NCBI GenBank assembly: GCA_963812135.1
Contig: CAWETU010000001.1
Coordinates: forward strand, 384,001-448,000
Direction: 5' to 3'
Source of the DNA: Vulcanimicrobiota bacterium
GTDB lineage: Bacteria > Vulcanimicrobiota > Vulcanimicrobiia > Eremiobacterales > Eremiobacteraceae
Length of the DNA stretch: 64,000 nt
The notes beneath the pieces are model-generated. The model had not been told where the DNA came from, did not search any database, and saw only the letters and a list, made by a program, of their open reading frames with translations. The position numbers were made by a program, and so were the translations under genes. Below are positions 1 to 64,000 of this stretch, piece after piece (the stretch's first letter is position 1; every line of letters begins with the position of its first letter).

Positions 1-2
1 CA

Positions 3-434
3 GTTGCCTTCAAAGAAGCGCTGCAGCCTGAGTTCGCGGACTACGCGCGCCAAGTGGTCAGCAACGCGAAGGCGCTGGCACAGAGTCTGCAATCGCATGG
101 GCTGCGCATCGTCACCGGCGGCACCGACAATCATCTGATGCTCGTGGACGTTTCGGTGCGCGGCCTGACCGGCAAGGACGTCGAGACCTACCTCGACGAG
201 ATCGGTATCACCGTCAACAAGAACACGATTCCGTTCGACAAGAATCCACCGACGGTCGCCAGCGGCATCCGCATCGGCACGCCGGCGATCACCACGCGCG
301 GCATGAAAGAAGCGCAGATGCGCGAGATCGCCGACATCATGGGCGCGGCGATGGACGACATCGCCTCGCGGGCGCACGTGGCGCGGCTGCGCGAGCGCGT
401 CTACGAACTGACCGCGCAGTTCGACGTGCCCTAA
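3..434 (+). CDS. glyA: Serine hydroxymethyltransferase, C-terminal part (5' end outside window)
   Basis: GGTDNHL, ITVNKNTIPFD and SGIRIGTPAITTRG motifs; frame open from the window edge. Confidence 0.96.
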   Translation, partial: VAFKEALQPEFADYARQVVSNAKALAQSLQSHGLRIVTGGTDNHLMLVDVSVRGLTGKDVETYLDEIGITVNKNTIPFDKNPPTVASGIRIGTPAITTRGMKEAQMREIADIMGAAMDDIASRAHVARLRERVYELTAQFDVP

Positions 435-445
435 AGCTGGACCCT

Positions 446-922
446 ATGAAAGAGATGTTGCCGCAGGTGCCCGAGCCGGCCGGTCACGATCGCCCGTCCT
501 GGGATGAGTACTTCATGGCGATCACGCGTGCCGTCGCGACGCGCGCGACGTGTTCGCGCCGCGCAGTCGGCGCGGTGATCGTCAAGGACAAGCGCATCCT
601 CGCAACCGGATACAACGGCGCGCCGATCGGCATGCGGCACTGCGACCACAGCGCCGGCGGCGACATGCGCGATGGCCATTGCGCGCGCTCCACGCACGCC
701 GAGCAGAACGCGCTGGTGCAAGCGGCGCGCCACGGGACGTCCATCGCCGGCGGCACGATGTACTGCACCGATCATCCGTGCTTGACATGCGCCAAGCTGA
801 TGATCAACGCCGGCCTGACCCGCATCGTGTACGAGGATTCATATCCGGACGACCTTGCCGCCGCGATGCTGCTGGAGGCGCGCGTGCAGCTCGATCGGCT
901 CACGGACCGGCGCACGTCGTGA
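446..922 (+). CDS. dCMP/cytidine deaminase family zinc-dependent protein (ComEB-like)
   Basis: RPSWDEYFM start, ATGYNGAP, HAEQN and PCLTC zinc motifs. Confidence 0.92.
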   Translation: MKEMLPQVPEPAGHDRPSWDEYFMAITRAVATRATCSRRAVGAVIVKDKRILATGYNGAPIGMRHCDHSAGGDMRDGHCARSTHAEQNALVQAARHGTSIAGGTMYCTDHPCLTCAKLMINAGLTRIVYEDSYPDDLAAAMLLEARVQLDRLTDRRTS

Positions 923-1974
923 TCGTGCTGGCTGCCGCCGCATTGCTGGCGGGGCCGATCCGCTTCAACGTCAGCATCTACGCGCTATGCATCGCGACGT
1001 TCGTGATCGCATTCGCGGCCTGCGCGCTCGTGACGCCGCTCGTGATCCGGGCCGCGATCCGCCTGGGTCATTTCGACGAACCGGACGGCGACCGTCGCAT
1101 CCACAGCGAGCCGACGCCGCGTTTAGGCGGCATCGCCATCTATCTCGGGTTCACGCTCGCGCTGTTCGTGACGCTCAACGTGGCCTTGAGCAACAACACG
1201 GTCATCAGCAAGTACCTGGACACGCCGGATCTCGCCAAGCTCATCGGGCTGCTCTTCGGCGGCACGCTCATGATGGGCGTCGGGCTGTGGGATGACGTGA
1301 TGAACATGCGCGCCCGCAATAAATTCATCGCGCAGTTCGCCGTCGCGCTGATCGCCGTGCTCTTCTATGGTTTCACGATCTATCATCTGCGCCTACCGCA
1401 CTTCGGGCTCGTCGAGCTCGGCTGGTTCGGCATCCCGTTCTCGCTGTTCTGGTACTTAGGAATGGTGAACGCCATCAATTTCCTGGACGGCCTCGACGGA
1501 CTGGTCGCCGGCTACACGACGATCGCGTGCATCGCGCTCACCGTCATCTCGCTGCTCAAAGGGCAGTATCTCGTGGCGATCACGACCTGCGCGCTGGCCG
1601 GCGCCGCAGCGGGGTTCTTGCCGTTCAACTACAGCCCTGCGCGCATCTTTATGGGCGACGGCGGTTCGCTCTTCATCGGGTTCGTGTTGGCGACCATCGG
1701 CGTGATGGGCACGGAAAAGCAAGCCGTCGCTATCTCGTTGGTCGTGCCGCTGCTGATCCTGGCGTTGCCGATCCTCGACACGGCAAAAGTCATCGCGCGA
1801 CGCTTGCACAAGGGCGCGCCTATCTCAGGGGCCGATCGCGAGCACGTGCATCATCAGCTGCTCGATCTCGGGCTGTCGCAACGTCAGGCGGTGCTGCTCA
1901 TCTACGCGGTCTGCGGCATCCTCGGCGTCGTCGCGATCGTGCTGTCCCTTCCCAAAGGGCCGCATATCTTTTGA
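919..1974 (+). CDS. wecA: Undecaprenyl-phosphate GlcNAc-1-phosphate transferase (WecA/TagO, MraY family)
   Basis: PTPRLGGIAI, GLWDD, NAINFLDGLDGL, IFMGDGGS and DREHVHH motifs; GTG start overlaps the upstream stop (GTGA). Confidence 0.9.
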   Translation: MIVLAAAALLAGPIRFNVSIYALCIATFVIAFAACALVTPLVIRAAIRLGHFDEPDGDRRIHSEPTPRLGGIAIYLGFTLALFVTLNVALSNNTVISKYLDTPDLAKLIGLLFGGTLMMGVGLWDDVMNMRARNKFIAQFAVALIAVLFYGFTIYHLRLPHFGLVELGWFGIPFSLFWYLGMVNAINFLDGLDGLVAGYTTIACIALTVISLLKGQYLVAITTCALAGAAAGFLPFNYSPARIFMGDGGSLFIGFVLATIGVMGTEKQAVAISLVVPLLILALPILDTAKVIARRLHKGAPISGADREHVHHQLLDLGLSQRQAVLLIYAVCGILGVVAIVLSLPKGPHIF

Positions 1975-3140
1975 TGTGTCCGCTCAAGGTCGCCGTCGTC
2001 TTCGGCACCCGGCCCGACGCGGTCAAGATGGCGCCGGTCGTCCACGCGCTCGCGCTCGACGCGCGCTTCGAATGCGTGCCGATCGCCACCGGGCAGCACC
2101 GCGAGTTGGCGGACGAAGTCCTCGCGCTGTTCGGAATCACGCCCGAGCACGATCTCGAGGTCATGACCGAGGGTCAGTCGCTCACCGAAGTGACCACGCG
2201 TGTCCTCGAACGCCTGTCACCGCTGTTGGAGGACGAGCGTCCCGATGTGGTCCTCGTCCACGGCGATACGTCCACCTCGACCGCCGCCGCTCTCGCTTCC
2301 TATTATAAGAAGATTCCCGTCGGGCACGTCGAGGCCGGGCTGCGCACCGACACCATCTACGAACCGTTTCCCGAGGAGATGAACCGCCGTATGACCGGCG
2401 TCATCGCGACCCATCATTTCGCGCCGACGCCGACCGCCCGTCAGAACCTGCTGCGCGAGGGCAAAGACCCGCGCAGCATCGTGGTCACCGGCAACACCGT
2501 GATCGACGCGTTCTTGTGGGTGCACGAGCGGATCACGCCCGACGACACGCCGGCGATCGCGACGAAACGCATGATCTTCGTCGAAGCGCACCGCCGGGAG
2601 AATCTCGGCGAGCCGTTTGAGGCCGTTTGCCGCGCGTTGCGATCGGTCGTGCGCGCCCATCCCGATGTGTCGCTGCTGTGGCCGGTCCACCCGAATCCCT
2701 CAGTCGTCGAAGTGGTGCGCCGCAATCTTGAAGGCCAAGACCGAGTCCATCTCGTGTCGCCGATGAGCTATCGCAAGCTGGTGGGTGCGATCGGTCGCTG
2801 CACGCTTGTGGCGACCGATTCGGGCGGACTGCAAGAAGAAGCGCCGTGCCTGGGCAAGCCGGTGCTCGTCTTGCGACGCGTCACCGAACGCCCCGAGGGC
2901 GTGGCCGCAGGCACGCTGCGCCTTGTCGGAACCGATGAAGCGACGATCGTCGCGGCGCACAACGAACTGCTCGATGATGATGCCGCGTATCAGCGTATGG
3001 CCCACGCCGCGAATCCGTACGGCGACGGGCAGGCCGCGCGACGCATCGCCGACGCGCTGTGGGCGTTCCATCGCAACGGCGCGCTGCCCGACGAATTCGA
3101 TCCTTCGCTGCCGCCGACGCTGCCGTCCGCGGCGCGATGA
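1974..3140 (+). CDS. wecB: UDP-N-acetylglucosamine 2-epimerase (non-hydrolysing)
   Basis: VFGTRP, TGQH, VHGDT, HVEAGLR, PFPEEMNR, TDSGGLQEEAP, NPYGDG. Confidence 0.95.
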   Translation: MCPLKVAVVFGTRPDAVKMAPVVHALALDARFECVPIATGQHRELADEVLALFGITPEHDLEVMTEGQSLTEVTTRVLERLSPLLEDERPDVVLVHGDTSTSTAAALASYYKKIPVGHVEAGLRTDTIYEPFPEEMNRRMTGVIATHHFAPTPTARQNLLREGKDPRSIVVTGNTVIDAFLWVHERITPDDTPAIATKRMIFVEAHRRENLGEPFEAVCRALRSVVRAHPDVSLLWPVHPNPSVVEVVRRNLEGQDRVHLVSPMSYRKLVGAIGRCTLVATDSGGLQEEAPCLGKPVLVLRRVTERPEGVAAGTLRLVGTDEATIVAAHNELLDDDAAYQRMAHAANPYGDGQAARRIADALWAFHRNGALPDEFDPSLPPTLPSAAR

Positions 3141-3337
3141 GCGGCAAGCCGCCGCTCTCGCTCGCCAGTCTTGGCGCCATCGGTTTTTCGCTGATCGCCA
3201 ACGTCATCGCCGGCGGGCTGCTTGGGTTCGCGGCGTACAAATTTCTCAACTGGGGATGGGCGGTGCCGGTCGGCATCCTCGTCGGCTTCGTCTCCGGTTT
3301 CTTGTCGATGTTCCGCCAACTCAGCCAGTTGCAATAG
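3137..3337 (+). CDS. atpZ: AtpZ/AtpI family small membrane protein
   Basis: 66 aa two-helix protein at the head of the atp operon; ATGA overlap with the wecB stop. Confidence 0.7.
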   Translation: MSGKPPLSLASLGAIGFSLIANVIAGGLLGFAAYKFLNWGWAVPVGILVGFVSGFLSMFRQLSQLQ

Positions 3338-3394
3338 CGCGAGCGTTCGCGGGGGAGGCCCCGTTCCGGAACCGCACGAAACAGCGCTATTCCT

Positions 3395-3811
3395 ATGGAA
3401 GGCTTCCGCACGTTCCAGGCAGCGGTGGCGTCGCGCAGTCTGGTGGTCGGGGCTATCGCTGCGGTCGCGTTGGCATTGGGCCATCAGTACCTGCCGGCGG
3501 TTGCGCTTATCGCCGGCGTCCTCATCGGCCTGGCCTATCTTTTCCATATCGCTACAAGCTTCAACCGGCTGGTGAAAGGCGGCAAGCGCTATTTGCCGTT
3601 CCTGACTATCGAGTCGGTGCTGCGGGTGCTGCTGGCCGGCGCCGCGCCGTTCTTCATCGTCGGCCGCGGTCCCGCGCTGGGGTATTTCAGCTACCTTGCC
3701 GGATTTGTCGCACCGCTTGCAGCGGCGATAATCACCTACAAGAATAGAATCGATGTCGAGTCTGCCCAAACGCGCCGGACCGACGACGGCGTCACGTCGA
3801 TCGCCGGCTGA
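3395..3811 (+). CDS. atpI: ATP synthase protein I-like membrane protein
   Basis: About four TM segments with LRVLL motif; directly upstream of atpB. Confidence 0.7.
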   Translation: MEGFRTFQAAVASRSLVVGAIAAVALALGHQYLPAVALIAGVLIGLAYLFHIATSFNRLVKGGKRYLPFLTIESVLRVLLAGAAPFFIVGRGPALGYFSYLAGFVAPLAAAIITYKNRIDVESAQTRRTDDGVTSIAG

Positions 3812-3819
3812 AGGAGACG

Positions 3820-4545
3820 ATGCACGAGACGATCGGGGAACATCCGCTCTGGCGGATCCCCTTCCTGCCTGGCAGCCTCAGCACCGTTCACGCAGACACG
3901 GTGCTCATCACGTGGCTCGCTATGGCGATCGTCTTGGTGGCGCTCGGCGGGCTCGCCCGTCTGCACCCGGTCACGCAGCTCACCAAGCGCTACACGATGC
4001 TCGAACTCATCGTGTCCGCGCTGAGCAATCAGGTGGAGACGATTCTCGGACGCAACGGCGTGCCGTTCGTGCCGTTCATCATCTCGCTGTTCCTGTTTAT
4101 CTTCGTGATGAACGAGATCGGGGTCATACCGTTCGTCGGCAAGTCGCCGACCGCCGACCTCAACACGACCGCAGCGCTTGCGCTCTTCGCGATCGGCCTG
4201 GTCTGGGGCGTCGGCATCTATCGCAAAGGGCTCGGATACTTCGGGCATCTGGTCATTCGGCCGCTCGGGTTGGGGATCCCGATGTTGCCGATCATGATCA
4301 TCGACGAATTGGCCCGCCCCGTCACGCTTGCGATGCGGCTGTTCGGCAACATCTTCGCGGGCGAGGTGCTGTTGCTCGTGGTAGCCGCCGTGATCGCCGC
4401 GCATCTCGGAGCACTGTCGGTCGCGGCGACCGGTCTGCCGATCCTGGTCTACGCATTCAATTTGATCATAGGCGCGATCCAAGCGCTCGTATTCACGCTA
4501 CTGACAATCGCATACCTTATCGCACCGACCTCTGACGAGCACTAA
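3820..4545 (+). CDS. atpB: F0F1 ATP synthase subunit a
   Basis: SPTADLNTT, LAMRLFGNIFAGE, IQALVFTLL; AAGGAG RBS. Confidence 0.97.
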   Translation: MHETIGEHPLWRIPFLPGSLSTVHADTVLITWLAMAIVLVALGGLARLHPVTQLTKRYTMLELIVSALSNQVETILGRNGVPFVPFIISLFLFIFVMNEIGVIPFVGKSPTADLNTTAALALFAIGLVWGVGIYRKGLGYFGHLVIRPLGLGIPMLPIMIIDELARPVTLAMRLFGNIFAGEVLLLVVAAVIAAHLGALSVAATGLPILVYAFNLIIGAIQALVFTLLTIAYLIAPTSDEH

Positions 4546-4554
4546 GGAGCAGAC

Positions 4555-4839
4555 ATGGAAAACACTATTCTCGTCGCCACGGTCATCATGGCCTTCGCCC
4601 TGATGGTCGGATTCGCGGCGTTCGGTTCCGCGATCGGCGACGGCATCATCGGCAGCAAGGCCGTCGAATCGATCGCGCGCCAGCCCGAAGCACGCGGAAA
4701 TATTTTCTTCTTCTACTTCCTCGGCTTCGGGATCCTGGAGGCGTTCCCGATCATCGCGATCGCGCTCGCCTTCTTCCTGGTGATCGGCGGCGGCGGCTTC
4801 GGCGTGTTCTCGCAGCTCAAGCCGTTGCTCCCGCACTAA
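4555..4839 (+). CDS. atpE: F0F1 ATP synthase subunit c
   Basis: ARQPEA loop, conserved Glu in LEAF; TAAGGAG RBS. Confidence 0.96.
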   Translation: MENTILVATVIMAFALMVGFAAFGSAIGDGIIGSKAVESIARQPEARGNIFFFYFLGFGILEAFPIIAIALAFFLVIGGGGFGVFSQLKPLLPH

Positions 4840-4846
4840 ACGCGAC

Positions 4847-5281
4847 ATGCTGCTCTCGTTCGACGGCACGCTCCTCGTCCAGATCCTGAACTTCGTGGTG
4901 TTCTGGGTGCTCCTGAACTATCTGTTCATCGCGCCGACCCGCAAGGCGATCGAAGCGCGTCAGCGCTTCATCGCCGAGCAGTACGCGCAAGCCGACGCGC
5001 TCGCCGCGCAAGCGCGGGATCTGCAGGCGCAGGCGGACGCGACGCTCGACGAGGCGCGCCGCACCGTCGATGAAGCGATGCGTGCCGCGGCGACCCAAGC
5101 GTCGGACGAAGTCCACGCGATCGAGCGGAAAGCCTCGGAGGAGGCGGCGGCCGCCGTGACCCGCGCGCACGCAACGGTCGAGGACGAACGCGCGCAAGCG
5201 ATCTCGAAGCAGGGGCCGTTCGTCGACGAGCTCGCCCGCACGATGGCACAGCGCGCGCTGAGCATCGAGCAGGTGGCGTAA
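4847..5281 (+). CDS. atpF2: F0F1 ATP synthase subunit b' (first of two b paralogs)
   Basis: DGTLLVQILNFVVFWVLLNYLFIAP anchor followed by Ala/Glu/Gln coiled coil. Confidence 0.88.
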   Translation: MLLSFDGTLLVQILNFVVFWVLLNYLFIAPTRKAIEARQRFIAEQYAQADALAAQARDLQAQADATLDEARRTVDEAMRAAATQASDEVHAIERKASEEAAAAVTRAHATVEDERAQAISKQGPFVDELARTMAQRALSIEQVA

Positions 5282-5282
5282 G

Positions 5283-5780
5283 GTGGACTTCTCTACCTTC
5301 ACGGATCCGATCTTCATCGCGAAAGTCATCGACTTCGCGCTGTTGGTCGGTGTGATCGCGTTCCTGTATCAACGCGTCGGCAGGGTTGGCTCGCCGCGCA
5401 GCAAGAGGCGCAGAACAAGGCCGTTGAAGACGCTGTCGCGGAGCGCGTCGCGGCTGAGAAGGCCGTCGCAGACAGCGACCCAAGCAATCGTGCAGGCGAA
5501 GATCGATGCGGCGCGCATGCTCGAGACCGGCAAAGCGCAGGCTGCGCGTCTGATCGTCGAGGAGCGCAACGCGGCCTTGGATCACGCGCAGCGCATCTTG
5601 GCCCACGCCAACGGCGAGCTCGAACGCGAACGCTATCGCGTGCGCATCGAGCTGCTCGAGGACACCGTGGAGCGCGCGACGTCTCACGCGCGCGACATCA
5701 TCAAGCGCGACGTCACGCCCGCGAAGCAGCACGAGCTGGTCGAAGGCCTGCTGGGCGGTCTCGAGGCGCGGCGTGCTTAA
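5283..5780 (+). CDS. atpF: F0F1 ATP synthase subunit b (internal ~30 codons appear out of frame between two compensating indels)
   Basis: N-terminal TM and C-terminal coiled coil; 5385-5474 reads WLAAQQEAQNKAVEDAVAERVAAEKAVAD in the alternate frame. Confidence 0.85.
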   Translation: MDFSTFTDPIFIAKVIDFALLVGVIAFLYQRVGRVGSPRSKRRRTRPLKTLSRSASRLRRPSQTATQAIVQAKIDAARMLETGKAQAARLIVEERNAALDHAQRILAHANGELERERYRVRIELLEDTVERATSHARDIIKRDVTPAKQHELVEGLLGGLEARRA

Positions 5781-6357
5781 GGAGACGATCGCGCGCCGCT
5801 ACTCCGCCGCGCTCTTCGCGCTCGCAACTGAAGACAAGTCGCAGCGCAAGACCGTCGAGGAGCTCGACGCGTTCGTCCATGCGCTCGAGGAAGACCCGGA
5901 TCTCGCGCGCTTCTACGAATCGCCCGTCATCGACCGCGGCGCCAAACAGCAGATGTTGGTGGCCGCGCTCGCGGGCGCGAGCGAGCTCGTCACCAACTTC
6001 ATCATTTTGCTCGTGCGCAAGCGCCGCGAAAACCTTATCCGCATCGTCGCGCGCCAGATGCACGAGCTGCTCGACAATTTCACCGGCAGAGAACATGCGG
6101 TTATCGACACGCCGTCGCCGATGGGCGCGGAAGAGCTCGCCGAGCTCGCGCGCCGGCTCTCATCGGTCTACCAGCGGACCATCGTGCCCGAAGTGAAGGT
6201 CCAGCCGGCGCTGCTCGGCGGCATCACGGTGCAGGTCGGGGATCGCTATGTCGACGCCAGCGTCTCCGGAAAACTCGAAGAATTACGCCGCCACTTGCTC
6301 GCCAGCGCGGATGCGTGGCCCGCCACGTCAACCAACGGAAAGCGAACGGTCGAATGA
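5773..6357 (+). CDS. atpH: F0F1 ATP synthase subunit delta
   Basis: IARRYSAALF, NFIILLVRKRR, LLGGITVQVGDRYVDASV. Confidence 0.95.
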   Translation: MLKETIARRYSAALFALATEDKSQRKTVEELDAFVHALEEDPDLARFYESPVIDRGAKQQMLVAALAGASELVTNFIILLVRKRRENLIRIVARQMHELLDNFTGREHAVIDTPSPMGAEELAELARRLSSVYQRTIVPEVKVQPALLGGITVQVGDRYVDASVSGKLEELRRHLLASADAWPATSTNGKRTVE

Positions 6358-6371
6358 ATTCGACCGCTACA
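6346..6371 (-). repeat. GTAG-type REP-like palindrome, copy 1 (TGTAGCGGTCGAATTCATTCGACCGT)
   Basis: CGGTCGA-N6-TCGACCG inverted repeat followed by CTACA; near-identical copies at 12033 and 13049. Confidence 0.7.
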
Positions 6372-6381
6372 GGGGATTGAA

Positions 6382-7893
6382 ATGATCAACGCCGACGAAA
6401 TCGCCGGAATACTCAAACAGCAGATCAAGAGCGCGCGCACCGAGGTGCACGAGGACGAGGTCGGCACCGTCATCGAGGTGGGCGACTCGATCGCGCGCAT
6501 CTATGGCCTGAGCGCGGCCGAAGCCGGTGAACTCGTGCAGTTCCCCAACGGCTTGTTCGGCATCGTGTTCAATCTGGAAGAAGACAACGTCGGCGTCGTC
6601 ATCATGGGTCCCGACAACGACATCAAAGAAGGCGACACGGTGCGCCGCACCAAGCGCATCGTCTCGGTCCCCGTCGGCGAAGGCGTCATCGGCCGCGTCG
6701 TCAATCCGCTCGGCCAGCCGCTCGACGACAAAGGCCCGGTCAACACGACACGCACGCGTCCGCTCGAGACGCAAGCGCCGAACGTCGTGCAGCGGCAGAG
6801 CGTGCACGAGCCGTTGCAGACCGGCATCAAGGCGATCGACGGCCTCATCCCGATCGGCAAGGGCCAGCGCGAGCTGATTATCGGCGACCGGCAAACGGGC
6901 AAGACAGCGATCGCGCTCGACGCGATCATCAACCAGAAGGGCAAAGACGTCATCTGCATCTATGTGGCGATCGGCCAGAAGACGTCGACCGTCGCGCAGA
7001 TCTACAAGATCCTCACCGACGCCGGCGCGATGGACTACACGACCATCGTCGCGGCGAACGCGGCTGACCCGGCGAGCCTCCGTTACATCGCGCCATACGC
7101 CGGCTGCGCCATGGGCCAAGAGCTGATGTACGCGGGCAAACACGTGTTGATCATCTACGACGATCTTTCCAAGCACGCGCAAGCGTATCGCGAGATCTCA
7201 CTCGTGCTGCGTCGGCCGCCCGGGCGCGAAGCATACCCCGGCGATATCTTCTACCTGCACTCGCGCCTGCTCGAGCGCGCCGCGAAGCTCTCGGACGAGC
7301 TCGGCGCCGGTTCCATGACCGCGTTGCCCGTCATCGAGACGCAGCAGGGCGACGTGTCGGCGTACATCCCGACGAATCTGATCTCCATCACGGATGGCCA
7401 GATCTACCTCGACACCAACCTGTTCTATCAAGGCATCCGGCCCGCGATCGACGTCGGCTTGTCGGTGTCGCGCGTCGGCGGCAACGCGCAGACCAAGGCG
7501 ATGAAAGCCGTTGCCGGCGCGCTGCGCCTCGAGCTCTCGCAGTACCGCGATCTCGCGGCGTTCTCGAAGCTCTCGTCAGATCTGGATAAGGCGACCCAAG
7601 CGCAGCTCTCGCGCGGCGAAAAAGTCACCGAGACGCTGAAGCAGCCGCAGTTCGAGCCGCTCGACCTCGATAAGCAGGTGATCCAGATCTACGTCGCCGT
7701 CAACGACTATCTGGCGGACATCCCGACCGACCGCGTGCGCGAATTCCAAAAGCAGTTCTACGAGTTCTTGCAGACGGCGCACCCGGATATCCCGAAATTC
7801 ATCACCGAGCGCAAGGAGCTCAACGACGACATCAAGGCGAAGCTCAACGCCGCGATCGTCGAATTCAAGCAGCGCTTCAAGGCGACCGCATAA
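6382..7893 (+). CDS. atpA: F0F1 ATP synthase subunit alpha
   Basis: GDRQTGKT Walker [18 protein letters not shown]. Confidence 0.99.
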
Positions 7894-7896
7894 CGC

Positions 7897-8796
7897 ATGC
7901 CCACGCTCCGTCAACTGCGCGATCGCGTCAAGTCGCTCAAGAACACCCAGCAGATCACGCGCGCCATGAAGATGGTGGCGGGCGCGAAGATCCGCCGGGC
8001 GGAGCTCGAGATGCGCGCCGCGCGCCCGTACGCGGCGGCGATCGGCGAGATGCTGACGCAGTTGGCATCGTCAGGCGGTAGCAGCCTCAGCCATCCGCTG
8101 TTGGAATCGCGCGCGGTGAAGACGCGCGGCATCTTGCTGATGACCGCCGACAAAGGACTGGCGGGCGCGTTCAACTCGAACCTGGTGCGCGAGGCGCTCG
8201 TGCAGGCGCGCCGGCAACCGCAGGCCGAGTTACCGGCTGAGCTGCCCTTCCCTTTGACGTCTCCAGTAAAACTGTTCCTCGTCGGGACGAAGGGGCGCAC
8301 GCAGCTGCGGCGGGCGCCGTATGAAACGGCGGTCTCGTGGCCGCTGCTCGGCAAGCCGTTCGCCGAACTCGCGAAAGAGGTCGCGGCCAATGTGTCCGAG
8401 GCGTTCACGTCCGGCGCCGTCGATTCAGTGACGCTGGTCTCGAGCCGTTTCGTCAGCACACTCGTGCAACGTCCGACGGCCATGCCGTTGCTGCCGATCG
8501 CGGCCGCCGGCGCGGCGCCGCGCGATGCGTCGAAGAACTCGTTCGAATTCGAGCCCGACGTCACATCGGTGCTGACCGCGCTGCTGCCGAAATATCTGGA
8601 ATTCACGATCTTCCAAGCCTTGCTCGAGACGCAGGCATCGGAGTTCGCGGCGCGCCTGATCGCCATGACCAACGCGACCGACAACGCGGGCAAGCTGATC
8701 GACGAGATCACGCTGCTCATGAACAAGACGCGTCAAGCGTCGATCACCAAAGAGATCCTCGAGATCGTCGGCGGCGCCGAAGCTTTGAAGGGATAA
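7897..8796 (+). CDS. atpG: F0F1 ATP synthase subunit gamma
   Basis: ITRAMKMVA, DKGLAGAFN, AMTNATDNA, RQASITKEILEI. Confidence 0.97.
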   Translation: MPTLRQLRDRVKSLKNTQQITRAMKMVAGAKIRRAELEMRAARPYAAAIGEMLTQLASSGGSSLSHPLLESRAVKTRGILLMTADKGLAGAFNSNLVREALVQARRQPQAELPAELPFPLTSPVKLFLVGTKGRTQLRRAPYETAVSWPLLGKPFAELAKEVAANVSEAFTSGAVDSVTLVSSRFVSTLVQRPTAMPLLPIAAAGAAPRDASKNSFEFEPDVTSVLTALLPKYLEFTIFQALLETQASEFAARLIAMTNATDNAGKLIDEITLLMNKTRQASITKEILEIVGGAEALKG

Positions 8797-10224
<1,428 letters not shown>

Positions 10225-10230
10225 CGGATC

Positions 10231-10674
10231 GTGGCGACGACCACCCATCTCTCGATCGTGACGCCGTCGTCGACGAAATTCGACGGTCCGGCGGAGATCG
10301 TCGTCGCGCCGGGCGCCGCCGGCGATCTGGCGGCGCTGCCCAACCATGCGCCCATGCTGACGACGCTGCGCATCGGAGTCGTGAATGCGGGCGTCTACGA
10401 TAGTACGTCCGGTGAGACGGCCTCAGGTCCAGCCACCGCGCGCGTGGCGTTCGCCGTCGACGGTGGGTTCATGGAGGTCTTGCCGGACCGGGTCATCGTG
10501 CTGACGGACGCCGCCCTCTCAAAGGATGAGGTGGACGTCGAGGCGACGCGCGCCGAGCTCCAGCGGGCCGAGGAAGCGCTCGCGCAGAAGACAGCCGCTG
10601 ATGATTCCCGAGAACGTCGTGCTGTGGCATGGGCGCGTGCCAAGCTTGAGGTCGCCGGCCGCGCCATCGACTAG
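10231..10674 (+). CDS. atpC: F0F1 ATP synthase subunit epsilon
   Basis: IVTP, LPNHAPMLTTL, AVDGGFMEV. Confidence 0.95.
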   Translation: MATTTHLSIVTPSSTKFDGPAEIVVAPGAAGDLAALPNHAPMLTTLRIGVVNAGVYDSTSGETASGPATARVAFAVDGGFMEVLPDRVIVLTDAALSKDEVDVEATRAELQRAEEALAQKTAADDSRERRAVAWARAKLEVAGRAID

Positions 10675-12033
10675 ATGATCGATTCGCTCGACGGCCTGTC
10701 CACACGGCTGGTCATCGACGGTGGCCGCCGGCTTGAGGGCGTGCTGCAGGCGCCCGGCGCCAAGAATGCGGCGCTGCCGATCATGGCCGCGTCGATACTC
10801 GCCGAGGGCGAGGTCGTGCTGCATCGCGTGCCGCGCATCACCGACGTCGACGTCATGACCGCGATCCTCGAGAGCCTTGGCGCGCGCGTGCGCGAGCAAT
10901 CCGGCGGCACGCTCATCATCGATACGTCGTCGGTGAATTCATTCGCAGCGCCGTACGCGCTCGTGAGCCGTCTCAACGCATCGTTCGACGTCACCGGCGC
11001 GCTGATCGCGCGTTTCGGTCGCGCCGAAGTGCCGCAACCCGGCGGCTGCGTCATCGGTCCGCGCGCGGTCGATCTCCATCTCAAGGGCTTCGAAGCGCTC
11101 GGCGTCGACATCAACCTCGAACACGGCGCGATCATCGCGAACGCGCAAGACGGGCTCGCCGGCGCGAACGTCACGTTGTCGAAGCGCTCGGTCGGCGCTA
11201 CCAAGAACATCATGCTCGCCGCGACCAAAGCGCGCGGCACCACCGTCATCGAGAACGCCGCACAGGAGCCGGAGGTCGTCGATCTCGCAGACTTCCTCAA
11301 CGCGCTCGGGGCGCGCATCCGCGGACAAGGCAGCCCGACGATCACCATCGACGGCGTGCGCAAGCTCCATGGCTGCGAGCACACGGTCATCCCAGATCGC
11401 ATCGTGGCCGGCACGTACCTCATCGCCGGCGCCATCACGGCCGGCGACGTCACGCTCGAGGGGCTGGACCCGACGATGGTCGAGGCGTTGAGCCTCAAGC
11501 TGCGCGCCACGGGCGCAACCGTCGACTCCCACGGCGTCAGCGTGCGCGTAAAGGGGATTCCTCTTTGGCAACCCGTCGACGTCGTGACGGCGCCATATCC
11601 GGGGTTCCCGACCGATATGCAAGCGCCGTTCGTCGCATATCTGAGTTTGGCAAAGGGAACGTCGCTCGTCGAAGAAACTATATTCGACGCGCGATTCGTC
11701 TACGTGAGCGAGCTCGCTCGCATGGGTGCGGACATCAAGGTCTCGGGTCGCAACGCAGTCGTCACCGGGGTCGACAAGCTCAAGGACGCGGTCGTCGAAG
11801 CGCCCGACATCAGAGCGGGCGGCGCACTTGTGCTGGCAGCCCTTGCGGCGCAAGGCACGTCGCAGATCGGCGGCTTGGAATTCGTGGATCGCGGCTACGA
11901 GTTCATCGAAGAGAAGCTGCGAGCGCTCGGCGCGTCGGCGATGCGCGTGAGCGGACTCGCGCCCGTGCTGCCGCGCGCGGACATCACCGTGACGGAGACG
12001 CTGCCCCGGGTAGTGACGCCGTTCGCACCATGA
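10675..12033 (+). CDS. murA: UDP-N-acetylglucosamine 1-carboxyvinyltransferase
   Basis: GAKNAALP, PGGCVIGPR (catalytic Cys), EPEVVDL, PGFPTDMQ, DIRAG, DRGY. Confidence 0.97.
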   Translation: MIDSLDGLSTRLVIDGGRRLEGVLQAPGAKNAALPIMAASILAEGEVVLHRVPRITDVDVMTAILESLGARVREQSGGTLIIDTSSVNSFAAPYALVSRLNASFDVTGALIARFGRAEVPQPGGCVIGPRAVDLHLKGFEALGVDINLEHGAIIANAQDGLAGANVTLSKRSVGATKNIMLAATKARGTTVIENAAQEPEVVDLADFLNALGARIRGQGSPTITIDGVRKLHGCEHTVIPDRIVAGTYLIAGAITAGDVTLEGLDPTMVEALSLKLRATGATVDSHGVSVRVKGIPLWQPVDVVTAPYPGFPTDMQAPFVAYLSLAKGTSLVEETIFDARFVYVSELARMGADIKVSGRNAVVTGVDKLKDAVVEAPDIRAGGALVLAALAAQGTSQIGGLEFVDRGYEFIEEKLRALGASAMRVSGLAPVLPRADITVTETLPRVVTPFAP

Positions 12034-12058
12034 CGGTCGAGTGAGCTCGACCGCTACA
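12033..12058 (-). repeat. GTAG-type REP-like palindrome, copy 2
   Basis: ACGGTCGAGTGAGCTCGACCGCTACA; same arms as copy 1 with a different loop. Confidence 0.7.
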
Positions 12059-12065
12059 GATATAA

Positions 12066-13073
<1,008 letters not shown>

Positions 13074-13082
13074 AGGGGGCGA

Positions 13083-13892
13083 ATGATGAAATTCTCTTTC
13101 GTGTCTCGCGCATTGATTATCGTGGGCGCGGCGCTCGCATTCGCCGCTGCGGCCGGCGCGCCGTCGTCTGCGGACTCATTGTCGAACATCCGCACTCGCG
13201 GCACGCTCAACATCGGCGTCAAGGCCGATGTGATCGGCTTCGCGTATCTCAACCCGAAGACGGAGCACTATGAGGGATACGAGATCGATATCGCCCACGA
13301 GCTCGCCAAGCGGCTGCTCGGCGATCCGAACAAGATCTCTTTCACCGCCGTGACGCCCGGCACGCGTGGCACGCTGCTCGACAGCGGCGATGTGGACATG
13401 CTCATCGCGACCTTCAGCGTGACGCCGGAACGCAAGATCGTGTTCAATTTCAGCCCGCCGTACTACACGGACGGCATCGGACTGCTCGTGCCCAAGATGT
13501 CAGGCGTGAAAGGTCTGTCGGATCTGAGCGGCAAGCCGATCGGCATCGCCAAAGACACCGACACCGCCAGCTCGCTCATGGCCAAGGCCGGCACGGACAC
13601 ATTGTTGACCTTTGCGGCGTTCGACACGTACGGTCAAGTGCTCTCGGCGCTCGAGAACGGCAAAGTGCAAGCGTTCTCGACGGATGCGTCGATCCTCAAG
13701 TCGTATGCGCAGCAAGATCCGCGCATGATCGTGCTGCCTGCGCGCTACAGCAGCGAGCCCTACGGCGTCGCGACGAAAAAAGGCGACGACGCGCTCGCGA
13801 AGTGGGTCGCGGATCAGATCACCGATATGGACAAGTCAGGCATGCTCGCCACGTGGCAGCGCACGTGGGGGATTTCTCAAAGCGCTCGCTAA
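13083..13892 (+). CDS. Amino-acid ABC transporter substrate-binding protein (family 3, PEB1a/GlnH-like)
   Basis: Signal peptide; GYEIDIA, ATFSVTPERK, FSPPYY, EPYGVA; no permease genes adjacent. Confidence 0.88.
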   Translation: MMKFSFVSRALIIVGAALAFAAAAGAPSSADSLSNIRTRGTLNIGVKADVIGFAYLNPKTEHYEGYEIDIAHELAKRLLGDPNKISFTAVTPGTRGTLLDSGDVDMLIATFSVTPERKIVFNFSPPYYTDGIGLLVPKMSGVKGLSDLSGKPIGIAKDTDTASSLMAKAGTDTLLTFAAFDTYGQVLSALENGKVQAFSTDASILKSYAQQDPRMIVLPARYSSEPYGVATKKGDDALAKWVADQITDMDKSGMLATWQRTWGISQSAR

Positions 13893-13918
13893 GAGCGGGC
13901 GCCCTCGTGGCGTGAGTC

Positions 13919-14113
13919 TTAGGCGGCGGAGCGCAGCCGGCGCACGATGCTCGCGCCCGCGCGCATGACGCGCCGGCGGGCCCGCTCGACCCGGCTTGTG
14001 GCTTTGCGACGGAATTCGTGGCCGACGCCGATCGGCACGAGCGCCGAGTAGACCGCCGTCAGGACGACGCCGAGCCCGGCGTAGAATAGCAGGCCGCGAA
14101 AGCGGGACATCAT
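13919..14113 (-). CDS. Small hypothetical protein, 64 aa, N-terminal TM and Arg-rich tail
   Basis: MMSRFRGLLFYAGLGVVLTAVYSALVPIG; purine-rich GGAAAAGAG upstream; fills the intergenic gap. Confidence 0.55.
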   Translation of the reverse strand: MMSRFRGLLFYAGLGVVLTAVYSALVPIGVGHEFRRKATSRVERARRRVMRAGASIVRRLRSAA

Positions 14114-14170
14114 GGCAATCTCTTTTCCAAATGCGCGACGTCGCCCTCCGGCCGCAGAACCGTACCTGCG

Positions 14171-14785
14171 ATGCGGGTAGTACGTACGACGGGCGTTCCA
14201 GACGGCGCAACGCTGAGCGATGCGGCCGCCTGCATCGCCGGCGGCGGCACGCTGATATTCCCGACCGAAACCGTCTATGGGATCGGGTGCGCACCGGACG
14301 ACGGCGACGCGGTCGCCGCCATCTTTCGCGCCAAACGCAGACCCGCCGACAAGCCGCTGGCGATCCACTTCGCATGGCCTGAGCAGGCCGCGCAATTCGC
14401 GCGCGTGCTCACGCCGAGCGCTCGGCGCATCATCGAACGGTTGTGGCCCGGACCTGTGGCGATCGTCGTCGAGCGCGCGCCGGACACCGCGCGCGCGGCC
14501 GCGCTCGGCGGACCGACCATCTCGCTGCGTTGTCCGGACGACGCGGCATGCGCCGCGATCTTGCGCGCGACCGGCCCGCTCGCCGCCACATCGGCCAACA
14601 TCTCCGATCAACCGGCGTATGACGGCGAGCAAGCGGAGCTCGACGCGCTGCCGGACGCGACGCTTGCGATCATCACAGGGCCGACTCGTCTGCGGCAAGA
14701 AAGCACGGTGGTTGATTGCACCGGTGACATGCCGCGCATCCTGCGCCTCGGCGTCGTGGACGAGGCGACGATCGCATCCGCTTGA
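14171..14785 (+). CDS. tsaC: L-threonylcarbamoyladenylate synthase (TsaC/YrdC)
   Basis: FPTETVYGIG, KRRPADKPL, WPGP, TSANIS, STVVD. Confidence 0.93.
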   Translation: MRVVRTTGVPDGATLSDAAACIAGGGTLIFPTETVYGIGCAPDDGDAVAAIFRAKRRPADKPLAIHFAWPEQAAQFARVLTPSARRIIERLWPGPVAIVVERAPDTARAAALGGPTISLRCPDDAACAAILRATGPLAATSANISDQPAYDGEQAELDALPDATLAIITGPTRLRQESTVVDCTGDMPRILRLGVVDEATIASA

Positions 14786-14798
14786 GTAGCACTGCGCC

Positions 14799-16644
14799 AT
14801 GAGAACCAGACGGCTCATCGCCGCGAGCCTCGCGCTGGCGGTCGCGTTGGGCGTGATGCCGCGCGCCGCGCGCGCCGATCTGCAGATCGGCCGTTTCTCC
14901 GTGCAGTTCCGCAACTCGAACTACAATCTGAAGACCGGCGATATCGTGCTCACGGGCGGCGTGAGCGGCAAAGGACCGGACGGCGACTTCCGCGCGGACC
15001 GCGCGTTCGGCAACCGCGAACGCCAAGAGATCACCCTTGTCGGCAACGTCGTCGCGCATCGCAAGACCGCGACCGCGCCGGTCGAGTTGCGCAGCGACAC
15101 GGCGACGATCGACGAGCGCAGCCGCACGTATATCGCCACAGGCAACGTCAGCGCCATCGTCGGTCCGCGAACGATGAGCGCCGACTCGATGCGCCTCGAC
15201 GATGCCGCGCACGTGTTCACCCTGAACGGTAACGTGCATATCACCGAGCCGCCCGGACGGTCGCTGACGACCGGCGAGTTGGTCTATCATGACGATACCG
15301 GCGACATACAGGTGCCCGGCCCGTTGAGCGGCACGATGGAGAACGGCGATTTTCGTGCCGACGGCGCTGCGGGCAACGTGAAGACTCGGCAGCGTCACGC
15401 TCACCGGCGGTGTGGTCGTGCATTCCGGCGCCGCGAACGGCCCGAGCAAAGAGCCAATCGCGTTGTACGCGGACGTGCTGCACTACGACGGGCAAGCCAA
15501 GACGATCACCGCGACGGGCGACGTGAAGGTCGAGCAAGGCACGCAGGTCGTCACCGCACCGGTGCTGCGCCTCGACAACGCGACCGGCGACCTCCATCTC
15601 AGCGGCGGCGTGCACGGCGAACAGCCGCCCGATCGCAGCTTCGACACCAAAGAGCTGACGTATAACGTCAATAGCGGCGCGATCACCGTGCCCGGCCCGA
15701 TCAAAGGCCGCGCGCGCGAGGGCGACTTCGCGGCGGACGTCGTGCACGGCAACATGAAACTGCGCGTGTACGACCTGCTCGGCCACGCCATCGTGCGCAC
15801 GTCAGGCAAGGGCGCCAAGACACAGGACCGCACGCCGACCGCGTTGTCCGCCGACCACATCCACATCGACGAACTTGCTAAACGTTACGTCGCCGACGGC
15901 AACGCGACAGTGGCGCAGGCCGACCGAACGGTGAGCGCGCCGCTGCTGACCTTCGACGACAAGATCCACGTCGTCAAGATGACCGGCGGCGTGCACGCCA
16001 CGGAACAGCCGGATCGCAGCGCGGACACGGCCGAGGTCATCTATCACACCGACACGGGCCAGGTCAGCGCCCCATCGCAGATCGCAGGCCGTTCAAGCAC
16101 CGACGCGTTTCGCGCCGATCGCGCGATCGGCAATACGAAGACCGACATCTACGATCTCGAAGGCAACGTCGTGATGCGCCGCCAGACGCCGCGCGATAAA
16201 GACCCGACGGTCTTGACCGCGCGCGACGTGCGGATCAACGGCAAGGCGAAGACGTACACGGCGACTGGTCAGCCCAAAATAGTGCAAGGCACGAGCACGA
16301 CGACCGCACAGATCATCACGTTCAACGACGCCACGAACACCGCGCACATGAGCGGCGGTGTGCACGCCGAACAGCCGGGCGGCCGGACATTCGACACGCC
16401 GGAGCTGACCTACAATACCAAGAGCGACGATTTCAAGATGCTCGGCGGCATCACCGCGATCTTCCCGTTGTCGAAGCCGACTCCGACACCCACGCCATTT
16501 CCGTCGCCGAACAGCAGCCTCTCGCCGCAAGTGCCGTCGCCGTTCTCAAACACTTCGACGCCCGCCCAGTACGCGACGCCGTCGCCGACGCCGCCTCCGA
16601 CCCCGACGCCAAGCCCCACGCCGTCGGCGTCACCGACGCATTAG
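14799..16644 (+). CDS. LptA/OstA-family repeat protein (about 614 aa once a +1 frameshift near 15386 is removed)
   Basis: Signal peptide; four repeats starting GDFRAD/GDFAAD/DAFRAD with ATGNV and GGVH motifs; Pro/Thr/Ser tail; ORFs 14799 and 15412 join at KT/GSVTLTGGVVV. Confidence 0.75.
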
Positions 16645-17924
16645 GGTTCGAAGAATTTCCGGTCCTTGAGCTCGTCCGGCAGGTGCTGCTGGTCGATTTT
16701 CGCATCGGGAAAATCGTGCGCGTACTGGTAGTCCTTGCCGTAACCGAGCTGCTTCATGAGGCCGGTCGCCGCGTTGCGTAGATGCAGCGGCACCGGCAAC
16801 GTGCCCGTCTCTTCGATCGCTTGCTGGGCGGCGCCGTACGCGCGCAAGCCGGAGTTGCTCTTCTTCGCGAGCGCAAGATAGAGCGTCGCTTCGACGAGCG
16901 GGAACATCGCTTCAGGCATGCCGATGGCGTGCGTGGCGTAATGCGCCGCGGTCGCTATCGGCAGCGCTTGCGGGTCACCAAGACCGACGTCTTCGCCGGC
17001 GAGGATCACCAGACGCCGGGCGATGAACATCGGGTCCTCGCCCGCCTCGAGAATGCGCGCGAGCCAGTAGACTGCCGCGTCCGGATCGCTGCCGCGAACC
17101 GACTTGATGAACGCGGAGATCAGATCGTAGTGCTCGTCGCCGGCGCGATCGTATCGCAACGCCCGACGCTGCATCGCCTCTTCGACATCGCGTGGTCCGA
17201 TGACCGGTGCGCCAGGATCGCGATTCGACGCGATCTCAAAAGCGAGCTCCAACGCGTTGAGCGCCGAGCGCGCATCACCATCCGCAAGCGCGATGAGCTT
17301 CGAACGCGCGTCGGCGTCGAGCCGCGCCGCACCGGCGAGACCACGCTCGGGGTCGGCGAGCGCGCGGTCGATGATCGCGCCGATCTCCTCGGCTCCGAGC
17401 TGGCTGAGCACGAACACGCGGCTGCGTGAGAGCAGTGCGCTATTCACCTCGAACGACGGGTTCTCGGTGGTCGCGCCGATGAACGTGATGTCGCCGCGCT
17501 CGACGTTCGGCAGGATCGCGTCTTGCTGCGCCTTGTTGAAGCGATGGATCTCATCGATGAACACGATCGTGCCGCCGCGCGCGCGCACGCGGCGCGCATC
17601 GGCGACGATGCGGCGCAGATCGGCGACGCCGGCGCTGACCGCTGAGAGCGCGACGAAGCGTGCACCAACGGCTTTCGCGGCGAGGCGCGCGAGCGTCGTC
17701 TTGCCGCTGCCGGGCGGTCCCCACAGCACGAGCGACGGGATCTTGCGTTGCTCGATCGCGGTGCGCAACGCGGTGCGCGGTCCGATGATGCGTTGCTGGC
17801 CGACGAACTCGTCGAGCGTGCGCGGACGCATGCGCGCGGCCAAAGGCGCGCCCGCGGGCAATGGCTCGTCGCCGCTCTCGCTCGCCGTCGGCGTCGTTTC
17901 GAACAGACGCGGTTCGTCAGCCAT
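16641..17924 (-). CDS. rarA: Replication-associated recombination protein A (MgsA/RarA AAA+ ATPase)
   Basis: PLAARMRP, GPPGSGKTT, IDEIHRFNKAQQD, ATTENPSF, SAFIKSVRGSD. Confidence 0.97.
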   Translation of the reverse strand: MADEPRLFETTPTASESGDEPLPAGAPLAARMRPRTLDEFVGQQRIIGPRTALRTAIEQRKIPSLVLWGPPGSGKTTLARLAAKAVGARFVALSAVSAGVADLRRIVADARRVRARGGTIVFIDEIHRFNKAQQDAILPNVERGDITFIGATTENPSFEVNSALLSRSRVFVLSQLGAEEIGAIIDRALADPERGLAGAARLDADARSKLIALADGDARSALNALELAFEIASNRDPGAPVIGPRDVEEAMQRRALRYDRAGDEHYDLISAFIKSVRGSDPDAAVYWLARILEAGEDPMFIARRLVILAGEDVGLGDPQALPIATAAHYATHAIGMPEAMFPLVEATLYLALAKKSNSGLRAYGAAQQAIEETGTLPVPLHLRNAATGLMKQLGYGKDYQYAHDFPDAKIDQQHLPDELKDRKFFEP

Positions 17925-17933
17925 GCGTGCTGC

Positions 17934-18671
17934 TCAACGCCGCAGGGCGGCGACGGTGCGCATCCAGCTCAGGATCTCGCCGACGGTGACTTTGGACACG
18001 CCCCGCTCCCGGTTCCGGAACGCGATCGGCACTTCGACGATGCGCGCGCCGGCAGCCGCGGATTCGTAGAGCAGCTCCGGCACCATCGAGTAGCCGGTGG
18101 AGCGCAGCGTATCGAGACGCATGCGGCGCAAGAGCGCAGCAGAATACAACCGAAAGCCGGACGTGCAATCGCGGATGCGCAGGCGCAACATCGCACGCGC
18201 CATGCCGTTGGCCACCGAGCTGTTCAATTTGCGCGCCATCGAGAAATTTTCGACCGTGCCGCCCGGCGCGTAGCGCGACCCGATCACCAGGTCCGCGTCG
18301 CCGCGATCGAGGTGCGCGATCATCGCAGGCAATTCGGCGGGATCGTGCGAGCCATCCGCATCCATCGTGGCGATCGCGCCATAGCCCGCCTCAAGACCGT
18401 AACGGAAACCGGCGACGTACGCCGTGCCAAGGCCCAGCTTGCCTGACCGTTTGACGAGTGCGACGCGCGGCTCGTTGACGCGCATCGACTCGACGAGTTC
18501 GCCGGTGCCATCGGGCGATGCGTCATCGACCACGAGCGCATCGGCGCGCGGCGACGCCGCGAGCACTGCCTGCACCGTGGCGCGGATGTTGTCGCGTTCT
18601 TGATACGTCGGCAGCACCACCAAGCAACGCTGCGCGGTCGCCGGATCCGGAGAAGTCACGGGCTCAAGCAT
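17934..18671 (-). CDS. Polyprenol monophosphomannose synthase (GT2, Ppm1/DPM1-like)
   Basis: VVLPTYQERDNI, VDDASPDGT, KLGLGTAY, MDADGSH, DCTSGFR; start inferred at ATG 18671. Confidence 0.9.
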   Translation of the reverse strand: MLEPVTSPDPATAQRCLVVLPTYQERDNIRATVQAVLAASPRADALVVDDASPDGTGELVESMRVNEPRVALVKRSGKLGLGTAYVAGFRYGLEAGYGAIATMDADGSHDPAELPAMIAHLDRGDADLVIGSRYAPGGTVENFSMARKLNSSVANGMARAMLRLRIRDCTSGFRLYSAALLRRMRLDTLRSTGYSMVPELLYESAAAGARIVEVPIAFRNRERGVSKVTVGEILSWMRTVAALRR

Positions 18672-18713
18672 TCGGCGCCGGGGTTCGCCCGACCCCGCCG
18701 CGAAACAGCGCGT

Positions 18714-19907
18714 GTGACCGTCTATCTCGACAATGCCGCCACCACCGCGCTCCACCCGCAAGCGCTCGACGCGATGCTGCCGTTCCTGCGCGCCGACTAC
18801 GCGAATCCCTCGAGCCCGCACGCGTCTGGACAGCGCGTGCGGCGCGCGCTCGACGATGCCCGCGAGCGCACGGCGGCGGCGATCGGCGCTCGTCCGGAAG
18901 AGATCGTGTTCACCGGCAGCGGGTCCGAAGCGGACAGTCTCGCGATCTTTGGGGTGCTCGCGCGCGGTGCGCCCGGTCGCTTCATCACCACCGCCATCGA
19001 ACATCACGCGGTGTTGCACGCCGCCGACGTGCTGCGCGAACGCGGACTTGAGGTCACCGTCGTGCCCGTCGACCAGCACGGAGTCGTCGTCGAGCCGGCG
19101 CTCGTCGAAGCGCTGCGTGCCGGCGATCGAGATCGCAAGACCACATTGGTCAGCATCATGCACGCGAACAACGAGATCGGCACGATTCAGAACATCGCAC
19201 GGCTCGCCGCGCTCGCGCACGAACACGGCGCGCTGGTGCACACCGACGCGGTGCAAACGGCAGGTCATATCCCGCTCGACGTCAAGGCGCTCGGCATCGA
19301 CGCGCTTTCGATGTCCGCGCACAAGTTCGAAGGACCAAAGGGTACCGGCGTGTTGTACCTGCGCGATGGGGTGAAGCCCGCGCCGCTCATCGTCGGCGGC
19401 GCGCAAGAAGGCGGGCGGCGCGCGGGCACGGAGAACGTCGCCGGCATCGTCGGTCTCTCGGTGGCGCTCGACCTCGCTACGAAGAATGTCGAAGGGCAAG
19501 CGGCCGTGACGCGCGCGTTACGCGACCGGCTCATCGATAAGGTTCTCGAAGAGATCCCCCACGCGTTCCTCAACGGCGCGCCACGCGAACGTCTTCCCAA
19601 CAATGCGAGCTTGCGATTCGACGGCATCGAAGGTCAGACGGTGGTGCTGGCGCTGGACGTCGCCGGCTTCGAAGTGTCGACCGGCAGCGCGTGCACGTCC
19701 GGCTCGCTCGAACCGTCGCACGTCCTGAGCGCCATCGGGCTGGATGCGAGGCAGGCCCGGGGCACAGTCCGCTTTTCGCTCGGCCGGACGACATCGGCGA
19801 GCGACGTCGAGCGTTTGCTTGGGGCGTTACCGGGTATCATAGAGAAGTTACGCGCGCTTGCAGGCGCGCTCGTACTTGGGGGAGGTCCTTCGCACACCCG
19901 AGAATGA
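18714..19907 (+). CDS. iscS: Cysteine desulfurase (IscS/NifS family)
   Basis: YLDNAATT, ANNEIGTIQ, HTDAVQ, SAHKFEGPKG, STGSACTS. Confidence 0.95.
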   Translation: MTVYLDNAATTALHPQALDAMLPFLRADYANPSSPHASGQRVRRALDDARERTAAAIGARPEEIVFTGSGSEADSLAIFGVLARGAPGRFITTAIEHHAVLHAADVLRERGLEVTVVPVDQHGVVVEPALVEALRAGDRDRKTTLVSIMHANNEIGTIQNIARLAALAHEHGALVHTDAVQTAGHIPLDVKALGIDALSMSAHKFEGPKGTGVLYLRDGVKPAPLIVGGAQEGGRRAGTENVAGIVGLSVALDLATKNVEGQAAVTRALRDRLIDKVLEEIPHAFLNGAPRERLPNNASLRFDGIEGQTVVLALDVAGFEVSTGSACTSGSLEPSHVLSAIGLDARQARGTVRFSLGRTTSASDVERLLGALPGIIEKLRALAGALVLGGGPSHTRE

Positions 19908-19920
19908 CTGGGGTCCTCGC

Positions 19921-20322
19921 ATGAGCACGCAAGATTTCATGTGGCTGGCAATCGGGCTCGCCAGCCTCATCATCGCCGGGAGCCTCGCATTCGTCTTCAT
20001 CCGCATGGGGATGCTGCTGACGCGGGCGGAGGCGACGCTTGCCAAAGCGGATGCGAAGCTCGACCAGCTCGACGTGCCCGTCATGAAGACGCTGGATCAT
20101 ATCGGCGGCATCGCCGACAGCGTGGACAGCATGGTCGCCCGCGTTGATCGCGTGACCGCGGTCGCGGAGCGAGCCGCAGGCGCGGTCGACAAAGCGACCG
20201 ATGCGGCCAGCGCGAGCATCGCGCCGACGGTCGCCAAGATCGCCAGCTTGATCGCCGGCGTTAGCGCCGGCGCGCGCGCATTCCTCACCCGCGCGCGCGG
20301 CAAGGACAACGGATCGAATTGA
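19921..20322 (+). CDS. DUF948/YtxG-like membrane-anchored coiled-coil protein
   Basis: N-terminal TM, then heptad-like helix; precedes a YtxH-like gene. Confidence 0.7.
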   Translation: MSTQDFMWLAIGLASLIIAGSLAFVFIRMGMLLTRAEATLAKADAKLDQLDVPVMKTLDHIGGIADSVDSMVARVDRVTAVAERAAGAVDKATDAASASIAPTVAKIASLIAGVSAGARAFLTRARGKDNGSN

Positions 20323-20336
20323 AGGAGAGACAACAC

Positions 20337-20681
20337 ATGGATAACGACAACAGCAACTCCGGCGTCGGATTCCTCTCAGGACTCGTGATCGGCGCGTTCG
20401 CCGGCGCAGTGCTCGCGCTCGTGCTCGCGCCCCAAACGGGCGAGGAGACGCGCGAGTTGATCTCAGGCAAGGCGCAAGAGGCGCGCGGCAAGGCGCTCGA
20501 TATGGCCTCAGACCTGCGAGACCTCGCCAATCAGCTCGCCGACGATCTGCGCAAGCAGGCCGAGGAGCTCGCGAAGAAGACGCGCACGGCGTACGAGACG
20601 ACCGCCAAGCGCGCCGACAACGCGGTGAGCGCGGCGAAGCACGCCGCCCAGTCCAAGATCGACGAGATCCAGAACGGTTAG
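20337..20681 (+). CDS. YtxH domain-containing protein
   Basis: GFLSGLVIGAFAGAVLALVLAPQTGEETR; AAGGAG RBS. Confidence 0.88.
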   Translation: MDNDNSNSGVGFLSGLVIGAFAGAVLALVLAPQTGEETRELISGKAQEARGKALDMASDLRDLANQLADDLRKQAEELAKKTRTAYETTAKRADNAVSAAKHAAQSKIDEIQNG

Positions 20682-20688
20682 GGCGGGC

Positions 20689-21036
20689 GTGGATATCAAC
20701 GTCGACGTCAAGGAAGTCCCTGGCAAGAACGGGGTGCGCGTCGTCGATCTCAACGGCGAGATCGACGTCTACACCTCGCCGCGCGTCAAGGAGACGATCA
20801 GCGAGCTGATCGATCAGGGCCACTACGACCTGATCATCAATCTTGAGAACGTCCGCTATATCGATTCGACGGGTTTGGGCGTGCTGATCGGCGGCCTCAA
20901 GCGCGTCCGCGAGCACAGCGGCACCGTGAATCTCGTCTGCACGAATCCGCAGATCAAGAAGATCTTCGACATCACCGGCCTCGTGAAGATCTTCGGCATC
21001 TATGACTCCGAGGCCAACGCGAGCGCATCGCTATGA
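20689..21036 (+). CDS. rsbV: Anti-sigma factor antagonist (STAS, RsbV/SpoIIAA type)
   Basis: GEIDVYTSP, YIDSTGLGVL phospho-Ser motif, IFDITGL. Confidence 0.93.
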   Translation: MDINVDVKEVPGKNGVRVVDLNGEIDVYTSPRVKETISELIDQGHYDLIINLENVRYIDSTGLGVLIGGLKRVREHSGTVNLVCTNPQIKKIFDITGLVKIFGIYDSEANASASL

Positions 21037-21458
21037 TCTCACCGCAGGACGCGCGGGTGGAGAGCAGCATCGAGCTGCGGCTCCCCGCGAAAGCGGAGTG
21101 GGTGGGAGTCGCGCGCCTCGCGATCGCCGGCATCGCGAGCCGTCTCGGTCTCGACATGGAAGAGATCGACGATCTGAAGCTTGCGGTGTCCGAGGCGTGC
21201 AACAACTGCATCCAGTTCGCGCATGCCGGCGACGAGGTGCTGATCACCAACACCATCTATCCCGACCGGCTCGTGGTCACGGTTCGGGATCGCGTCGACG
21301 CAAGCGCCGCGGGCCTCACACAACGCCGCCTTGGCGCGGCCAAAGAAGGCGGCTTGGGCGTCTTCTTGATCCGGACGCTGATGGACGAGGTCAGCTATGA
21401 GACCGATGCGCGCACCGGATCGCGTCTCACGATGACCAAACGCCTCAAGAAATCGTAG
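21033..21458 (+). CDS. rsbW: Anti-sigma factor / Ser kinase (RsbW type)
   Basis: DLKLAVSEACNN, EGGLGVFLIRTLMDEV. Confidence 0.9.
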   Translation: MISPQDARVESSIELRLPAKAEWVGVARLAIAGIASRLGLDMEEIDDLKLAVSEACNNCIQFAHAGDEVLITNTIYPDRLVVTVRDRVDASAAGLTQRRLGAAKEGGLGVFLIRTLMDEVSYETDARTGSRLTMTKRLKKS

Positions 21459-21466
21459 GACCGCGC

Positions 21467-22270
21467 GTGGGCGTTTCACCGAGACCGTCACACGGCGAGC
21501 GTTTCGATCGGGAACGCACGCGGGCGTTGTTCGCATCGTTCGCGACCACCCGCGACGGCGAGGTACGCGAGACGCTCGTCGTGGCGCATCTCAATCTCGT
21601 GCGTTATCTCGCGTCGCGCTTCGCCAATCGAGGCGAGCCGCTCGACGACCTCATCCAAGTCGGCACGCTCGGCTTGATCAAAGCGATCGACCGGTTCGAG
21701 CCGCAGCGCGGTCTGGAATTCACGACGTATGCGACCCCGACGATCATCGGCGAGATCAAGCGCCATTTCCGCGACAAGGGCTGGGCCATCCGCGTGCCGC
21801 GCCGTCTGCAGGAGCTCAACGCGGCCGTCAATCGCGCGCTGGACACGATGTCGGCGCAGCTCGGCCGTTCTCCGAGCGTGGCGGAGCTCGCGCAAAAGCT
21901 CAACGCGAGCGAAGAGGAGGTCATCGAGGCGCACGAGCTCGGACAGGCCTACGCGCCCCTGTCGCTCGACGTCGAGCTGGCGGGCGACAGCGAAGGCAAA
22001 GCCGCCACGTTGATGGATTACTTGGGTCGCGATGATCCGGACATGAAGCTGCTCGAGAACAAGGACCTGCTGGAGCGGGCGTTCGAGCGGCTCGACCGGC
22101 GCGAACGCGTCATCGTCTATCTCCGCTATTACGAGAACGCCTCACAATCCGACATCGCGCGGCGCCTGCAAGTGTCGCAGATGCACGTGTCGCGCCTGCA
22201 GCAGCGCGCGCTCGCCAAGATGAAGGGCCTCCTGGTCCAAGAAGAGTCGCGCCCCGAACACGCAAACTAG
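21467..22270 (+). CDS. sigB: RNA polymerase sigma factor, SigB/SigF/SigG family
   Basis: DDLIQVGTLGLIKAIDRF, YATPTIIGEIKRHFRDKGW, SQMHVSRL; follows rsbV-rsbW. Confidence 0.9.
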   Translation: MGVSPRPSHGERFDRERTRALFASFATTRDGEVRETLVVAHLNLVRYLASRFANRGEPLDDLIQVGTLGLIKAIDRFEPQRGLEFTTYATPTIIGEIKRHFRDKGWAIRVPRRLQELNAAVNRALDTMSAQLGRSPSVAELAQKLNASEEEVIEAHELGQAYAPLSLDVELAGDSEGKAATLMDYLGRDDPDMKLLENKDLLERAFERLDRRERVIVYLRYYENASQSDIARRLQVSQMHVSRLQQRALAKMKGLLVQEESRPEHAN

Positions 22271-22278
22271 TCCCTGAC

Positions 22279-24927
22279 ATGACCTCCGCGGAGATCCGAC
22301 GTTCGTTCGTCGACTTTTTCGTCGCGAAACAACACCGGCACGTGCCTGGCGCGAGCCTGGTCCCTGACGCGCTGTCGACGACGCTGTTCACGATCGCCGG
22401 CATGGAGCCGTTCGTGCCGCAATTCCTGGGCGAAGCCCCGCCGCCGGCGCCGCGCGTGGTCACGGTGCAGCGATGCCTGCGGGTGGCGGGCGGCAAGAAC
22501 GACATCGAAAACGTCGGCCGCAGCGGCCGCCATGGCACGTTTCTCGAGATGCTGGGCAATTTCTCGTTCGGCGATTACTACAAACGCGAAGCGATCGCGT
22601 GGGCGTGGGAGTATCTGACCAAGACGCTGCGTATGCCGGCGGACCGGCTCTACGCCACCGTCTACGTCGACGACGACGAGGCGGCGGAGATCTGGCAGCG
22701 CCACATCGGGCTTGCGCCCGAGCGCGTCACGCGCATGCGCGAGGACAATTTTTGGGATATGGGTCCGACCGGTCCATGCGGTCCATGCTCGGAGATCTTC
22801 TACGATCTCGGTCCCGAGGCCGGCTGCGGCAAGCCGACCTGCGGCGTCGGCTGCCCGGACTGCGACCGCTACGTCGAGTTCTGGAATCTCGTCTTCCAAC
22901 AGTACGACCGGGATTCGAGCGGCAGGCTGCACCCGCTTCCCAAGCAGTGCATCGATACCGGCATGGGCTTCGAGCGCCTATGCATGATCCTCGCCGGCAA
23001 GACATCGATATTCGACACCGATGTGTATCAGTCGATCATCGCGACGCTCCCCCCGGTCGGCGCATCGCGGCTTGCGCAAGAGGAACAGGCGGTCCATAAG
23101 CGGATCATCGCGGATCATGCGCGCGCCTGCGTGTTCTTGGTCGCAGACGGCGTCGTGCCGAGCAACACGGACCGCGGGTACGTGCTGCGCTTCCTCGCGC
23201 GCCGCGCGATCCGCAGCGGCACGCTGCTCGGTTTTCCTGAAGGCTTCTTCTCGAGGCTGACGCCCGTCGTGATCGCCTCGTTGATCAGCGGCTACCCAGA
23301 GTTGGGCGGCGTGGACGAGCGCGTGCGCGGAGTGCTCGAAGCAGAAGAAAAGCAGTTCAGCGCCACGTTGGCGCGCGGGTCCGCTCGTTTGGCGGAGCGC
23401 ATCGAAGCGTTGCGCCGCGCCGGTGCGGGCGAGTTGCCGGGCACCGATGCGTTCGAGCTCTACGACACGTATGGGTTCCCGCTCGATCTCACGCGCGAGA
23501 TCGCTTCGGAAGCGGGTTTGTCGATCGACATGGCCGGCTATCACGCGGCGATGGAAGAGCAGCGGGAGCGCGCTCGTGCCGACGCGATCGCCAAACGGGG
23601 CGAAGTGCGCGTGGCGCGGCCGCCATCGGGCGACGTCGAACAGTCGACATTCGTCGGATACACCGGCCTTGAGGCGAAAGCGACGATCGTCGCCCTCTTC
23701 GATCGCACCGGCGCGGCCGTCGAGCGGCTGGACGGAGGCGCCGAAGGCATCGTGGTGCTCGACACGACGCCGTTTTACGCGGAGCGCGGTGGCCAAGTCG
23801 GCGACCGGGGCGTGCTGGCCGGTGCCGCAGCGGCGTTCGACGTGCGCGACACGCAATATGAAGATAAGACGCATCGGCGCATCATGCACCGGGGCACGGT
23901 GAAATCGGGGACAATCGCAGTCGGCGACCAAGTGGACGCGCTGGTCGATCCCCATTGGCGGCGCGAGATCCGCCGGCACCACACCGTGACGCACCTGCTC
24001 CAGCGCGCGCTCAAGGAGGCGCTGGGAGACGCGGTCGCCCAGCGCGGCAGCGCCGTCTTCCCCGAGCGGACGCGTTTCGATTTCGACTCCCCAGTCGGCG
24101 CGCTTTCACGGCAGCAGCGCGCCGAGGTGACGTCGCGCGTCAACGAACTTATCCGCGACGACTATCACATCGACGAGCAGACGATGCCGTTCGCCGAAGC
24201 GATCGCGCGCGGCGCCGTGCACATGAAGGGCGAGAACTACGGCGACATCGTGCGCGTCGTGACGTTCGGACCGAGCATCGAGCTGTGCGGCGGCACGCAC
24301 GTCTCGTCCACTGGCGAGATCGGACACTTCGTGCTGCTCGGCGAGTCGGCGATCGGCGCCGGCATCCGGCGGGTCGAGGGCGTCGTCTCCGAAGCGGCTG
24401 ATCATTATGTGGACACGATGCGCGATGCGGTCGACGAAGTCGGACACGCGCTGTCGACGTCGGGCGATCAGGTTCCCGAGGCCGTCTCACGTCTCGCGCA
24501 GCGGCAGAAAGAGCTCGAGCGCAAAGTCGCGGCGTTACAATCGCAGCTCGCGTCGCAGCGCGCGACCGAGTACGTCGCAGCCGCGAAGGAAGTGGCGGGC
24601 GTGAAGTACGTCGCTGTGGCGCCTGGCGACGAAGCCGGCGTCGGCGCCCGGGATCTCGCCGATTCCATCCGCGCGCAATTGCCCGACGGCGTCGTCGTCG
24701 TGGCGGCGCCGGAAAACGGCAAAGTGTCGGTCGTTGTCGCCGCAGGGGGCGCGGCTGCCCGCAAAGGCGTTTCGGCCAAAGACGTCCTCGCGGCCATCAT
24801 CCCGCACGTCGACGGCAAAGGTGGCGGCAATCCGGCGATGGCACAGGGCGCCGGCAAGAATCCGGCGGGCATCGACGCGGCGCTGGCCGCGGTGCCGAGC
24901 GCGATCGAGAAAGCCGTTCGTGCGTAA
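22279..24927 (+). CDS. alaS: Alanine--tRNA ligase
   Basis: HGTFLEMLGNFSFGDYYK, GPCGPCSEI, IDTGMGFER, HHTVTHLL, ELCGGTH, GKGGG. Confidence 0.98.
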   Translation: MTSAEIRRSFVDFFVAKQHRHVPGASLVPDALSTTLFTIAGMEPFVPQFLGEAPPPAPRVVTVQRCLRVAGGKNDIENVGRSGRHGTFLEMLGNFSFGDYYKREAIAWAWEYLTKTLRMPADRLYATVYVDDDEAAEIWQRHIGLAPERVTRMREDNFWDMGPTGPCGPCSEIFYDLGPEAGCGKPTCGVGCPDCDRYVEFWNLVFQQYDRDSSGRLHPLPKQCIDTGMGFERLCMILAGKTSIFDTDVYQSIIATLPPVGASRLAQEEQAVHKRIIADHARACVFLVADGVVPSNTDRGYVLRFLARRAIRSGTLLGFPEGFFSRLTPVVIASLISGYPELGGVDERVRGVLEAEEKQFSATLARGSARLAERIEALRRAGAGELPGTDAFELYDTYGFPLDLTREIASEAGLSIDMAGYHAAMEEQRERARADAIAKRGEVRVARPPSGDVEQSTFVGYTGLEAKATIVALFDRTGAAVERLDGGAEGIVVLDTTPFYAERGGQVGDRGVLAGAAAAFDVRDTQYEDKTHRRIMHRGTVKSGTIAVGDQVDALVDPHWRREIRRHHTVTHLLQRALKEALGDAVAQRGSAVFPERTRFDFDSPVGALSRQQRAEVTSRVNELIRDDYHIDEQTMPFAEAIARGAVHMKGENYGDIVRVVTFGPSIELCGGTHVSSTGEIGHFVLLGESAIGAGIRRVEGVVSEAADHYVDTMRDAVDEVGHALSTSGDQVPEAVSRLAQRQKELERKVAALQSQLASQRATEYVAAAKEVAGVKYVAVAPGDEAGVGARDLADSIRAQLPDGVVVVAAPENGKVSVVVAAGGAAARKGVSAKDVLAAIIPHVDGKGGGNPAMAQGAGKNPAGIDAALAAVPSAIEKAVRA

Positions 24928-25639
24928 CCAAGCGCGCGCCGCGCGATACTGGATCGCGCTGAGTCTTGTCGCGGTCGCATACTGGTCGACCGCGCCGGCA
25001 AGCGCGGCGCCGGCAGCGCCGCCCACCGCTGCCAAGGTGCTCGCGAAGTACCGCGCGGCGATGGCGGATCTTCCCAAGCCGTCGAACATGATCTTCACGT
25101 ATAGCGAGACGCGCACCGGCCCGACGCGCATCGTGAGCGGGCTGCACCGCGTCTATCGCGACAAGGATGGCAACCAGCGCAACGATACGCTGGCGATCAA
25201 CGATCAGCCGATCCGGCCGCCGAGCACGCAGACATTCCAGCGCGCGTCGTGGCCGTACTTCGCCGATCAGTTCGATGCATCGCCATCGGACTACGACGTG
25301 AAGTTCGCTGGCATGGCGACGGTCGACGGGCGGCGTGCGTACGTCTACGGAACGAAACGGCTCACGGCGGCGCCGTTCGCGATCACGCAGTTGGCGCTCG
25401 ATCCGGCGACCGGCCTTCCGCTTCGGGAGCTGTTCACGGTCGCCACGAGCGATTGCACCGGCGATGGCGAGATCGATTTCATGCTGGTCGGCACCTACGT
25501 GCTCCCATCGGCCGTCTCGGCGCAATGCACCATGAGCGGTACCGGCCAGTTCAAAGACGCGATGCGCTTTTCCGACTATTCATTCCCCGCGGCGATCCCA
25601 GCTGACGTGCTGCACCCGAACGGAACGCCGGCGGGATGA
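24920..25639 (+). CDS. Secreted hypothetical protein (possible LolA/lipoprotein-sorting-like fold)
   Basis: Signal peptide ending ASA-A; TVDGRRAYV and LDPATGLP segments; GTG start overlapping the alaS end. Confidence 0.65.
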   Translation: MRNQARAARYWIALSLVAVAYWSTAPASAAPAAPPTAAKVLAKYRAAMADLPKPSNMIFTYSETRTGPTRIVSGLHRVYRDKDGNQRNDTLAINDQPIRPPSTQTFQRASWPYFADQFDASPSDYDVKFAGMATVDGRRAYVYGTKRLTAAPFAITQLALDPATGLPLRELFTVATSDCTGDGEIDFMLVGTYVLPSAVSAQCTMSGTGQFKDAMRFSDYSFPAAIPADVLHPNGTPAG

Positions 25640-26808
25640 GGGTGCTCGCGCGCTGGTCGCCGCTCATCGTGTTCATCCTCGCCTTCGCGGCGTATTGGAT
25701 GTCGACCGGCGGCATGCACGCGTACTACGACAACTTCGTGCGGCTCGCATACGCGTTCGTGCACGGGCGGTTATGGATCGATTGGCCCGGCCCCGCGATC
25801 GAAGCGTTGGAATACAACGGCCAGCATTACGTGATCGAAGGGCCGGTGCCGGCGCTGTTGTGCATCCCGTTCGTGCTGCTCTATGGACTCGACGCGAACC
25901 AGGCGGTCGTCTGCGCGATCGCAGCAGCCATCGGCGTTTCCGCCGCTTGGGCGATGCTCGGACGGATGGGCGTTTCGCGCGTAGTGCAGTTGTGGACGAC
26001 GATCTTTCTCGGCTTCGGCACCGTGTATTGGTGGTGCGCCGCATTTGGTTCGCTGTGGATGTACGCGCACATCGCCGGCGCGATGTTCGCGCTGCTCGCG
26101 CTGGCTGAATGGTATGGCCGCCGCCGGCCATGGCTGCTCGGCGTGCTGTTCGCATGCGTCGCGCTGTCGCGTTTCCCGATGGCGCTCGCGGGCATACCGT
26201 TCGTGATCTGGCTGATGGTCGAGACGCCGAAAGGCCAGCGCCTCAAGGCATTCGCGGAGGTCGCCGCGGGCGCGCTGCCGTTCTTCTTGTTGTTCTTGCT
26301 GTATAACTATGGCAGATGGCACACGTTCAGCGACATCGGCTACACGACGTGGTTCCATCAGGATCCGGTCGGCTCGAGGACCGGCAGTCCGTTCGGCCTG
26401 CGCTTCTTGCCGGCGAATCTGTTCAGCTTCTTCCTGCTCGCGCCCGACTTCTCGCCGGATCCGCCGTGGCTCAAACCGACTGGGTTCGGCGTCGCGCTCA
26501 CCTTCACGAGCCCGGCGCTCGCGCTCGCGTTCTTCGCGCCGGCGCGCAACCGTGAGACGTGGTTCTTGTGGTCGGCGGTGCTGCTGACCGCGCTCCCGTC
26601 GCTGCTCTACTACGTCAACGGCTTCGAGCAGTTCGGCATGCGGCATTCGCTCGATTTCACGCCGTTCATCATCCCGCTCGTCGCGCGCGGTTTCGAGCGT
26701 GTCAAGTACGCGTTCTCGTACGTGTTGATCGTGTGGTCCGTGCTCGCCAACGCATGGGGTGTCTGGTACTCGTGGGCCTACCACGCGTACGCGGTCGTGC
26801 CTCGGTAG
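25636..26808 (+). CDS. Polytopic membrane protein, probable GT-C family glycosyltransferase
   Basis: About 10 TM segments, acidic/aromatic first loop (YYDNFVRLAYAF), FGMRHSLDF late loop. Confidence 0.65.
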   Translation: MRVLARWSPLIVFILAFAAYWMSTGGMHAYYDNFVRLAYAFVHGRLWIDWPGPAIEALEYNGQHYVIEGPVPALLCIPFVLLYGLDANQAVVCAIAAAIGVSAAWAMLGRMGVSRVVQLWTTIFLGFGTVYWWCAAFGSLWMYAHIAGAMFALLALAEWYGRRRPWLLGVLFACVALSRFPMALAGIPFVIWLMVETPKGQRLKAFAEVAAGALPFFLLFLLYNYGRWHTFSDIGYTTWFHQDPVGSRTGSPFGLRFLPANLFSFFLLAPDFSPDPPWLKPTGFGVALTFTSPALALAFFAPARNRETWFLWSAVLLTALPSLLYYVNGFEQFGMRHSLDFTPFIIPLVARGFERVKYAFSYVLIVWSVLANAWGVWYSWAYHAYAVVPR

Positions 26809-26809
26809 A

Positions 26810-27529
26810 GTGCCTCCAGTCTCGTTCGCATGGCCGCTCACCCCGCTCGCCGATTCGATTTGGACGGCAAGCGTGCCGATCCGCTTCGCCGGCGCGTGGT
26901 TTCCGCATGTCATGACGGTTGTGCGGTCGCGCGCGGGGTCGCTGCTGCTGCATTCGCCATGCGAGTTGTCCGCCGGCTTGTTGGGCGGTCTGAAAAACCT
27001 CGGACCGGTCGACGACGTCGTCGCACCAAATTGGTTCCACGATCTCTACCTCGCCGAATACCGGGCGGCGTTTCCGACGGCGACGTTCTGGGGGCCTTCG
27101 AGATTACAAAAAGCGCTCGGCGCGCGCGTCATCGATCGCGTTCTTGACGGCGATTCGACAGCGCCGTGGTTTGAGGCGTTGCCGCATACCACGATAAAGG
27201 GGTTGCTCACGTTCGATGAGAGCGTGTTCTTCCACGAGCCGACCCGCACGCTCATCGTCGCTGATTTTTTGATGAACCTGTCGACGGAAGCCGATGCGCC
27301 GGCGTTTACGCGATTCGCGTTCCGCATATCGCGCGCCGACACAGGACTCCAAGTGTTTCCGATCCTGCGCTGGCTCAGCGTCTCGAACCGGGCAGCGCTG
27401 AGGAGCGCCGCCGAGCAAATGCTGGAGTGGCGACCCGAGCGGATCGTTGTCGGTCACGGAAACCCGATCACGCAGGACGCGATGCCCCGGTTGCAGGTGG
27501 CGTTTCGCTGGCTGGTGCCTCACATATAA
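26810..27529 (+). CDS. DUF4336 family protein (metallo-beta-lactamase-like fold)
   Basis: MTVVR, LLLHSP, VAPNWFHDLY, ESVFFHEPTRTLIVAD, IVVGHG. Confidence 0.82.
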   Translation: MPPVSFAWPLTPLADSIWTASVPIRFAGAWFPHVMTVVRSRAGSLLLHSPCELSAGLLGGLKNLGPVDDVVAPNWFHDLYLAEYRAAFPTATFWGPSRLQKALGARVIDRVLDGDSTAPWFEALPHTTIKGLLTFDESVFFHEPTRTLIVADFLMNLSTEADAPAFTRFAFRISRADTGLQVFPILRWLSVSNRAALRSAAEQMLEWRPERIVVGHGNPITQDAMPRLQVAFRWLVPHI

Positions 27530-27568
27530 AGGTCACGCGCCAGGAGTCCGGCGAACGCGGCGCCCGAC

Positions 27569-28276
27569 ATGGCCGATCCGAAACCGGTGCTGCCCGCGAA
27601 GATCCTCGTCGTCGACGATGAGGCGACGATCCTCCAAACGCTGCGCTATAATCTTGAGAAAAACGGCTACTCGGTCTGCACGGCGGGCGACGGCCGGCGC
27701 GCGCTTTCCGTCGCCGAGCTCGAGAAACCCGATCTGATCGTGCTCGACATCATGTTGCCGGAGCTCGACGGCATCGAAGTGTGCCGCGAGATCCGCAAGC
27801 GCTCGACGACGCCGGTGCTCATGCTCACCGCGAAAGACCAAGAGATCGACAAAGTGCTCGCGCTTGAGATCGGCGCCGACGATTACATCACCAAGCCGTT
27901 CTCCGTCTACGAGCTGTTGGCGCGCATCAAAGCGCATTTGCGCCGTCTTCAGACGACGCAAGTCCCGGCGGAGACCGGCGTCGTCAAAGGCGGCGACATC
28001 GAGCTCGACGCGGGCCGGCATCGCGTCACCAAGGCCGGCGCGATCATCGAACTTGCGCCCAAGGAATTCCGCTTGCTGCAAGTGCTGCTCGAGAACAAAG
28101 GGCGTGTGGTCACGCGTCAAGCGATGCTCGACCGCGTGTGGGGCTACGATTTCTACGGCGATCTGCAGACCGTCAACGTACACATCCGCTGGTTGCGCGA
28201 GAAGATCGAAGACACCCCGAGCGAACCCAAATACATCCTCACCGTGCGCAGCCGCGGGTATCTCTTCAAAGAGTAG
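27569..28276 (+). CDS. phoP: OmpR-family response regulator, PhoP/PhoB type
   Basis: VVDDE, LDIMLP, GADDYITKPF, TVNVHIRWLREKIE; next to phoR, phoU and pst. Confidence 0.9.
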   Translation: MADPKPVLPAKILVVDDEATILQTLRYNLEKNGYSVCTAGDGRRALSVAELEKPDLIVLDIMLPELDGIEVCREIRKRSTTPVLMLTAKDQEIDKVLALEIGADDYITKPFSVYELLARIKAHLRRLQTTQVPAETGVVKGGDIELDAGRHRVTKAGAIIELAPKEFRLLQVLLENKGRVVTRQAMLDRVWGYDFYGDLQTVNVHIRWLREKIEDTPSEPKYILTVRSRGYLFKE

Positions 28277-28294
28277 CCAACCCAAGCGGCTCAC

Positions 28295-29392
28295 ATGCCG
28301 CTTTTCGATCCGTTCCGGAAACCAACTAAGGCGCCCGGCCATGCCGCTGCAAGCCCGCCTGACCGCAGCGCTGCGCTGTCCGAGCGCTTCGACGCGCTCG
28401 TCGACGCGTTGCCGGTCGGCGTCATCGTGGTCGGCGAAGACGGCCGCGTCACGGTGTTCAACCCCGCCGCCGAGGAGATCTTCGGCGTGCCGCGCGAGCG
28501 CGCGCTCGGGCGCACCCTCATCGAGAGCGTGCGCAGCTTCGAGCTCGACCGGCGCCTCTCCAACGCGTTGCGCGGCGGCGTCGAGCAAACGGCGGAACTC
28601 ACCTATAACGCGGGAACGGAGCGCAAGCTCGAGCTGACGACACGGCCGCTGCGCGGCACTGAACCTCCCCGCGAGGCGGTCGCCGTCGTGCACGACATCA
28701 CGCGCGTGCGCGAGCTCGAGGCGATCCGGCGCGACTTCGTCTCGAACGTCTCACACGAGCTGCGCACGCCGTTGACCTCGGTCAAGATCATCGCGGAGAC
28801 GCTGCAAGGCGGCGTCGACGAGAAGACGGCGAAAGATTTTCTGAACGACATCGCGCGCGAGACGGAGCGCATGATCGCCCTCGTCGAAGACCTGCTCGGA
28901 CTCGCCAAGCTCGAGAGCAGCGCGCCGGCCAGTCCGTTCGCGCCGGTCGATCTGTGCGAGCTTTGCCGCGAAGTCGTCGCGACGCAAGCGCTGCGCGCGA
29001 AGCAGTTGCACATCGACCTGCAAGTCCGCACCCCGCAGGAGCCGATCGTCATGATGGGCGACCGCGCGAAGCTCGTGCAGGTGGTCGTCAACTTGCTGGA
29101 CAACGCGCTGCGGCTCACGCCTGCGAACGGCCACGTGTCGGTCGCGGCCAAGAGTGACGACGGACACGCCGAGCTCAGCGTCAAAGATGATGGCCCCGGC
29201 ATCCCGTCCTCGGCATTGCCGCACATCTTCGAACGCTTCTATGTCGTCGATCGATCGCGTGCGCGCGCGTCGGCCGGCACGGGTCTCGGGCTTGCGATCG
29301 TGAAGCATATCGTGGAGCAACATGGCGGCACGGTGGTCGCTGAGAGCGAGCTGGGAATGGGAACGACGCTCCGTTGCCGATTCAAGATTTAA
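28295..29392 (+). CDS. phoR: PAS-domain sensor histidine kinase, PhoR type (no TM segment seen)
   Basis: DFVSNVSHELRTPLT, NLLDNA, DDGPGI, IFERFY, GTGLGLAIVKH. Confidence 0.9.
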   Translation: MPLFDPFRKPTKAPGHAAASPPDRSAALSERFDALVDALPVGVIVVGEDGRVTVFNPAAEEIFGVPRERALGRTLIESVRSFELDRRLSNALRGGVEQTAELTYNAGTERKLELTTRPLRGTEPPREAVAVVHDITRVRELEAIRRDFVSNVSHELRTPLTSVKIIAETLQGGVDEKTAKDFLNDIARETERMIALVEDLLGLAKLESSAPASPFAPVDLCELCREVVATQALRAKQLHIDLQVRTPQEPIVMMGDRAKLVQVVVNLLDNALRLTPANGHVSVAAKSDDGHAELSVKDDGPGIPSSALPHIFERFYVVDRSRARASAGTGLGLAIVKHIVEQHGGTVVAESELGMGTTLRCRFKI

Positions 29393-29403
29393 GCGGTCCA
29401 TAG

Positions 29404-29432
29404 TTTACAAATGTCCCGCTCCGGCCTATAAT
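29404..29432 (+). promoter_or_regulatory. Sigma70-type promoter for phoU
   Basis: TTTACA (29404-29409), 17 bp spacer, TATAAT (29427-29432). Confidence 0.75.
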
Positions 29433-29473
29433 GCAGGGGTACCTTTTTTCATCCCGAGAGGAGCCGGGTTTTT

Positions 29474-30208
29474 TTGGGTCGCGAAAACTTCCATCGAATC
29501 CTAGACGAAACGCAGCAGGACACGCTGCGTCTCGGCAGTCTTGTCGAAGACGCAACCGCGAAGGCGGTCGATGCGCTGACGCGCTCGGACGTCAAGCTCG
29601 CCGATGAGATCCTCGAAGCCGACGACATCGTCGACGATCTCTGCGTGCGCATCGAGACCAATTGTCTCAACCTGCTCGCGTTGCAGCAGCCAATGGCCTC
29701 CGACCTGCGGACCATCGCGGCGATGCTCGACATCATCATCGACCTCGAGCGCATCGGCGATCACGCGTGCGACATCGCGCAGATCACGAAGAACCTCGCC
29801 ACCGAACCGCAGCTCAAGCCGTTCATCGACATCCCGTTGATGGCCACCGCGGCGCGCGAAATGTTGCGCGAGTCGCTCGACGCGTTCGCGCAGCACAACG
29901 CCGATATCGCGCACAAAGTGCCGGCCAAAGACGACGAGGTCGACCGGCTCTATCGCGCGGTGTTCAAAGAGCTGATCGAGTTCATGGCGAAGGATCCGCG
30001 GGCCATCAGTCGCGGCAGCAACCTGATCCTCGTGGCGCTGTATCTCGAACGCATCGCCGACCACGCGACCAACATCTGCGAGCGGGTCGTGTACATGGTC
30101 GAAGGCGTGCCGAAGCACCTCAAGCGCTCGGTCGTCGAGATCAACCAGGCGATCGCTCACTCGGACAGCCTGAGCGGACGCACCGTCGGGGACACCGCGG
30201 CTTCGTAA
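29474..30208 (+). CDS. phoU: Phosphate signalling complex protein PhoU
   Basis: QQPMASDLR, DLERIGDH, DDEVD, LERIADHATNICE; TTG start after AGAGGAG. Confidence 0.96.
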   Translation: MGRENFHRILDETQQDTLRLGSLVEDATAKAVDALTRSDVKLADEILEADDIVDDLCVRIETNCLNLLALQQPMASDLRTIAAMLDIIIDLERIGDHACDIAQITKNLATEPQLKPFIDIPLMATAAREMLRESLDAFAQHNADIAHKVPAKDDEVDRLYRAVFKELIEFMAKDPRAISRGSNLILVALYLERIADHATNICERVVYMVEGVPKHLKRSVVEINQAIAHSDSLSGRTVGDTAAS

Positions 30209-30255
30209 GAGCCAATTCCGGTACACGTTGGATAAATCGGGTCGTTCCGAGGCGC

Positions 30256-30303
30256 CTTAACCCGCGCTTAAGGCTGTCTTAACATCGTCTTCAAGCCCCT
30301 AAG
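30256..30303 (+). promoter_or_regulatory. Pho box array upstream of pstS
   Basis: CTTAA at 30256, 30267, 30278 and CTTCA at 30289 (11-bp period); CCTAA at 30299. Confidence 0.8.
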
Positions 30304-30375
30304 GTACGGTCGTAGTGGTGCATTTTTTCACTAACTGCCGCGCGATTTTTCGCGCGTAGGAGCGCTCGAAAACCA

Positions 30376-31410
30376 GTGAAGAATCTGACTCTCACAGCGA
30401 TCATTTCGGCCGGCCTCGTCGTCGGCATCGCCCTCCCTGGTGTCGCGCTTGCCGACACGCAGTTCCTCGGCGCTGGTTCCACGTTTGATGCGCCGTTCTT
30501 CTCGCGCGCGTTCTATAAATACAGCCAAGACCACACCGGCGTTACGGTGAACTATGCGAGCATCGGCTCTGGAGGCGGTATCTCGCAGTTCACAGCCAAG
30601 ACCGTCGATTTCGGCGCCTCTGACGTGCCACTGACCAAGACGGAGCTTTCGGCGGCGACCGACGCCAACGGCGCAGTCGTCCAATTGCCTGTGACGTTGG
30701 GCGGAGTATGCATATCGTACAACGTGCCGGGCACGCCCAAGCATATCAAGATGACGCCCGCAGTGCTCGCGAACATAGCCCTAGGCCACGTGACGAATTG
30801 GAACGATCCGTCGATCGCCGCGGTCAACCCAGGCGTAAAGTTCCCGAATCTCGCGATTCTTTGGGTACATCGCGCCGATGCCAGCGGCACGTCGTACATC
30901 TTCACCGACTACATGTCGAAGATTAATCCCGAGTGGAAGACAAAAGTTGGAGTGGCTAAGTCAGTCAACTGGCCCGTCGGTGTCGGGGCCAAGGGTAACG
31001 AAGGCGTCGCCGGGCAACTGAGCAACTCTCCAGGCTCTGTTGGCTATATCGAGCTGGCCTACGCGCTGCAGAACGACATCGCGTATGCGGCCCTGCAGAA
31101 CAAGGCCGGCGCATACGTTCTACCTTCGATCGACTCGGTCCGCGCTGCCGCCGCTCAGAAGCCGGCGGTCAATCCGAACGATTTCTCGATCGTCGACCTG
31201 GATGGCAAAGACAGCTATCCGATTTCAGGATACTCCTGGATTATGGTATGGAAGAACCAGCCCGATCCGGCACGCGGCAAGCAGCTCACGGAGATGCTCA
31301 AGTGGCTTGTCACGGGCGGACAGCAATTAGCCACCGCTGTGAATTACGTCGATCTACCCGAGAACGTCCAAAGGGAGGCACTTAACGCCCTCGGATCGAT
31401 CCATTCCTGA
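30376..31410 (+). CDS. pstS: Phosphate ABC transporter substrate-binding protein
   Basis: GAGSTF, YASIGSGGG, DFGASD, HRADASGTS, GAKGNEGV, YPISGYSW. Confidence 0.97.
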   Translation: MKNLTLTAIISAGLVVGIALPGVALADTQFLGAGSTFDAPFFSRAFYKYSQDHTGVTVNYASIGSGGGISQFTAKTVDFGASDVPLTKTELSAATDANGAVVQLPVTLGGVCISYNVPGTPKHIKMTPAVLANIALGHVTNWNDPSIAAVNPGVKFPNLAILWVHRADASGTSYIFTDYMSKINPEWKTKVGVAKSVNWPVGVGAKGNEGVAGQLSNSPGSVGYIELAYALQNDIAYAALQNKAGAYVLPSIDSVRAAAAQKPAVNPNDFSIVDLDGKDSYPISGYSWIMVWKNQPDPARGKQLTEMLKWLVTGGQQLATAVNYVDLPENVQREALNALGSIHS

Positions 31411-31465
31411 CGCTGTGCAGATCATTAACAATCGTCAATAGGTCACCAACGAGGTCGAAGAGGCG

Positions 31466-32512
31466 GTGATGCGCCAGGCGACAAAGCCTGACCCCGTACC
31501 GCCTCAGCCCTTTTCAGCAGCGAAGACGGGGTTCATGTCGCAAGACGGCGTCGAACTGGTTGGTGCGTCTCCGGACGTGGCCGCGCGACGAGCCCGTTCG
31601 CACGGCTCGCCGTTCGGCGACCGACTGTTCATGCTGGTCCTCCACGGCGCTGCTTGGCTTGTCATCGCGATCATCTTCGCGGTGTTCGTGGTGCTCTTAC
31701 AAAAATCGCTTCCGGCGATTCACCAGATAGGCCTGAAGGCGTTTACGACGCTTTGGGATCCTAACGGATCCCACTACGGCGTACTGACATTCATCTACGG
31801 CACCGTCGTGACATCGGCTGTCGCACTGTTGGTCGCCGGACCTATCGGAATCGGTGCGGCCTTGTTCCTGGCCGAGCTTGCGCCGCGAAGACTTGCGACG
31901 CCGGTCGCCATGCTGATAGAGCTGCTGGCGGCCGTTCCAAGCGTCGTCTACGGGTTGTGGGGATTGTTCGCGCTCACGCCCGCGATTCGGCTCTTCATGG
32001 GACCTGCGCTGCAGAAAGCGTTCGGTTTTTTGCCGCTTTTCCAAGGACCTATTTATGGCGTCGGTTTCCTTGCCGGCGGTCTGATCCTGGCAATCATGGC
32101 GGTGCCGACGGTCGCCGCGATATCCCGCGACGTGTTTGAAGCCGTGCCCAACGACCAGCGCGAGGGCATGCTGGCGTTGGGGGCGACTAAGTGGGAGATG
32201 CTCACCCAAGCCGTATTGCCGTACTCGAGCTCCGGCGTCATCGGCGCACTCGTCCTCGGTCTGGGCCGTGCGCTCGGTGAAGCGATGGCAGTAGTCATGG
32301 TCATCGGCAACAAGCCGCAGATTGTCGCATCGCTATTCGCGCCAGGCTATACGATGGCCAGCGTGCTCGCCAATGAATTCTCCGAAGCGACCGGCAAGGT
32401 ATATATCTCCATGCTTATCGAGATCGGCCTACTTCTATTCGTGGTGAGCCTCATCGTCAACGTTCTCGCGCGCTTGCTGGTGTGGAACGCGAGCGGTCGG
32501 GGTCGCCGCTGA
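31466..32512 (+). CDS. pstC: Phosphate ABC transporter permease PstC
   Basis: ELLAAVPSVVYGLWG, ALGATKWE, LGRALGEAMAV; start could be 31469 or 31535. Confidence 0.96.
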   Translation: MMRQATKPDPVPPQPFSAAKTGFMSQDGVELVGASPDVAARRARSHGSPFGDRLFMLVLHGAAWLVIAIIFAVFVVLLQKSLPAIHQIGLKAFTTLWDPNGSHYGVLTFIYGTVVTSAVALLVAGPIGIGAALFLAELAPRRLATPVAMLIELLAAVPSVVYGLWGLFALTPAIRLFMGPALQKAFGFLPLFQGPIYGVGFLAGGLILAIMAVPTVAAISRDVFEAVPNDQREGMLALGATKWEMLTQAVLPYSSSGVIGALVLGLGRALGEAMAVVMVIGNKPQIVASLFAPGYTMASVLANEFSEATGKVYISMLIEIGLLLFVVSLIVNVLARLLVWNASGRGRR

Positions 32513-33363
32513 TGATCAATCTCAAGTCGATTGCCGTCCGCAAGGTATGGAGCGGTTTCATGATTGCTATCAGCGCGCTGTGCGCGCTGCTGTGCGGCGC
32601 GGTGCTTGTGACCGTTGTGATCTACGTCATCGGAAGAGGCTATAAGGCGCTCAACTGGGACTTCTTCACGAAACTGCCGTTGCCGGTGGGCATGACGGGC
32701 GGCGGCGTCGCCAACGCGATCGTCGGATCACTTGAAATTATAGCTATGGCATCTCTCGTCTCAGTGCCCATCGGCGTAATGGCCGGCATCTATCTTGCGC
32801 TCTTCGGCAGGGGCCGACTCGCGGCGTCGGTACGCTTCTACAGCGACGTGCTCACGGGCATGCCATCGATCGCCGTCGGTGTTTTCGCCTACTCGCTGAT
32901 CGTCATACCGAGCGGGCATTTCTCCGCGCACTCGGCCGCGGTGGCCCTGGCGGTTATCATGTTGCCAATCATCGTGCGCACGACCGAGGAAGCGGTCCGG
33001 CTTGTGCCCGGCGTGATCCGCGAGGGCGCCTTAGCGCTCGGGATTCCCGCGTGGAAGGCGACGCTTTTGGTAACTGTTCCAGTTGCACGCGCCGGCATCG
33101 TCACGGGTGTACTTCTCGCGGTGGCGCGTGTCGCGGGCGAATCCGCGCCGCTGCTATTTACCGCGTTCGGCAGTCAGTATTGGCCACGGGGTCTGGCTTC
33201 GCCGACCGCAGCGCTGCCGCTCATCATCTTCCAATACGCGATCTCTCCATACCACGACTGGCAGCAGATCGCGTGGGGCTGTGCGCTCGTGCTCGTAGCG
33301 CTGGTGTTCGCCCTGAATCTAATCGCCCGGTTCGCCTTCTCAGGGCGTGTGTCGGCGAATTGA
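32512..33363 (+). CDS. pstA: Phosphate ABC transporter permease PstA
   Basis: [32 protein letters not shown]. Confidence 0.96.
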
Positions 33364-33379
33364 GAATGAAAAGGTGGAA

Positions 33380-34189
33380 ATGGCGACGACAATGACGATG
33401 TCCGGGACTGAGATCGCGACGAAGCTTGAGGTCAAGAACCTGAGCGCCTATTACGGCAAACACCTCGCCGTAAGCGGGGTCAACATGTATTTTGAACCTG
33501 GCGCCATCACAGCGTTGATCGGACCGTCTGGCTGCGGCAAGTCGACGCTGCTACGTTGCCTCAACCGCATGCACGAAGTGATTCCCAACGCGCGCGTCGA
33601 GGGCGAGGTGCTGCTGGACGGAAAGAATCTCTACGAGCCAGGCGTGGACCCCACGGACACGCGCCGACGCATCGGCATGGTGTTCCAACGCCCGAACCCG
33701 TTTCCGACGATGAACATCGTTGACAATGTGCTTGCCGGAGTACGTCTGGCGGGCAGGCCGCCCGGAGACGCCACGCTCGAGGATATCGCCGAGAAAAGCT
33801 TGCGCCGCGCGGCGCTCTGGGATGAGGTCAAAGACAAGCTCACCAAGGCGGGCACGTCTCTGTCAGGTGGACAACAGCAGCGGCTGTGCATCGCGCGCGC
33901 GCTGGCAGTGGACCCAGAAGTTCTGCTGATGGATGAGCCCGCCTCGGCGCTCGATCCGATCTCGACCGTGAAGATCGAAGAGCTCATGCGCGAGCTGCGG
34001 GGGGCCTATACGATCGTCATCGTGACCCACAACATGCAGCAGGCGGCGCGCTGTTCGGACTTCACCGGTTTCATGCTGGCCGGCGAAGCCGCGACTGGCG
34101 AATTGGTGGAATTCGACTCGACTTCAAAGATGTTCACCACGCCCAAAGAAAAGCGAACAGAAGATTACATCACTGGGCGCTTCGGTTAA
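33380..34189 (+). CDS. pstB: Phosphate ABC transporter ATP-binding protein
   Basis: [47 protein letters not shown]. Confidence 0.97.
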
Positions 34190-34213
34190 TACAGGCATAA
34201 TCCGGACTTAATC
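34185..34213 (+). promoter_or_regulatory. Probable Pho box upstream of the TonB-dependent receptor
   Basis: GTTAAT 34185, CATAAT 34196, CTTAAT 34207 at 11-bp spacing, resembling the pstS array. Confidence 0.6.
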
Positions 34214-34335
34214 CCGCCCGCCTAGCATCGGAGCTAGGACGGAGACCGCCCGCGTCCCCTCTCGCGTTGCCGCGGACCATTCATGTAGGCCGGCAACGAC
34301 GCGTTCGCTACGTAACCGCCGTCCGGAAAGAGCCG

Positions 34336-37131
34336 ATGTTGTTGAAACGGATTTCTATTGCCGCGTGCGCGCTTGCCGCGGCCTTTTTGTTTCTCGCGCC
34401 GTCGATCGCATCAGCGGACGGATTCACCGTCAAGGGCAAAGTGGTCGACGCGGCCACCGGCCTGCCGTTGGTCGGCGTGAAGCTCACGACCGTCGGCCCG
34501 ACCGTCACTTCGGCGACGTCCAACAGCGCCGGACGCTTCGAGTTCGATAACCTCGCGAGCGGCACGTACAGCTTGCAGATGGGGCTTGCGGGCTACGACA
34601 ACACGTTGTCGGAAGAATTCGCCGTCGGAACAGGCGTCTCGTTGCCGCTCACGCTTGCGATGCAGCGCACGACGCAGAGCTCGCAGATCCGCACGCTCGG
34701 CCGCACCACCGTCACGGCGGCGGCGTCGCTCCAAAAAGCGACCGTCATCTACAAGCAAGTGTCCGGCAATACGTTGCAACGCCAGGGCGTCACGCGCACC
34801 GGCGACGCCGTTCGCGCGCTGGGAGGCGTCGACAACACGTCAAGCGATTCGGCGAGCTTCGGCGACGACGTGCATCTGGCTATCCGCGGCATCGGCGATC
34901 TCGAGACCGTCTCGCTCATCGATGGTCACCCGGTCGCGCTCGGCCTCTCGGGCGGCCTCAACTACGAGATCAGTCCCTCCTTCGCGCTTCGCGCGGTCAG
35001 CGTGGTCTATGGCGCGGGCGGCGGCGACCTCTACGGCGTCGACGCGATCGGCGGCGTGGTCGACATGCAGACGCTCGATCCGACGCGCACGCCGCAGTAC
35101 GTGTTCACCCAAGGATGGGGCACCTTCGACAAGCTGACGAGCTCTCTGACGGGCACGGGTACTCTCGGCGGCGATCGCTGGGGATACGCGTTCGCGCTCG
35201 GTACGCAAGGCATCAACGGGCCGATCAAAAATACCGTGTTTTTCCAACCGGCCGCCGCGTTCGATCCATCCGCCACCGCACCAAACGTCGTCGCGGCCGA
35301 CCAATATCAGGTCAATTCGAACATCGTCAACCGCTCGATGCTGTACAAGCTGCGCTACGGCCTCGGCACCAACGCGCATCTCACCGCAGTCGCGTTGTCG
35401 AGCTACTACTGGGACAACAAGACCGGCAACGGCGACGGCGACTTCCTGCCGATGAACACCGCGCAAGCGATCGGCGCCCAGCGCCTCGCGGGCTACACGC
35501 CGGCCGGCAACGCGCCACCGTTCAACGCGCTCAACCCGCCGGATTGCCCGGCCGGCACGTTCGTCGGCTCGGGAACCGGCGGAAACGCATACGGCTACGG
35601 ACTCGACGGCGTGACGCCCGACGGCGGCACGACGTGCGTGACGCCACAGCAATGGGCCAATCTCAACTCGGGCTGGCAAGGTGCGGGACCTGCGTGGCAA
35701 GGGTTCACCAATCAGGACTATCAGGTGAAGTTCGACGCCACGTTCGGGCCTGGTACGCTGAACGTCAACGGCTTCCAGGATCTCTACGCGCATGTGTACG
35801 ATCGCACCAATGAGCTGCCGTTCTTGCTGGTGCCACCGGCGACGCCGCTCGGTCCGGGCTGCAATCCGAGTTGCACACTGGCGTCCAATCCGTTCTGGTA
35901 TAACGAGGCGATGAACAACGCCGGCGTCATCGGCACCTATAACATCGTCGGGCAGCAGAACGAATTCGGCTTCGGCGGCTACTACGACAACACGCGCAGC
36001 AAGTTCTCGAACGTCGGCGTTCCGGCGCCAAGTCCAGGAGCGTACGAGACCAGCGCGTTCTTTCGCGATTCATGGCACCCGACCAATTCGCCGCTCACAA
36101 CCTACGTGAGTGCGTACTTCAAGCACTCGACCGTGACGAACACGTCGTTCGTCGATCCACGCATCGCGTTCGTCGCGAACAAGCCCAACGATGTGTATCG
36201 CGCCGCCTTCGGCTACGTCAGCACGCAACCAACGCTCAGCGATGTCTTCTCGCCGTTCTCCCCGTCAGCACCAGGTTCGCTGGCAGGCAACGTGCGCTGC
36301 GGCACGCTGAACTCGGTCGGCAGCGGCGGCAACCCGGGCGTCGGGCCCGAGCGCGCGAGCGATACCGAATTCAGTTGGGGCCATAGTTTCGGCGGGGACT
36401 CGACCCTCCAGCTGTCGTTGTACTCCGAGCCGATCTACAATCAGCTCTACACGCAGACGATTCCCGTGATGAACTTCCCGTCGAGCTTCTTCGGTCCAAA
36501 CGGCTATGCGACCGACCTCAACTCGTACACGGGCATCTACACCGCGAACTGCGGCGGCACGGCAGCGCAAGCACTGCAGTTCCTCGGCGTCGACGGCGTC
36601 GTCAACATCGGCTCCGGACAAGCCGAAGGCATCGACCTCCAGGGCCGCCAGCGGATAACCCGGCAGTTCTTCGTCGACTATGGCTACGCGACGAACTCCA
36701 GCATGCCGCTACAAGTGCCGGCGAGCATCCTGCAAGGCAACTTGACGCTCGTGCCAGGCTCACAGTTGCCGGGGATCCCGCTGCACAAGGTCAACTTCGC
36801 GTTCGACTACACGTTCGGCAAGGGTCTCGAAGCGCGCAGCGAGACGTACTTCGTGTCCTTCAACAATCCGAAGAACCTACCGGCATACAACTACACGAAC
36901 CTCATCCTGTCGGCGAACACCGGACAGCGCGGCGTGTTCACAGCGATCATCAACAACTTATTCCAGCAGAACGCGTTCTCGCAGGGCCTGATCGGCAATG
37001 GGTATCCGCACGCGCTCAACCAATATGCGTCGCCGTCGGACTACACGCCGCTGATCGGGGCCGGGGCGACGGAAGAGTTCGGCCTCACGTCACGCACCCT
37101 CGAGTTCATCTACAGCTACAAACTTCACTGA
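34336..37131 (+). CDS. TonB-dependent outer-membrane receptor with N-terminal carboxypeptidase-regulatory-like domain
   Basis: Signal peptide; VKGKVVDAATGLPL; plug motifs IRGIG, LIDGHPV and DAIGGVVD; C-terminal NNLF...RTLEFIYSYKL beta strand. Confidence 0.88.
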   Translation: MLLKRISIAACALAAAFLFLAPSIASADGFTVKGKVVDAATGLPLVGVKLTTVGPTVTSATSNSAGRFEFDNLASGTYSLQMGLAGYDNTLSEEFAVGTGVSLPLTLAMQRTTQSSQIRTLGRTTVTAAASLQKATVIYKQVSGNTLQRQGVTRTGDAVRALGGVDNTSSDSASFGDDVHLAIRGIGDLETVSLIDGHPVALGLSGGLNYEISPSFALRAVSVVYGAGGGDLYGVDAIGGVVDMQTLDPTRTPQYVFTQGWGTFDKLTSSLTGTGTLGGDRWGYAFALGTQGINGPIKNTVFFQPAAAFDPSATAPNVVAADQYQVNSNIVNRSMLYKLRYGLGTNAHLTAVALSSYYWDNKTGNGDGDFLPMNTAQAIGAQRLAGYTPAGNAPPFNALNPPDCPAGTFVGSGTGGNAYGYGLDGVTPDGGTTCVTPQQWANLNSGWQGAGPAWQGFTNQDYQVKFDATFGPGTLNVNGFQDLYAHVYDRTNELPFLLVPPATPLGPGCNPSCTLASNPFWYNEAMNNAGVIGTYNIVGQQNEFGFGGYYDNTRSKFSNVGVPAPSPGAYETSAFFRDSWHPTNSPLTTYVSAYFKHSTVTNTSFVDPRIAFVANKPNDVYRAAFGYVSTQPTLSDVFSPFSPSAPGSLAGNVRCGTLNSVGSGGNPGVGPERASDTEFSWGHSFGGDSTLQLSLYSEPIYNQLYTQTIPVMNFPSSFFGPNGYATDLNSYTGIYTANCGGTAAQALQFLGVDGVVNIGSGQAEGIDLQGRQRITRQFFVDYGYATNSSMPLQVPASILQGNLTLVPGSQLPGIPLHKVNFAFDYTFGKGLEARSETYFVSFNNPKNLPAYNYTNLILSANTGQRGVFTAIINNLFQQNAFSQGLIGNGYPHALNQYASPSDYTPLIGAGATEEFGLTSRTLEFIYSYKLH

Positions 37132-37148
37132 GACTTCGTGTCACGACG

Positions 37149-37224
37149 GCGCCGGTGGTTGCGACCCACCGGCGCGCCCCGCCGCCGCAGCCGGATATCC
37201 CCCCGGCGCGGCGGACCTTTTTTT
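37149..37224 (+). terminator. Tandem hairpins, the second an intrinsic-terminator-like stem with T7 tract
   Basis: GCGCCGGTGG/CCACCGGCGC (37149-37175); CCGCCGCAGCCGG/CCGGCGCGGCGG followed by TTTTTTT (37182-37224). Confidence 0.65.
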
Positions 37225-37256
37225 CCGCGCTCGCTTTGAAGCGAGAGGGAGTTCTC

Positions 37257-39659
37257 ATGCATCGGACGTGCGCCGCGATCTCAAGCCTCCTCGCGACCGC
37301 CATCGCGGTCGTCGCGGCAAGCACCGCCGATGCGGCGACGCTGCCCGACGGGCGCTCCGTGACGCCGGCTGGATTCACGACGCCGGTCGAGGGCTTCGCG
37401 TCCTCGGAAGCGCTCTCACCCGACGGCGCGTACCTCGCGGTCTTGTCGCAAGATGGCGGCGCGATCGATATCATCGTCGTCGGCGAGCACTCGCAGCTCG
37501 TGCAGCGTTTGGCCGTGCCGTGGGCGAGCGCGATGACATGGACGACGGACGGGCTCTATGTGACGCGCGGCTATAGCGGAAGCATTGCACGATTCAGCTA
37601 CGATCCGAAAGCCGACGTTGAATCCGTTGACCTCAAAGGGCGCCGATCTGCAAGTCGGCGGCCTGCTCAACGGGATCGCTGAGGACCCGGCGACGCATCG
37701 CATTCTGGTCGCAAGGACAGCGGCGCACGAAGTCGCCGTGCTGGACGATCAGACCGGCGCCGTCACCACTCGGCTCGCGGCGAGCGGCCAACCGTTTCGC
37801 GTCGGGTTTGCCGGCGGCAGCGTGCTGGCGACGCTCTACAACTCGGATCACGTGGACGCGTGGCCTGCAGGCGCGACGAGCCCGACCCACATCGCCACGG
37901 GACCGCATCCCACCGCGCTGCTGATCGACGGCACGCGCGCCTTCGTCGCGAACGCCGACGGCCACGACGTCAGCATGATCGATATGAACTTACGACGTCT
38001 GTCGCGCCGCTTCGACCTCGGCATGACGCGCGACCAACCGCCGGGGCAAACGCCATCGGGGATGGCGCTCTCGGCCGATCGCAAGCGCCTGTTCGTCGCC
38101 GAATCGGGCTTCAACGACGTCGCGGTCGTGGACATGGACAGCGGCAAAGTGCTCGGACGCATCCCGACGGCATGGTATCCGATGGATGTCATCTTCGTGG
38201 CGGGCTCGACGATCGACGACGATCCGCGGATCAAGCCGCAGCTGTTCATCGTGAGCGCGCAAGGTCTGGGCTCGCAACCGAATCCGGGCTCCGAATGGGA
38301 TGGCGTCTACACCGGCCTGATCCAACATCTCGTGGTCGAGCCGGCGCGCTTCGAGCAATGGTCCGCGACCGTCGCGCGCAACGACCGCCTCAACGCCGCG
38401 CCGGCGACGGCGGGCGCAGCCATGCCGCCGATCAAGCATTTCATCTTCATCGTCCGCGAGAACAAGCACTTCGATGAGTTGTTCGGCGATGTTCCCGCGG
38501 CCAACTCGGATCCATTGCTCTGCCTGTACGGGCGCAAGTACACGCCTAACGCGCACGCACTCGCCGATCGCTACACCCTGTTCGACAACTTCATGGGCAA
38601 CGGCGAGAAGAGCGACTTCGGCCATGCGTGGACCACGGAAGGCGTCGCGAACGACTATCTCGAGCGCAACGGCCATACACCTGACGACGCCGCGACGAAG
38701 GACGATGCCCGCGTGGCCGGTTCGATATGGCCAGTCTACCTCTTCGGCGAAGACGCAGTCCCCGTTGCGACGATGGATTTCGATTGGTTCAAGAACCTCA
38801 TCGCGCTGGCGCATGGTCCGCGAGTCAACGTGAGCGCGGTTTTCGGTCCTCGCGGCGAGCTCATCGACGAGCTGCGCCGGCATAACGTGAGTTTCCGCGT
38901 CTATGGCGAGCAGATGACCATGCTGTCGAGCGGCGCGATCGCGCCAGGTCTGGCCGCGCACGCCGCGCAGGACTATCCCGGCGCGCATATCGATTTCGAC
39001 ATCCTCGACACCGCGCGCGCGAAACTGTTCCTCGCCGACGTCCAAAAGAACGGACTCGCGCAATACTCGTATCTCACGCTGCCGACCGATCACACCGCCG
39101 GCTTCGATCCGGGCTTCTACACACCGGCGTCGTACGTCGCGAGCAACGATGTCGCGCTCGGCGAAATCGTCGCCGGGCTCTCGAAGCGGCCGGAATGGCG
39201 CGGCACGCTGATCTTCGTGACGACGGATGACCCGCAGGGCACGGGCGACCATGTCGATTCCCACCGCATGCCGGCGCTGCTCATCGGGCCATACGCGCGC
39301 CACGGGCACATCGACCACACGCGATACAGCTTGCCATCGGTGTTGCGGACGGTCGAGCTCGCGTTCGGATTGCAGCCGCTGAACATCTACGACGCGATGG
39401 CGACCCCGCTGCTGGACGCCCTCGGCGCCCAACCGGCCGTGGCGCGTTACACGCGCTTCCTTCTAATATCGCGATGACGCGCAACCCCGGTAAGCGCAAG
39501 GGCACGTCGTTCATGCTCGACGGCCCGGACTCGGCCCGCATCCCCGATGAGGAATGGGCCTCGATCAAAGGAAGCTCGTCGCTCGCCGACCATGTCGCGT
39601 ATCTCAGCAAGCTGTCAGCGACGTTGGCCGCAGATCCGGACGCCCTCACGCGCTTCTAA
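37257..39659 (+). CDS. Secreted YVTN/YncE beta-propeller plus phosphoesterase/alkaline-phosphatase-superfamily protein (about 800 aa, two frameshifts)
   Basis: Signal peptide and LPDGRSVTPAG; propeller repeats; IKHFIFIVRENKHFD, TPNAHALA, DNFM, LPTDHT, DDPQGTGDHVDSHR; frame breaks near 37605-37640 and 39453. Confidence 0.8.
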
Positions 39660-39694
39660 GAGGGGGCGCCCCGCGCGTCCGCTAACGCCATAGC

Positions 39695-40513
39695 GTGTCT
39701 CTCGCTGCAGAACGCTTTTTGGTGGCGGCGGCACGTTTGTGCGCCGTCCTGGTCGTCGCGATCCAGCCAGTCGTCATCATCATCTTGGTCATCGCGACCG
39801 TGGGCGCATTGATCCATGGCGTCACGATTTCATCCAACGGATTCATCTGGCTGACGACGGCGACGGTGGGGCTGGCGCTCGTCGGGGCGACACTCGGCAC
39901 GGCGCTCGGCGTCGGCGGCTCGCTGTACGCCGAAGAGATCGCGCCCGCGGCGGCGCGGCAGATCATCAAGGGGCTGGTAGGCGGCCTGCACGCGCTGCCC
40001 GCCGTCGGTTTCGGCGTCGCGGCCGCCGGCGTGCTGCTCGTGACGCCGGTCGTGCCCAATACCGCGCTGACGTTCGCGATCGCTTCGATCGTCATCACGG
40101 CGATGATCGCCTCGGTCGTGTTCGTGCAGACCCGTCGCGCCCTTGCGGCCCTGCCGCCTGAGCTGCGCGAAGTGGCCGCCGCAGCGGGCGCAGATCCCGT
40201 GAACGCGGCGGTGCGCGCGGTCTTACCGGCGTTGCAGCGCAACGTCGCGGGCATCTGGTGGTCTGCGCTCGCCCTTGCGTTGGGCGAGGCGACCGCGCTG
40301 CAGATCATCTTCAGCGCGGCATCCATGAAAGCAGCGGCTGTCGGCATGCCGCCGGTCGCGGGAACGCTCGCGAGCACCTTGCTGCAGGTCGGCGCGTCTG
40401 AACGAGGCGCGGCGCTGCTCGGCACGGCGCCGGTGGCGTTGCTGCTCGTCGCAATGGCGATCGCGGCCGTCCTTCTCGGCCGCCGCGCGGTTGGGCACGT
40501 GCAATGGCCGTGA
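39695..40513 (+). CDS. Divergent PstC-like ABC permease
   Basis: YAEEIAP, LHALPAVGFG, EAA loop LREVAAAAGA, ALALGEATAL (GRALGE lacking the Arg). Confidence 0.8.
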   Translation: MSLAAERFLVAAARLCAVLVVAIQPVVIIILVIATVGALIHGVTISSNGFIWLTTATVGLALVGATLGTALGVGGSLYAEEIAPAAARQIIKGLVGGLHALPAVGFGVAAAGVLLVTPVVPNTALTFAIASIVITAMIASVVFVQTRRALAALPPELREVAAAAGADPVNAAVRAVLPALQRNVAGIWWSALALALGEATALQIIFSAASMKAAAVGMPPVAGTLASTLLQVGASERGAALLGTAPVALLLVAMAIAAVLLGRRAVGHVQWP

Positions 40514-41349
40514 CCGCGCTACGCGCCACGATCCCACCCGCGCGTGTGGCGCAACCGCTCACCGCGATCGTCCTCGCGACGTGCGCCGCGATCCTGTGCT
40601 TCTCGATCGTGGCGATCCTCGGCTGGCTTGCGCTCACGGGGATTCCGAACAGCCTGCGCGTGCTCAACCCGCATTATCCAGGTTCGGTGTTGGCGCCGGT
40701 CGCGGCGACGATCTACGTCACGGTGCTCGCGTTGCCACCGACGATCATCGTCGGCGTGTTCGCGGCGATCGCGGCGACCGAGGTGCGCATCTTCGGCATC
40801 GCGGCGGCCGGCATGCGCAGCGCGCTCGCCTTGCTGGGCAGCCTGCCGACCATCGTCGTCGCGTTCGCAGCGGTGATCGGCGTGAACGCGCTGGGCTGGC
40901 ACCCGAGCCTGACGGGAGCGGCCTTTTTGCTTGCGGCGATCAACATGCCGCTCATGACGGCTTTGGCGGTCGACGCGCTCAGTCGCAAGTCGATGGACGT
41001 GCGTGAGGCCGCCAGCGCGCTTGGCGCATCGCCGATGTTCATCGTGCGCCGCGTGCTCTTGCCGAAGTCCGGCGCGCGGCTCGGCAGCGCGATCATCATC
41101 GTGGCCACGCAGCTGATCGGTGCGGCTGCGGCCGTCGCCATCGTGGCCGGCGCGCTCGTGCCGCGCAGCAGCGGCGCTGCGCCCGTCGGAGCTTGGCCGC
41201 TCGCGGTGCACGTGTGGATCCGGGGCGGCGATATCGGCGGCTACGGCGCCACGGCCGCCGCCGCGCTGTTCCTCGGCTTGATGATCTGGTTCTTGCAAGG
41301 CGTGGCTCGGTTGCGCGCAAGCCCAGATGCCCGTCGGGAGGTGCGATGA
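40504..41349 (+). CDS. Divergent PstA-like ABC permease
   Basis: LGSLPTIVV, NMPLM, VREAASALGAS, RVLLP; ARxxGE replaced by TQLIGA; start could be GTG 40510. Confidence 0.78.
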   Translation: MAVTALRATIPPARVAQPLTAIVLATCAAILCFSIVAILGWLALTGIPNSLRVLNPHYPGSVLAPVAATIYVTVLALPPTIIVGVFAAIAATEVRIFGIAAAGMRSALALLGSLPTIVVAFAAVIGVNALGWHPSLTGAAFLLAAINMPLMTALAVDALSRKSMDVREAASALGASPMFIVRRVLLPKSGARLGSAIIIVATQLIGAAAAVAIVAGALVPRSSGAAPVGAWPLAVHVWIRGGDIGGYGATAAAALFLGLMIWFLQGVARLRASPDARREVR

Positions 41350-42122
41350 GCCCGGAACGAACGCAGCTCGAGACCAAGATCGAAGTCAACAAAGTCGACG
41401 TGTGGTATGGTGGCGTGCAAGCGCTGCGCAACGCGACGTTCGATGTCGGCTCGAAGACGACGACGGCTTTGATCGGCGCCGGCGGTTCCGGCAAGACGAC
41501 GCTGCTGCGCGCCTTGAACCGCATGCACGATCTCAACCCGGATGCGCGCGTGCAGGGCAGCATCAAGATCGACGGCGCGGAGATCCTCGGGCCGGGCGTG
41601 GACAGCGCGCGGCTGCGGCGCAATGTCGGCATGGTGTTCGCACGTCCGACCATGCTCCCGACGAGCATCGCTGACAACGTCCGATTCGGTCTTGCAGCGC
41701 AGGGCGTGCGCGACGAGCGGACGCTGCGCGAGACAAGCGAGCGAGCGCTGCGGCGCGTCTCGCTGTGGGAGCGCCTGAGCGGCAGTCTGGATGCGCCGGC
41801 GGCTTCATTGCCGGAGGACCTGCAGCAGCGGCTGTGCATCGCGCGAGCGCTCGCAGTCGATCCCGATGTGCTTCTGCTCGACGACCCGACCGCCACATTG
41901 GATCCGATCGCCGCGCTGGCCGTCGAGGACGTCATCGCACGCTTGCGCCGCGACCACACCATCATCATCGCCACCAACGACCTGCAACAAGCCGCGCGGC
42001 TCGCGGACATCACGATCTACATGGCAAACGGGGAGATCGTCGAGTCCGGCGACACGCCGCTCCTCTTCAACAAGCCGGCCGACCAGCGCACCGAAGCGTT
42101 CTTGGCGGGTCGCACCGCGTGA
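41346..42122 (+). CDS. PstB-like ABC ATPase with degenerate catalytic motifs
   Basis: PstB-specific [33 protein letters not shown]; Walker A GAGGSGKT intact; VFARP, LPEDL, LLDDP and ATND replace the canonical motifs. Confidence 0.85.
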   Translation: MSPERTQLETKIEVNKVDVWYGGVQALRNATFDVGSKTTTALIGAGGSGKTTLLRALNRMHDLNPDARVQGSIKIDGAEILGPGVDSARLRRNVGMVFARPTMLPTSIADNVRFGLAAQGVRDERTLRETSERALRRVSLWERLSGSLDAPAASLPEDLQQRLCIARALAVDPDVLLLDDPTATLDPIAALAVEDVIARLRRDHTIIIATNDLQQAARLADITIYMANGEIVESGDTPLLFNKPADQRTEAFLAGRTA

Positions 42123-42132
42123 GGTTCAAGCC

Positions 42133-43530
42133 GTGAAAACTGAGGTCAAACCAGAGTCGCGCCTCGGGCCGCTGCGCGAGGACGGCATGCATTACTATGA
42201 CTCTGCGCTCGACGTCGTCGGCTCGACGCCGCTGGTGCGCCTGCATCGCGTCGTGGATGCCCGCTGTCTCGTTTTGGGTAAGGTCGAGTTCTTCAACCCG
42301 GGCGGGTCGGTGAAGGACCGGCCTTCGCTTGCCATGATCAGCGACGCGGAAGAGCGCGGTCTACTGCGCCCCGGCGGCACGATCGTCGAAGCGACCTCCG
42401 GCAATACCGGCACCGGCCTTGCCATGGTGGCCGCCATCAAGGGGTATCGCTGCATTCTCGTGATGCCCGACAAGGTCAGCGAGGAAAAAGTACGTCTGCT
42501 GCGTGCGTACGGCGCTGAGGTCGTCATCACACCGACGAACGTGCCTGCGAGCAGCCCGGAATCCTATTACGGTGTGGCCGCCAAACTCGCGAGCGAAATA
42601 CCGGGGGCCTTCCAGCCGAACCAATTCGCCAACATGCTCAATCCGCGATCCCACGAGGCTTCGACGGGTCCGGAGATCTGGGAAGCGACCGCCGGCAAGA
42701 TCACGCACTTCGTGAGCGGCATCGGGACGGGCGGCACGATCTCGGGCGTGGCGCACTATCTAAAGAAGCAAAATCCCTCGATCGTGGTCGTCGGCGCCGA
42801 TCCGGAAGGGTCGATCTACTCGGGCGATACGGCCAAGTCGTACAAGGTCGAGGGCATCGGCGAAGACTTCTTGCCGGCGACCGTCGACCTCAAGGCCATC
42901 GACCGGATCGAGCGCGTCTCGGATAAGGACTCATTCTTGATGGCGCGCCGCACGTGTCGCGAAGAGGGTCTGCTGGTCGGCGGTTCTTCGGGCACCGCGC
43001 TGGTCGCCGCCGCCCGCATCGCGCGCGAGCTGCCGGCGGACGCGATCGTCGTCGTCCTGCTGCCGGATAACGGCCGCGGCTATCTCTCCAAGATCTTCAA
43101 CGACGAGTGGATGCGCGCCAACGGCTTCTTGGGTGAGCAGGGGCTGGGCGCGACGGTGGGCGACGTGCTGCGCGCCAAAGGCGAACTGCAACTCGTCACA
43201 TTGGCGCCGTCCGATCCCGTCAAGCGCGGCATCGAATTGATGCGCGAGTTCCAGATCTCGCAGATCCCGGTCGTCGATGCCGGCGAGATGGTCGGCAGCA
43301 TCAACGAAGTCGCGGTGATGCAGCTCATCTACGATCGCGCCGACGTGGCGCACCAGCCGGTCAAAGAAGTCATGGCAAAGCCGTTCCCGGTGCTCGAAGA
43401 GCGCGATGAGGTCGAGAAGGCGTACAAAGCGCTATCCCTCGGCCACGGCGCGGTCGTGGTTTCGCGCAAAGGCATCCCGGTCGGCGTCTTGACGAAGATG
43501 GACATCATCTCGTACCTCTCGGCCAACTAA
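42133..43530 (+). CDS. cbs: Cystathionine beta-synthase with C-terminal CBS domains
   Basis: NPGGSVKDR, EATSGNTG, GIGTGGT, VEGIGEDF, YLSKIFNDEWM, CBS pair. Confidence 0.93.
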   Translation: MKTEVKPESRLGPLREDGMHYYDSALDVVGSTPLVRLHRVVDARCLVLGKVEFFNPGGSVKDRPSLAMISDAEERGLLRPGGTIVEATSGNTGTGLAMVAAIKGYRCILVMPDKVSEEKVRLLRAYGAEVVITPTNVPASSPESYYGVAAKLASEIPGAFQPNQFANMLNPRSHEASTGPEIWEATAGKITHFVSGIGTGGTISGVAHYLKKQNPSIVVVGADPEGSIYSGDTAKSYKVEGIGEDFLPATVDLKAIDRIERVSDKDSFLMARRTCREEGLLVGGSSGTALVAAARIARELPADAIVVVLLPDNGRGYLSKIFNDEWMRANGFLGEQGLGATVGDVLRAKGELQLVTLAPSDPVKRGIELMREFQISQIPVVDAGEMVGSINEVAVMQLIYDRADVAHQPVKEVMAKPFPVLEERDEVEKAYKALSLGHGAVVVSRKGIPVGVLTKMDIISYLSAN

Positions 43531-43540
43531 AGGCGGCTCC

Positions 43541-44686
43541 ATGGAGTTCTCGACCAAGGCGATCCACGTCGGCCAGGACGCCGATCCGACGACGGGCGCG
43601 ACCATCGTGCCCATCTACCAGACGACCACCTACACGCAGGCGGCGCCCGGGCAACATAAAGGCTTCGACTATTCCCGGACGATCAATCCGACGCGCGTGG
43701 CTTTGGAGCGCTGCCTCGCGTCGCTCGAGAACGCGTCTTTCGGTCTGTGTTTTTCAAGCGGCATGGCCGCGACGTCGGCGGTGATGAACTTGTTGTCGTC
43801 GGGCGACCACGTTGTGGTCAACGACGACATCTACGGCGGCACGTTCAGGCTGTTCGACAAGGTGTTCACGCGCTACGGCGTGAGCTTCACCTACGTGGAT
43901 GCGACCGATGTGGCGCGCGTCGCGGCGGCGATGAAGCCGTCCACCAAGATGGTCTGGCTGGAGACGCCGACCAATCCGCTGCTGCACCTCGTCGATCTCG
44001 CAGCAGTGGCCGCGCTGTGCGCAGGCCGCGGGATCCACGTTGCGGTCGACAATACGTTTGCCACTCCATATCTGCAGAATCCGCTCGATCTCGGCGCATC
44101 GATCGTGGTGCATTCGACCACCAAATACATCGGCGGTCATTCCGACGCGCTCGGCGGCTTTGCGGCTGTCAACGACCCCAAGCTTCACGAAGTCTTGAAA
44201 TTCCATCAGAACGCGGTCGGGGGCGTTCCCGGACCGTTCGATTGCTTCTTGACGTTGCGCGGCGCAAAAACGCTGGCGATCCGAATGCGCGAACACGATC
44301 GCAACGCGCGTGCGATCGCCGATTTCTTGTCCAAACACGCTGACGTCGACCGCGTCTACTACCCGGGTCTCACGACCCACGCGCAGCACGAGCTCGCGAA
44401 GAAGCAGATGCGTGGTTTCGGCGGCATGGTGTCGTTCACGCTCAAGGGAGCGCCCGATCGGGCGCGCGCGTTCGCGTCGAGCACTAAGCTATTCTCGCTC
44501 GCCGAGAGCTTAGGTGGCGTCGAATCGCTGGTCTGCCACCCGGCGACGATGACCCACGGCTCGATCCCCAAGGAAGTCCGCGAAGCCCGCGGCGTGACCG
44601 ACGGGCTTCTGCGGCTGTCGGTGGGCATCGAAGACATACACGATCTGATCGCCGATCTCGAGCGCGCGTTCAATGCGTCCCGCTAA
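43541..44686 (+). CDS. Cystathionine gamma-lyase/synthase (Cys/Met metabolism PLP enzyme)
   Basis: YSRTINPTR, ETPTNP, DNTFATP, HSTTKYIGGHSD, AESLGGVESL, LRLSVGIE. Confidence 0.93.
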   Translation: MEFSTKAIHVGQDADPTTGATIVPIYQTTTYTQAAPGQHKGFDYSRTINPTRVALERCLASLENASFGLCFSSGMAATSAVMNLLSSGDHVVVNDDIYGGTFRLFDKVFTRYGVSFTYVDATDVARVAAAMKPSTKMVWLETPTNPLLHLVDLAAVAALCAGRGIHVAVDNTFATPYLQNPLDLGASIVVHSTTKYIGGHSDALGGFAAVNDPKLHEVLKFHQNAVGGVPGPFDCFLTLRGAKTLAIRMREHDRNARAIADFLSKHADVDRVYYPGLTTHAQHELAKKQMRGFGGMVSFTLKGAPDRARAFASSTKLFSLAESLGGVESLVCHPATMTHGSIPKEVREARGVTDGLLRLSVGIEDIHDLIADLERAFNASR

Positions 44687-44772
44687 CCCTTGTAGCGACA
44701 GAGGACGGCTCGACCACGCCTAGCGGATGCACGCGTGCGTCGACGAGGTCGGAGCCGTAGATCGCGCTCGCG

Positions 44773-45045
44773 CTAATCCGCGCAGCAGCAAATCCAGCCG
44801 GAATGTTCGATCGGCGGATAGACGATGTGGTACCAATTGTTCGCCGCCTGCCGATAGCCGACACCCGCGCGCTTGATGAGCAGCACCCTGTTCACTTTGT
44901 GTCCAGCCTTCTTAAGGAAGCGGCGTGCGAACGCATCCGGATTGGATTCGAACCTCCGTCGCTCCGCCGACGAGAGTTTGACCTGATAGCGCTCCATGAC
45001 GATGGACCCGGTCAACGCCAATTTCTTCGACGACCTTTTAGCCAT
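44773..45045 (-). CDS. Small basic hypothetical protein, 90 aa, ending WICCCAD
   Basis: Strong GGGAGG RBS upstream of ATG 45045; fills the gap between convergent genes. Confidence 0.7.
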   Translation of the reverse strand: MAKRSSKKLALTGSIVMERYQVKLSSAERRRFESNPDAFARRFLKKAGHKVNRVLLIKRAGVGYRQAANNWYHIVYPPIEHSGWICCCAD

Positions 45046-45180
45046 GTCGTGTCCTCCCAAGGATTTTCGAGGGGTAGTGCGGGTGACCGTATTTGGTGGC
45101 GTTAAAGACAACTGCCTGCCCCCGAGCGGCGCAAGCGTTCGGCAGCCTCTTTCAGATCACGAAGTGGAAAAGGCGCCGTT

Positions 45181-46008
45181 TCAGGCGCCGAGCAACCGGC
45201 TGATATCCGCCGCTTCGCGCGCGACCTCTGTAGCCATCTCGGCTAAACGGTCGCGGTCCACGTGACGCGAGAAACCCGCCACCCATATAATTGCCAACAG
45301 CTGGCGATCGGGGCCGAAGATCGGCGCGGCGGCGGCGCGCATGCCGTCGACATACTCGTCGATGTCCGTCGCGGCGCCGTCGTGCGCCGCGGCGCGAATC
45401 GCTTCCATATATTGTGGCACGTCGCGGATGGTGTTGGCAGTGAACGCCGGCAGGCGTCCCTCGCCGAAGAACTCGGCGCGGCGCTGCTCGTCCCACGCTG
45501 AGACGATCGCTTTGCCGACCGCGCCAGCGAGCAAAGGAATAGCGGAACCGATCGGCGCGGAGATCGACATGGTCGGGCGGCCATGGACAAGGTCGAGAAT
45601 GGTCACATGATCGGCGGCCGGGACGCCGAGGAAGCTGGTCTGTTCGGTCGCGGCAGCAAGCCGCTCGAGCGCCGGCCGAGCGATGTCACGCAGATCGCGC
45701 TGGCCCGCCGAGCGCGATGCCAAAGAGAACAGCCCCGGGCCAAGGCGGTAGCGTTTGGCGCCGTTCGGGGATTCGATTATCCCGAGGGATTCTAGGGTCG
45801 TGACGAGCCCGTGAACCGTGCTCTTCCCGAGCCCGAGCGTGCGGGAAAGTTGCGACACGCCCAAGGGCTCCGCGGATTCGCCGAGGGCGGTCAGTAGGCG
45901 GAAGGCCTTGTCGACCGCGGGCACGAGCGTGGTCCGCTCTTGCTCAACATCGGTCAACTCTGCCACGCCGTTCCCGGGGCTAGCCACCCCGTTCTCTGGC
46001 CTGAACAT
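45181..46008 (-). CDS. IclR family transcriptional regulator
   Basis: VPAVDKAFRLL, HTH GVSQLSRTLGLGKSTVHGL, YRLGP, GAVGKA, AAAAPIF; start uncertain. Confidence 0.92.
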   Translation of the reverse strand: MFRPENGVASPGNGVAELTDVEQERTTLVPAVDKAFRLLTALGESAEPLGVSQLSRTLGLGKSTVHGLVTTLESLGIIESPNGAKRYRLGPGLFSLASRSAGQRDLRDIARPALERLAAATEQTSFLGVPAADHVTILDLVHGRPTMSISAPIGSAIPLLAGAVGKAIVSAWDEQRRAEFFGEGRLPAFTANTIRDVPQYMEAIRAAAHDGAATDIDEYVDGMRAAAAPIFGPDRQLLAIIWVAGFSRHVDRDRLAEMATEVAREAADISRLLGA

Positions 46009-46122
46009 CTACGTATTCCTTAGTTGCCGGGGGACCGGTGGCCTGCGCGCCCGAAAGCGCGCGGCGGGCTTTTGACGCAAGGCGAGCTGCAGCTCGCCTC
46101 CTTAATGTAAGGGTGTACCCAC

Positions 46123-47577
46123 GTGCAGTTCGACAACGAAGCGCAGCGCGCGCTCGACACCGCTTCGGCCAAGGGAGCGGACTATGCGGACGTGCGTTTC
46201 GGCGTCAACAAAGACGAGCACGCCGAGGTCCGTAACGGCGTCGTCTCAAGTCTGAACGACTCTGAGAGCAGCGGCTTTTCCATTCGTGCCCTGGTCGACG
46301 GCGCGTGGGGATTTGCGTCGAGCGCGTTGATCGAGTCCGCTGAGATCGATCGCGTCGCGGCGCTCGCGGTCGAGGTCGCGCGTGCCAGCCGCGCCATCCA
46401 AGAGCACCGCATCGAGTTGCAACCAGCCGGCAAATTCGTGGACAGTTACAAGACGCCGGTGCAAATCGATCCCGCGACGGTTTCGACGAGCGATCGCGTC
46501 AAGTATCTGCTCGACGTAGACAAAGAAGTGCGCGCAGCCAGCGGCGTGACCGTCGCGCGCGCCTGGATCGACGTCTGGCGCACGAAGAAGTGCTTCGCGA
46601 GCACGGAAGGGAGCCGCATCGAGCAAGACCTCGTCCAATGCGGGTCCGCCCTCTCTGCGCTTGCGATCGGCGACGGCGATGTGCAGGACCGCCTGTATCC
46701 CGGCACGGCGGGCCTCTACCAGACGGGCGGCTACGAGATCGTGAACAACGCGCAGCTGTTGGAGAACGCGCGCCGCGTCGGCGACGAGGCGGTCGCGTTG
46801 CTCACCGCGGACCAGTGCCCGAGCGGCACGACGGACATCGTGCTCTCGAGCGACCAGCTCTCACTGCAGATCCACGAGTCGATCGGCCACGCCCTCGAGC
46901 TCGATCGCGTGCTTGGTTGGGAGGCCAACTTCTCAGGGTTGTCATTCGCCACGCTCGACAAATTGAAGACGTTCCGCTACGGAAGCGACATCGTCACGGT
47001 CGTGTGCGACATGACGTGCCCACAAGCGCTTGCGACCGAGGGCTACGACGATGAGGGCACGCCGTCCAAGAGCGTCGACCTGATCCGCGATGGGATCTTG
47101 GTCGGTTATATGGCTGGGCGCGATACCGCCTCGGCTGCCGACGTGCAACTTGCGGGCGTCGTGCGCGCCGAGTATTGGGGGCGCCTGCCGATGATCCGCA
47201 TCGGCAACGTCAATTTGCTGCCGGGTACCGCCACGTCGCTCGACGACCTGTTCGCGGATATCAAGCAAGGCGTCTATATGGAGAGCAATCGCTCGTGGTC
47301 GATCGACGACAAGCGCTTGAACTTCCAGTTCGGCTGCCAACTCGGCTACGAGATCAAGAACGGCAAGAAAGGGCGGCTGCTCAAGAATCCGACCTACGCC
47401 GGCATGACGCCGGCGTTTTGGGCGTCATGCGATGCGATCGGCGACAAGTCGACCTGGGTGGCGTGGGGCACGCCCAACTGCGGCAAAGGCGAGCCCATCC
47501 AGACGGCGCGTTCGTGCCAAGGATCGGCGCCCGCGCGCTTCCGCGCGATCGAAGTCGGGGTGGGCTATGGCGGTTGA
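46123..47577 (+). CDS. tldD: TldD family metalloprotease
   Basis: IHESIGHALELDR (HExxGH), YDDEG, NCGKGEP. Confidence 0.93.
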   Translation: MQFDNEAQRALDTASAKGADYADVRFGVNKDEHAEVRNGVVSSLNDSESSGFSIRALVDGAWGFASSALIESAEIDRVAALAVEVARASRAIQEHRIELQPAGKFVDSYKTPVQIDPATVSTSDRVKYLLDVDKEVRAASGVTVARAWIDVWRTKKCFASTEGSRIEQDLVQCGSALSALAIGDGDVQDRLYPGTAGLYQTGGYEIVNNAQLLENARRVGDEAVALLTADQCPSGTTDIVLSSDQLSLQIHESIGHALELDRVLGWEANFSGLSFATLDKLKTFRYGSDIVTVVCDMTCPQALATEGYDDEGTPSKSVDLIRDGILVGYMAGRDTASAADVQLAGVVRAEYWGRLPMIRIGNVNLLPGTATSLDDLFADIKQGVYMESNRSWSIDDKRLNFQFGCQLGYEIKNGKKGRLLKNPTYAGMTPAFWASCDAIGDKSTWVAWGTPNCGKGEPIQTARSCQGSAPARFRAIEVGVGYGG

Positions 47578-48910
47578 TTTCGTCACCGACCGGCAAGCGG
47601 TGAGCAGCGCGCTCGACCAGGCGCTGGCGGCGTCCAAAGCCGACGAGACCGAAGTGCTCATGCTGGGCAGCGAAAGCGCGCTCAGCCGGTACACCCACAA
47701 TTATATCCACGAGAACATGGTCGAGAAGAACTGGAATCTCTCGGTGCGCGCGGTCATCGGCAAGCGAATCGGCGTGGCATCGACCAACCGGCTCGATCCT
47801 GCGAGCATCGTCGCGGTCGTCGAGCGCGCGACCGAGATCGCGCGCCTGGCGCCAGAGGATCACGATTTCCCCGGACTGCCGGACGACACAAGCCCGATCG
47901 CCGACCTTCCAGCGAGCTGCGATGCGGCGACTGCAGCGCTGCCCCCCGAGGCGCGCGCCGACGCGGTCGCGCAAATCGTGCGAGTGATGTACCGCAACGA
48001 CTTGTATGCCGCCGGCTATGTCGCCAGCCGTTCAGACACGATCGCGCTCGCCAACTCCAAGGGCGTGCGGCGTTTTTATCGAGGGTCGGACAGCGCCATC
48101 AACATCAAGGCGATCGGCGACACGTCCAGCGGCTATGCCGAAGGCTATGCCAAACGCTTCGCTGACCTGTCTCCGACCGCGTTGGCCGAGCGCGCCGCGC
48201 GCAAGTGCGTGGACGGCGCGGATCCGAAGGTGCTCGAGCCCGGCCACTATACCGTCATTTTGGAACCGACGGCGTTCCGCGAGTTCCTCGTGTATCTCTC
48301 CTGGATCGCCTTCGGTGCGCAACCGTTCGAACAAGGCTCGTCGTTCATGAGCGGCAAGATCGGGCAGCCGGTCGCTGGCTCTAACGTGACGATTCGCGAC
48401 GACTACGCGCATCCGCTGCATCTCGGCTTGCCGTTCGATTTCGAGGGCGCGCCGCGCCACCCGGTCACGCTGATCGAGAGCGGCATCGCGAGGGACGTCG
48501 TCTACGATTCCTACTATGCTGCCAAACTCAATCACTCGAACACCGGTCATGCGCTGCCCGCACCGAACCCCGACGGCCCGATGCCGCTCAACGCCGTCAT
48601 CGCGCCGGGCAAACGGTCGCTCGAGCAGATCATCTCAAGCGTCGAAAAAGGCGTGCTGGTGACGCGTACGTGGTACATCCGCCTCGTCGATCAGAAACAG
48701 ACGATCATCACCGGCATGACACGTGACGGGTTGTTCTTGATCCAAGACGGTAAGGTCGAGCATGGCTTGAAGAACATGCGCTTCAACGAATCGATCCTCG
48801 GCGCACTTGGCCGCTGCGAATTGGCGAGCGAGCTCGTGCGCAGCGAGAGCCACGTGCTACCCGCCGCGTGCATCGAAGACTTTCACTTCACCAGCGGTAC
48901 GGCGTTCTAG
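47567..48910 (+). CDS. pmbA: PmbA/TldE family protein
   Basis: PGHYTVILEP, PFDFEG, TGHA, TGMTRDGLFLI; no HExxH; overlaps the tldD end. Confidence 0.88.
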   Translation: MAVDFVTDRQAVSSALDQALAASKADETEVLMLGSESALSRYTHNYIHENMVEKNWNLSVRAVIGKRIGVASTNRLDPASIVAVVERATEIARLAPEDHDFPGLPDDTSPIADLPASCDAATAALPPEARADAVAQIVRVMYRNDLYAAGYVASRSDTIALANSKGVRRFYRGSDSAINIKAIGDTSSGYAEGYAKRFADLSPTALAERAARKCVDGADPKVLEPGHYTVILEPTAFREFLVYLSWIAFGAQPFEQGSSFMSGKIGQPVAGSNVTIRDDYAHPLHLGLPFDFEGAPRHPVTLIESGIARDVVYDSYYAAKLNHSNTGHALPAPNPDGPMPLNAVIAPGKRSLEQIISSVEKGVLVTRTWYIRLVDQKQTIITGMTRDGLFLIQDGKVEHGLKNMRFNESILGALGRCELASELVRSESHVLPAACIEDFHFTSGTAF

Positions 48911-48940
48911 GGCGGCGCCAAGGACCTTAAGAGGCCGGGA

Positions 48941-49459
48941 CTACATCGAAGCGGAGGGGCTCGGCTCGGGCATCGGACGGCGCGGCTCGTTCGGCATTGG
49001 CGGGATGATGATGCGGTCGAGTCCGAGTTCGATCGCGATTTTCGACACGCTCGAGTACAGCGCCGTCGCCTTCGGATCGGCTGCGCACTGCAGATCCGGC
49101 GAGCGCTTTCCGCGCCACCAGACAAACGTCGACGAGCCGAACGACGCGCTCTTCATGCAATGGCCCGCGGCCAGCGCGGTCAACGGCATCGCCGCAGACA
49201 TGTCGGCGAAGAACGACTCGGTTTTTTGCGCGCTCAATTGCGCTTTCTTGCGCACGCTGCCCATCACGTATTCCGCCTGACCGTCGCGCTGCACGACGAT
49301 CCGATAGCCCAACGTGTTCGTCGACCCCGTGTTCAAGATCACGGCCGCATCGTGCGGCACCGGTAGATATGATACGGCCCGCGCGGCGAGCGCCGGCGCG
49401 GCGCACAGCGCGATGCACACGCAAAGACCGAGGGTCAGGCGACGCGATCGATTGTTCAT
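48941..49459 (-). CDS. Secreted hypothetical protein with a Cys pair and Pro-rich tail
   Basis: GGAGG RBS; signal peptide; CMKSASFG...SPDLQC. Confidence 0.7.
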   Translation of the reverse strand: MNNRSRRLTLGLCVCIALCAAPALAARAVSYLPVPHDAAVILNTGSTNTLGYRIVVQRDGQAEYVMGSVRKKAQLSAQKTESFFADMSAAMPLTALAAGHCMKSASFGSSTFVWWRGKRSPDLQCAADPKATALYSSVSKIAIELGLDRIIIPPMPNEPRRPMPEPSPSASM

Positions 49460-49556
49460 CCGAGTTTCCGCCTCCATGCTTAAAGAAGAACGTGATACTC
49501 TGTCGCGGCGTTCCGGCAGGGCGTTAAAGGGCTGTGAGCAAAACCATTCTGTCCCG

Positions 49557-49640
49557 GCCGAAGTGGCGAAACTGGCAGACGCGCAAGCTTCAGGTGTTTG
49601 TGTCCGCAAGGACGTGCAGGTTCAAGTCCTGTCTTCGGCA
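49557..49640 (+). tRNA. tRNA-Leu (anticodon CAG), CCA not encoded
   Basis: Acceptor stem GCCGAAG/CTTCGGC, D loop with TGGCAGAC, anticodon loop TTCAGGT, variable arm GTCCGCAAGGAC, T loop GGTTCAAGTCC. Confidence 0.96.
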
Positions 49641-49671
49641 GGCCGCGCTTTTTTGATGTAAAGGGGAACGC

Positions 49672-50949
49672 ATGTCGTCCACGCTTGACCGGTCAGCCGT
49701 CCAGTCCCAACAAAACGTTTGGCAGATGGCGCAGCGCCAGCTCGACGAGGTCGCCCAGCTTACCGGCCTCGACGAGAACATCCATGCCTATCTGCGCGAA
49801 CCAAAGCGGATCCTCACCGTCTCCGTGCCGGTCGGGATGGATAACGGCAAGCTCAAAGTGTTCGAAGGCTATCGCGTGCAGCACAACCTGTCACGCGGAC
49901 CGGGCAAAGGCGGCATCCGTTTCCACCCCGACGTGACGCTCGACGAAGTCAAAGCGCTCGCGATGTGGATGACCTGGAAGTGCGCGCTCGCCAACATCCC
50001 GTTCGGCGGCGCCAAGGGCGGCATCATCTGCGACACCAAGTCGATGTCGCTCAAAGAGCTCGAAAATCTCACGCGCCGTTTCACCACCGAGATCTCCATC
50101 ATCATCGGCCCAGAAAAAGACATTCCCGCGCCCGACGTCTACACGACGCCGCAGATCATGGCGTGGATCATGGACACGTACTCCATGCAAAAGGGATATT
50201 CAATCCCAGGCGTCGTCACCGGCAAGCCGATCGCGATCGGCGGCTCGCTCGGGCGCGACAAGGCGACCGCGCGTGGTTGTCTCTACGTGACCAACGAAGC
50301 GATGAAGGAGCTCGGGCTCAAGCGCGAGGGAGCTCGCGTCGCGATTCAAGGCTTCGGTAATGCTGGGTTGCATGCCGCAGAGCTGATGGCCGCCGACGGG
50401 TACCTCGTCGTCGCGGTATCCGACAGCCGCGGCGGCGTCGCCAATCCCAAAGGTCTGGACATCGCCGGGCTCACTGCGTTCAAACAGGAGACCGGCACCG
50501 TCGCCGGTTTCTCGGGCGGCGATCGCATCAGCAATAAGGATGTCTTGGAGTGCGACTGCGAGGTCCTCGTGCCGGCCGCGCTGGAGAAAGTGATCACGCG
50601 CGAAAACGCCGGCCGCATCAAGGCGAAGATCATCGCCGAAGCGGCGAACGGCCCGACGCTTCCCGAGGCCGATGAGATCCTGCACGAGCGCGGCATCATG
50701 GTGCTGCCCGACATCTTGGCGAACGCCGGCGGCGTCAGCGTGTCGTATTTCGAGTGGGTGCAAGACCTCCAAGAGAACTTCTGGGAGGAAGAGGAAGTCA
50801 ACGAGCGGCTGCGACGCAAGATGGTGCGCGCGTTCCGCGAGACGCTCGAGCAGAGCAAGAAGTTCAAGACCGACATGCGCCACGGCGCCTACGTGGTGGC
50901 GGTCGGACGGGTCGCAGAAGCCACCAAACTGCGCGGCGTCTACCCGTAA
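49672..50949 (+). CDS. gdhA: Glu/Leu/Phe/Val dehydrogenase (glutamate dehydrogenase)
   Basis: GPGKGGIRFHP, MTWKC, GGAKGG, DIPAPD, VTGKP, QGFGNAG, EAANGP, NAGGV. Confidence 0.95.
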   Translation: MSSTLDRSAVQSQQNVWQMAQRQLDEVAQLTGLDENIHAYLREPKRILTVSVPVGMDNGKLKVFEGYRVQHNLSRGPGKGGIRFHPDVTLDEVKALAMWMTWKCALANIPFGGAKGGIICDTKSMSLKELENLTRRFTTEISIIIGPEKDIPAPDVYTTPQIMAWIMDTYSMQKGYSIPGVVTGKPIAIGGSLGRDKATARGCLYVTNEAMKELGLKREGARVAIQGFGNAGLHAAELMAADGYLVVAVSDSRGGVANPKGLDIAGLTAFKQETGTVAGFSGGDRISNKDVLECDCEVLVPAALEKVITRENAGRIKAKIIAEAANGPTLPEADEILHERGIMVLPDILANAGGVSVSYFEWVQDLQENFWEEEEVNERLRRKMVRAFRETLEQSKKFKTDMRHGAYVVAVGRVAEATKLRGVYP

Positions 50950-51037
50950 GCGTCGCGGCGGCATCGCGTCCCGCGGGTGGAAGCCGCGGCGCGCGCAGCC
51001 CCGAACGCACGACACAACATTGAGGGGAGGTCCAACG

Positions 51038-52255
51038 ATGCCATATCTTCCAGGCATGCGTCGGCGCGAGTTCCTCATCGGTGGCACGGCACTTGGAAGC
51101 GCACTGCTCGTCGGTGCGCCCGCTCTCGCGCAGACGGTCACACTCCCGTTCGCAAACGGCACGCGCCCCGTCGCGGCGTATCCCCAAAAGCGTCCGCTCA
51201 TCGTGATGACGACCCGGCCCGTACAGCTGGAAACGCCCATGTCGATCTTCAACGAAGGCGCGTTCACGCCGAACGACGCCTTTTTCGTGCGCTGGCACCT
51301 GGCTGGCGTTCCCACCGACATCGACGTCAACGCATTTCGCATCAACGTCCATGGCTTAGTCTCGTCGCCGCTACAAGTCAGCGTCGCCGACCTCAAGAGC
51401 AGTTACGACTCGATCGAGATCGCCGCGGTGTGCGAATGCTCGGGCAATAGCCGCGGCTTCTTCAATCCACGCGTGGCCGGTGGGCAATGGGGCAACGGCG
51501 CCATGGGCAACGCGTTGTGGAAAGGCGTACGCCTGCGCGATATCCTCACCAAAGCGGGCATCGGTGCGGGCGCAGTGCAGGTGCGATTCAACGGCGCCGA
51601 AGTGCCGGTGTTGCCTGCCACGCCGGACTTCATGAAGTCGCTCGACACGGATCTGGCCATGAGCGACAACGTCATCCTCGCATATTCGATGAACGGCGCA
51701 GACCTGCCAGTGCTCAACGGCTACCCAGTCCGGTTGATCGTGCCGGGATATTTCGCAACATATTGGGTCAAGATGCTCAACGACATCGAAGTGCTGTCCG
51801 AGCCGGATCAGAATTTCTGGATGAAGACCGCATATCGGATTCCAGCGGACCCATGCGGCTGTCAGCAGCCGGGCTCGACCGTCAAGACGATACCGATCAA
51901 TCGCTTGACCGTGCGCTCGTTTATCACGAGCGTCGCGGACGGCGCTCGCGTGAAGTCCGGCGCCGCGCTGACCGTCAGCGGCATCGCCTTCGACAGCGGC
52001 TACGGCATCCAAAGCGTGCTGTTCTCGAGTGACGGCGGCGCGCACTGGACGCCCGCCGCGCTCGGCAAGGACTATGGCAAGTATGCATTTCGGCCGTGGC
52101 AGGCGCGCTTCACGCCGCAAGCCGGAAAGCAGTACACGCTCGGCTCGTTGGCCATGAACACGATCGGGGAGGCTCAACGGCTGGACAACCCGGTCTGGAA
52201 TCCGGGCGGCTACTTGCGCAACACCGTGGAGACGGTTCGCGTCTCCGCGAGCTGA
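51038..52255 (+). CDS. sorA: Tat-exported molybdopterin oxidoreductase, sulfite oxidase family (SorA-like)
   Basis: RRREFL Tat motif; FFVRWH, CECSGNSR, GAMGNALWKGV, LNGYPVRLIVPG, WVKML, WNPGGY. Confidence 0.88.
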   Translation: MPYLPGMRRREFLIGGTALGSALLVGAPALAQTVTLPFANGTRPVAAYPQKRPLIVMTTRPVQLETPMSIFNEGAFTPNDAFFVRWHLAGVPTDIDVNAFRINVHGLVSSPLQVSVADLKSSYDSIEIAAVCECSGNSRGFFNPRVAGGQWGNGAMGNALWKGVRLRDILTKAGIGAGAVQVRFNGAEVPVLPATPDFMKSLDTDLAMSDNVILAYSMNGADLPVLNGYPVRLIVPGYFATYWVKMLNDIEVLSEPDQNFWMKTAYRIPADPCGCQQPGSTVKTIPINRLTVRSFITSVADGARVKSGAALTVSGIAFDSGYGIQSVLFSSDGGAHWTPAALGKDYGKYAFRPWQARFTPQAGKQYTLGSLAMNTIGEAQRLDNPVWNPGGYLRNTVETVRVSAS

Positions 52256-52265
52256 AGAGGGTGTC

Positions 52266-52592
52266 ATGAAGAAGTCGATCGTTCTTGGACTCTTGGCGTT
52301 CGCTGGCGTGGCACTCGCCGGTGTCGCGGTGACCCGCGCAGATCCAGCAGGCTCGATCACGCTGCCACCGCCGGACATCACGCTCAAAGACGGCCCGAAT
52401 GCGGCGTTGGCGCAGTCAAAATGCGTGATCTGCCACTCGGCTGATTACATCTACACCCAGCCGCCGCTCACCAAAGCGCAGTGGACAGCAGAGGTGACGA
52501 AGATGCAGAAAACGTACGGTGCGCCGATCGCAGACGCCGACATCCCGCTGTTGGTGGATTATCTGATGTCGCAGAACGGCAAACAGAGCTGA
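52266..52592 (+). CDS. sorB: Monoheme cytochrome c (SorB-like)
   Basis: Signal peptide; CVICHSADYIYTQPP, KMQKTYGAP. Confidence 0.88.
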   Translation: MKKSIVLGLLAFAGVALAGVAVTRADPAGSITLPPPDITLKDGPNAALAQSKCVICHSADYIYTQPPLTKAQWTAEVTKMQKTYGAPIADADIPLLVDYLMSQNGKQS

Positions 52593-53065
52593 GCGAAGTT
52601 TCGCCGGTCCGCATCCGCCTGGTCGAATCGGCTGACGACATCGACGCCGTCACCCCGCTCTTCGACGCGTATCGCGTCTTCTACAAAGCCCCCTCGGATA
52701 CAGAGGGCTCCCGCGCATTTCTGCTGGAGCGTTGGCGAGCGCGCGAATCGGCGCTCTTCATCGCGTTCGACGGCGACGACGCGATCGCATTCGTACAGCT
52801 GTATCCGCTGTTCTTGTCCGTCGGCATGCGGCGACTTTGGCTGCTCAACGATTTGTACGTCCATCCGGGATCGCGGCGGTCCGGCGTCGGGCGGCAACTG
52901 ATGCAGCGAGCCGAACGGCACGCGCGCGAAACCGGCGCAGCAGGGCTCACCTTGAGCACGGCGCTCGACAACAAGACGGCGCAGGCGCTGTACGAATCGG
53001 AAGGCTACGAGCGCGACGGCCGGTTCTGCGTGTACAACAAGCAGTTCGACGGGAACGGCGTGTAA
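52589..53065 (+). CDS. GNAT family N-acetyltransferase (start codon uncertain)
   Basis: LFDAYRVFY, FVQLYP, WLLNDLYV, RRSGVG, NKTAQALYESEGY. Confidence 0.85.
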   Translation: MSEVSPVRIRLVESADDIDAVTPLFDAYRVFYKAPSDTEGSRAFLLERWRARESALFIAFDGDDAIAFVQLYPLFLSVGMRRLWLLNDLYVHPGSRRSGVGRQLMQRAERHARETGAAGLTLSTALDNKTAQALYESEGYERDGRFCVYNKQFDGNGV

Positions 53066-53101
53066 GTCGGAAAGCCGCCTCGATCTGGGTATAAGGCAGA
53101 T

Positions 53102-53584
53102 ATGAAGAAGATCATATTTGCCTCATTCCTGGGCCTGGCGCTGGCGACGTCGATGGTCAGCATGGCTCGCGCCGACACCGATCCGCCAAAGGCATGGCAG
53201 GACGTACGCGCATTGGTCGTGCGTTTCAACGACGCGCAGAACGCCCACAATCTCGATGTGATCGGCGCGCTGCTGGTGAATTCGCCTGATTTCGTGTGGA
53301 CGGTCGGACCGACCGTGCAACACGGCCGCGACGCCGCGCTCGGTCAGCTGGCGGCGATGTATCAGCAAGCGAACTGGAGCGTGCTGCCGGATTATGGTGC
53401 CCTTAATATCCAGTTGCTGGGCGACAGTCAAGCAGACGTGACGTTGCCGACGCAGTTCAAGGCGACGACGGCGCTGCAAGACACCACGATGCAGGCGGTA
53501 GTCCATGAGCGCGCGGTCAAAACGCCTGAAGGCTGGCGAATCGCCTCAGTAGCGGTGCAGGCACAGCCCGCGGCCGCGTTTTAG
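53102..53584 (+). CDS. Secreted NTF2/SnoaL-like protein
   Basis: Signal peptide; FNDAQNAHNLD, HGRDA, KTPEGWRIA. Confidence 0.75.
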   Translation: MKKIIFASFLGLALATSMVSMARADTDPPKAWQDVRALVVRFNDAQNAHNLDVIGALLVNSPDFVWTVGPTVQHGRDAALGQLAAMYQQANWSVLPDYGALNIQLLGDSQADVTLPTQFKATTALQDTTMQAVVHERAVKTPEGWRIASVAVQAQPAAAF

Positions 53585-53612
53585 CGTCCCGCAGCTAGGG
53601 CGGGTTGTTCAC

Positions 53613-54569
53613 ATGGGGCGAGAACCAGGCGCGGCTATGGGTTTGGGAGACGAAGTCCGCGCAGGGCTGACGGCGCATCCGAAGACGCTGCCGACCAAGT
53701 ATCTGTACGACGATCTTGGTTCGGCGCTCTTCGAAGTGATCTGCCTCCTGCCCGAGTATTATCTCACCCGGTCGGAAGCGGCGATTCTGCGCGCGCATGC
53801 GCGCGACATCGTCGCTGCGGTCGGCGATACGCTTGAGATCGTCGAGCTCGGCAGCGGTACCGCCACCAAAACCCGCTTGCTGCTCGACGCAGCGCTCGCG
53901 CGCCAGGGCACGCTACGCTACAGCCCCATCGACATCTCGCGCTCCGCGTTGGATCAGACGGTCCATGCGCTCAATGCCGAGTATCCGGCGATCACCGTCG
54001 ACCCGCAGGTCGCCGACTATTTCGAAGGGCTGCGGCGCTTCTCGCGCAACGGCGTCGAGCGCACGCTCGTGCTGTTCTTGGGGTCGAATATCGGCAACTT
54101 CGAGCCGTATGAAGCGCGGCGCACGCTGAGCGCCGTCCGCGAGACCTTGCGCCCCGGCGATTCGCTGCTCATGGGCGCCGACATGAAAAAGGACGTCGCC
54201 ATCCTCGAGGCGGCTTATAATGACAAGCTCGGCGTTACCGCCGCTTTCAACAAGAACCTGTTGTGGCGCATCAATCGCGAGCTCGGCGGCCATTTCGACC
54301 TCGACTCGTTCCGGCATCGAGCGAAATACAACTCGGCCGAAGGACGCGTCGAGATGCATCTGATCAGCGACACAGCGCAGGACGTCGCCATCGACGCGCT
54401 CGGCATGACCGTCCATTTCGAGCCCGGCGAAAGCATACACACCGAATCTTCTTATAAATACAACCCCAAGCAGGTCGAAGCGCTTGCCGATGAGACAGGC
54501 TTCAAGGTCTTACAGACCTGGACCGACCAAGCCAAGACCTTCACGTCAAACCTGCTCGTCGCACGCTGA
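53613..54569 (+). CDS. egtD: L-histidine N-alpha-methyltransferase
   Basis: PKTLPTKYLYDDLGSALFE, LPEYYLTR, ELGSG, FLGSNIGN, AAYND, TAAFNKN, IHTESSYKY. Confidence 0.92.
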   Translation: MGREPGAAMGLGDEVRAGLTAHPKTLPTKYLYDDLGSALFEVICLLPEYYLTRSEAAILRAHARDIVAAVGDTLEIVELGSGTATKTRLLLDAALARQGTLRYSPIDISRSALDQTVHALNAEYPAITVDPQVADYFEGLRRFSRNGVERTLVLFLGSNIGNFEPYEARRTLSAVRETLRPGDSLLMGADMKKDVAILEAAYNDKLGVTAAFNKNLLWRINRELGGHFDLDSFRHRAKYNSAEGRVEMHLISDTAQDVAIDALGMTVHFEPGESIHTESSYKYNPKQVEALADETGFKVLQTWTDQAKTFTSNLLVAR

Positions 54570-54574
54570 TCCGA

Positions 54575-55207
54575 TCAAGCGGGGGTCGCCGCAAGGTGGC
54601 GGCGATAGCGCGCCTCCATCCGGCGTAACGCAAAATCAACCGTGATCGCTAGCGCCGCTGAGACAAGCGCGCCGGCTACAGCCTTTGCCGGATAGTCCGA
54701 CTGGATGCCGCCGAGCACGAGCGTGCCGAGGCCGCCCGCGTCGATCCAGGCCGCGACGTTCGCGATGCCGATGATCGAGACCGCGGCGACGCGCACGCCG
54801 GCGAGCGCGACCGGCATCGCGAGCGGCCGCTCCACGGACCAGAACACCTGCCACGAACTCATGCCCATGCCGCGCGCCGCTTCGACGACTGCGGGGTCGA
54901 CGCCGTTGATGCCGGCGGCGATGTTGCGCACGAGGATCATCTGCGCATATGCGGCGAGCGCGACGAGCGCCGTCGTGAATCCGAGGCCGAGCGCAGGGAT
55001 GAGCAGCGCGAACAACGCGAGACTCGGGATCGTGTAGATCACGCCGAGCAGGCCGAAGATCGCAGGCCGCGCGATCGCCGAGCGCGCCGCCAACACGCCT
55101 AAAGGAATGGCGAACAGCAGCGCGAGCGTGAGCGCGGCGACGCTGAGCCAGATGTGCTGCCCCAGCGCTTTGGCGACGATGTCGGGATGCGCGAACAAGT
55201 ACTGCAT
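54575..55207 (-). CDS. OpuC/ProW-type ABC permease
   Basis: YTIPSLALFALL, EAARGMGMS, AGGLG. Confidence 0.9.
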   Translation of the reverse strand: MQYLFAHPDIVAKALGQHIWLSVAALTLALLFAIPLGVLAARSAIARPAIFGLLGVIYTIPSLALFALLIPALGLGFTTALVALAAYAQMILVRNIAAGINGVDPAVVEAARGMGMSSWQVFWSVERPLAMPVALAGVRVAAVSIIGIANVAAWIDAGGLGTLVLGGIQSDYPAKAVAGALVSAALAITVDFALRRMEARYRRHLAATPA

Positions 55208-55208
55208 G

Positions 55209-56189
55209 TCAGCGCTTCTGGGTGGCCGGTTTGGCCGCACGCTGCAGGTCGGACCACGTCAGCGAACCTACCGGACCGCCCGCGGCGTCCACCACGAGCA
55301 ACGACTGCACGCCGGTCGAGATCATCAGCGAGAGCGCCGTGCGCAGATCTCGATCTAGCGAGATGCGATGGCCGCTTGATGGCAGCGGGGCTTCGCCGGC
55401 GGGCGACATGACGGAGCCGACCTTCATCACCGAAAAGCGCCGCATCACGTCGTCCGCATTGAGCAGGGCAGCGACGAAGACGTTTGCCGGACCAGTGATG
55501 ATGTCCAACGGCGTGCCGGCTTGCTCCACGCGGCCGGCCTTCATGACGACCAAGAGGTCGGCGAGGCGCAGCGCCTCGTCGACGTCGTGGGTCACGAATG
55601 CGATCGTCTTGTGCAGCCGCGCGTGCAGCTCGGCCAATTCGTGCTGGAGCCGCTCGCGTTCGATCGCGTCGAGCGCGCCGAACGGTTCATCCATCAACAA
55701 GATCTGCGGATCCGCCGCCAGCGCGCGCGCGAGCCCGATCCGTTGCTGCTGACCGCCGGAAAGCTGCGAAGGATACCGCTGCCGATAGCGTTCGGGTTCC
55801 AGATGCACAAGCGCGAGCAGCTCGTCAACCCGCGCAGTGATGCGCGCGCGATCCCAGCCCAGCAACGATGGAACGACCGAGATGTTCTCCGCAATGGTCA
55901 TGTGCGGGAACAGGCCGACTTGCTGGATCACATAGCCGATGCCGCGGCGCAACGCCACCGGATCCGTCGTGGCGACGTCGACGCCGTCCACCAGCACGCG
56001 GCCGGAGGTCACGTCGTAGAGACGATTGATCGTCTTGAGCAGCGTCGTCTTGCCGCTCCCGGACGGCCCGACGAACACCGCAAACGTGCCGGGTGGGATC
56101 GCCAAGCTGACATCGTTGACCGCATGCTCGCCACCGGGATAGGCCTTGACGACGTGGTCGAACGCGATCGCCGCGCGGGCGTAGGCCAT
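55209..56189 (-). CDS. OpuC/ProV-type ABC ATPase with C-terminal CBS-like region
   Basis: [43 protein letters not shown]. Confidence 0.93.
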   Translation of the reverse strand: MAYARAAIAFDHVVKAYPGGEHAVNDVSLAIPPGTFAVFVGPSGSGKTTLLKTINRLYDVTSGRVLVDGVDVATTDPVALRRGIGYVIQQVGLFPHMTIAENISVVPSLLGWDRARITARVDELLALVHLEPERYRQRYPSQLSGGQQQRIGLARALAADPQILLMDEPFGALDAIERERLQHELAELHARLHKTIAFVTHDVDEALRLADLLVVMKAGRVEQAGTPLDIITGPANVFVAALLNADDVMRRFSVMKVGSVMSPAGEAPLPSSGHRISLDRDLRTALSLMISTGVQSLLVVDAAGGPVGSLTWSDLQRAAKPATQKR

Positions 56190-56191
56190 CG

Positions 56192-57100
56192 TCAGAGCAG
56201 CGATGCCTGTGTGAGGAAGGCGTGCGCCACGTCAGCGGGCTCTTGGCGTATCCCGTCCACCTGATAGTTCAGGTGCCGCATGACGACGTCGGTGAGGAGC
56301 GGCGCGAGCCGGTTGAGCGTCGGCGCGATCGAAGGATACGCTTGCAGCGCCTGGGCGCGCACCACTGGTGCGACCGGGTACGGCGGGAAGAAGCGGCGAT
56401 CGTCTTCGAGCACGACCAAGTGGTCGGCGTCGATCTGTCCGTCGGTGCCGAACGCCACGACGATATCGACCGCGCCGGTCTCGAGCGCTTTATATTTGAG
56501 ACCGATGTCAACCGGCACGACCTTGGCGAACGCAAACCCGCCGTACGCCTTGATCAACCCCGGCAAGCCGTCGGGCCGCTCAAGGAACTCGTGCGGCGCG
56601 CCCAGCCGCAGTTTCGGCGCCGCACGCGAGCAGTCGGACAAAGTCCGCAATCCGTATTTCGCCGCGATCGGCGACGTCGTTGCCAGCGCCTGCGTGTCGT
56701 TCATCGGAGCCGGATCGAGCACCACGAGCTGATATTGTTTGGCATACTCGGCCTTGACCAATTCGTAGACCGCTTGGCGATCGGCGATCGGCGCGTGCTT
56801 GAGCACGACCAGCAGCGCGGTGCCGGTGTATTCCGGATACAGATCGATGTCGCCGCGCGCGAGCGCAGGCATGACCACTTGTGTGCTGCCGAGGTTCAGA
56901 CGGCGCTCGACCGTGAGGCCGGCGTGTTCGAGCAGCGCCGCATACATCTCGCCCAGGACGAGCTCCTCGGTGAAATTCTTTGAGCCGACCTTGACGTTGG
57001 CGCGTCGCGCGCAGGCCGCCGGTAGCAATGCGGACGGCATCAGCGCCGCCAGCGCAAGCGATGAGAGTGCCCGGCGGCGCGTGATGCGCGCGATCTTCAT
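56192..57100 (-). CDS. Betaine/osmoprotectant-family ABC substrate-binding protein (OpuCC/OsmF/EgtU-like)
   Basis: RRR and hydrophobic leader with possible lipoprotein Cys; VGSKNFTE, DLYPEYTGT, RPDG, TDG, FFPPY. Confidence 0.9.
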   Translation of the reverse strand: MKIARITRRRALSSLALAALMPSALLPAACARRANVKVGSKNFTEELVLGEMYAALLEHAGLTVERRLNLGSTQVVMPALARGDIDLYPEYTGTALLVVLKHAPIADRQAVYELVKAEYAKQYQLVVLDPAPMNDTQALATTSPIAAKYGLRTLSDCSRAAPKLRLGAPHEFLERPDGLPGLIKAYGGFAFAKVVPVDIGLKYKALETGAVDIVVAFGTDGQIDADHLVVLEDDRRFFPPYPVAPVVRAQALQAYPSIAPTLNRLAPLLTDVVMRHLNYQVDGIRQEPADVAHAFLTQASLL

Positions 57101-57744
57101 GCGCGAGCCAGCGCCGGCGCGGCGAGTTGCCGTTGCGTCAAAGCGAGCACGCCTTCGGCGACGAGTGCGAGCAGCGCCACGCACAACGCGCCGGCGAGCA
57201 GCTCTCCGACGTCATCGTTCTGCAAACCGGCGATGATGAGATCGCCCAAACCGCCGCCGCCGATAAACGCCGCGAGGGTCGCCGACGCGATCACCTCGAC
57301 GGCTGCGGTCCTCACGCCGGCCAGGATCACGGGAGCGGCAAGCGGCGTCTCGACGCGGCGCAATACTTGGCCCGGCAGCATCCCCATGCCGACGGCGGCT
57401 TCGACGGCCGCACGATCCACGGAACGGTAGCCGACGTCGGTGTTGATGAGGATCGGCGGGATCGCGAGCAAAGTCAGCGCGACGAGCGCCGGTTTTGACC
57501 CAAGGCCGAGCACGGGCAGCATCAGGGCCAAAACCGCGAGGCTTGGTATAGAGCGCAACGCGGTCATGACGCCGATGACCGTCGAGCCGGCAGGGTGCCG
57601 AGACGTCCAGATCCCGAGCGGAATGCAGAGCGCGCAGGCGATCGCCAGCGCGGTGAAGCTCAAACCGACGTGCACCCCGACCGCGTGCGCGAGCGCTTGG
57701 TGATTGGCGGCGACGTACGTCCAGAGCGCTTGGGCCGCGGTCAT
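57097..57744 (-). CDS. OpuC/ProW-type ABC permease
   Basis: RSIPSLAVL, IPPILINT, GMGM, AAFIGGGGLG. Confidence 0.9.
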   Translation of the reverse strand: MTAAQALWTYVAANHQALAHAVGVHVGLSFTALAIACALCIPLGIWTSRHPAGSTVIGVMTALRSIPSLAVLALMLPVLGLGSKPALVALTLLAIPPILINTDVGYRSVDRAAVEAAVGMGMLPGQVLRRVETPLAAPVILAGVRTAAVEVIASATLAAFIGGGGLGDLIIAGLQNDDVGELLAGALCVALLALVAEGVLALTQRQLAAPALARA

Positions 57745-58370
57745 GACGGCCCACCTTCTGCCGCGAGCGTCGCGCGCACCTCTTCGTCGGATACTTCGCG
57801 AAAGTCAGCGTAATAGCGCCCAACCGCAAAGTGCCACTCGGTCGCCGGGATCAAGACGACGAGGCGGTCGCAACTCGCGCGCAGGCGGCCGAGAAAATCG
57901 GCCGGCGCGACCGGCACGGCGCACACGATGCGCGTGGCGCCGCGGCGGCGAGCGGACTCGATCGCGCATAGCATGGTCGCGCTGGTCGCGATGCCGTCGT
58001 CGACGATGATCGCCGGTTTGCCGCGCACGTCCACGGGCGGGCGGTCGCCGCGCAACGAGGTCTCGAGCGCGCCCGCGCGCGCTTGCGCCGCGGCGATCAG
58101 GACATCAAGCTCTGCTTTCGAAACGTCGCGTGCGTGATCGGTGAGCACGACATCGCCCGTCGCGGAAACCGCACCCATCGCCAGTTCCGGCTGGGCGGGA
58201 TGGCCGACTTTGCGAACGACGACGACGTCGAGAGGGTCGCGCAACGCACGCGCGACCGGATCTGCGACCAGCACGCCGCCGCGCGCGATGCCGAGCACGG
58301 CTCCCGGCGATTCGTCGCGGAGCCTTTCGGCGAGCAGCGCGCCGGCTGCCCTACGGTCGGCGAAGATCGT
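57741..58370 (-). CDS. Phosphoribosyltransferase family protein (start uncertain)
   Basis: IFADRRAAG, LGIARGGV, VRKVGHP, ELAMGAV, IVDDGIATSATM, AVPV. Confidence 0.85.
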   Translation of the reverse strand, partial: TIFADRRAAGALLAERLRDESPGAVLGIARGGVLVADPVARALRDPLDVVVVRKVGHPAQPELAMGAVSATGDVVLTDHARDVSKAELDVLIAAAQARAGALETSLRGDRPPVDVRGKPAIIVDDGIATSATMLCAIESARRRGATRIVCAVPVAPADFLGRLRASCDRLVVLIPATEWHFAVGRYYADFREVSDEEVRATLAAEGGPS

Positions 58371-58785
58371 TCTGAACGGGACTCGTCGAGAAGGCGCGGA
58401 CGCCGAATTGGCTTGCGCTTGCGCGCTCGCTCACGTATGTGTCGAGCCGATAGCGCTCATCGTCGCTGATCCATACGAAGCGCAAGCCGTAACGCGCGTG
58501 GAAACCGCTCGCTCCCGGCAACATGTAGATGACCTTCGCTTGGATCTCATAACGCTGATCGAGCCCGAAATACATCGCGACTCCGACCTGTTGACCGACG
58601 CGCAAGCGCTGGTGGGTGCGCAAACAAGCGCCCCCCGCCGAAACGTCCTGCAGGATCGCGGGCTGCACTTCGCCGTCCCCTAACACCAGCCGGACCGGTT
58701 CGCTCATCGCCAGACGCGTTGATAGGCGAGGCTTTAAACCAGACCCGCCCGGCTTTTTCTTGAAGAGGAACCCAAAAATGGACAT
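58351..58785 (-). CDS. PilZ domain protein (c-di-GMP receptor)
   Basis: RLSTR (RxxxR) and DVSAGG (DxSxxG) motifs, YGLRF. Confidence 0.88.
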   Translation of the reverse strand: MSIFGFLFKKKPGGSGLKPRLSTRLAMSEPVRLVLGDGEVQPAILQDVSAGGACLRTHQRLRVGQQVGVAMYFGLDQRYEIQAKVIYMLPGASGFHARYGLRFVWISDDERYRLDTYVSERASASQFGVRAFSTSPVQNDLRRP

Positions 58786-58838
58786 TATTCGGAGCGTGCA
58801 GCCCCCGCCGTCCTACTCACTTGGTCCCCCAAGTCTTA

Positions 58839-58868
58839 ATGATACGTTTACGCCTACGGACCTGTCAA
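58839..58868 (-). promoter_or_regulatory. Sigma70-type promoter for the pilZ-PRT-ABC genes
   Basis: TTGACA, 18 bp spacer, TATCAT on the minus strand. Confidence 0.55.
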
Positions 58869-58937
58869 GCCGACAGGCCGTTCGCCTTCCCGAAGCCCGC
58901 TTTTTCCGAAGGTCCGCTGTCCCTAAGAGAGGGGCTT

Positions 58938-60986
58938 CTAGCCCACTTGCTGCGGGAAGCTCAGCACGCGGCCGGCGATGAGCTGGCCGTCCAGCACGAA
59001 CGCGTTGCCGCCGGCGGCGCGCGCGACACGTTTATAGCGGGCGGTGCGGCCCGCCAGGCTCGCGAGGTTCGGTAGCGGCGGCGTCGTGGCGGTGATCGCG
59101 ACAAGGGCGAGCCCGACGCTGGGCGGCGGCACATTGCCGTGTTCCACCGAGGCGAAATCGCGTGTGACGTGCAGCGGCGCCGTCCGACGTTGGAAGCTGT
59201 CGATGATCGCGCGGCCGATGGCTTCGACGTTTGCGGGCTCGCACAGCGCGAGGAAGTTGACGCCGCCGAGGTGGCCGACGGTCGCGTGGCGATCGGCCGA
59301 GTCCGCGATCACGGTGCTCAACGTCTCCGCGAGCAGCGCGATCACTTCGTCGCCGCGCTCGACGCCGTAACGCTCGTTGTAGGCGCGGAAGTTGAGCAGG
59401 TCGACGTGCAGCACGGCGAACGGCATGTTCGAGGTGCAGCGCCGGTCGATCTCCTGCTGGAGCGGGATGCGGCCGGGCAAGCCGGTGAGCGGATTGGCGT
59501 TGCGCGCCATGGTCGCTTGGAACTCGGTCATCGTGTGGAGTAGATCGCGGACGGACACGACGCCCGAATACACGCCGTTCTCGAGCACCACGATCTCGTC
59601 ATACATCTCGGTGCTGCGCCGGTGCGTGACTTTGCGCGCGACGTCTTCGATCGAATCTTTCGCGTCCACGGCTAGATATGAATCGTCCATCACGAGGCGT
59701 GCCGCTCGTCGTGAATAGAGCGAATAGCCGAACTGCTGCGACAGACGCTCGTACAGTTTGGTGCGGCTCACCAGCCCGACCGGGGCGCCGAACTCGGTGA
59801 GCACCACGCTGTCCAGGTCGGCGTTGCGGTCGAAGATCTCGAGCAGTTCGCTCGTGTACGCCGTCGGCATGAGCGCGGGGGCGCGCCGCGTGATCGTGCT
59901 GATCGCCATGCGCTTGGGCATGGGTACGGTGCGCAGCGTGGACGAGCGCTCGCGGATGAAGGCGGCGATCTCCGGCTTGGGCTCGATGAAACCGCTCGAC
60001 GGACGGCCGAGCAAGAAGCCCTGGCCTAGATCCACGCCGATCTCGATCAGCGTGGCCAGCTCGTCGACGGTCTCAATGCCTTCGGCCAGCACCTTCGCAT
60101 CGATGCGTTTCGCGAAGATGATGATCGCGGACACGAGCGCGTTCTTGGCGCGGTCGCGATCGATGTCGCGCACGAGCGCCATGTCGAGCTTGATGAAGTG
60201 CGGCCGGACTTCGGTGACCGCGCGCAGGCTGTTGTGGCCGGCGCCGGCGTCGTCGATCGCGACTTTGAAGCCTTGGCGATAGTAATAGAGCAGCGTGCGC
60301 TTGAGCAGATCGAAGTCGGCGATCGCCTGCTTCTCCGTGATCTCCAAGACGATGCGCTCTTGCGCGAGGCGGCTTTGCTCGATGACCTCGCGCGACAGGC
60401 CGGCGTTTTGTTCTTCGAGCACGCGCGGGCTCAAATTCAAGAAGAGGAAGCAGCCGGCTGGGATGCCCGCGGCCGCGGCGATGGACCGGAAGCGGCACAC
60501 GCGCTCGAGCCGCTGCGTGGCGCCGACCGCCTGCGCGGCGCTGAACAACGCGTCGGCGCTTTCCAGGCGCGTGCCGATCGGACCGCGCGAGAGCGCTTCG
60601 TAGCCGAAGACGGTGCCGTCGGCCAAGTTGATGATCGGCTGGAAGACGGAACGGATGCGATTCTCGTTGAGGACCTGCTCGAGATCGTCGTCGCGTTCGA
60701 CCGTCAGCGGAGGCGCAGCGAAGATCGTGGGTGCGGGTACGACCGGTTCCGGCGGCGGCGGCGCAGTAATGCGCTCGATGCGTTCGATGCGTTCGATGCG
60801 CTCGGGCGCGCTCGGCGTCGCGGCCATCGGAGGATCCGCTCCAAGCGGCTCATCCGAGGAGTCTTCGCCCGCCGGCAGCGGGCCTGGTTGGTTCTCGGTC
60901 GGTTGCGGCAACGGCGACCGCTCGCCCGTGACAAAGCCGAGCAGCTTGCGGAAGCGCCGTCGAATCCGATCCGAAGTGTCGTCCAA
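58938..60986 (-). CDS. EAL-CBS-GGDEF protein; probable c-di-GMP phosphodiesterase with degenerate GGDEF
   Basis: YEALSRG, LNLS, LEITE, IDDAGAG, IKLD, AEGIE, GQGF intact; GGVNF in place of GGDEF; TTG start after GAAGGG. Confidence 0.9.
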   Translation of the reverse strand: MDDTSDRIRRRFRKLLGFVTGERSPLPQPTENQPGPLPAGEDSSDEPLGADPPMAATPSAPERIERIERIERITAPPPPEPVVPAPTIFAAPPLTVERDDDLEQVLNENRIRSVFQPIINLADGTVFGYEALSRGPIGTRLESADALFSAAQAVGATQRLERVCRFRSIAAAAGIPAGCFLFLNLSPRVLEEQNAGLSREVIEQSRLAQERIVLEITEKQAIADFDLLKRTLLYYYRQGFKVAIDDAGAGHNSLRAVTEVRPHFIKLDMALVRDIDRDRAKNALVSAIIIFAKRIDAKVLAEGIETVDELATLIEIGVDLGQGFLLGRPSSGFIEPKPEIAAFIRERSSTLRTVPMPKRMAISTITRRAPALMPTAYTSELLEIFDRNADLDSVVLTEFGAPVGLVSRTKLYERLSQQFGYSLYSRRAARLVMDDSYLAVDAKDSIEDVARKVTHRRSTEMYDEIVVLENGVYSGVVSVRDLLHTMTEFQATMARNANPLTGLPGRIPLQQEIDRRCTSNMPFAVLHVDLLNFRAYNERYGVERGDEVIALLAETLSTVIADSADRHATVGHLGGVNFLALCEPANVEAIGRAIIDSFQRRTAPLHVTRDFASVEHGNVPPPSVGLALVAITATTPPLPNLASLAGRTARYKRVARAAGGNAFVLDGQLIAGRVLSFPQQVG
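60769..60804. repeat. Intragenic 9-bp tandem repeat x4 (encodes ERI x4)
   Basis: ATGCGCTCG ATGCGTTCG ATGCGTTCG ATGCGCTCG. Confidence 0.85.
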
Positions 60987-61125
60987 ACGATGCCCTTCAA
61001 AAGAAACGTAGCTCCGGGCGCCCCTGCCCGGACCCGCGCTCAAGAGCGCAAGCCTACAATTAGAACCATCGGAGCGGGCTGACGGCACAATTAGCTCATA
61101 AGCGGCGAGTGTCCCGCCCTTTGTC

Positions 61126-64000
61126 ATGAGCCAGCCCATATGTTCGTCCAAAGGGAGCGAGCGGCCACGCACGAAGCCGCGGCCTATGCTGTCGTCCGAG
61201 CGACCGTTCTCGAGGGAGAGCGTCGAGAAAGCCCCCCGCATTCGCGGGGCGCAGGTCAAGCACTCGGTTTGCCCTTATTGCGCCGTCGGCTGCGGACAGC
61301 TCGCGTATGTGAAGGACGGCACACTGCTCGACGTCGAGGGCGACCCCGACAGTCCCATCAACCGCGGCACGCTTTGCCCCAAGGGCGCGGCGACCTATCA
61401 GTTCGCGGTGAACCCGCTGCGCGTCACCAACGTCATGTATCGCGCGCCGTACTCGAATCGCTGGGAGCGCAAGTCGCTCGACTGGGCGATGGAACAAGTC
61501 GCGCAGCGCATCAAGCAGACGCGCGACGAGACGTTCATCGAGACGCTGCCCAACGGCAAGGTCGTCAACGCGTGCTACGCGATAGAGTCGCTCGGCGGCG
61601 CGACGCTCGACAACGAAGAGAACTACCTCATCAAGAAGCTGTTGTGCGGCGGCTTGGGGATCATCCCCATCGAGAACCAAGCGAGGATATGACATAGCAG
61701 CACGGTGCCCGGTCTGGGCACCTCCTTCGGCCGGGGCGGCGCGACGACGTTCCCGCAAGATCTCGTGAACAGTGATGCGGTCCTCATCATGGGCTCGAAC
61801 ATGGCCGAGAACCATCCGATCGCATTCGCGCGCGTGCTCGAAGCAAAAGAGCGCGGTGCGACCGTCATCCACGTCGATCCGCATTTCTCGCGCACGTCAG
61901 CGCTCGCCGATATCTATCTGAAGATCCGCGCCGGTTCCGACATCGCGTTCTTGGGCGGCGTGATCCGCTGGCTGCTGGAAAATGACCGCTACTTCCACGA
62001 CTACGTCTACTATTACACCAACGCGCTGACGGTCATCGACGACAAATTCGAGGACACCGAATTGCTCGACGGCGTGTTCTCGGGTCTTGACGCCAAGACG
62101 AACACGTATGCCGACATCGCGTCGTGGCAATACAAGCGCGACAAGAAAGGCAACATCGTCACCGATCCCGAGCTCAAGAATCCGCGCACGGTGTTGAACC
62201 TGCTGAAATCCCACTTCGAGCGCTACACGCCCGAAGAGGTCGAACGCATTTGCGGCGTTGACAAGGATGGTTTCTTGCGCGTGTGCGAGGTGCTCGCCGC
62301 CAACTCAGGGCGCGAGCGTACCGCAGCCTTCTGCTACGCGCTCGGTTGGACGCAGCACAGCCACGGCGTGCAGAACATCCGCGCCGCGGCCATCATCCAA
62401 TTGCTGCTCGGCAACATCGGCCGGCCGGGCGGCGGCATTCTGGCGTTGCGCGGACACGCTTCGATCCAGGGCTCGACCGACGTGCCGACCTTGTACGATT
62501 TGCTGTCGGGCTACATGCCGCAGCCCAGCGCGCTGCTCGATCACGACACGCTCGAGAAGTACATCAACGCGTCGTGGCGGCCGACCGGCTGGTGGGCGAA
62601 CTTCCGCAAATACATCGTCTCGTTCTTGAAGACGTGGTATGGCGAACGCGCCACCAAAGAAAACGATTTTGCTTTCGACTGGGTCGCCAAGACCAACGGC
62701 GACCACTCGCATTTGGCTTCCACCTTTGCGATGGTCGAGGGCAAGATCAAAGGCATGATCATCATGGGCCAGAACCCGGCATCGGGTTCGTCTCACGCGC
62801 GTCTGCAGCGCAAGGCGCTCGCCAGCCTCGAGTGGCTCGTCGTGCGCGACCTCTACGAGATCGAGTCGGCGGCGTTTTGGTACGCGGCGCCCGACGGCGA
62901 AGATCCGCTGGCGGTCAAAACCGAGATCTTCTTCATCCCCGCCGCCTCGCATCTCGAGAAAGAGGGCTCGTTCACCAACACGCAGCGTCTCGTGCAATGG
63001 CGCGAGAAGGCGATCGATCCGCCGGGCGATGCGCGCAGCGACGCGTGGTTCATCCACAAGCTGGCGAAGCGGCTGAAGGAGCTGTACGCGGACAGCACCG
63101 CCAAACGCGACGAACCGATCAAGGCGCTCACCTGGGATTTCGATCGCGCTGCGCCCGAGCCGGGATCGCGCATCCTCGACGAGCCCGACATGGACAAGGT
63201 CGTGCAGGAGCTCAACGGGCGCGACATCGCCAGCGGCAAGCTCGTGTCCGGATTCGCCGAGCTCAAAGACGATGGCAGCACCGCGTGCGGCTCGTGGATC
63301 TATAGCGGCATCCATCCTACACCAGAACTCAACCGGGCGGCGTCGCGCGACAACCGCGGGCGCGTGTTCCCGAACTGGGCGTGGTCGTGGCCCGCGAACC
63401 GGCGCATCCTTTATAATAGGGCGTCCGCCGATCCGTCAGGGCGGCCGTGGTCGGAGCGCAAGAAATACGTCTGGTGGGATGAAGAGCAGTCCAAGTGGAC
63501 GGGCGAGGACGTTCCCGATTTCCCGGCCACCAAGGATCCGGAGACTCCGGCGAAGCCAGGCGCCGGCGGTATGGATGCGCTTTCGGGCAGCGACCCGTTC
63601 ATCATGATGCCCGACGGCCGAGGCTGGCTGTTCGTGCCCAAGGGACTCAAGGACGGTCCGTTACCGACGCATTACGAGCCGTACGAGTCGCCGGTGCACA
63701 ACGCGCTATACGGGCAGCAGTCGAATCCAGTCGCCAAGACGTTTGCCTCGACCGGCGACAACCCGCTCGCAGCGCCCGAGAGCGCCGAGTTCCCCATCGT
63801 CATGACGACCTACCGCGTGACCGAACATCACGTGAGCGGAGCGATGACGCGTTGGCTGCCTTGGCTCGCAGAGCTGCAACCCGAGGCGTTCGTCGAGATG
63901 AGCCCGCAGCTCGCGGCCGCCAAAGGGATCACCAACGCTGGGTGGGTGACCGTCAGCTCTGTGCGCGGGGAGTTCGAGGGTCGCGCGCTTGTCACGCCGC
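61126..64000 (+). CDS. fdnG: Selenocysteine-containing formate dehydrogenase alpha subunit (FdnG/FdoG type), 3' end outside window
   Basis: CPYCAVGCG...LCPKG Fe-S motif; ENQARI-TGA-HSSTV at 61690; frame stays open with GWTQH, LRGH, EKEGSFTN, PTHYEP, TTYRVTEH; start could be 61186. Confidence 0.93.
61704..61722 (+). promoter_or_regulatory. Bacterial SECIS hairpin
   Basis: GGTGCCC-GGTCT-GGGCACC starting 11 nt after the in-frame TGA; resembles the E. coli fdhF SECIS. Confidence 0.85.

Follow-up and report, generated by a model that had tools for sequence, protein, structure and literature searches.

Phosphate sensing through PstSCAB, PhoU and PhoR has been an open problem for decades. The leading idea, which is based on engineered Escherichia coli mutants, is that PhoR reads the conformation of the transporter and not the phosphate flux. 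The locus described here raises the question of what a second set of pstC-, pstA- and pstB-derived genes does at the end of a complete pho locus when its ATPase lacks the catalytic motifs. It lies in a stretch of 64,000 nucleotides (hereafter the window) from a soil-dwelling member of the family Eremiobacteraceae, in the uncultured phylum Eremiobacterota. Our literature searches retrieved no paper treating Eremiobacterota together with pstSCAB, and none that describes a fully degenerate Pst set.

Gene Organization of the Locus

The window contains, at positions 39695-42122, three open and overlapping genes derived from pstC, pstA and pstB, here called pstC', pstA' and pstB' (proteins C', A' and B'), in agreement with the original prediction of three intact genes. 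The start of pstA' is either ATG 40504 or GTG 40510, and the start of pstB' overlaps the stop of pstA' (ATGA). Among the open reading frames of the window, the set comprises no second gene for a nucleotide-binding domain (NBD). The features of the locus are as follows; the four canonical pst genes score above or near their curated family cut-offs.

27569-28276, + strand, phoB-like response regulator gene (context)
28295-29392, + strand, phoR-like histidine kinase gene, product without membrane segment (context)
29474-30208, + strand, phoU, the sole PhoU-family gene found in the genome
30256-30293, + strand, candidate Pho box upstream of pstS, four CTTAA repeats with 11-bp spacing
30376-31410, + strand, canonical pstS
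31466-32512, + strand, canonical pstC
32482-33363, + strand, canonical pstA
33347-34189, + strand, canonical pstB
34185-34211, + strand, second candidate Pho box, three repeats with two mismatches, preceding the TonB-dependent-receptor-like gene
34267-39660, + strand, variable insert between pstB and pstC', with the following two genes
34267-37131, + strand, TonB-dependent-receptor-like gene
37155-37682, 37585-39477 and about 39503-39660, + strand, PF04185 phosphoesterase gene, split over three frames in the window
39695-40513, + strand, pstC', 272 aa, diverged PstC-derived permease with Arg237 replaced by Leu, Glu241 and an EAA-type loop kept
40504-41349, + strand, pstA', 281 aa, diverged PstA-derived permease with Arg220 replaced by Gln and Glu224 by Ala
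41346-42122, + strand, pstB', 258 aa, PstB-derived nucleotide-binding protein

PhoR lacks a hydrophobic segment (highest Kyte-Doolittle mean over 19 residues, 1.34) and, as predicted, is apparently soluble. The window and all 15 related loci covering that region have the CTTAA element upstream of pstS. No Pho box of its own immediately precedes pstC'A'B', the nearest such element upstream being the candidate at 34185-34211. A scan of positions 27000-45000 for sigma-70 promoters and terminators gave counts at or below those of shuffled sequences, and an Rfam scan of the same region gave one sub-threshold chance match only, with no riboswitch between pstB' and the downstream CBS gene. The set was also predicted to lack a cognate pstS. 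This is true of the window, but in 3 of 16 related loci (G009, G018 and G012) the set is preceded by a second pstS.

The ATPase Motifs of B' Are Degenerate on Both Faces

Aligned with the canonical PstB of the window (45% identity), B' shows exactly the four catalytic losses that had been listed from the sequence: the Q-loop Gln (VFQRP to VFARP), the LSGGQ signature (now LPEDL), the Walker B Glu, replaced by Asp (LLMDEP to LLLDDP), and the H-loop His, replaced by Asn (VTHN to ATND). Walker A (GAGGSGKTT), the A-loop aromatic residue, the Walker B Asp and the D-loop Asp are retained, as are the PstB-specific segments. In the coupling groove, the canonical Pro118 is lost and Phe119 is replaced by Leu. 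On the NCBIfam PstB model (TIGR00972), B' reaches 275.8 bits and stays below the cut-off of 343.2 bits (canonical PstB of the window: 366.4 bits); it matches solved PstB at 7e-61. An AF2 model has a mean pLDDT of 91.5 and the normal secondary structure of an NBD.

These losses recur among 65 unique B' sequences. The Q-loop Gln and the second signature Gly are found in none of them, the latter position being Asp or Glu in 60/65; the signature Ser is left in 13, the Walker B Glu in three (Asp in 59) and the H-loop His in a single sequence (Asn in 63). The nucleotide-binding residues are mostly kept (Walker A Lys 58/65, Walker B Asp 65/65, D-loop Asp 64/65), and the A-loop position is Trp in 56/65. 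Conservation thus extends to the replacements: the Asp, the Asn and, within the former signature, an acidic residue. As the residues that bind nucleotide are conserved, an ATP-dependent activity of some kind may persist. An Asp at the Walker B position permits slow hydrolysis in some ABC proteins, and the Q-loop Gln couples the NBD to the membrane domain.

The degeneration of B' extends to the two faces of the ATP site, with Walker B, H-loop and Q-loop affected on one face and the signature on the other. The set therefore differs from ABC proteins with one degenerate site, in which a consensus site remains. Since both faces are affected, a PstB/B' dimer would be left with two impaired composite sites. 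On this motif geometry, we disfavour the asymmetric heterocomplex that had been offered as one explanation, and the heterodimer of B' with canonical PstB was rejected as a candidate.

The Set Is Maintained by Purifying Selection

Of the 24 other family genomes, 23 (20 of 21 when three unpublished genomes are left aside) encode an ortholog of B', with 51-87% identity and no internal stops, and C' and A' are open in all 17 loci examined, which represent 10 genera. We calculated dN/dS for 21 pairs among seven genomes of the window's genus. The medians are 0.161 for B', 0.284 for C' and 0.361 for A', against 0.054 for pstB, 0.142 for pstC and 0.127 for pstA in the same genomes, and the bootstrap 97.5% bound lies below 1 in every pair. 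Such a comparison of orthologs and substitution rates had been put forward with the original prediction, and its outcome, with no stops, the same losses and dN/dS well below 1, favours retained function.

A functionless duplicate in decay would also lose catalytic motifs, and its permeases could fall far below the family cut-offs, as they do here; C' and A' moreover evolve two to three times faster than their canonical counterparts. We nevertheless consider decay very improbable, given the open frames in all 23 B' orthologs and in the 17 C' and A' loci, the dN/dS values of 0.16-0.36, the conserved replacement residues and the confidently predicted fold of B'. From sequence comparison, a retained function that would need no hydrolysis is well supported.

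In the sister family, all 12 PstB genes examined (nine loci) are canonical. In one soil metatranscriptome run, 5% of the sampled words were recovered and short contigs of a relative were obtained, one of which (293 nt) matches positions 40506-40797 with 12 differences. As this share is small and DNA may be present in such an RNA library, we do not take the contigs as evidence of transcription.

The Permeases Are Strongly Diverged

The two permeases have moved far from their families. C' has no Pfam match and reaches 22.2 and 23.3 bits on the NCBIfam PstC and PstA models, while A' reaches 25.2 bits on BPD_transp_1 and 45.2 bits on the PstA model. These scores lie far below the cut-offs of 196.45 and 193.45 bits (TIGR02138 and TIGR00974), which the canonical genes of the window exceed (302.5 and 269.1 bits). 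Profiles built from the orthologs find E. coli PstC as best solved match of C' (9k3s_B, 2.1e-20; PstA 1.5e-14) and E. coli PstA as best solved match of A' (9k3s_A, 1.9e-14; PstC 9e-4). The set descends from pstC, pstA and pstB. The EAA-type loops of both permeases have diverged but are kept.

In the membrane domain, phosphate is held by PstA Arg220 and PstC Arg237, as described in PMC12976172. Alignment to the E. coli K-12 proteins places Leu at the Arg237 position of the window's C', with Glu241 kept, and Gln at the Arg220 position of its A', with Glu224 lost. The predicted arginine losses are therefore present in the window. Across the family, Arg237 is retained in 9/17 C' sequences and Arg220 in 5/17 A' sequences, the remaining 12 having Gln, and in two genera (g3 and g4) the equivalents of both pairs, Arg237/Glu241 and Arg220/Glu224, are intact. 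In the permeases, the proposed concerted loss is thus confined to certain genera and does not extend to the whole family.

Since the arginines are kept in several genera, and a second pstS lies just upstream in three related loci, the membrane part may still bind or pass phosphate there. The set could accordingly still be a transporter, either with C'A' run by canonical PstB and B' as an accessory or mixed subunit, or with slow hydrolysis by B' that would be enough for uptake of phosphate or a related anion at a low rate. The intact Arg/Glu pairs of g3 and g4, the pstS copies in G009, G018 and G012, the EAA-type loops and the largely preserved Walker A, Walker B Asp and A-loop are all compatible with transport. 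We judge it unlikely, because four catalytic or closing elements have been lost together in nearly all 65 B' sequences, with the Q-loop Gln missing throughout, and because a PstB/B' dimer would carry two impaired sites. In the window's genus the phosphate site itself, as located in PMC12976172, is gone. Finally, B' is damaged most in g4, the genus whose permeases are best preserved; the damage there includes a Walker A Lys to Arg change.

Constant and Variable Neighbours

All loci covering the region share the order phoBRU-pstSCAB-[variable]-C'A'B'-CBS-CGL on the same strand, and the set is always preceded by candidate Pho boxes, which lie in front of pstS and of the accessory genes before pstC'. 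The variable genes (TonB-dependent receptor, OprD-like porins, phosphoesterase) differ between genera, and in G001 and G011 the set directly follows pstB. A candidate CBS start lies 10 nt past the stop of pstB', and the junction between pstB' and CBS-CGL never contains an insertion, so that this linkage is tighter than that to pstB. A functional link to CBS-CGL was considered and rejected: in 4/4 sister-family loci, CBS-CGL has no Pst-like neighbour upstream, and the adjacency thus looks like a family-specific arrangement.

CFTR, an exporter converted to a non-pumping role, offers a model for an ABC importer that would have become a membrane device outside the Pho system, such as a channel, nucleotide-gated or passive, or a structural component working with the outer-membrane and phosphoesterase genes nearby. 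B' keeps its nucleotide-binding residues without the catalytic ones, the receptor, porin and phosphoesterase genes are at hand, and the set is probably co-transcribed with CBS-CGL, to which it is tightly linked. These neighbours nevertheless vary by genus while the link to phoBRU-pstSCAB is constant, and the latter is direct in G001 and G011. The sister-family loci, with CBS-CGL on its own, also argue against such a device, which we therefore hold to be about as improbable as a transporter.

A Possible Regulatory Role in the Pho System

We propose that the product of pstC'A'B' is a membrane complex derived from PstCAB, kept by selection and incapable of an ATP-driven transport cycle. Its most likely role is that of a regulatory pseudo-transporter of the Pho system, a reading that we favour with somewhat less than even confidence. 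Judging from the gene overlaps and the kept EAA-type loops, C' and A' would still dock B'. With a conserved acidic residue in its former signature, B' would bind ATP without hydrolyzing it and without closing into an ATP-sandwich dimer. The complex would then present one fixed conformation and, by analogy with E. coli, hold the soluble PhoR in phosphatase mode via the single PhoU. With its genes at the far end of operons that would be under Pho control, it would be a feedback brake or set-point device and not an importer. The acidic residue may either keep the dimer open or glue it shut, for which the E. coli model predicts opposite Pho outputs. Several observations weaken this reading: the arginines kept in several genera, the second pstS of three related loci, the lack of a Pho box belonging to the set, its closer linkage to CBS-CGL than to pstB, and the faster evolution of C' and A'.

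The scaffold or sensor role for PhoU and PhoR is inferred from the locus context, from a Longimicrobiales parallel (see below) and from E. coli genetics as reported in PMC5775613. According to that source, the signature mutant PstB Q160K abolishes transport and signals phosphate sufficiency via PhoU/PhoR, PstA R220Q and PstC R237Q/E240Q block transport with signalling kept, and PhoU binds both PstB and PhoR (PMC5775613). A complex prediction of B' with PhoU, run without controls, scored 0.01; it gave no verdict and is counted neither for nor against binding. The more specific version, in which a hard-wired pseudo-transporter shows a frozen conformation to PhoU/PhoR as a built-in brake or set-point and thereby separates sensing from transport, remains tentative.

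The binding of PhoU to PstB would also suit a throttle, in which B' competes with PstB for PstCA or PhoU and limits uptake or the availability of PhoU, with C'A' mainly as an anchor. The genome has a single PhoU, and B' retains the PstB-specific segments. The altered coupling groove of B', together with the diverged EAA-type loops of C' and A', would point instead to co-adaptation of B' with its own permeases and not with PstCA, and we consider a throttle slightly less probable than either a transporter or a device outside the Pho system.

Degenerate PstB Proteins Outside the Family

A Longimicrobiales genome contains the arrangement phoR-X-pstC-pstA-degenerate pstB-phoU along with a separate tandem-pstB locus. 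A search of Longimicrobiales relatives found a partly degenerate PstB in pstCAB-phoU in 16 of 31 genomes (query genome included), and four more distant relatives have canonical motifs in the same operon. This degradation is independent of that in Eremiobacteraceae. In a FastTree phylogeny of 134 PstB-like proteins, B' falls into a group of 24 rows made up of degenerate sequences only (local support 88). We do not take this grouping as a sign of common origin: long-branch or convergent attraction is likely, and the operon of the Longimicrobiales member has canonical, more distant orthologs. The evidence suggests at least two origins of an ATPase-dead mimic that would serve signalling, one in Eremiobacteraceae and one in Longimicrobiales. 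It may recur more widely, at least nine further fully degenerate PstB-like representatives being present among the best 150 profile-search matches. Public records name B'-type proteins 'phosphate ABC transporter ATP-binding protein', and with this annotation, phosphate-uptake capacity based on gene counts is overstated in Eremiobacterota and some Gemmatimonadota.

Comparison With Known Systems

Transporter-derived sensors are known among secondary carriers, namely UhpC, the yeast proteins Snf3/Rgt2, and Ssy1. The concept is alike, in that a paralog of a nutrient transporter gives up transport and reports nutrient status, but these proteins belong to other families and are not ABC importers. 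Literature searches found no example of a sensor derived from an ABC importer with a dead ATPase.

Heterodimeric ABC exporters (TM287/288, TAP, MRP1, CFTR) have one degenerate nucleotide-binding site, at which ATP is bound stably without hydrolysis. B' shares with them the Walker B Glu to Asp change, the loss of the H-loop His and a non-canonical signature. In the exporters one consensus site drives the cycle, whereas the B' set has no consensus site and is built on a type I importer scaffold. It would thus be an ABC importer in which both ATP sites are degenerate.

Tandem PstB1/PstB2 genes that divide the labour between them are described for Enterococcus faecalis (PMC12096839), and in the tandem pstB pair of Longimicrobiales the deviations are complementary, leaving one ATP site intact. 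Such pairs place two ATPase genes on one permease set with at least one working site, whereas B' has its own permeases and would form two dead sites.

The closest system remains PstSCAB-PhoU-PhoR of E. coli, with the same three protein families and the same type of locus with phoB, phoR and phoU. The locus would be a natural counterpart of the transport-dead E. coli mutants: the substitutions fall on the same residues, the R220 position is Gln in 12/17 A' sequences, so that some genera carry the same Arg-to-Gln change, and the signature of B' is destroyed. In E. coli, one complex both transports and signals, whereas here a separate paralog set, ATPase-dead by its motifs, stands beside an intact pump. 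If this set does signal, sensing could be studied in it cleanly, apart from transport.

Locus Organization

The diverged second pstC, pstA and pstB genes (C', A' and B', 39695-42122) lie in a single same-strand gene array, which also contains the canonical pstSCAB genes and is organized as follows.

27569-44686, same strand throughout: the array, with a phoB-like regulator, phoR and phoU, then canonical pstS, pstC, pstA and pstB in its first part
Between canonical pstB and C', same strand: TonB-dependent-receptor-like gene, then PF04185 phosphoesterase gene
39695-40513, same strand as the array: C'
40504-41349, same strand as the array: A'
41346-42122, same strand as the array: B'
Array end, downstream of B', same strand: cystathionine beta-synthase (CBS) and cystathionine gamma-lyase (CGL)

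C' and A' overlap by 10 (or 4) bases, A' and B' by 4. CBS has a conserved candidate GTG start at 42133, 10 nt past the B' stop, and region 42123-42190 shows codon-like conservation between this GTG and the ATG at 42187 across 10 aligned sequences (the window and nine related loci); CBS probably starts at the GTG rather than at the ATG. The B'-CBS junction never contains an insertion in the related loci compared, and CBS-CGL has no Pst-like neighbor in the sister family (4/4 loci).

The slot between pstB and C' varies in content (receptor, phosphoesterase, OprD-like or SLH porin, or a second pstS, pstS2) and is empty in genomes G001 and G011. The phosphoesterase gene of the window is spread over three reading frames (37155-37682, 37585-39477 and, at about 39503-39660, a tail of 48 codons); its orthologs in four relatives (G006, G004, G002, G003) are single open reading frames of about 800 aa. 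The split reflects either two frameshifts (a pseudogene) or assembly indel errors. In G001, a genome from the window's genus, two pieces in different frames make up canonical pstB (locus L038, 13571-14402), directly followed by an intact C'A'B' set; this genome is only 81% complete, and the split may be an assembly error.

Regulators and Candidate Pho Boxes

PhoU is encoded by a single copy in the genome, and PhoR, originally described as apparently soluble, indeed has no membrane segment. Four CTTAA repeats with 11-bp spacing are located upstream of pstS (30256-30293). A search for the three-repeat pattern yielded five matches in the window against 0.18 expected, and pstS is preceded by a like element in each of the 15 related loci covering the region as well as in the window. 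Similar elements occur before the receptor gene (34185-34211) and before porin-like genes in G012, G007 and G014. Since elements precede these upstream accessory genes and none was found directly before C' in the window or the related loci searched, transcription of C'A'B' probably occurs at the distal end of Pho-controlled units. In other genera, OprD-like or SLH-domain outer-membrane proteins fill the slot (L042, 12865-14154; L045, 15186-17033; L046, 7761-9521), each with CTTAA-repeat elements upstream, which suggests that the family has its own set of envelope genes under Pho control.

Identity and Motif Loss

B' shares 45% identity with the PstB of the window and scores 275.8 bits on the NCBIfam PstB model TIGR00972, under the cut-off of 343.2. 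Its best solved relative is the PstB of the 2026 PstSCAB structures (7e-61), and its AF2 model is confident (mean pLDDT 91.5). B' descends from PstB. Alignment to the window's PstB reproduces exactly the four catalytic losses of the original prediction (VFQRP to VFARP, LSGGQ to LPEDL, DE to DD and THN to TND), along with the retained Walker A (GAGGSGKTT).

C' and A' are far more diverged. A Pfam search gave no match for C' and 25.2 bits for A', and both score 22-45 bits on PstC/PstA models. Profiles built from their orthologs find PstC (2.1e-20) and PstA (1.9e-14), respectively, as best solved match, and the EAA-type loop (R-E-x-A-A-x-x-G-A ... P) is kept in C' and, in a weaker form, in A'. 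The three proteins are members of known families, yet lack the catalytic and substrate-site features that define those families.

Residues in 65 unique B' sequences; the 90 canonical PstB sequences compared carry the consensus residue at each catalytic position (90/90)
Q-loop Gln: 0/65
Signature Ser: 13/65
First signature Gly: 0/65 (freely variable position)
Second signature Gly: 0/65 (Asp or Glu in 60/65)
Walker B Glu: 3/65 (Asp in 59/65)
H-loop His: 1/65 (Asn in 63/65)
Walker A Lys: 58/65 (Arg in the remaining 7, including one genus)
Walker B Asp: 65/65
D-loop Asp: 64/65
A-loop aromatic (Trp): 56/65

This pattern of loss and retention suggests that B' would bind nucleotide without hydrolyzing it, closure of the ATP sandwich being disabled or replaced. 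Some conserved B' residues differ from the canonical PstB of the same family, for example Leu for Phe119, adjoining the Q-loop, and Ala for Val226, adjoining the H-loop. A place in asymmetric heterocomplexes had also been proposed; since both faces of the site are degenerate in B', a mixed pair with canonical PstB would contain no working ATP site, which argues against this arrangement.

Conservation and Selection

Judged by the names that close homologs carry, the organism belongs to Candidatus Eremiobacterota, and the host organisms are known solely from metagenome assemblies. In a search of 40 relatives, B' orthologs (51-87% identity, no internal stops) were found in 23 of the 24 other genomes of the family, spanning 10 genera, or in 20/21 without three unpublished genomes (G010, G013, G016); the sole miss was G021 (89% complete). 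A public protein collection contains 44 clusters of the B' clade at 291-538 bits, followed by a gap, with canonical PstB at 270 bits or less. Two hydrophobic open reading frames precede B' in 17/17 loci (the window and 16 wider loci, all from published genomes), mostly with overlaps of 4 or 10 bases, and all contigs that span the region share the gene order phoBRU-pstSCAB-[variable genes]-C'A'B'-CBS-CGL.

Median dN/dS (Nei-Gojobori; 21 pairs among the seven genomes available for the genus, and 15 pairs among six of these genomes in the case of canonical genes) is 0.161 for B' versus 0.054 for pstB, 0.284 for C' versus 0.142 for pstC and 0.361 for A' versus 0.127 for pstA, ratios that are rough since dS (0.8-1.0) is near saturation. 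The bootstrap 97.5% bound reaches at most 0.97 over all pairs. The check proposed with the original prediction thus came out in its favor, with widespread stop-free orthologs, shared substitutions and bounds all below 1. A decaying duplicate is contradicted by the stop-free B' orthologs in 23/24 genomes, the conserved gene order and the dN/dS of 0.161-0.361. C'A'B' is very probably a maintained, non-pumping Pst derivative.

The Phosphate Site of the Permeases

In the membrane domain, phosphate is coordinated by PstC R237 and PstA R220, braced by glutamates (2026 cryo-EM, PMC12976172). Aligned to E. coli K-12 PstC and PstA, C' of the window has Leu at R237 and keeps E241, and A' has Gln at R220 and has also lost E224. 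The same R220Q substitution in E. coli PstA blocks transport but not signaling (PMC5775613). The arginine loss holds for the window but not family-wide: among 17 sequences each, position 237 is Arg in nine, Leu in all seven genomes of the window's genus and Ala in G011, and position 220 is Gln in 12 and Arg in five (genera g3 and g4). A pstS2 lies upstream of the set in three related loci (G009, G018, G012), and genus g4, despite having the most intact permeases and a pstS2, has the B' with the heaviest damage (Walker A Lys to Arg). Together, these patterns indicate that the ATPase was lost first, family-wide, with the phosphate site eroding later in some lineages. Such late, lineage-limited erosion somewhat disfavors a pure scaffold role, and in some genera the membrane part may still bind phosphate.

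Degenerate PstB Beyond the Family

All 12 PstB genes examined in the sister family (nine loci from genomes with two copies) are canonical in their motifs, so the degeneracy arose after the family split. The best B' match in those genomes is an orphan, fully canonical pstB paralog (H-loop of VTHS type) directly after phoB-phoR, with phoU elsewhere, seen in five of six top-hit loci and in G032 (L025, L028, L029, L030, L032, L080). Its position may be a trace of an earlier link between the regulators and a PstB copy.

A B' clade profile searched against 1.84 billion representatives found one clade representative (420 bits) before a drop to 300 bits. Among the best 150 matches, a list enriched by the query and not a prevalence estimate, 63 depart from the consensus in one or more motifs (a single fragment among them) and nine, the clade's own representative excluded, retain none of the four catalytic elements. 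Of these nine, P0159 of the Longimicrobiales genome G041 belongs to an operon ordered phoR, a gene for an unknown 353-aa protein, pstC-like, pstA-like, degenerate pstB and phoU. Partly degenerate PstB in pstC-pstA-pstB-phoU was found in 16 of 31 genomes (G041 and 30 relatives searched), typically with LSAGQ and with Ser, Cys, Tyr, Arg or Asn in place of the H-loop His; in four relatives at greater distance, the same operon has canonical motifs. Judged from these motifs, this is an independent, graded ATPase erosion in a regulator-linked Pst copy, and no other comparative evidence favors a regulatory reading of C'A'B' as strongly.

The 353-aa open reading frame (L050, 4330-5391) occupies the place between phoR and the pstC-like gene where pstS is expected; Pfam and NCBIfam scans gave no match. 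At a separate G041 locus (L056, 728-2319), two adjacent PstB genes show complementary deviations, one having canonical Walker A, Q-loop, Walker B and H-loop without LSGGQ, the other LSGGQ with the other motifs missing, the arrangement that a heterodimeric motor with a single functional ATP site would be expected to show.

Proposed Function and Known Systems

In E. coli, PhoU contacts both PstB and PhoR. The PstB signature-motif mutant Q160K, predicted to have an open dimer in an inward-facing transporter, is transport-dead and signals phosphate sufficiency, and E179Q, predicted to be closed, signals starvation (PMC5775613). On this model, C'A'B'2 would mimic a frozen conformation and engage PhoU and the soluble PhoR. 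An open B' dimer would favor the phosphatase mode of PhoR, and the complex, if made along with Pho-induced genes, would then act as a feedback brake or set-point. Alternatively, closure could be mimicked if the acidic residue conserved at the former signature bridged across to the Walker A Lys on the opposite side, and the output would then have the reverse sign. We tentatively regard C'A'B' as a regulatory pseudo-transporter, a reading that we rate just short of an even chance.

ABC proteins with one degenerate site and transporter-derived sensors are both known precedents. So are tandem PstB paralogs, which, according to PMC12096839, no earlier study had compared. In the literature searched, we found no description of an ABC importer set that is complete and conserved while being degenerate at both ATP sites. 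Whereas a single site is affected in the ABC proteins with one degenerate site, both ATP sites are degenerate in C'A'B'.
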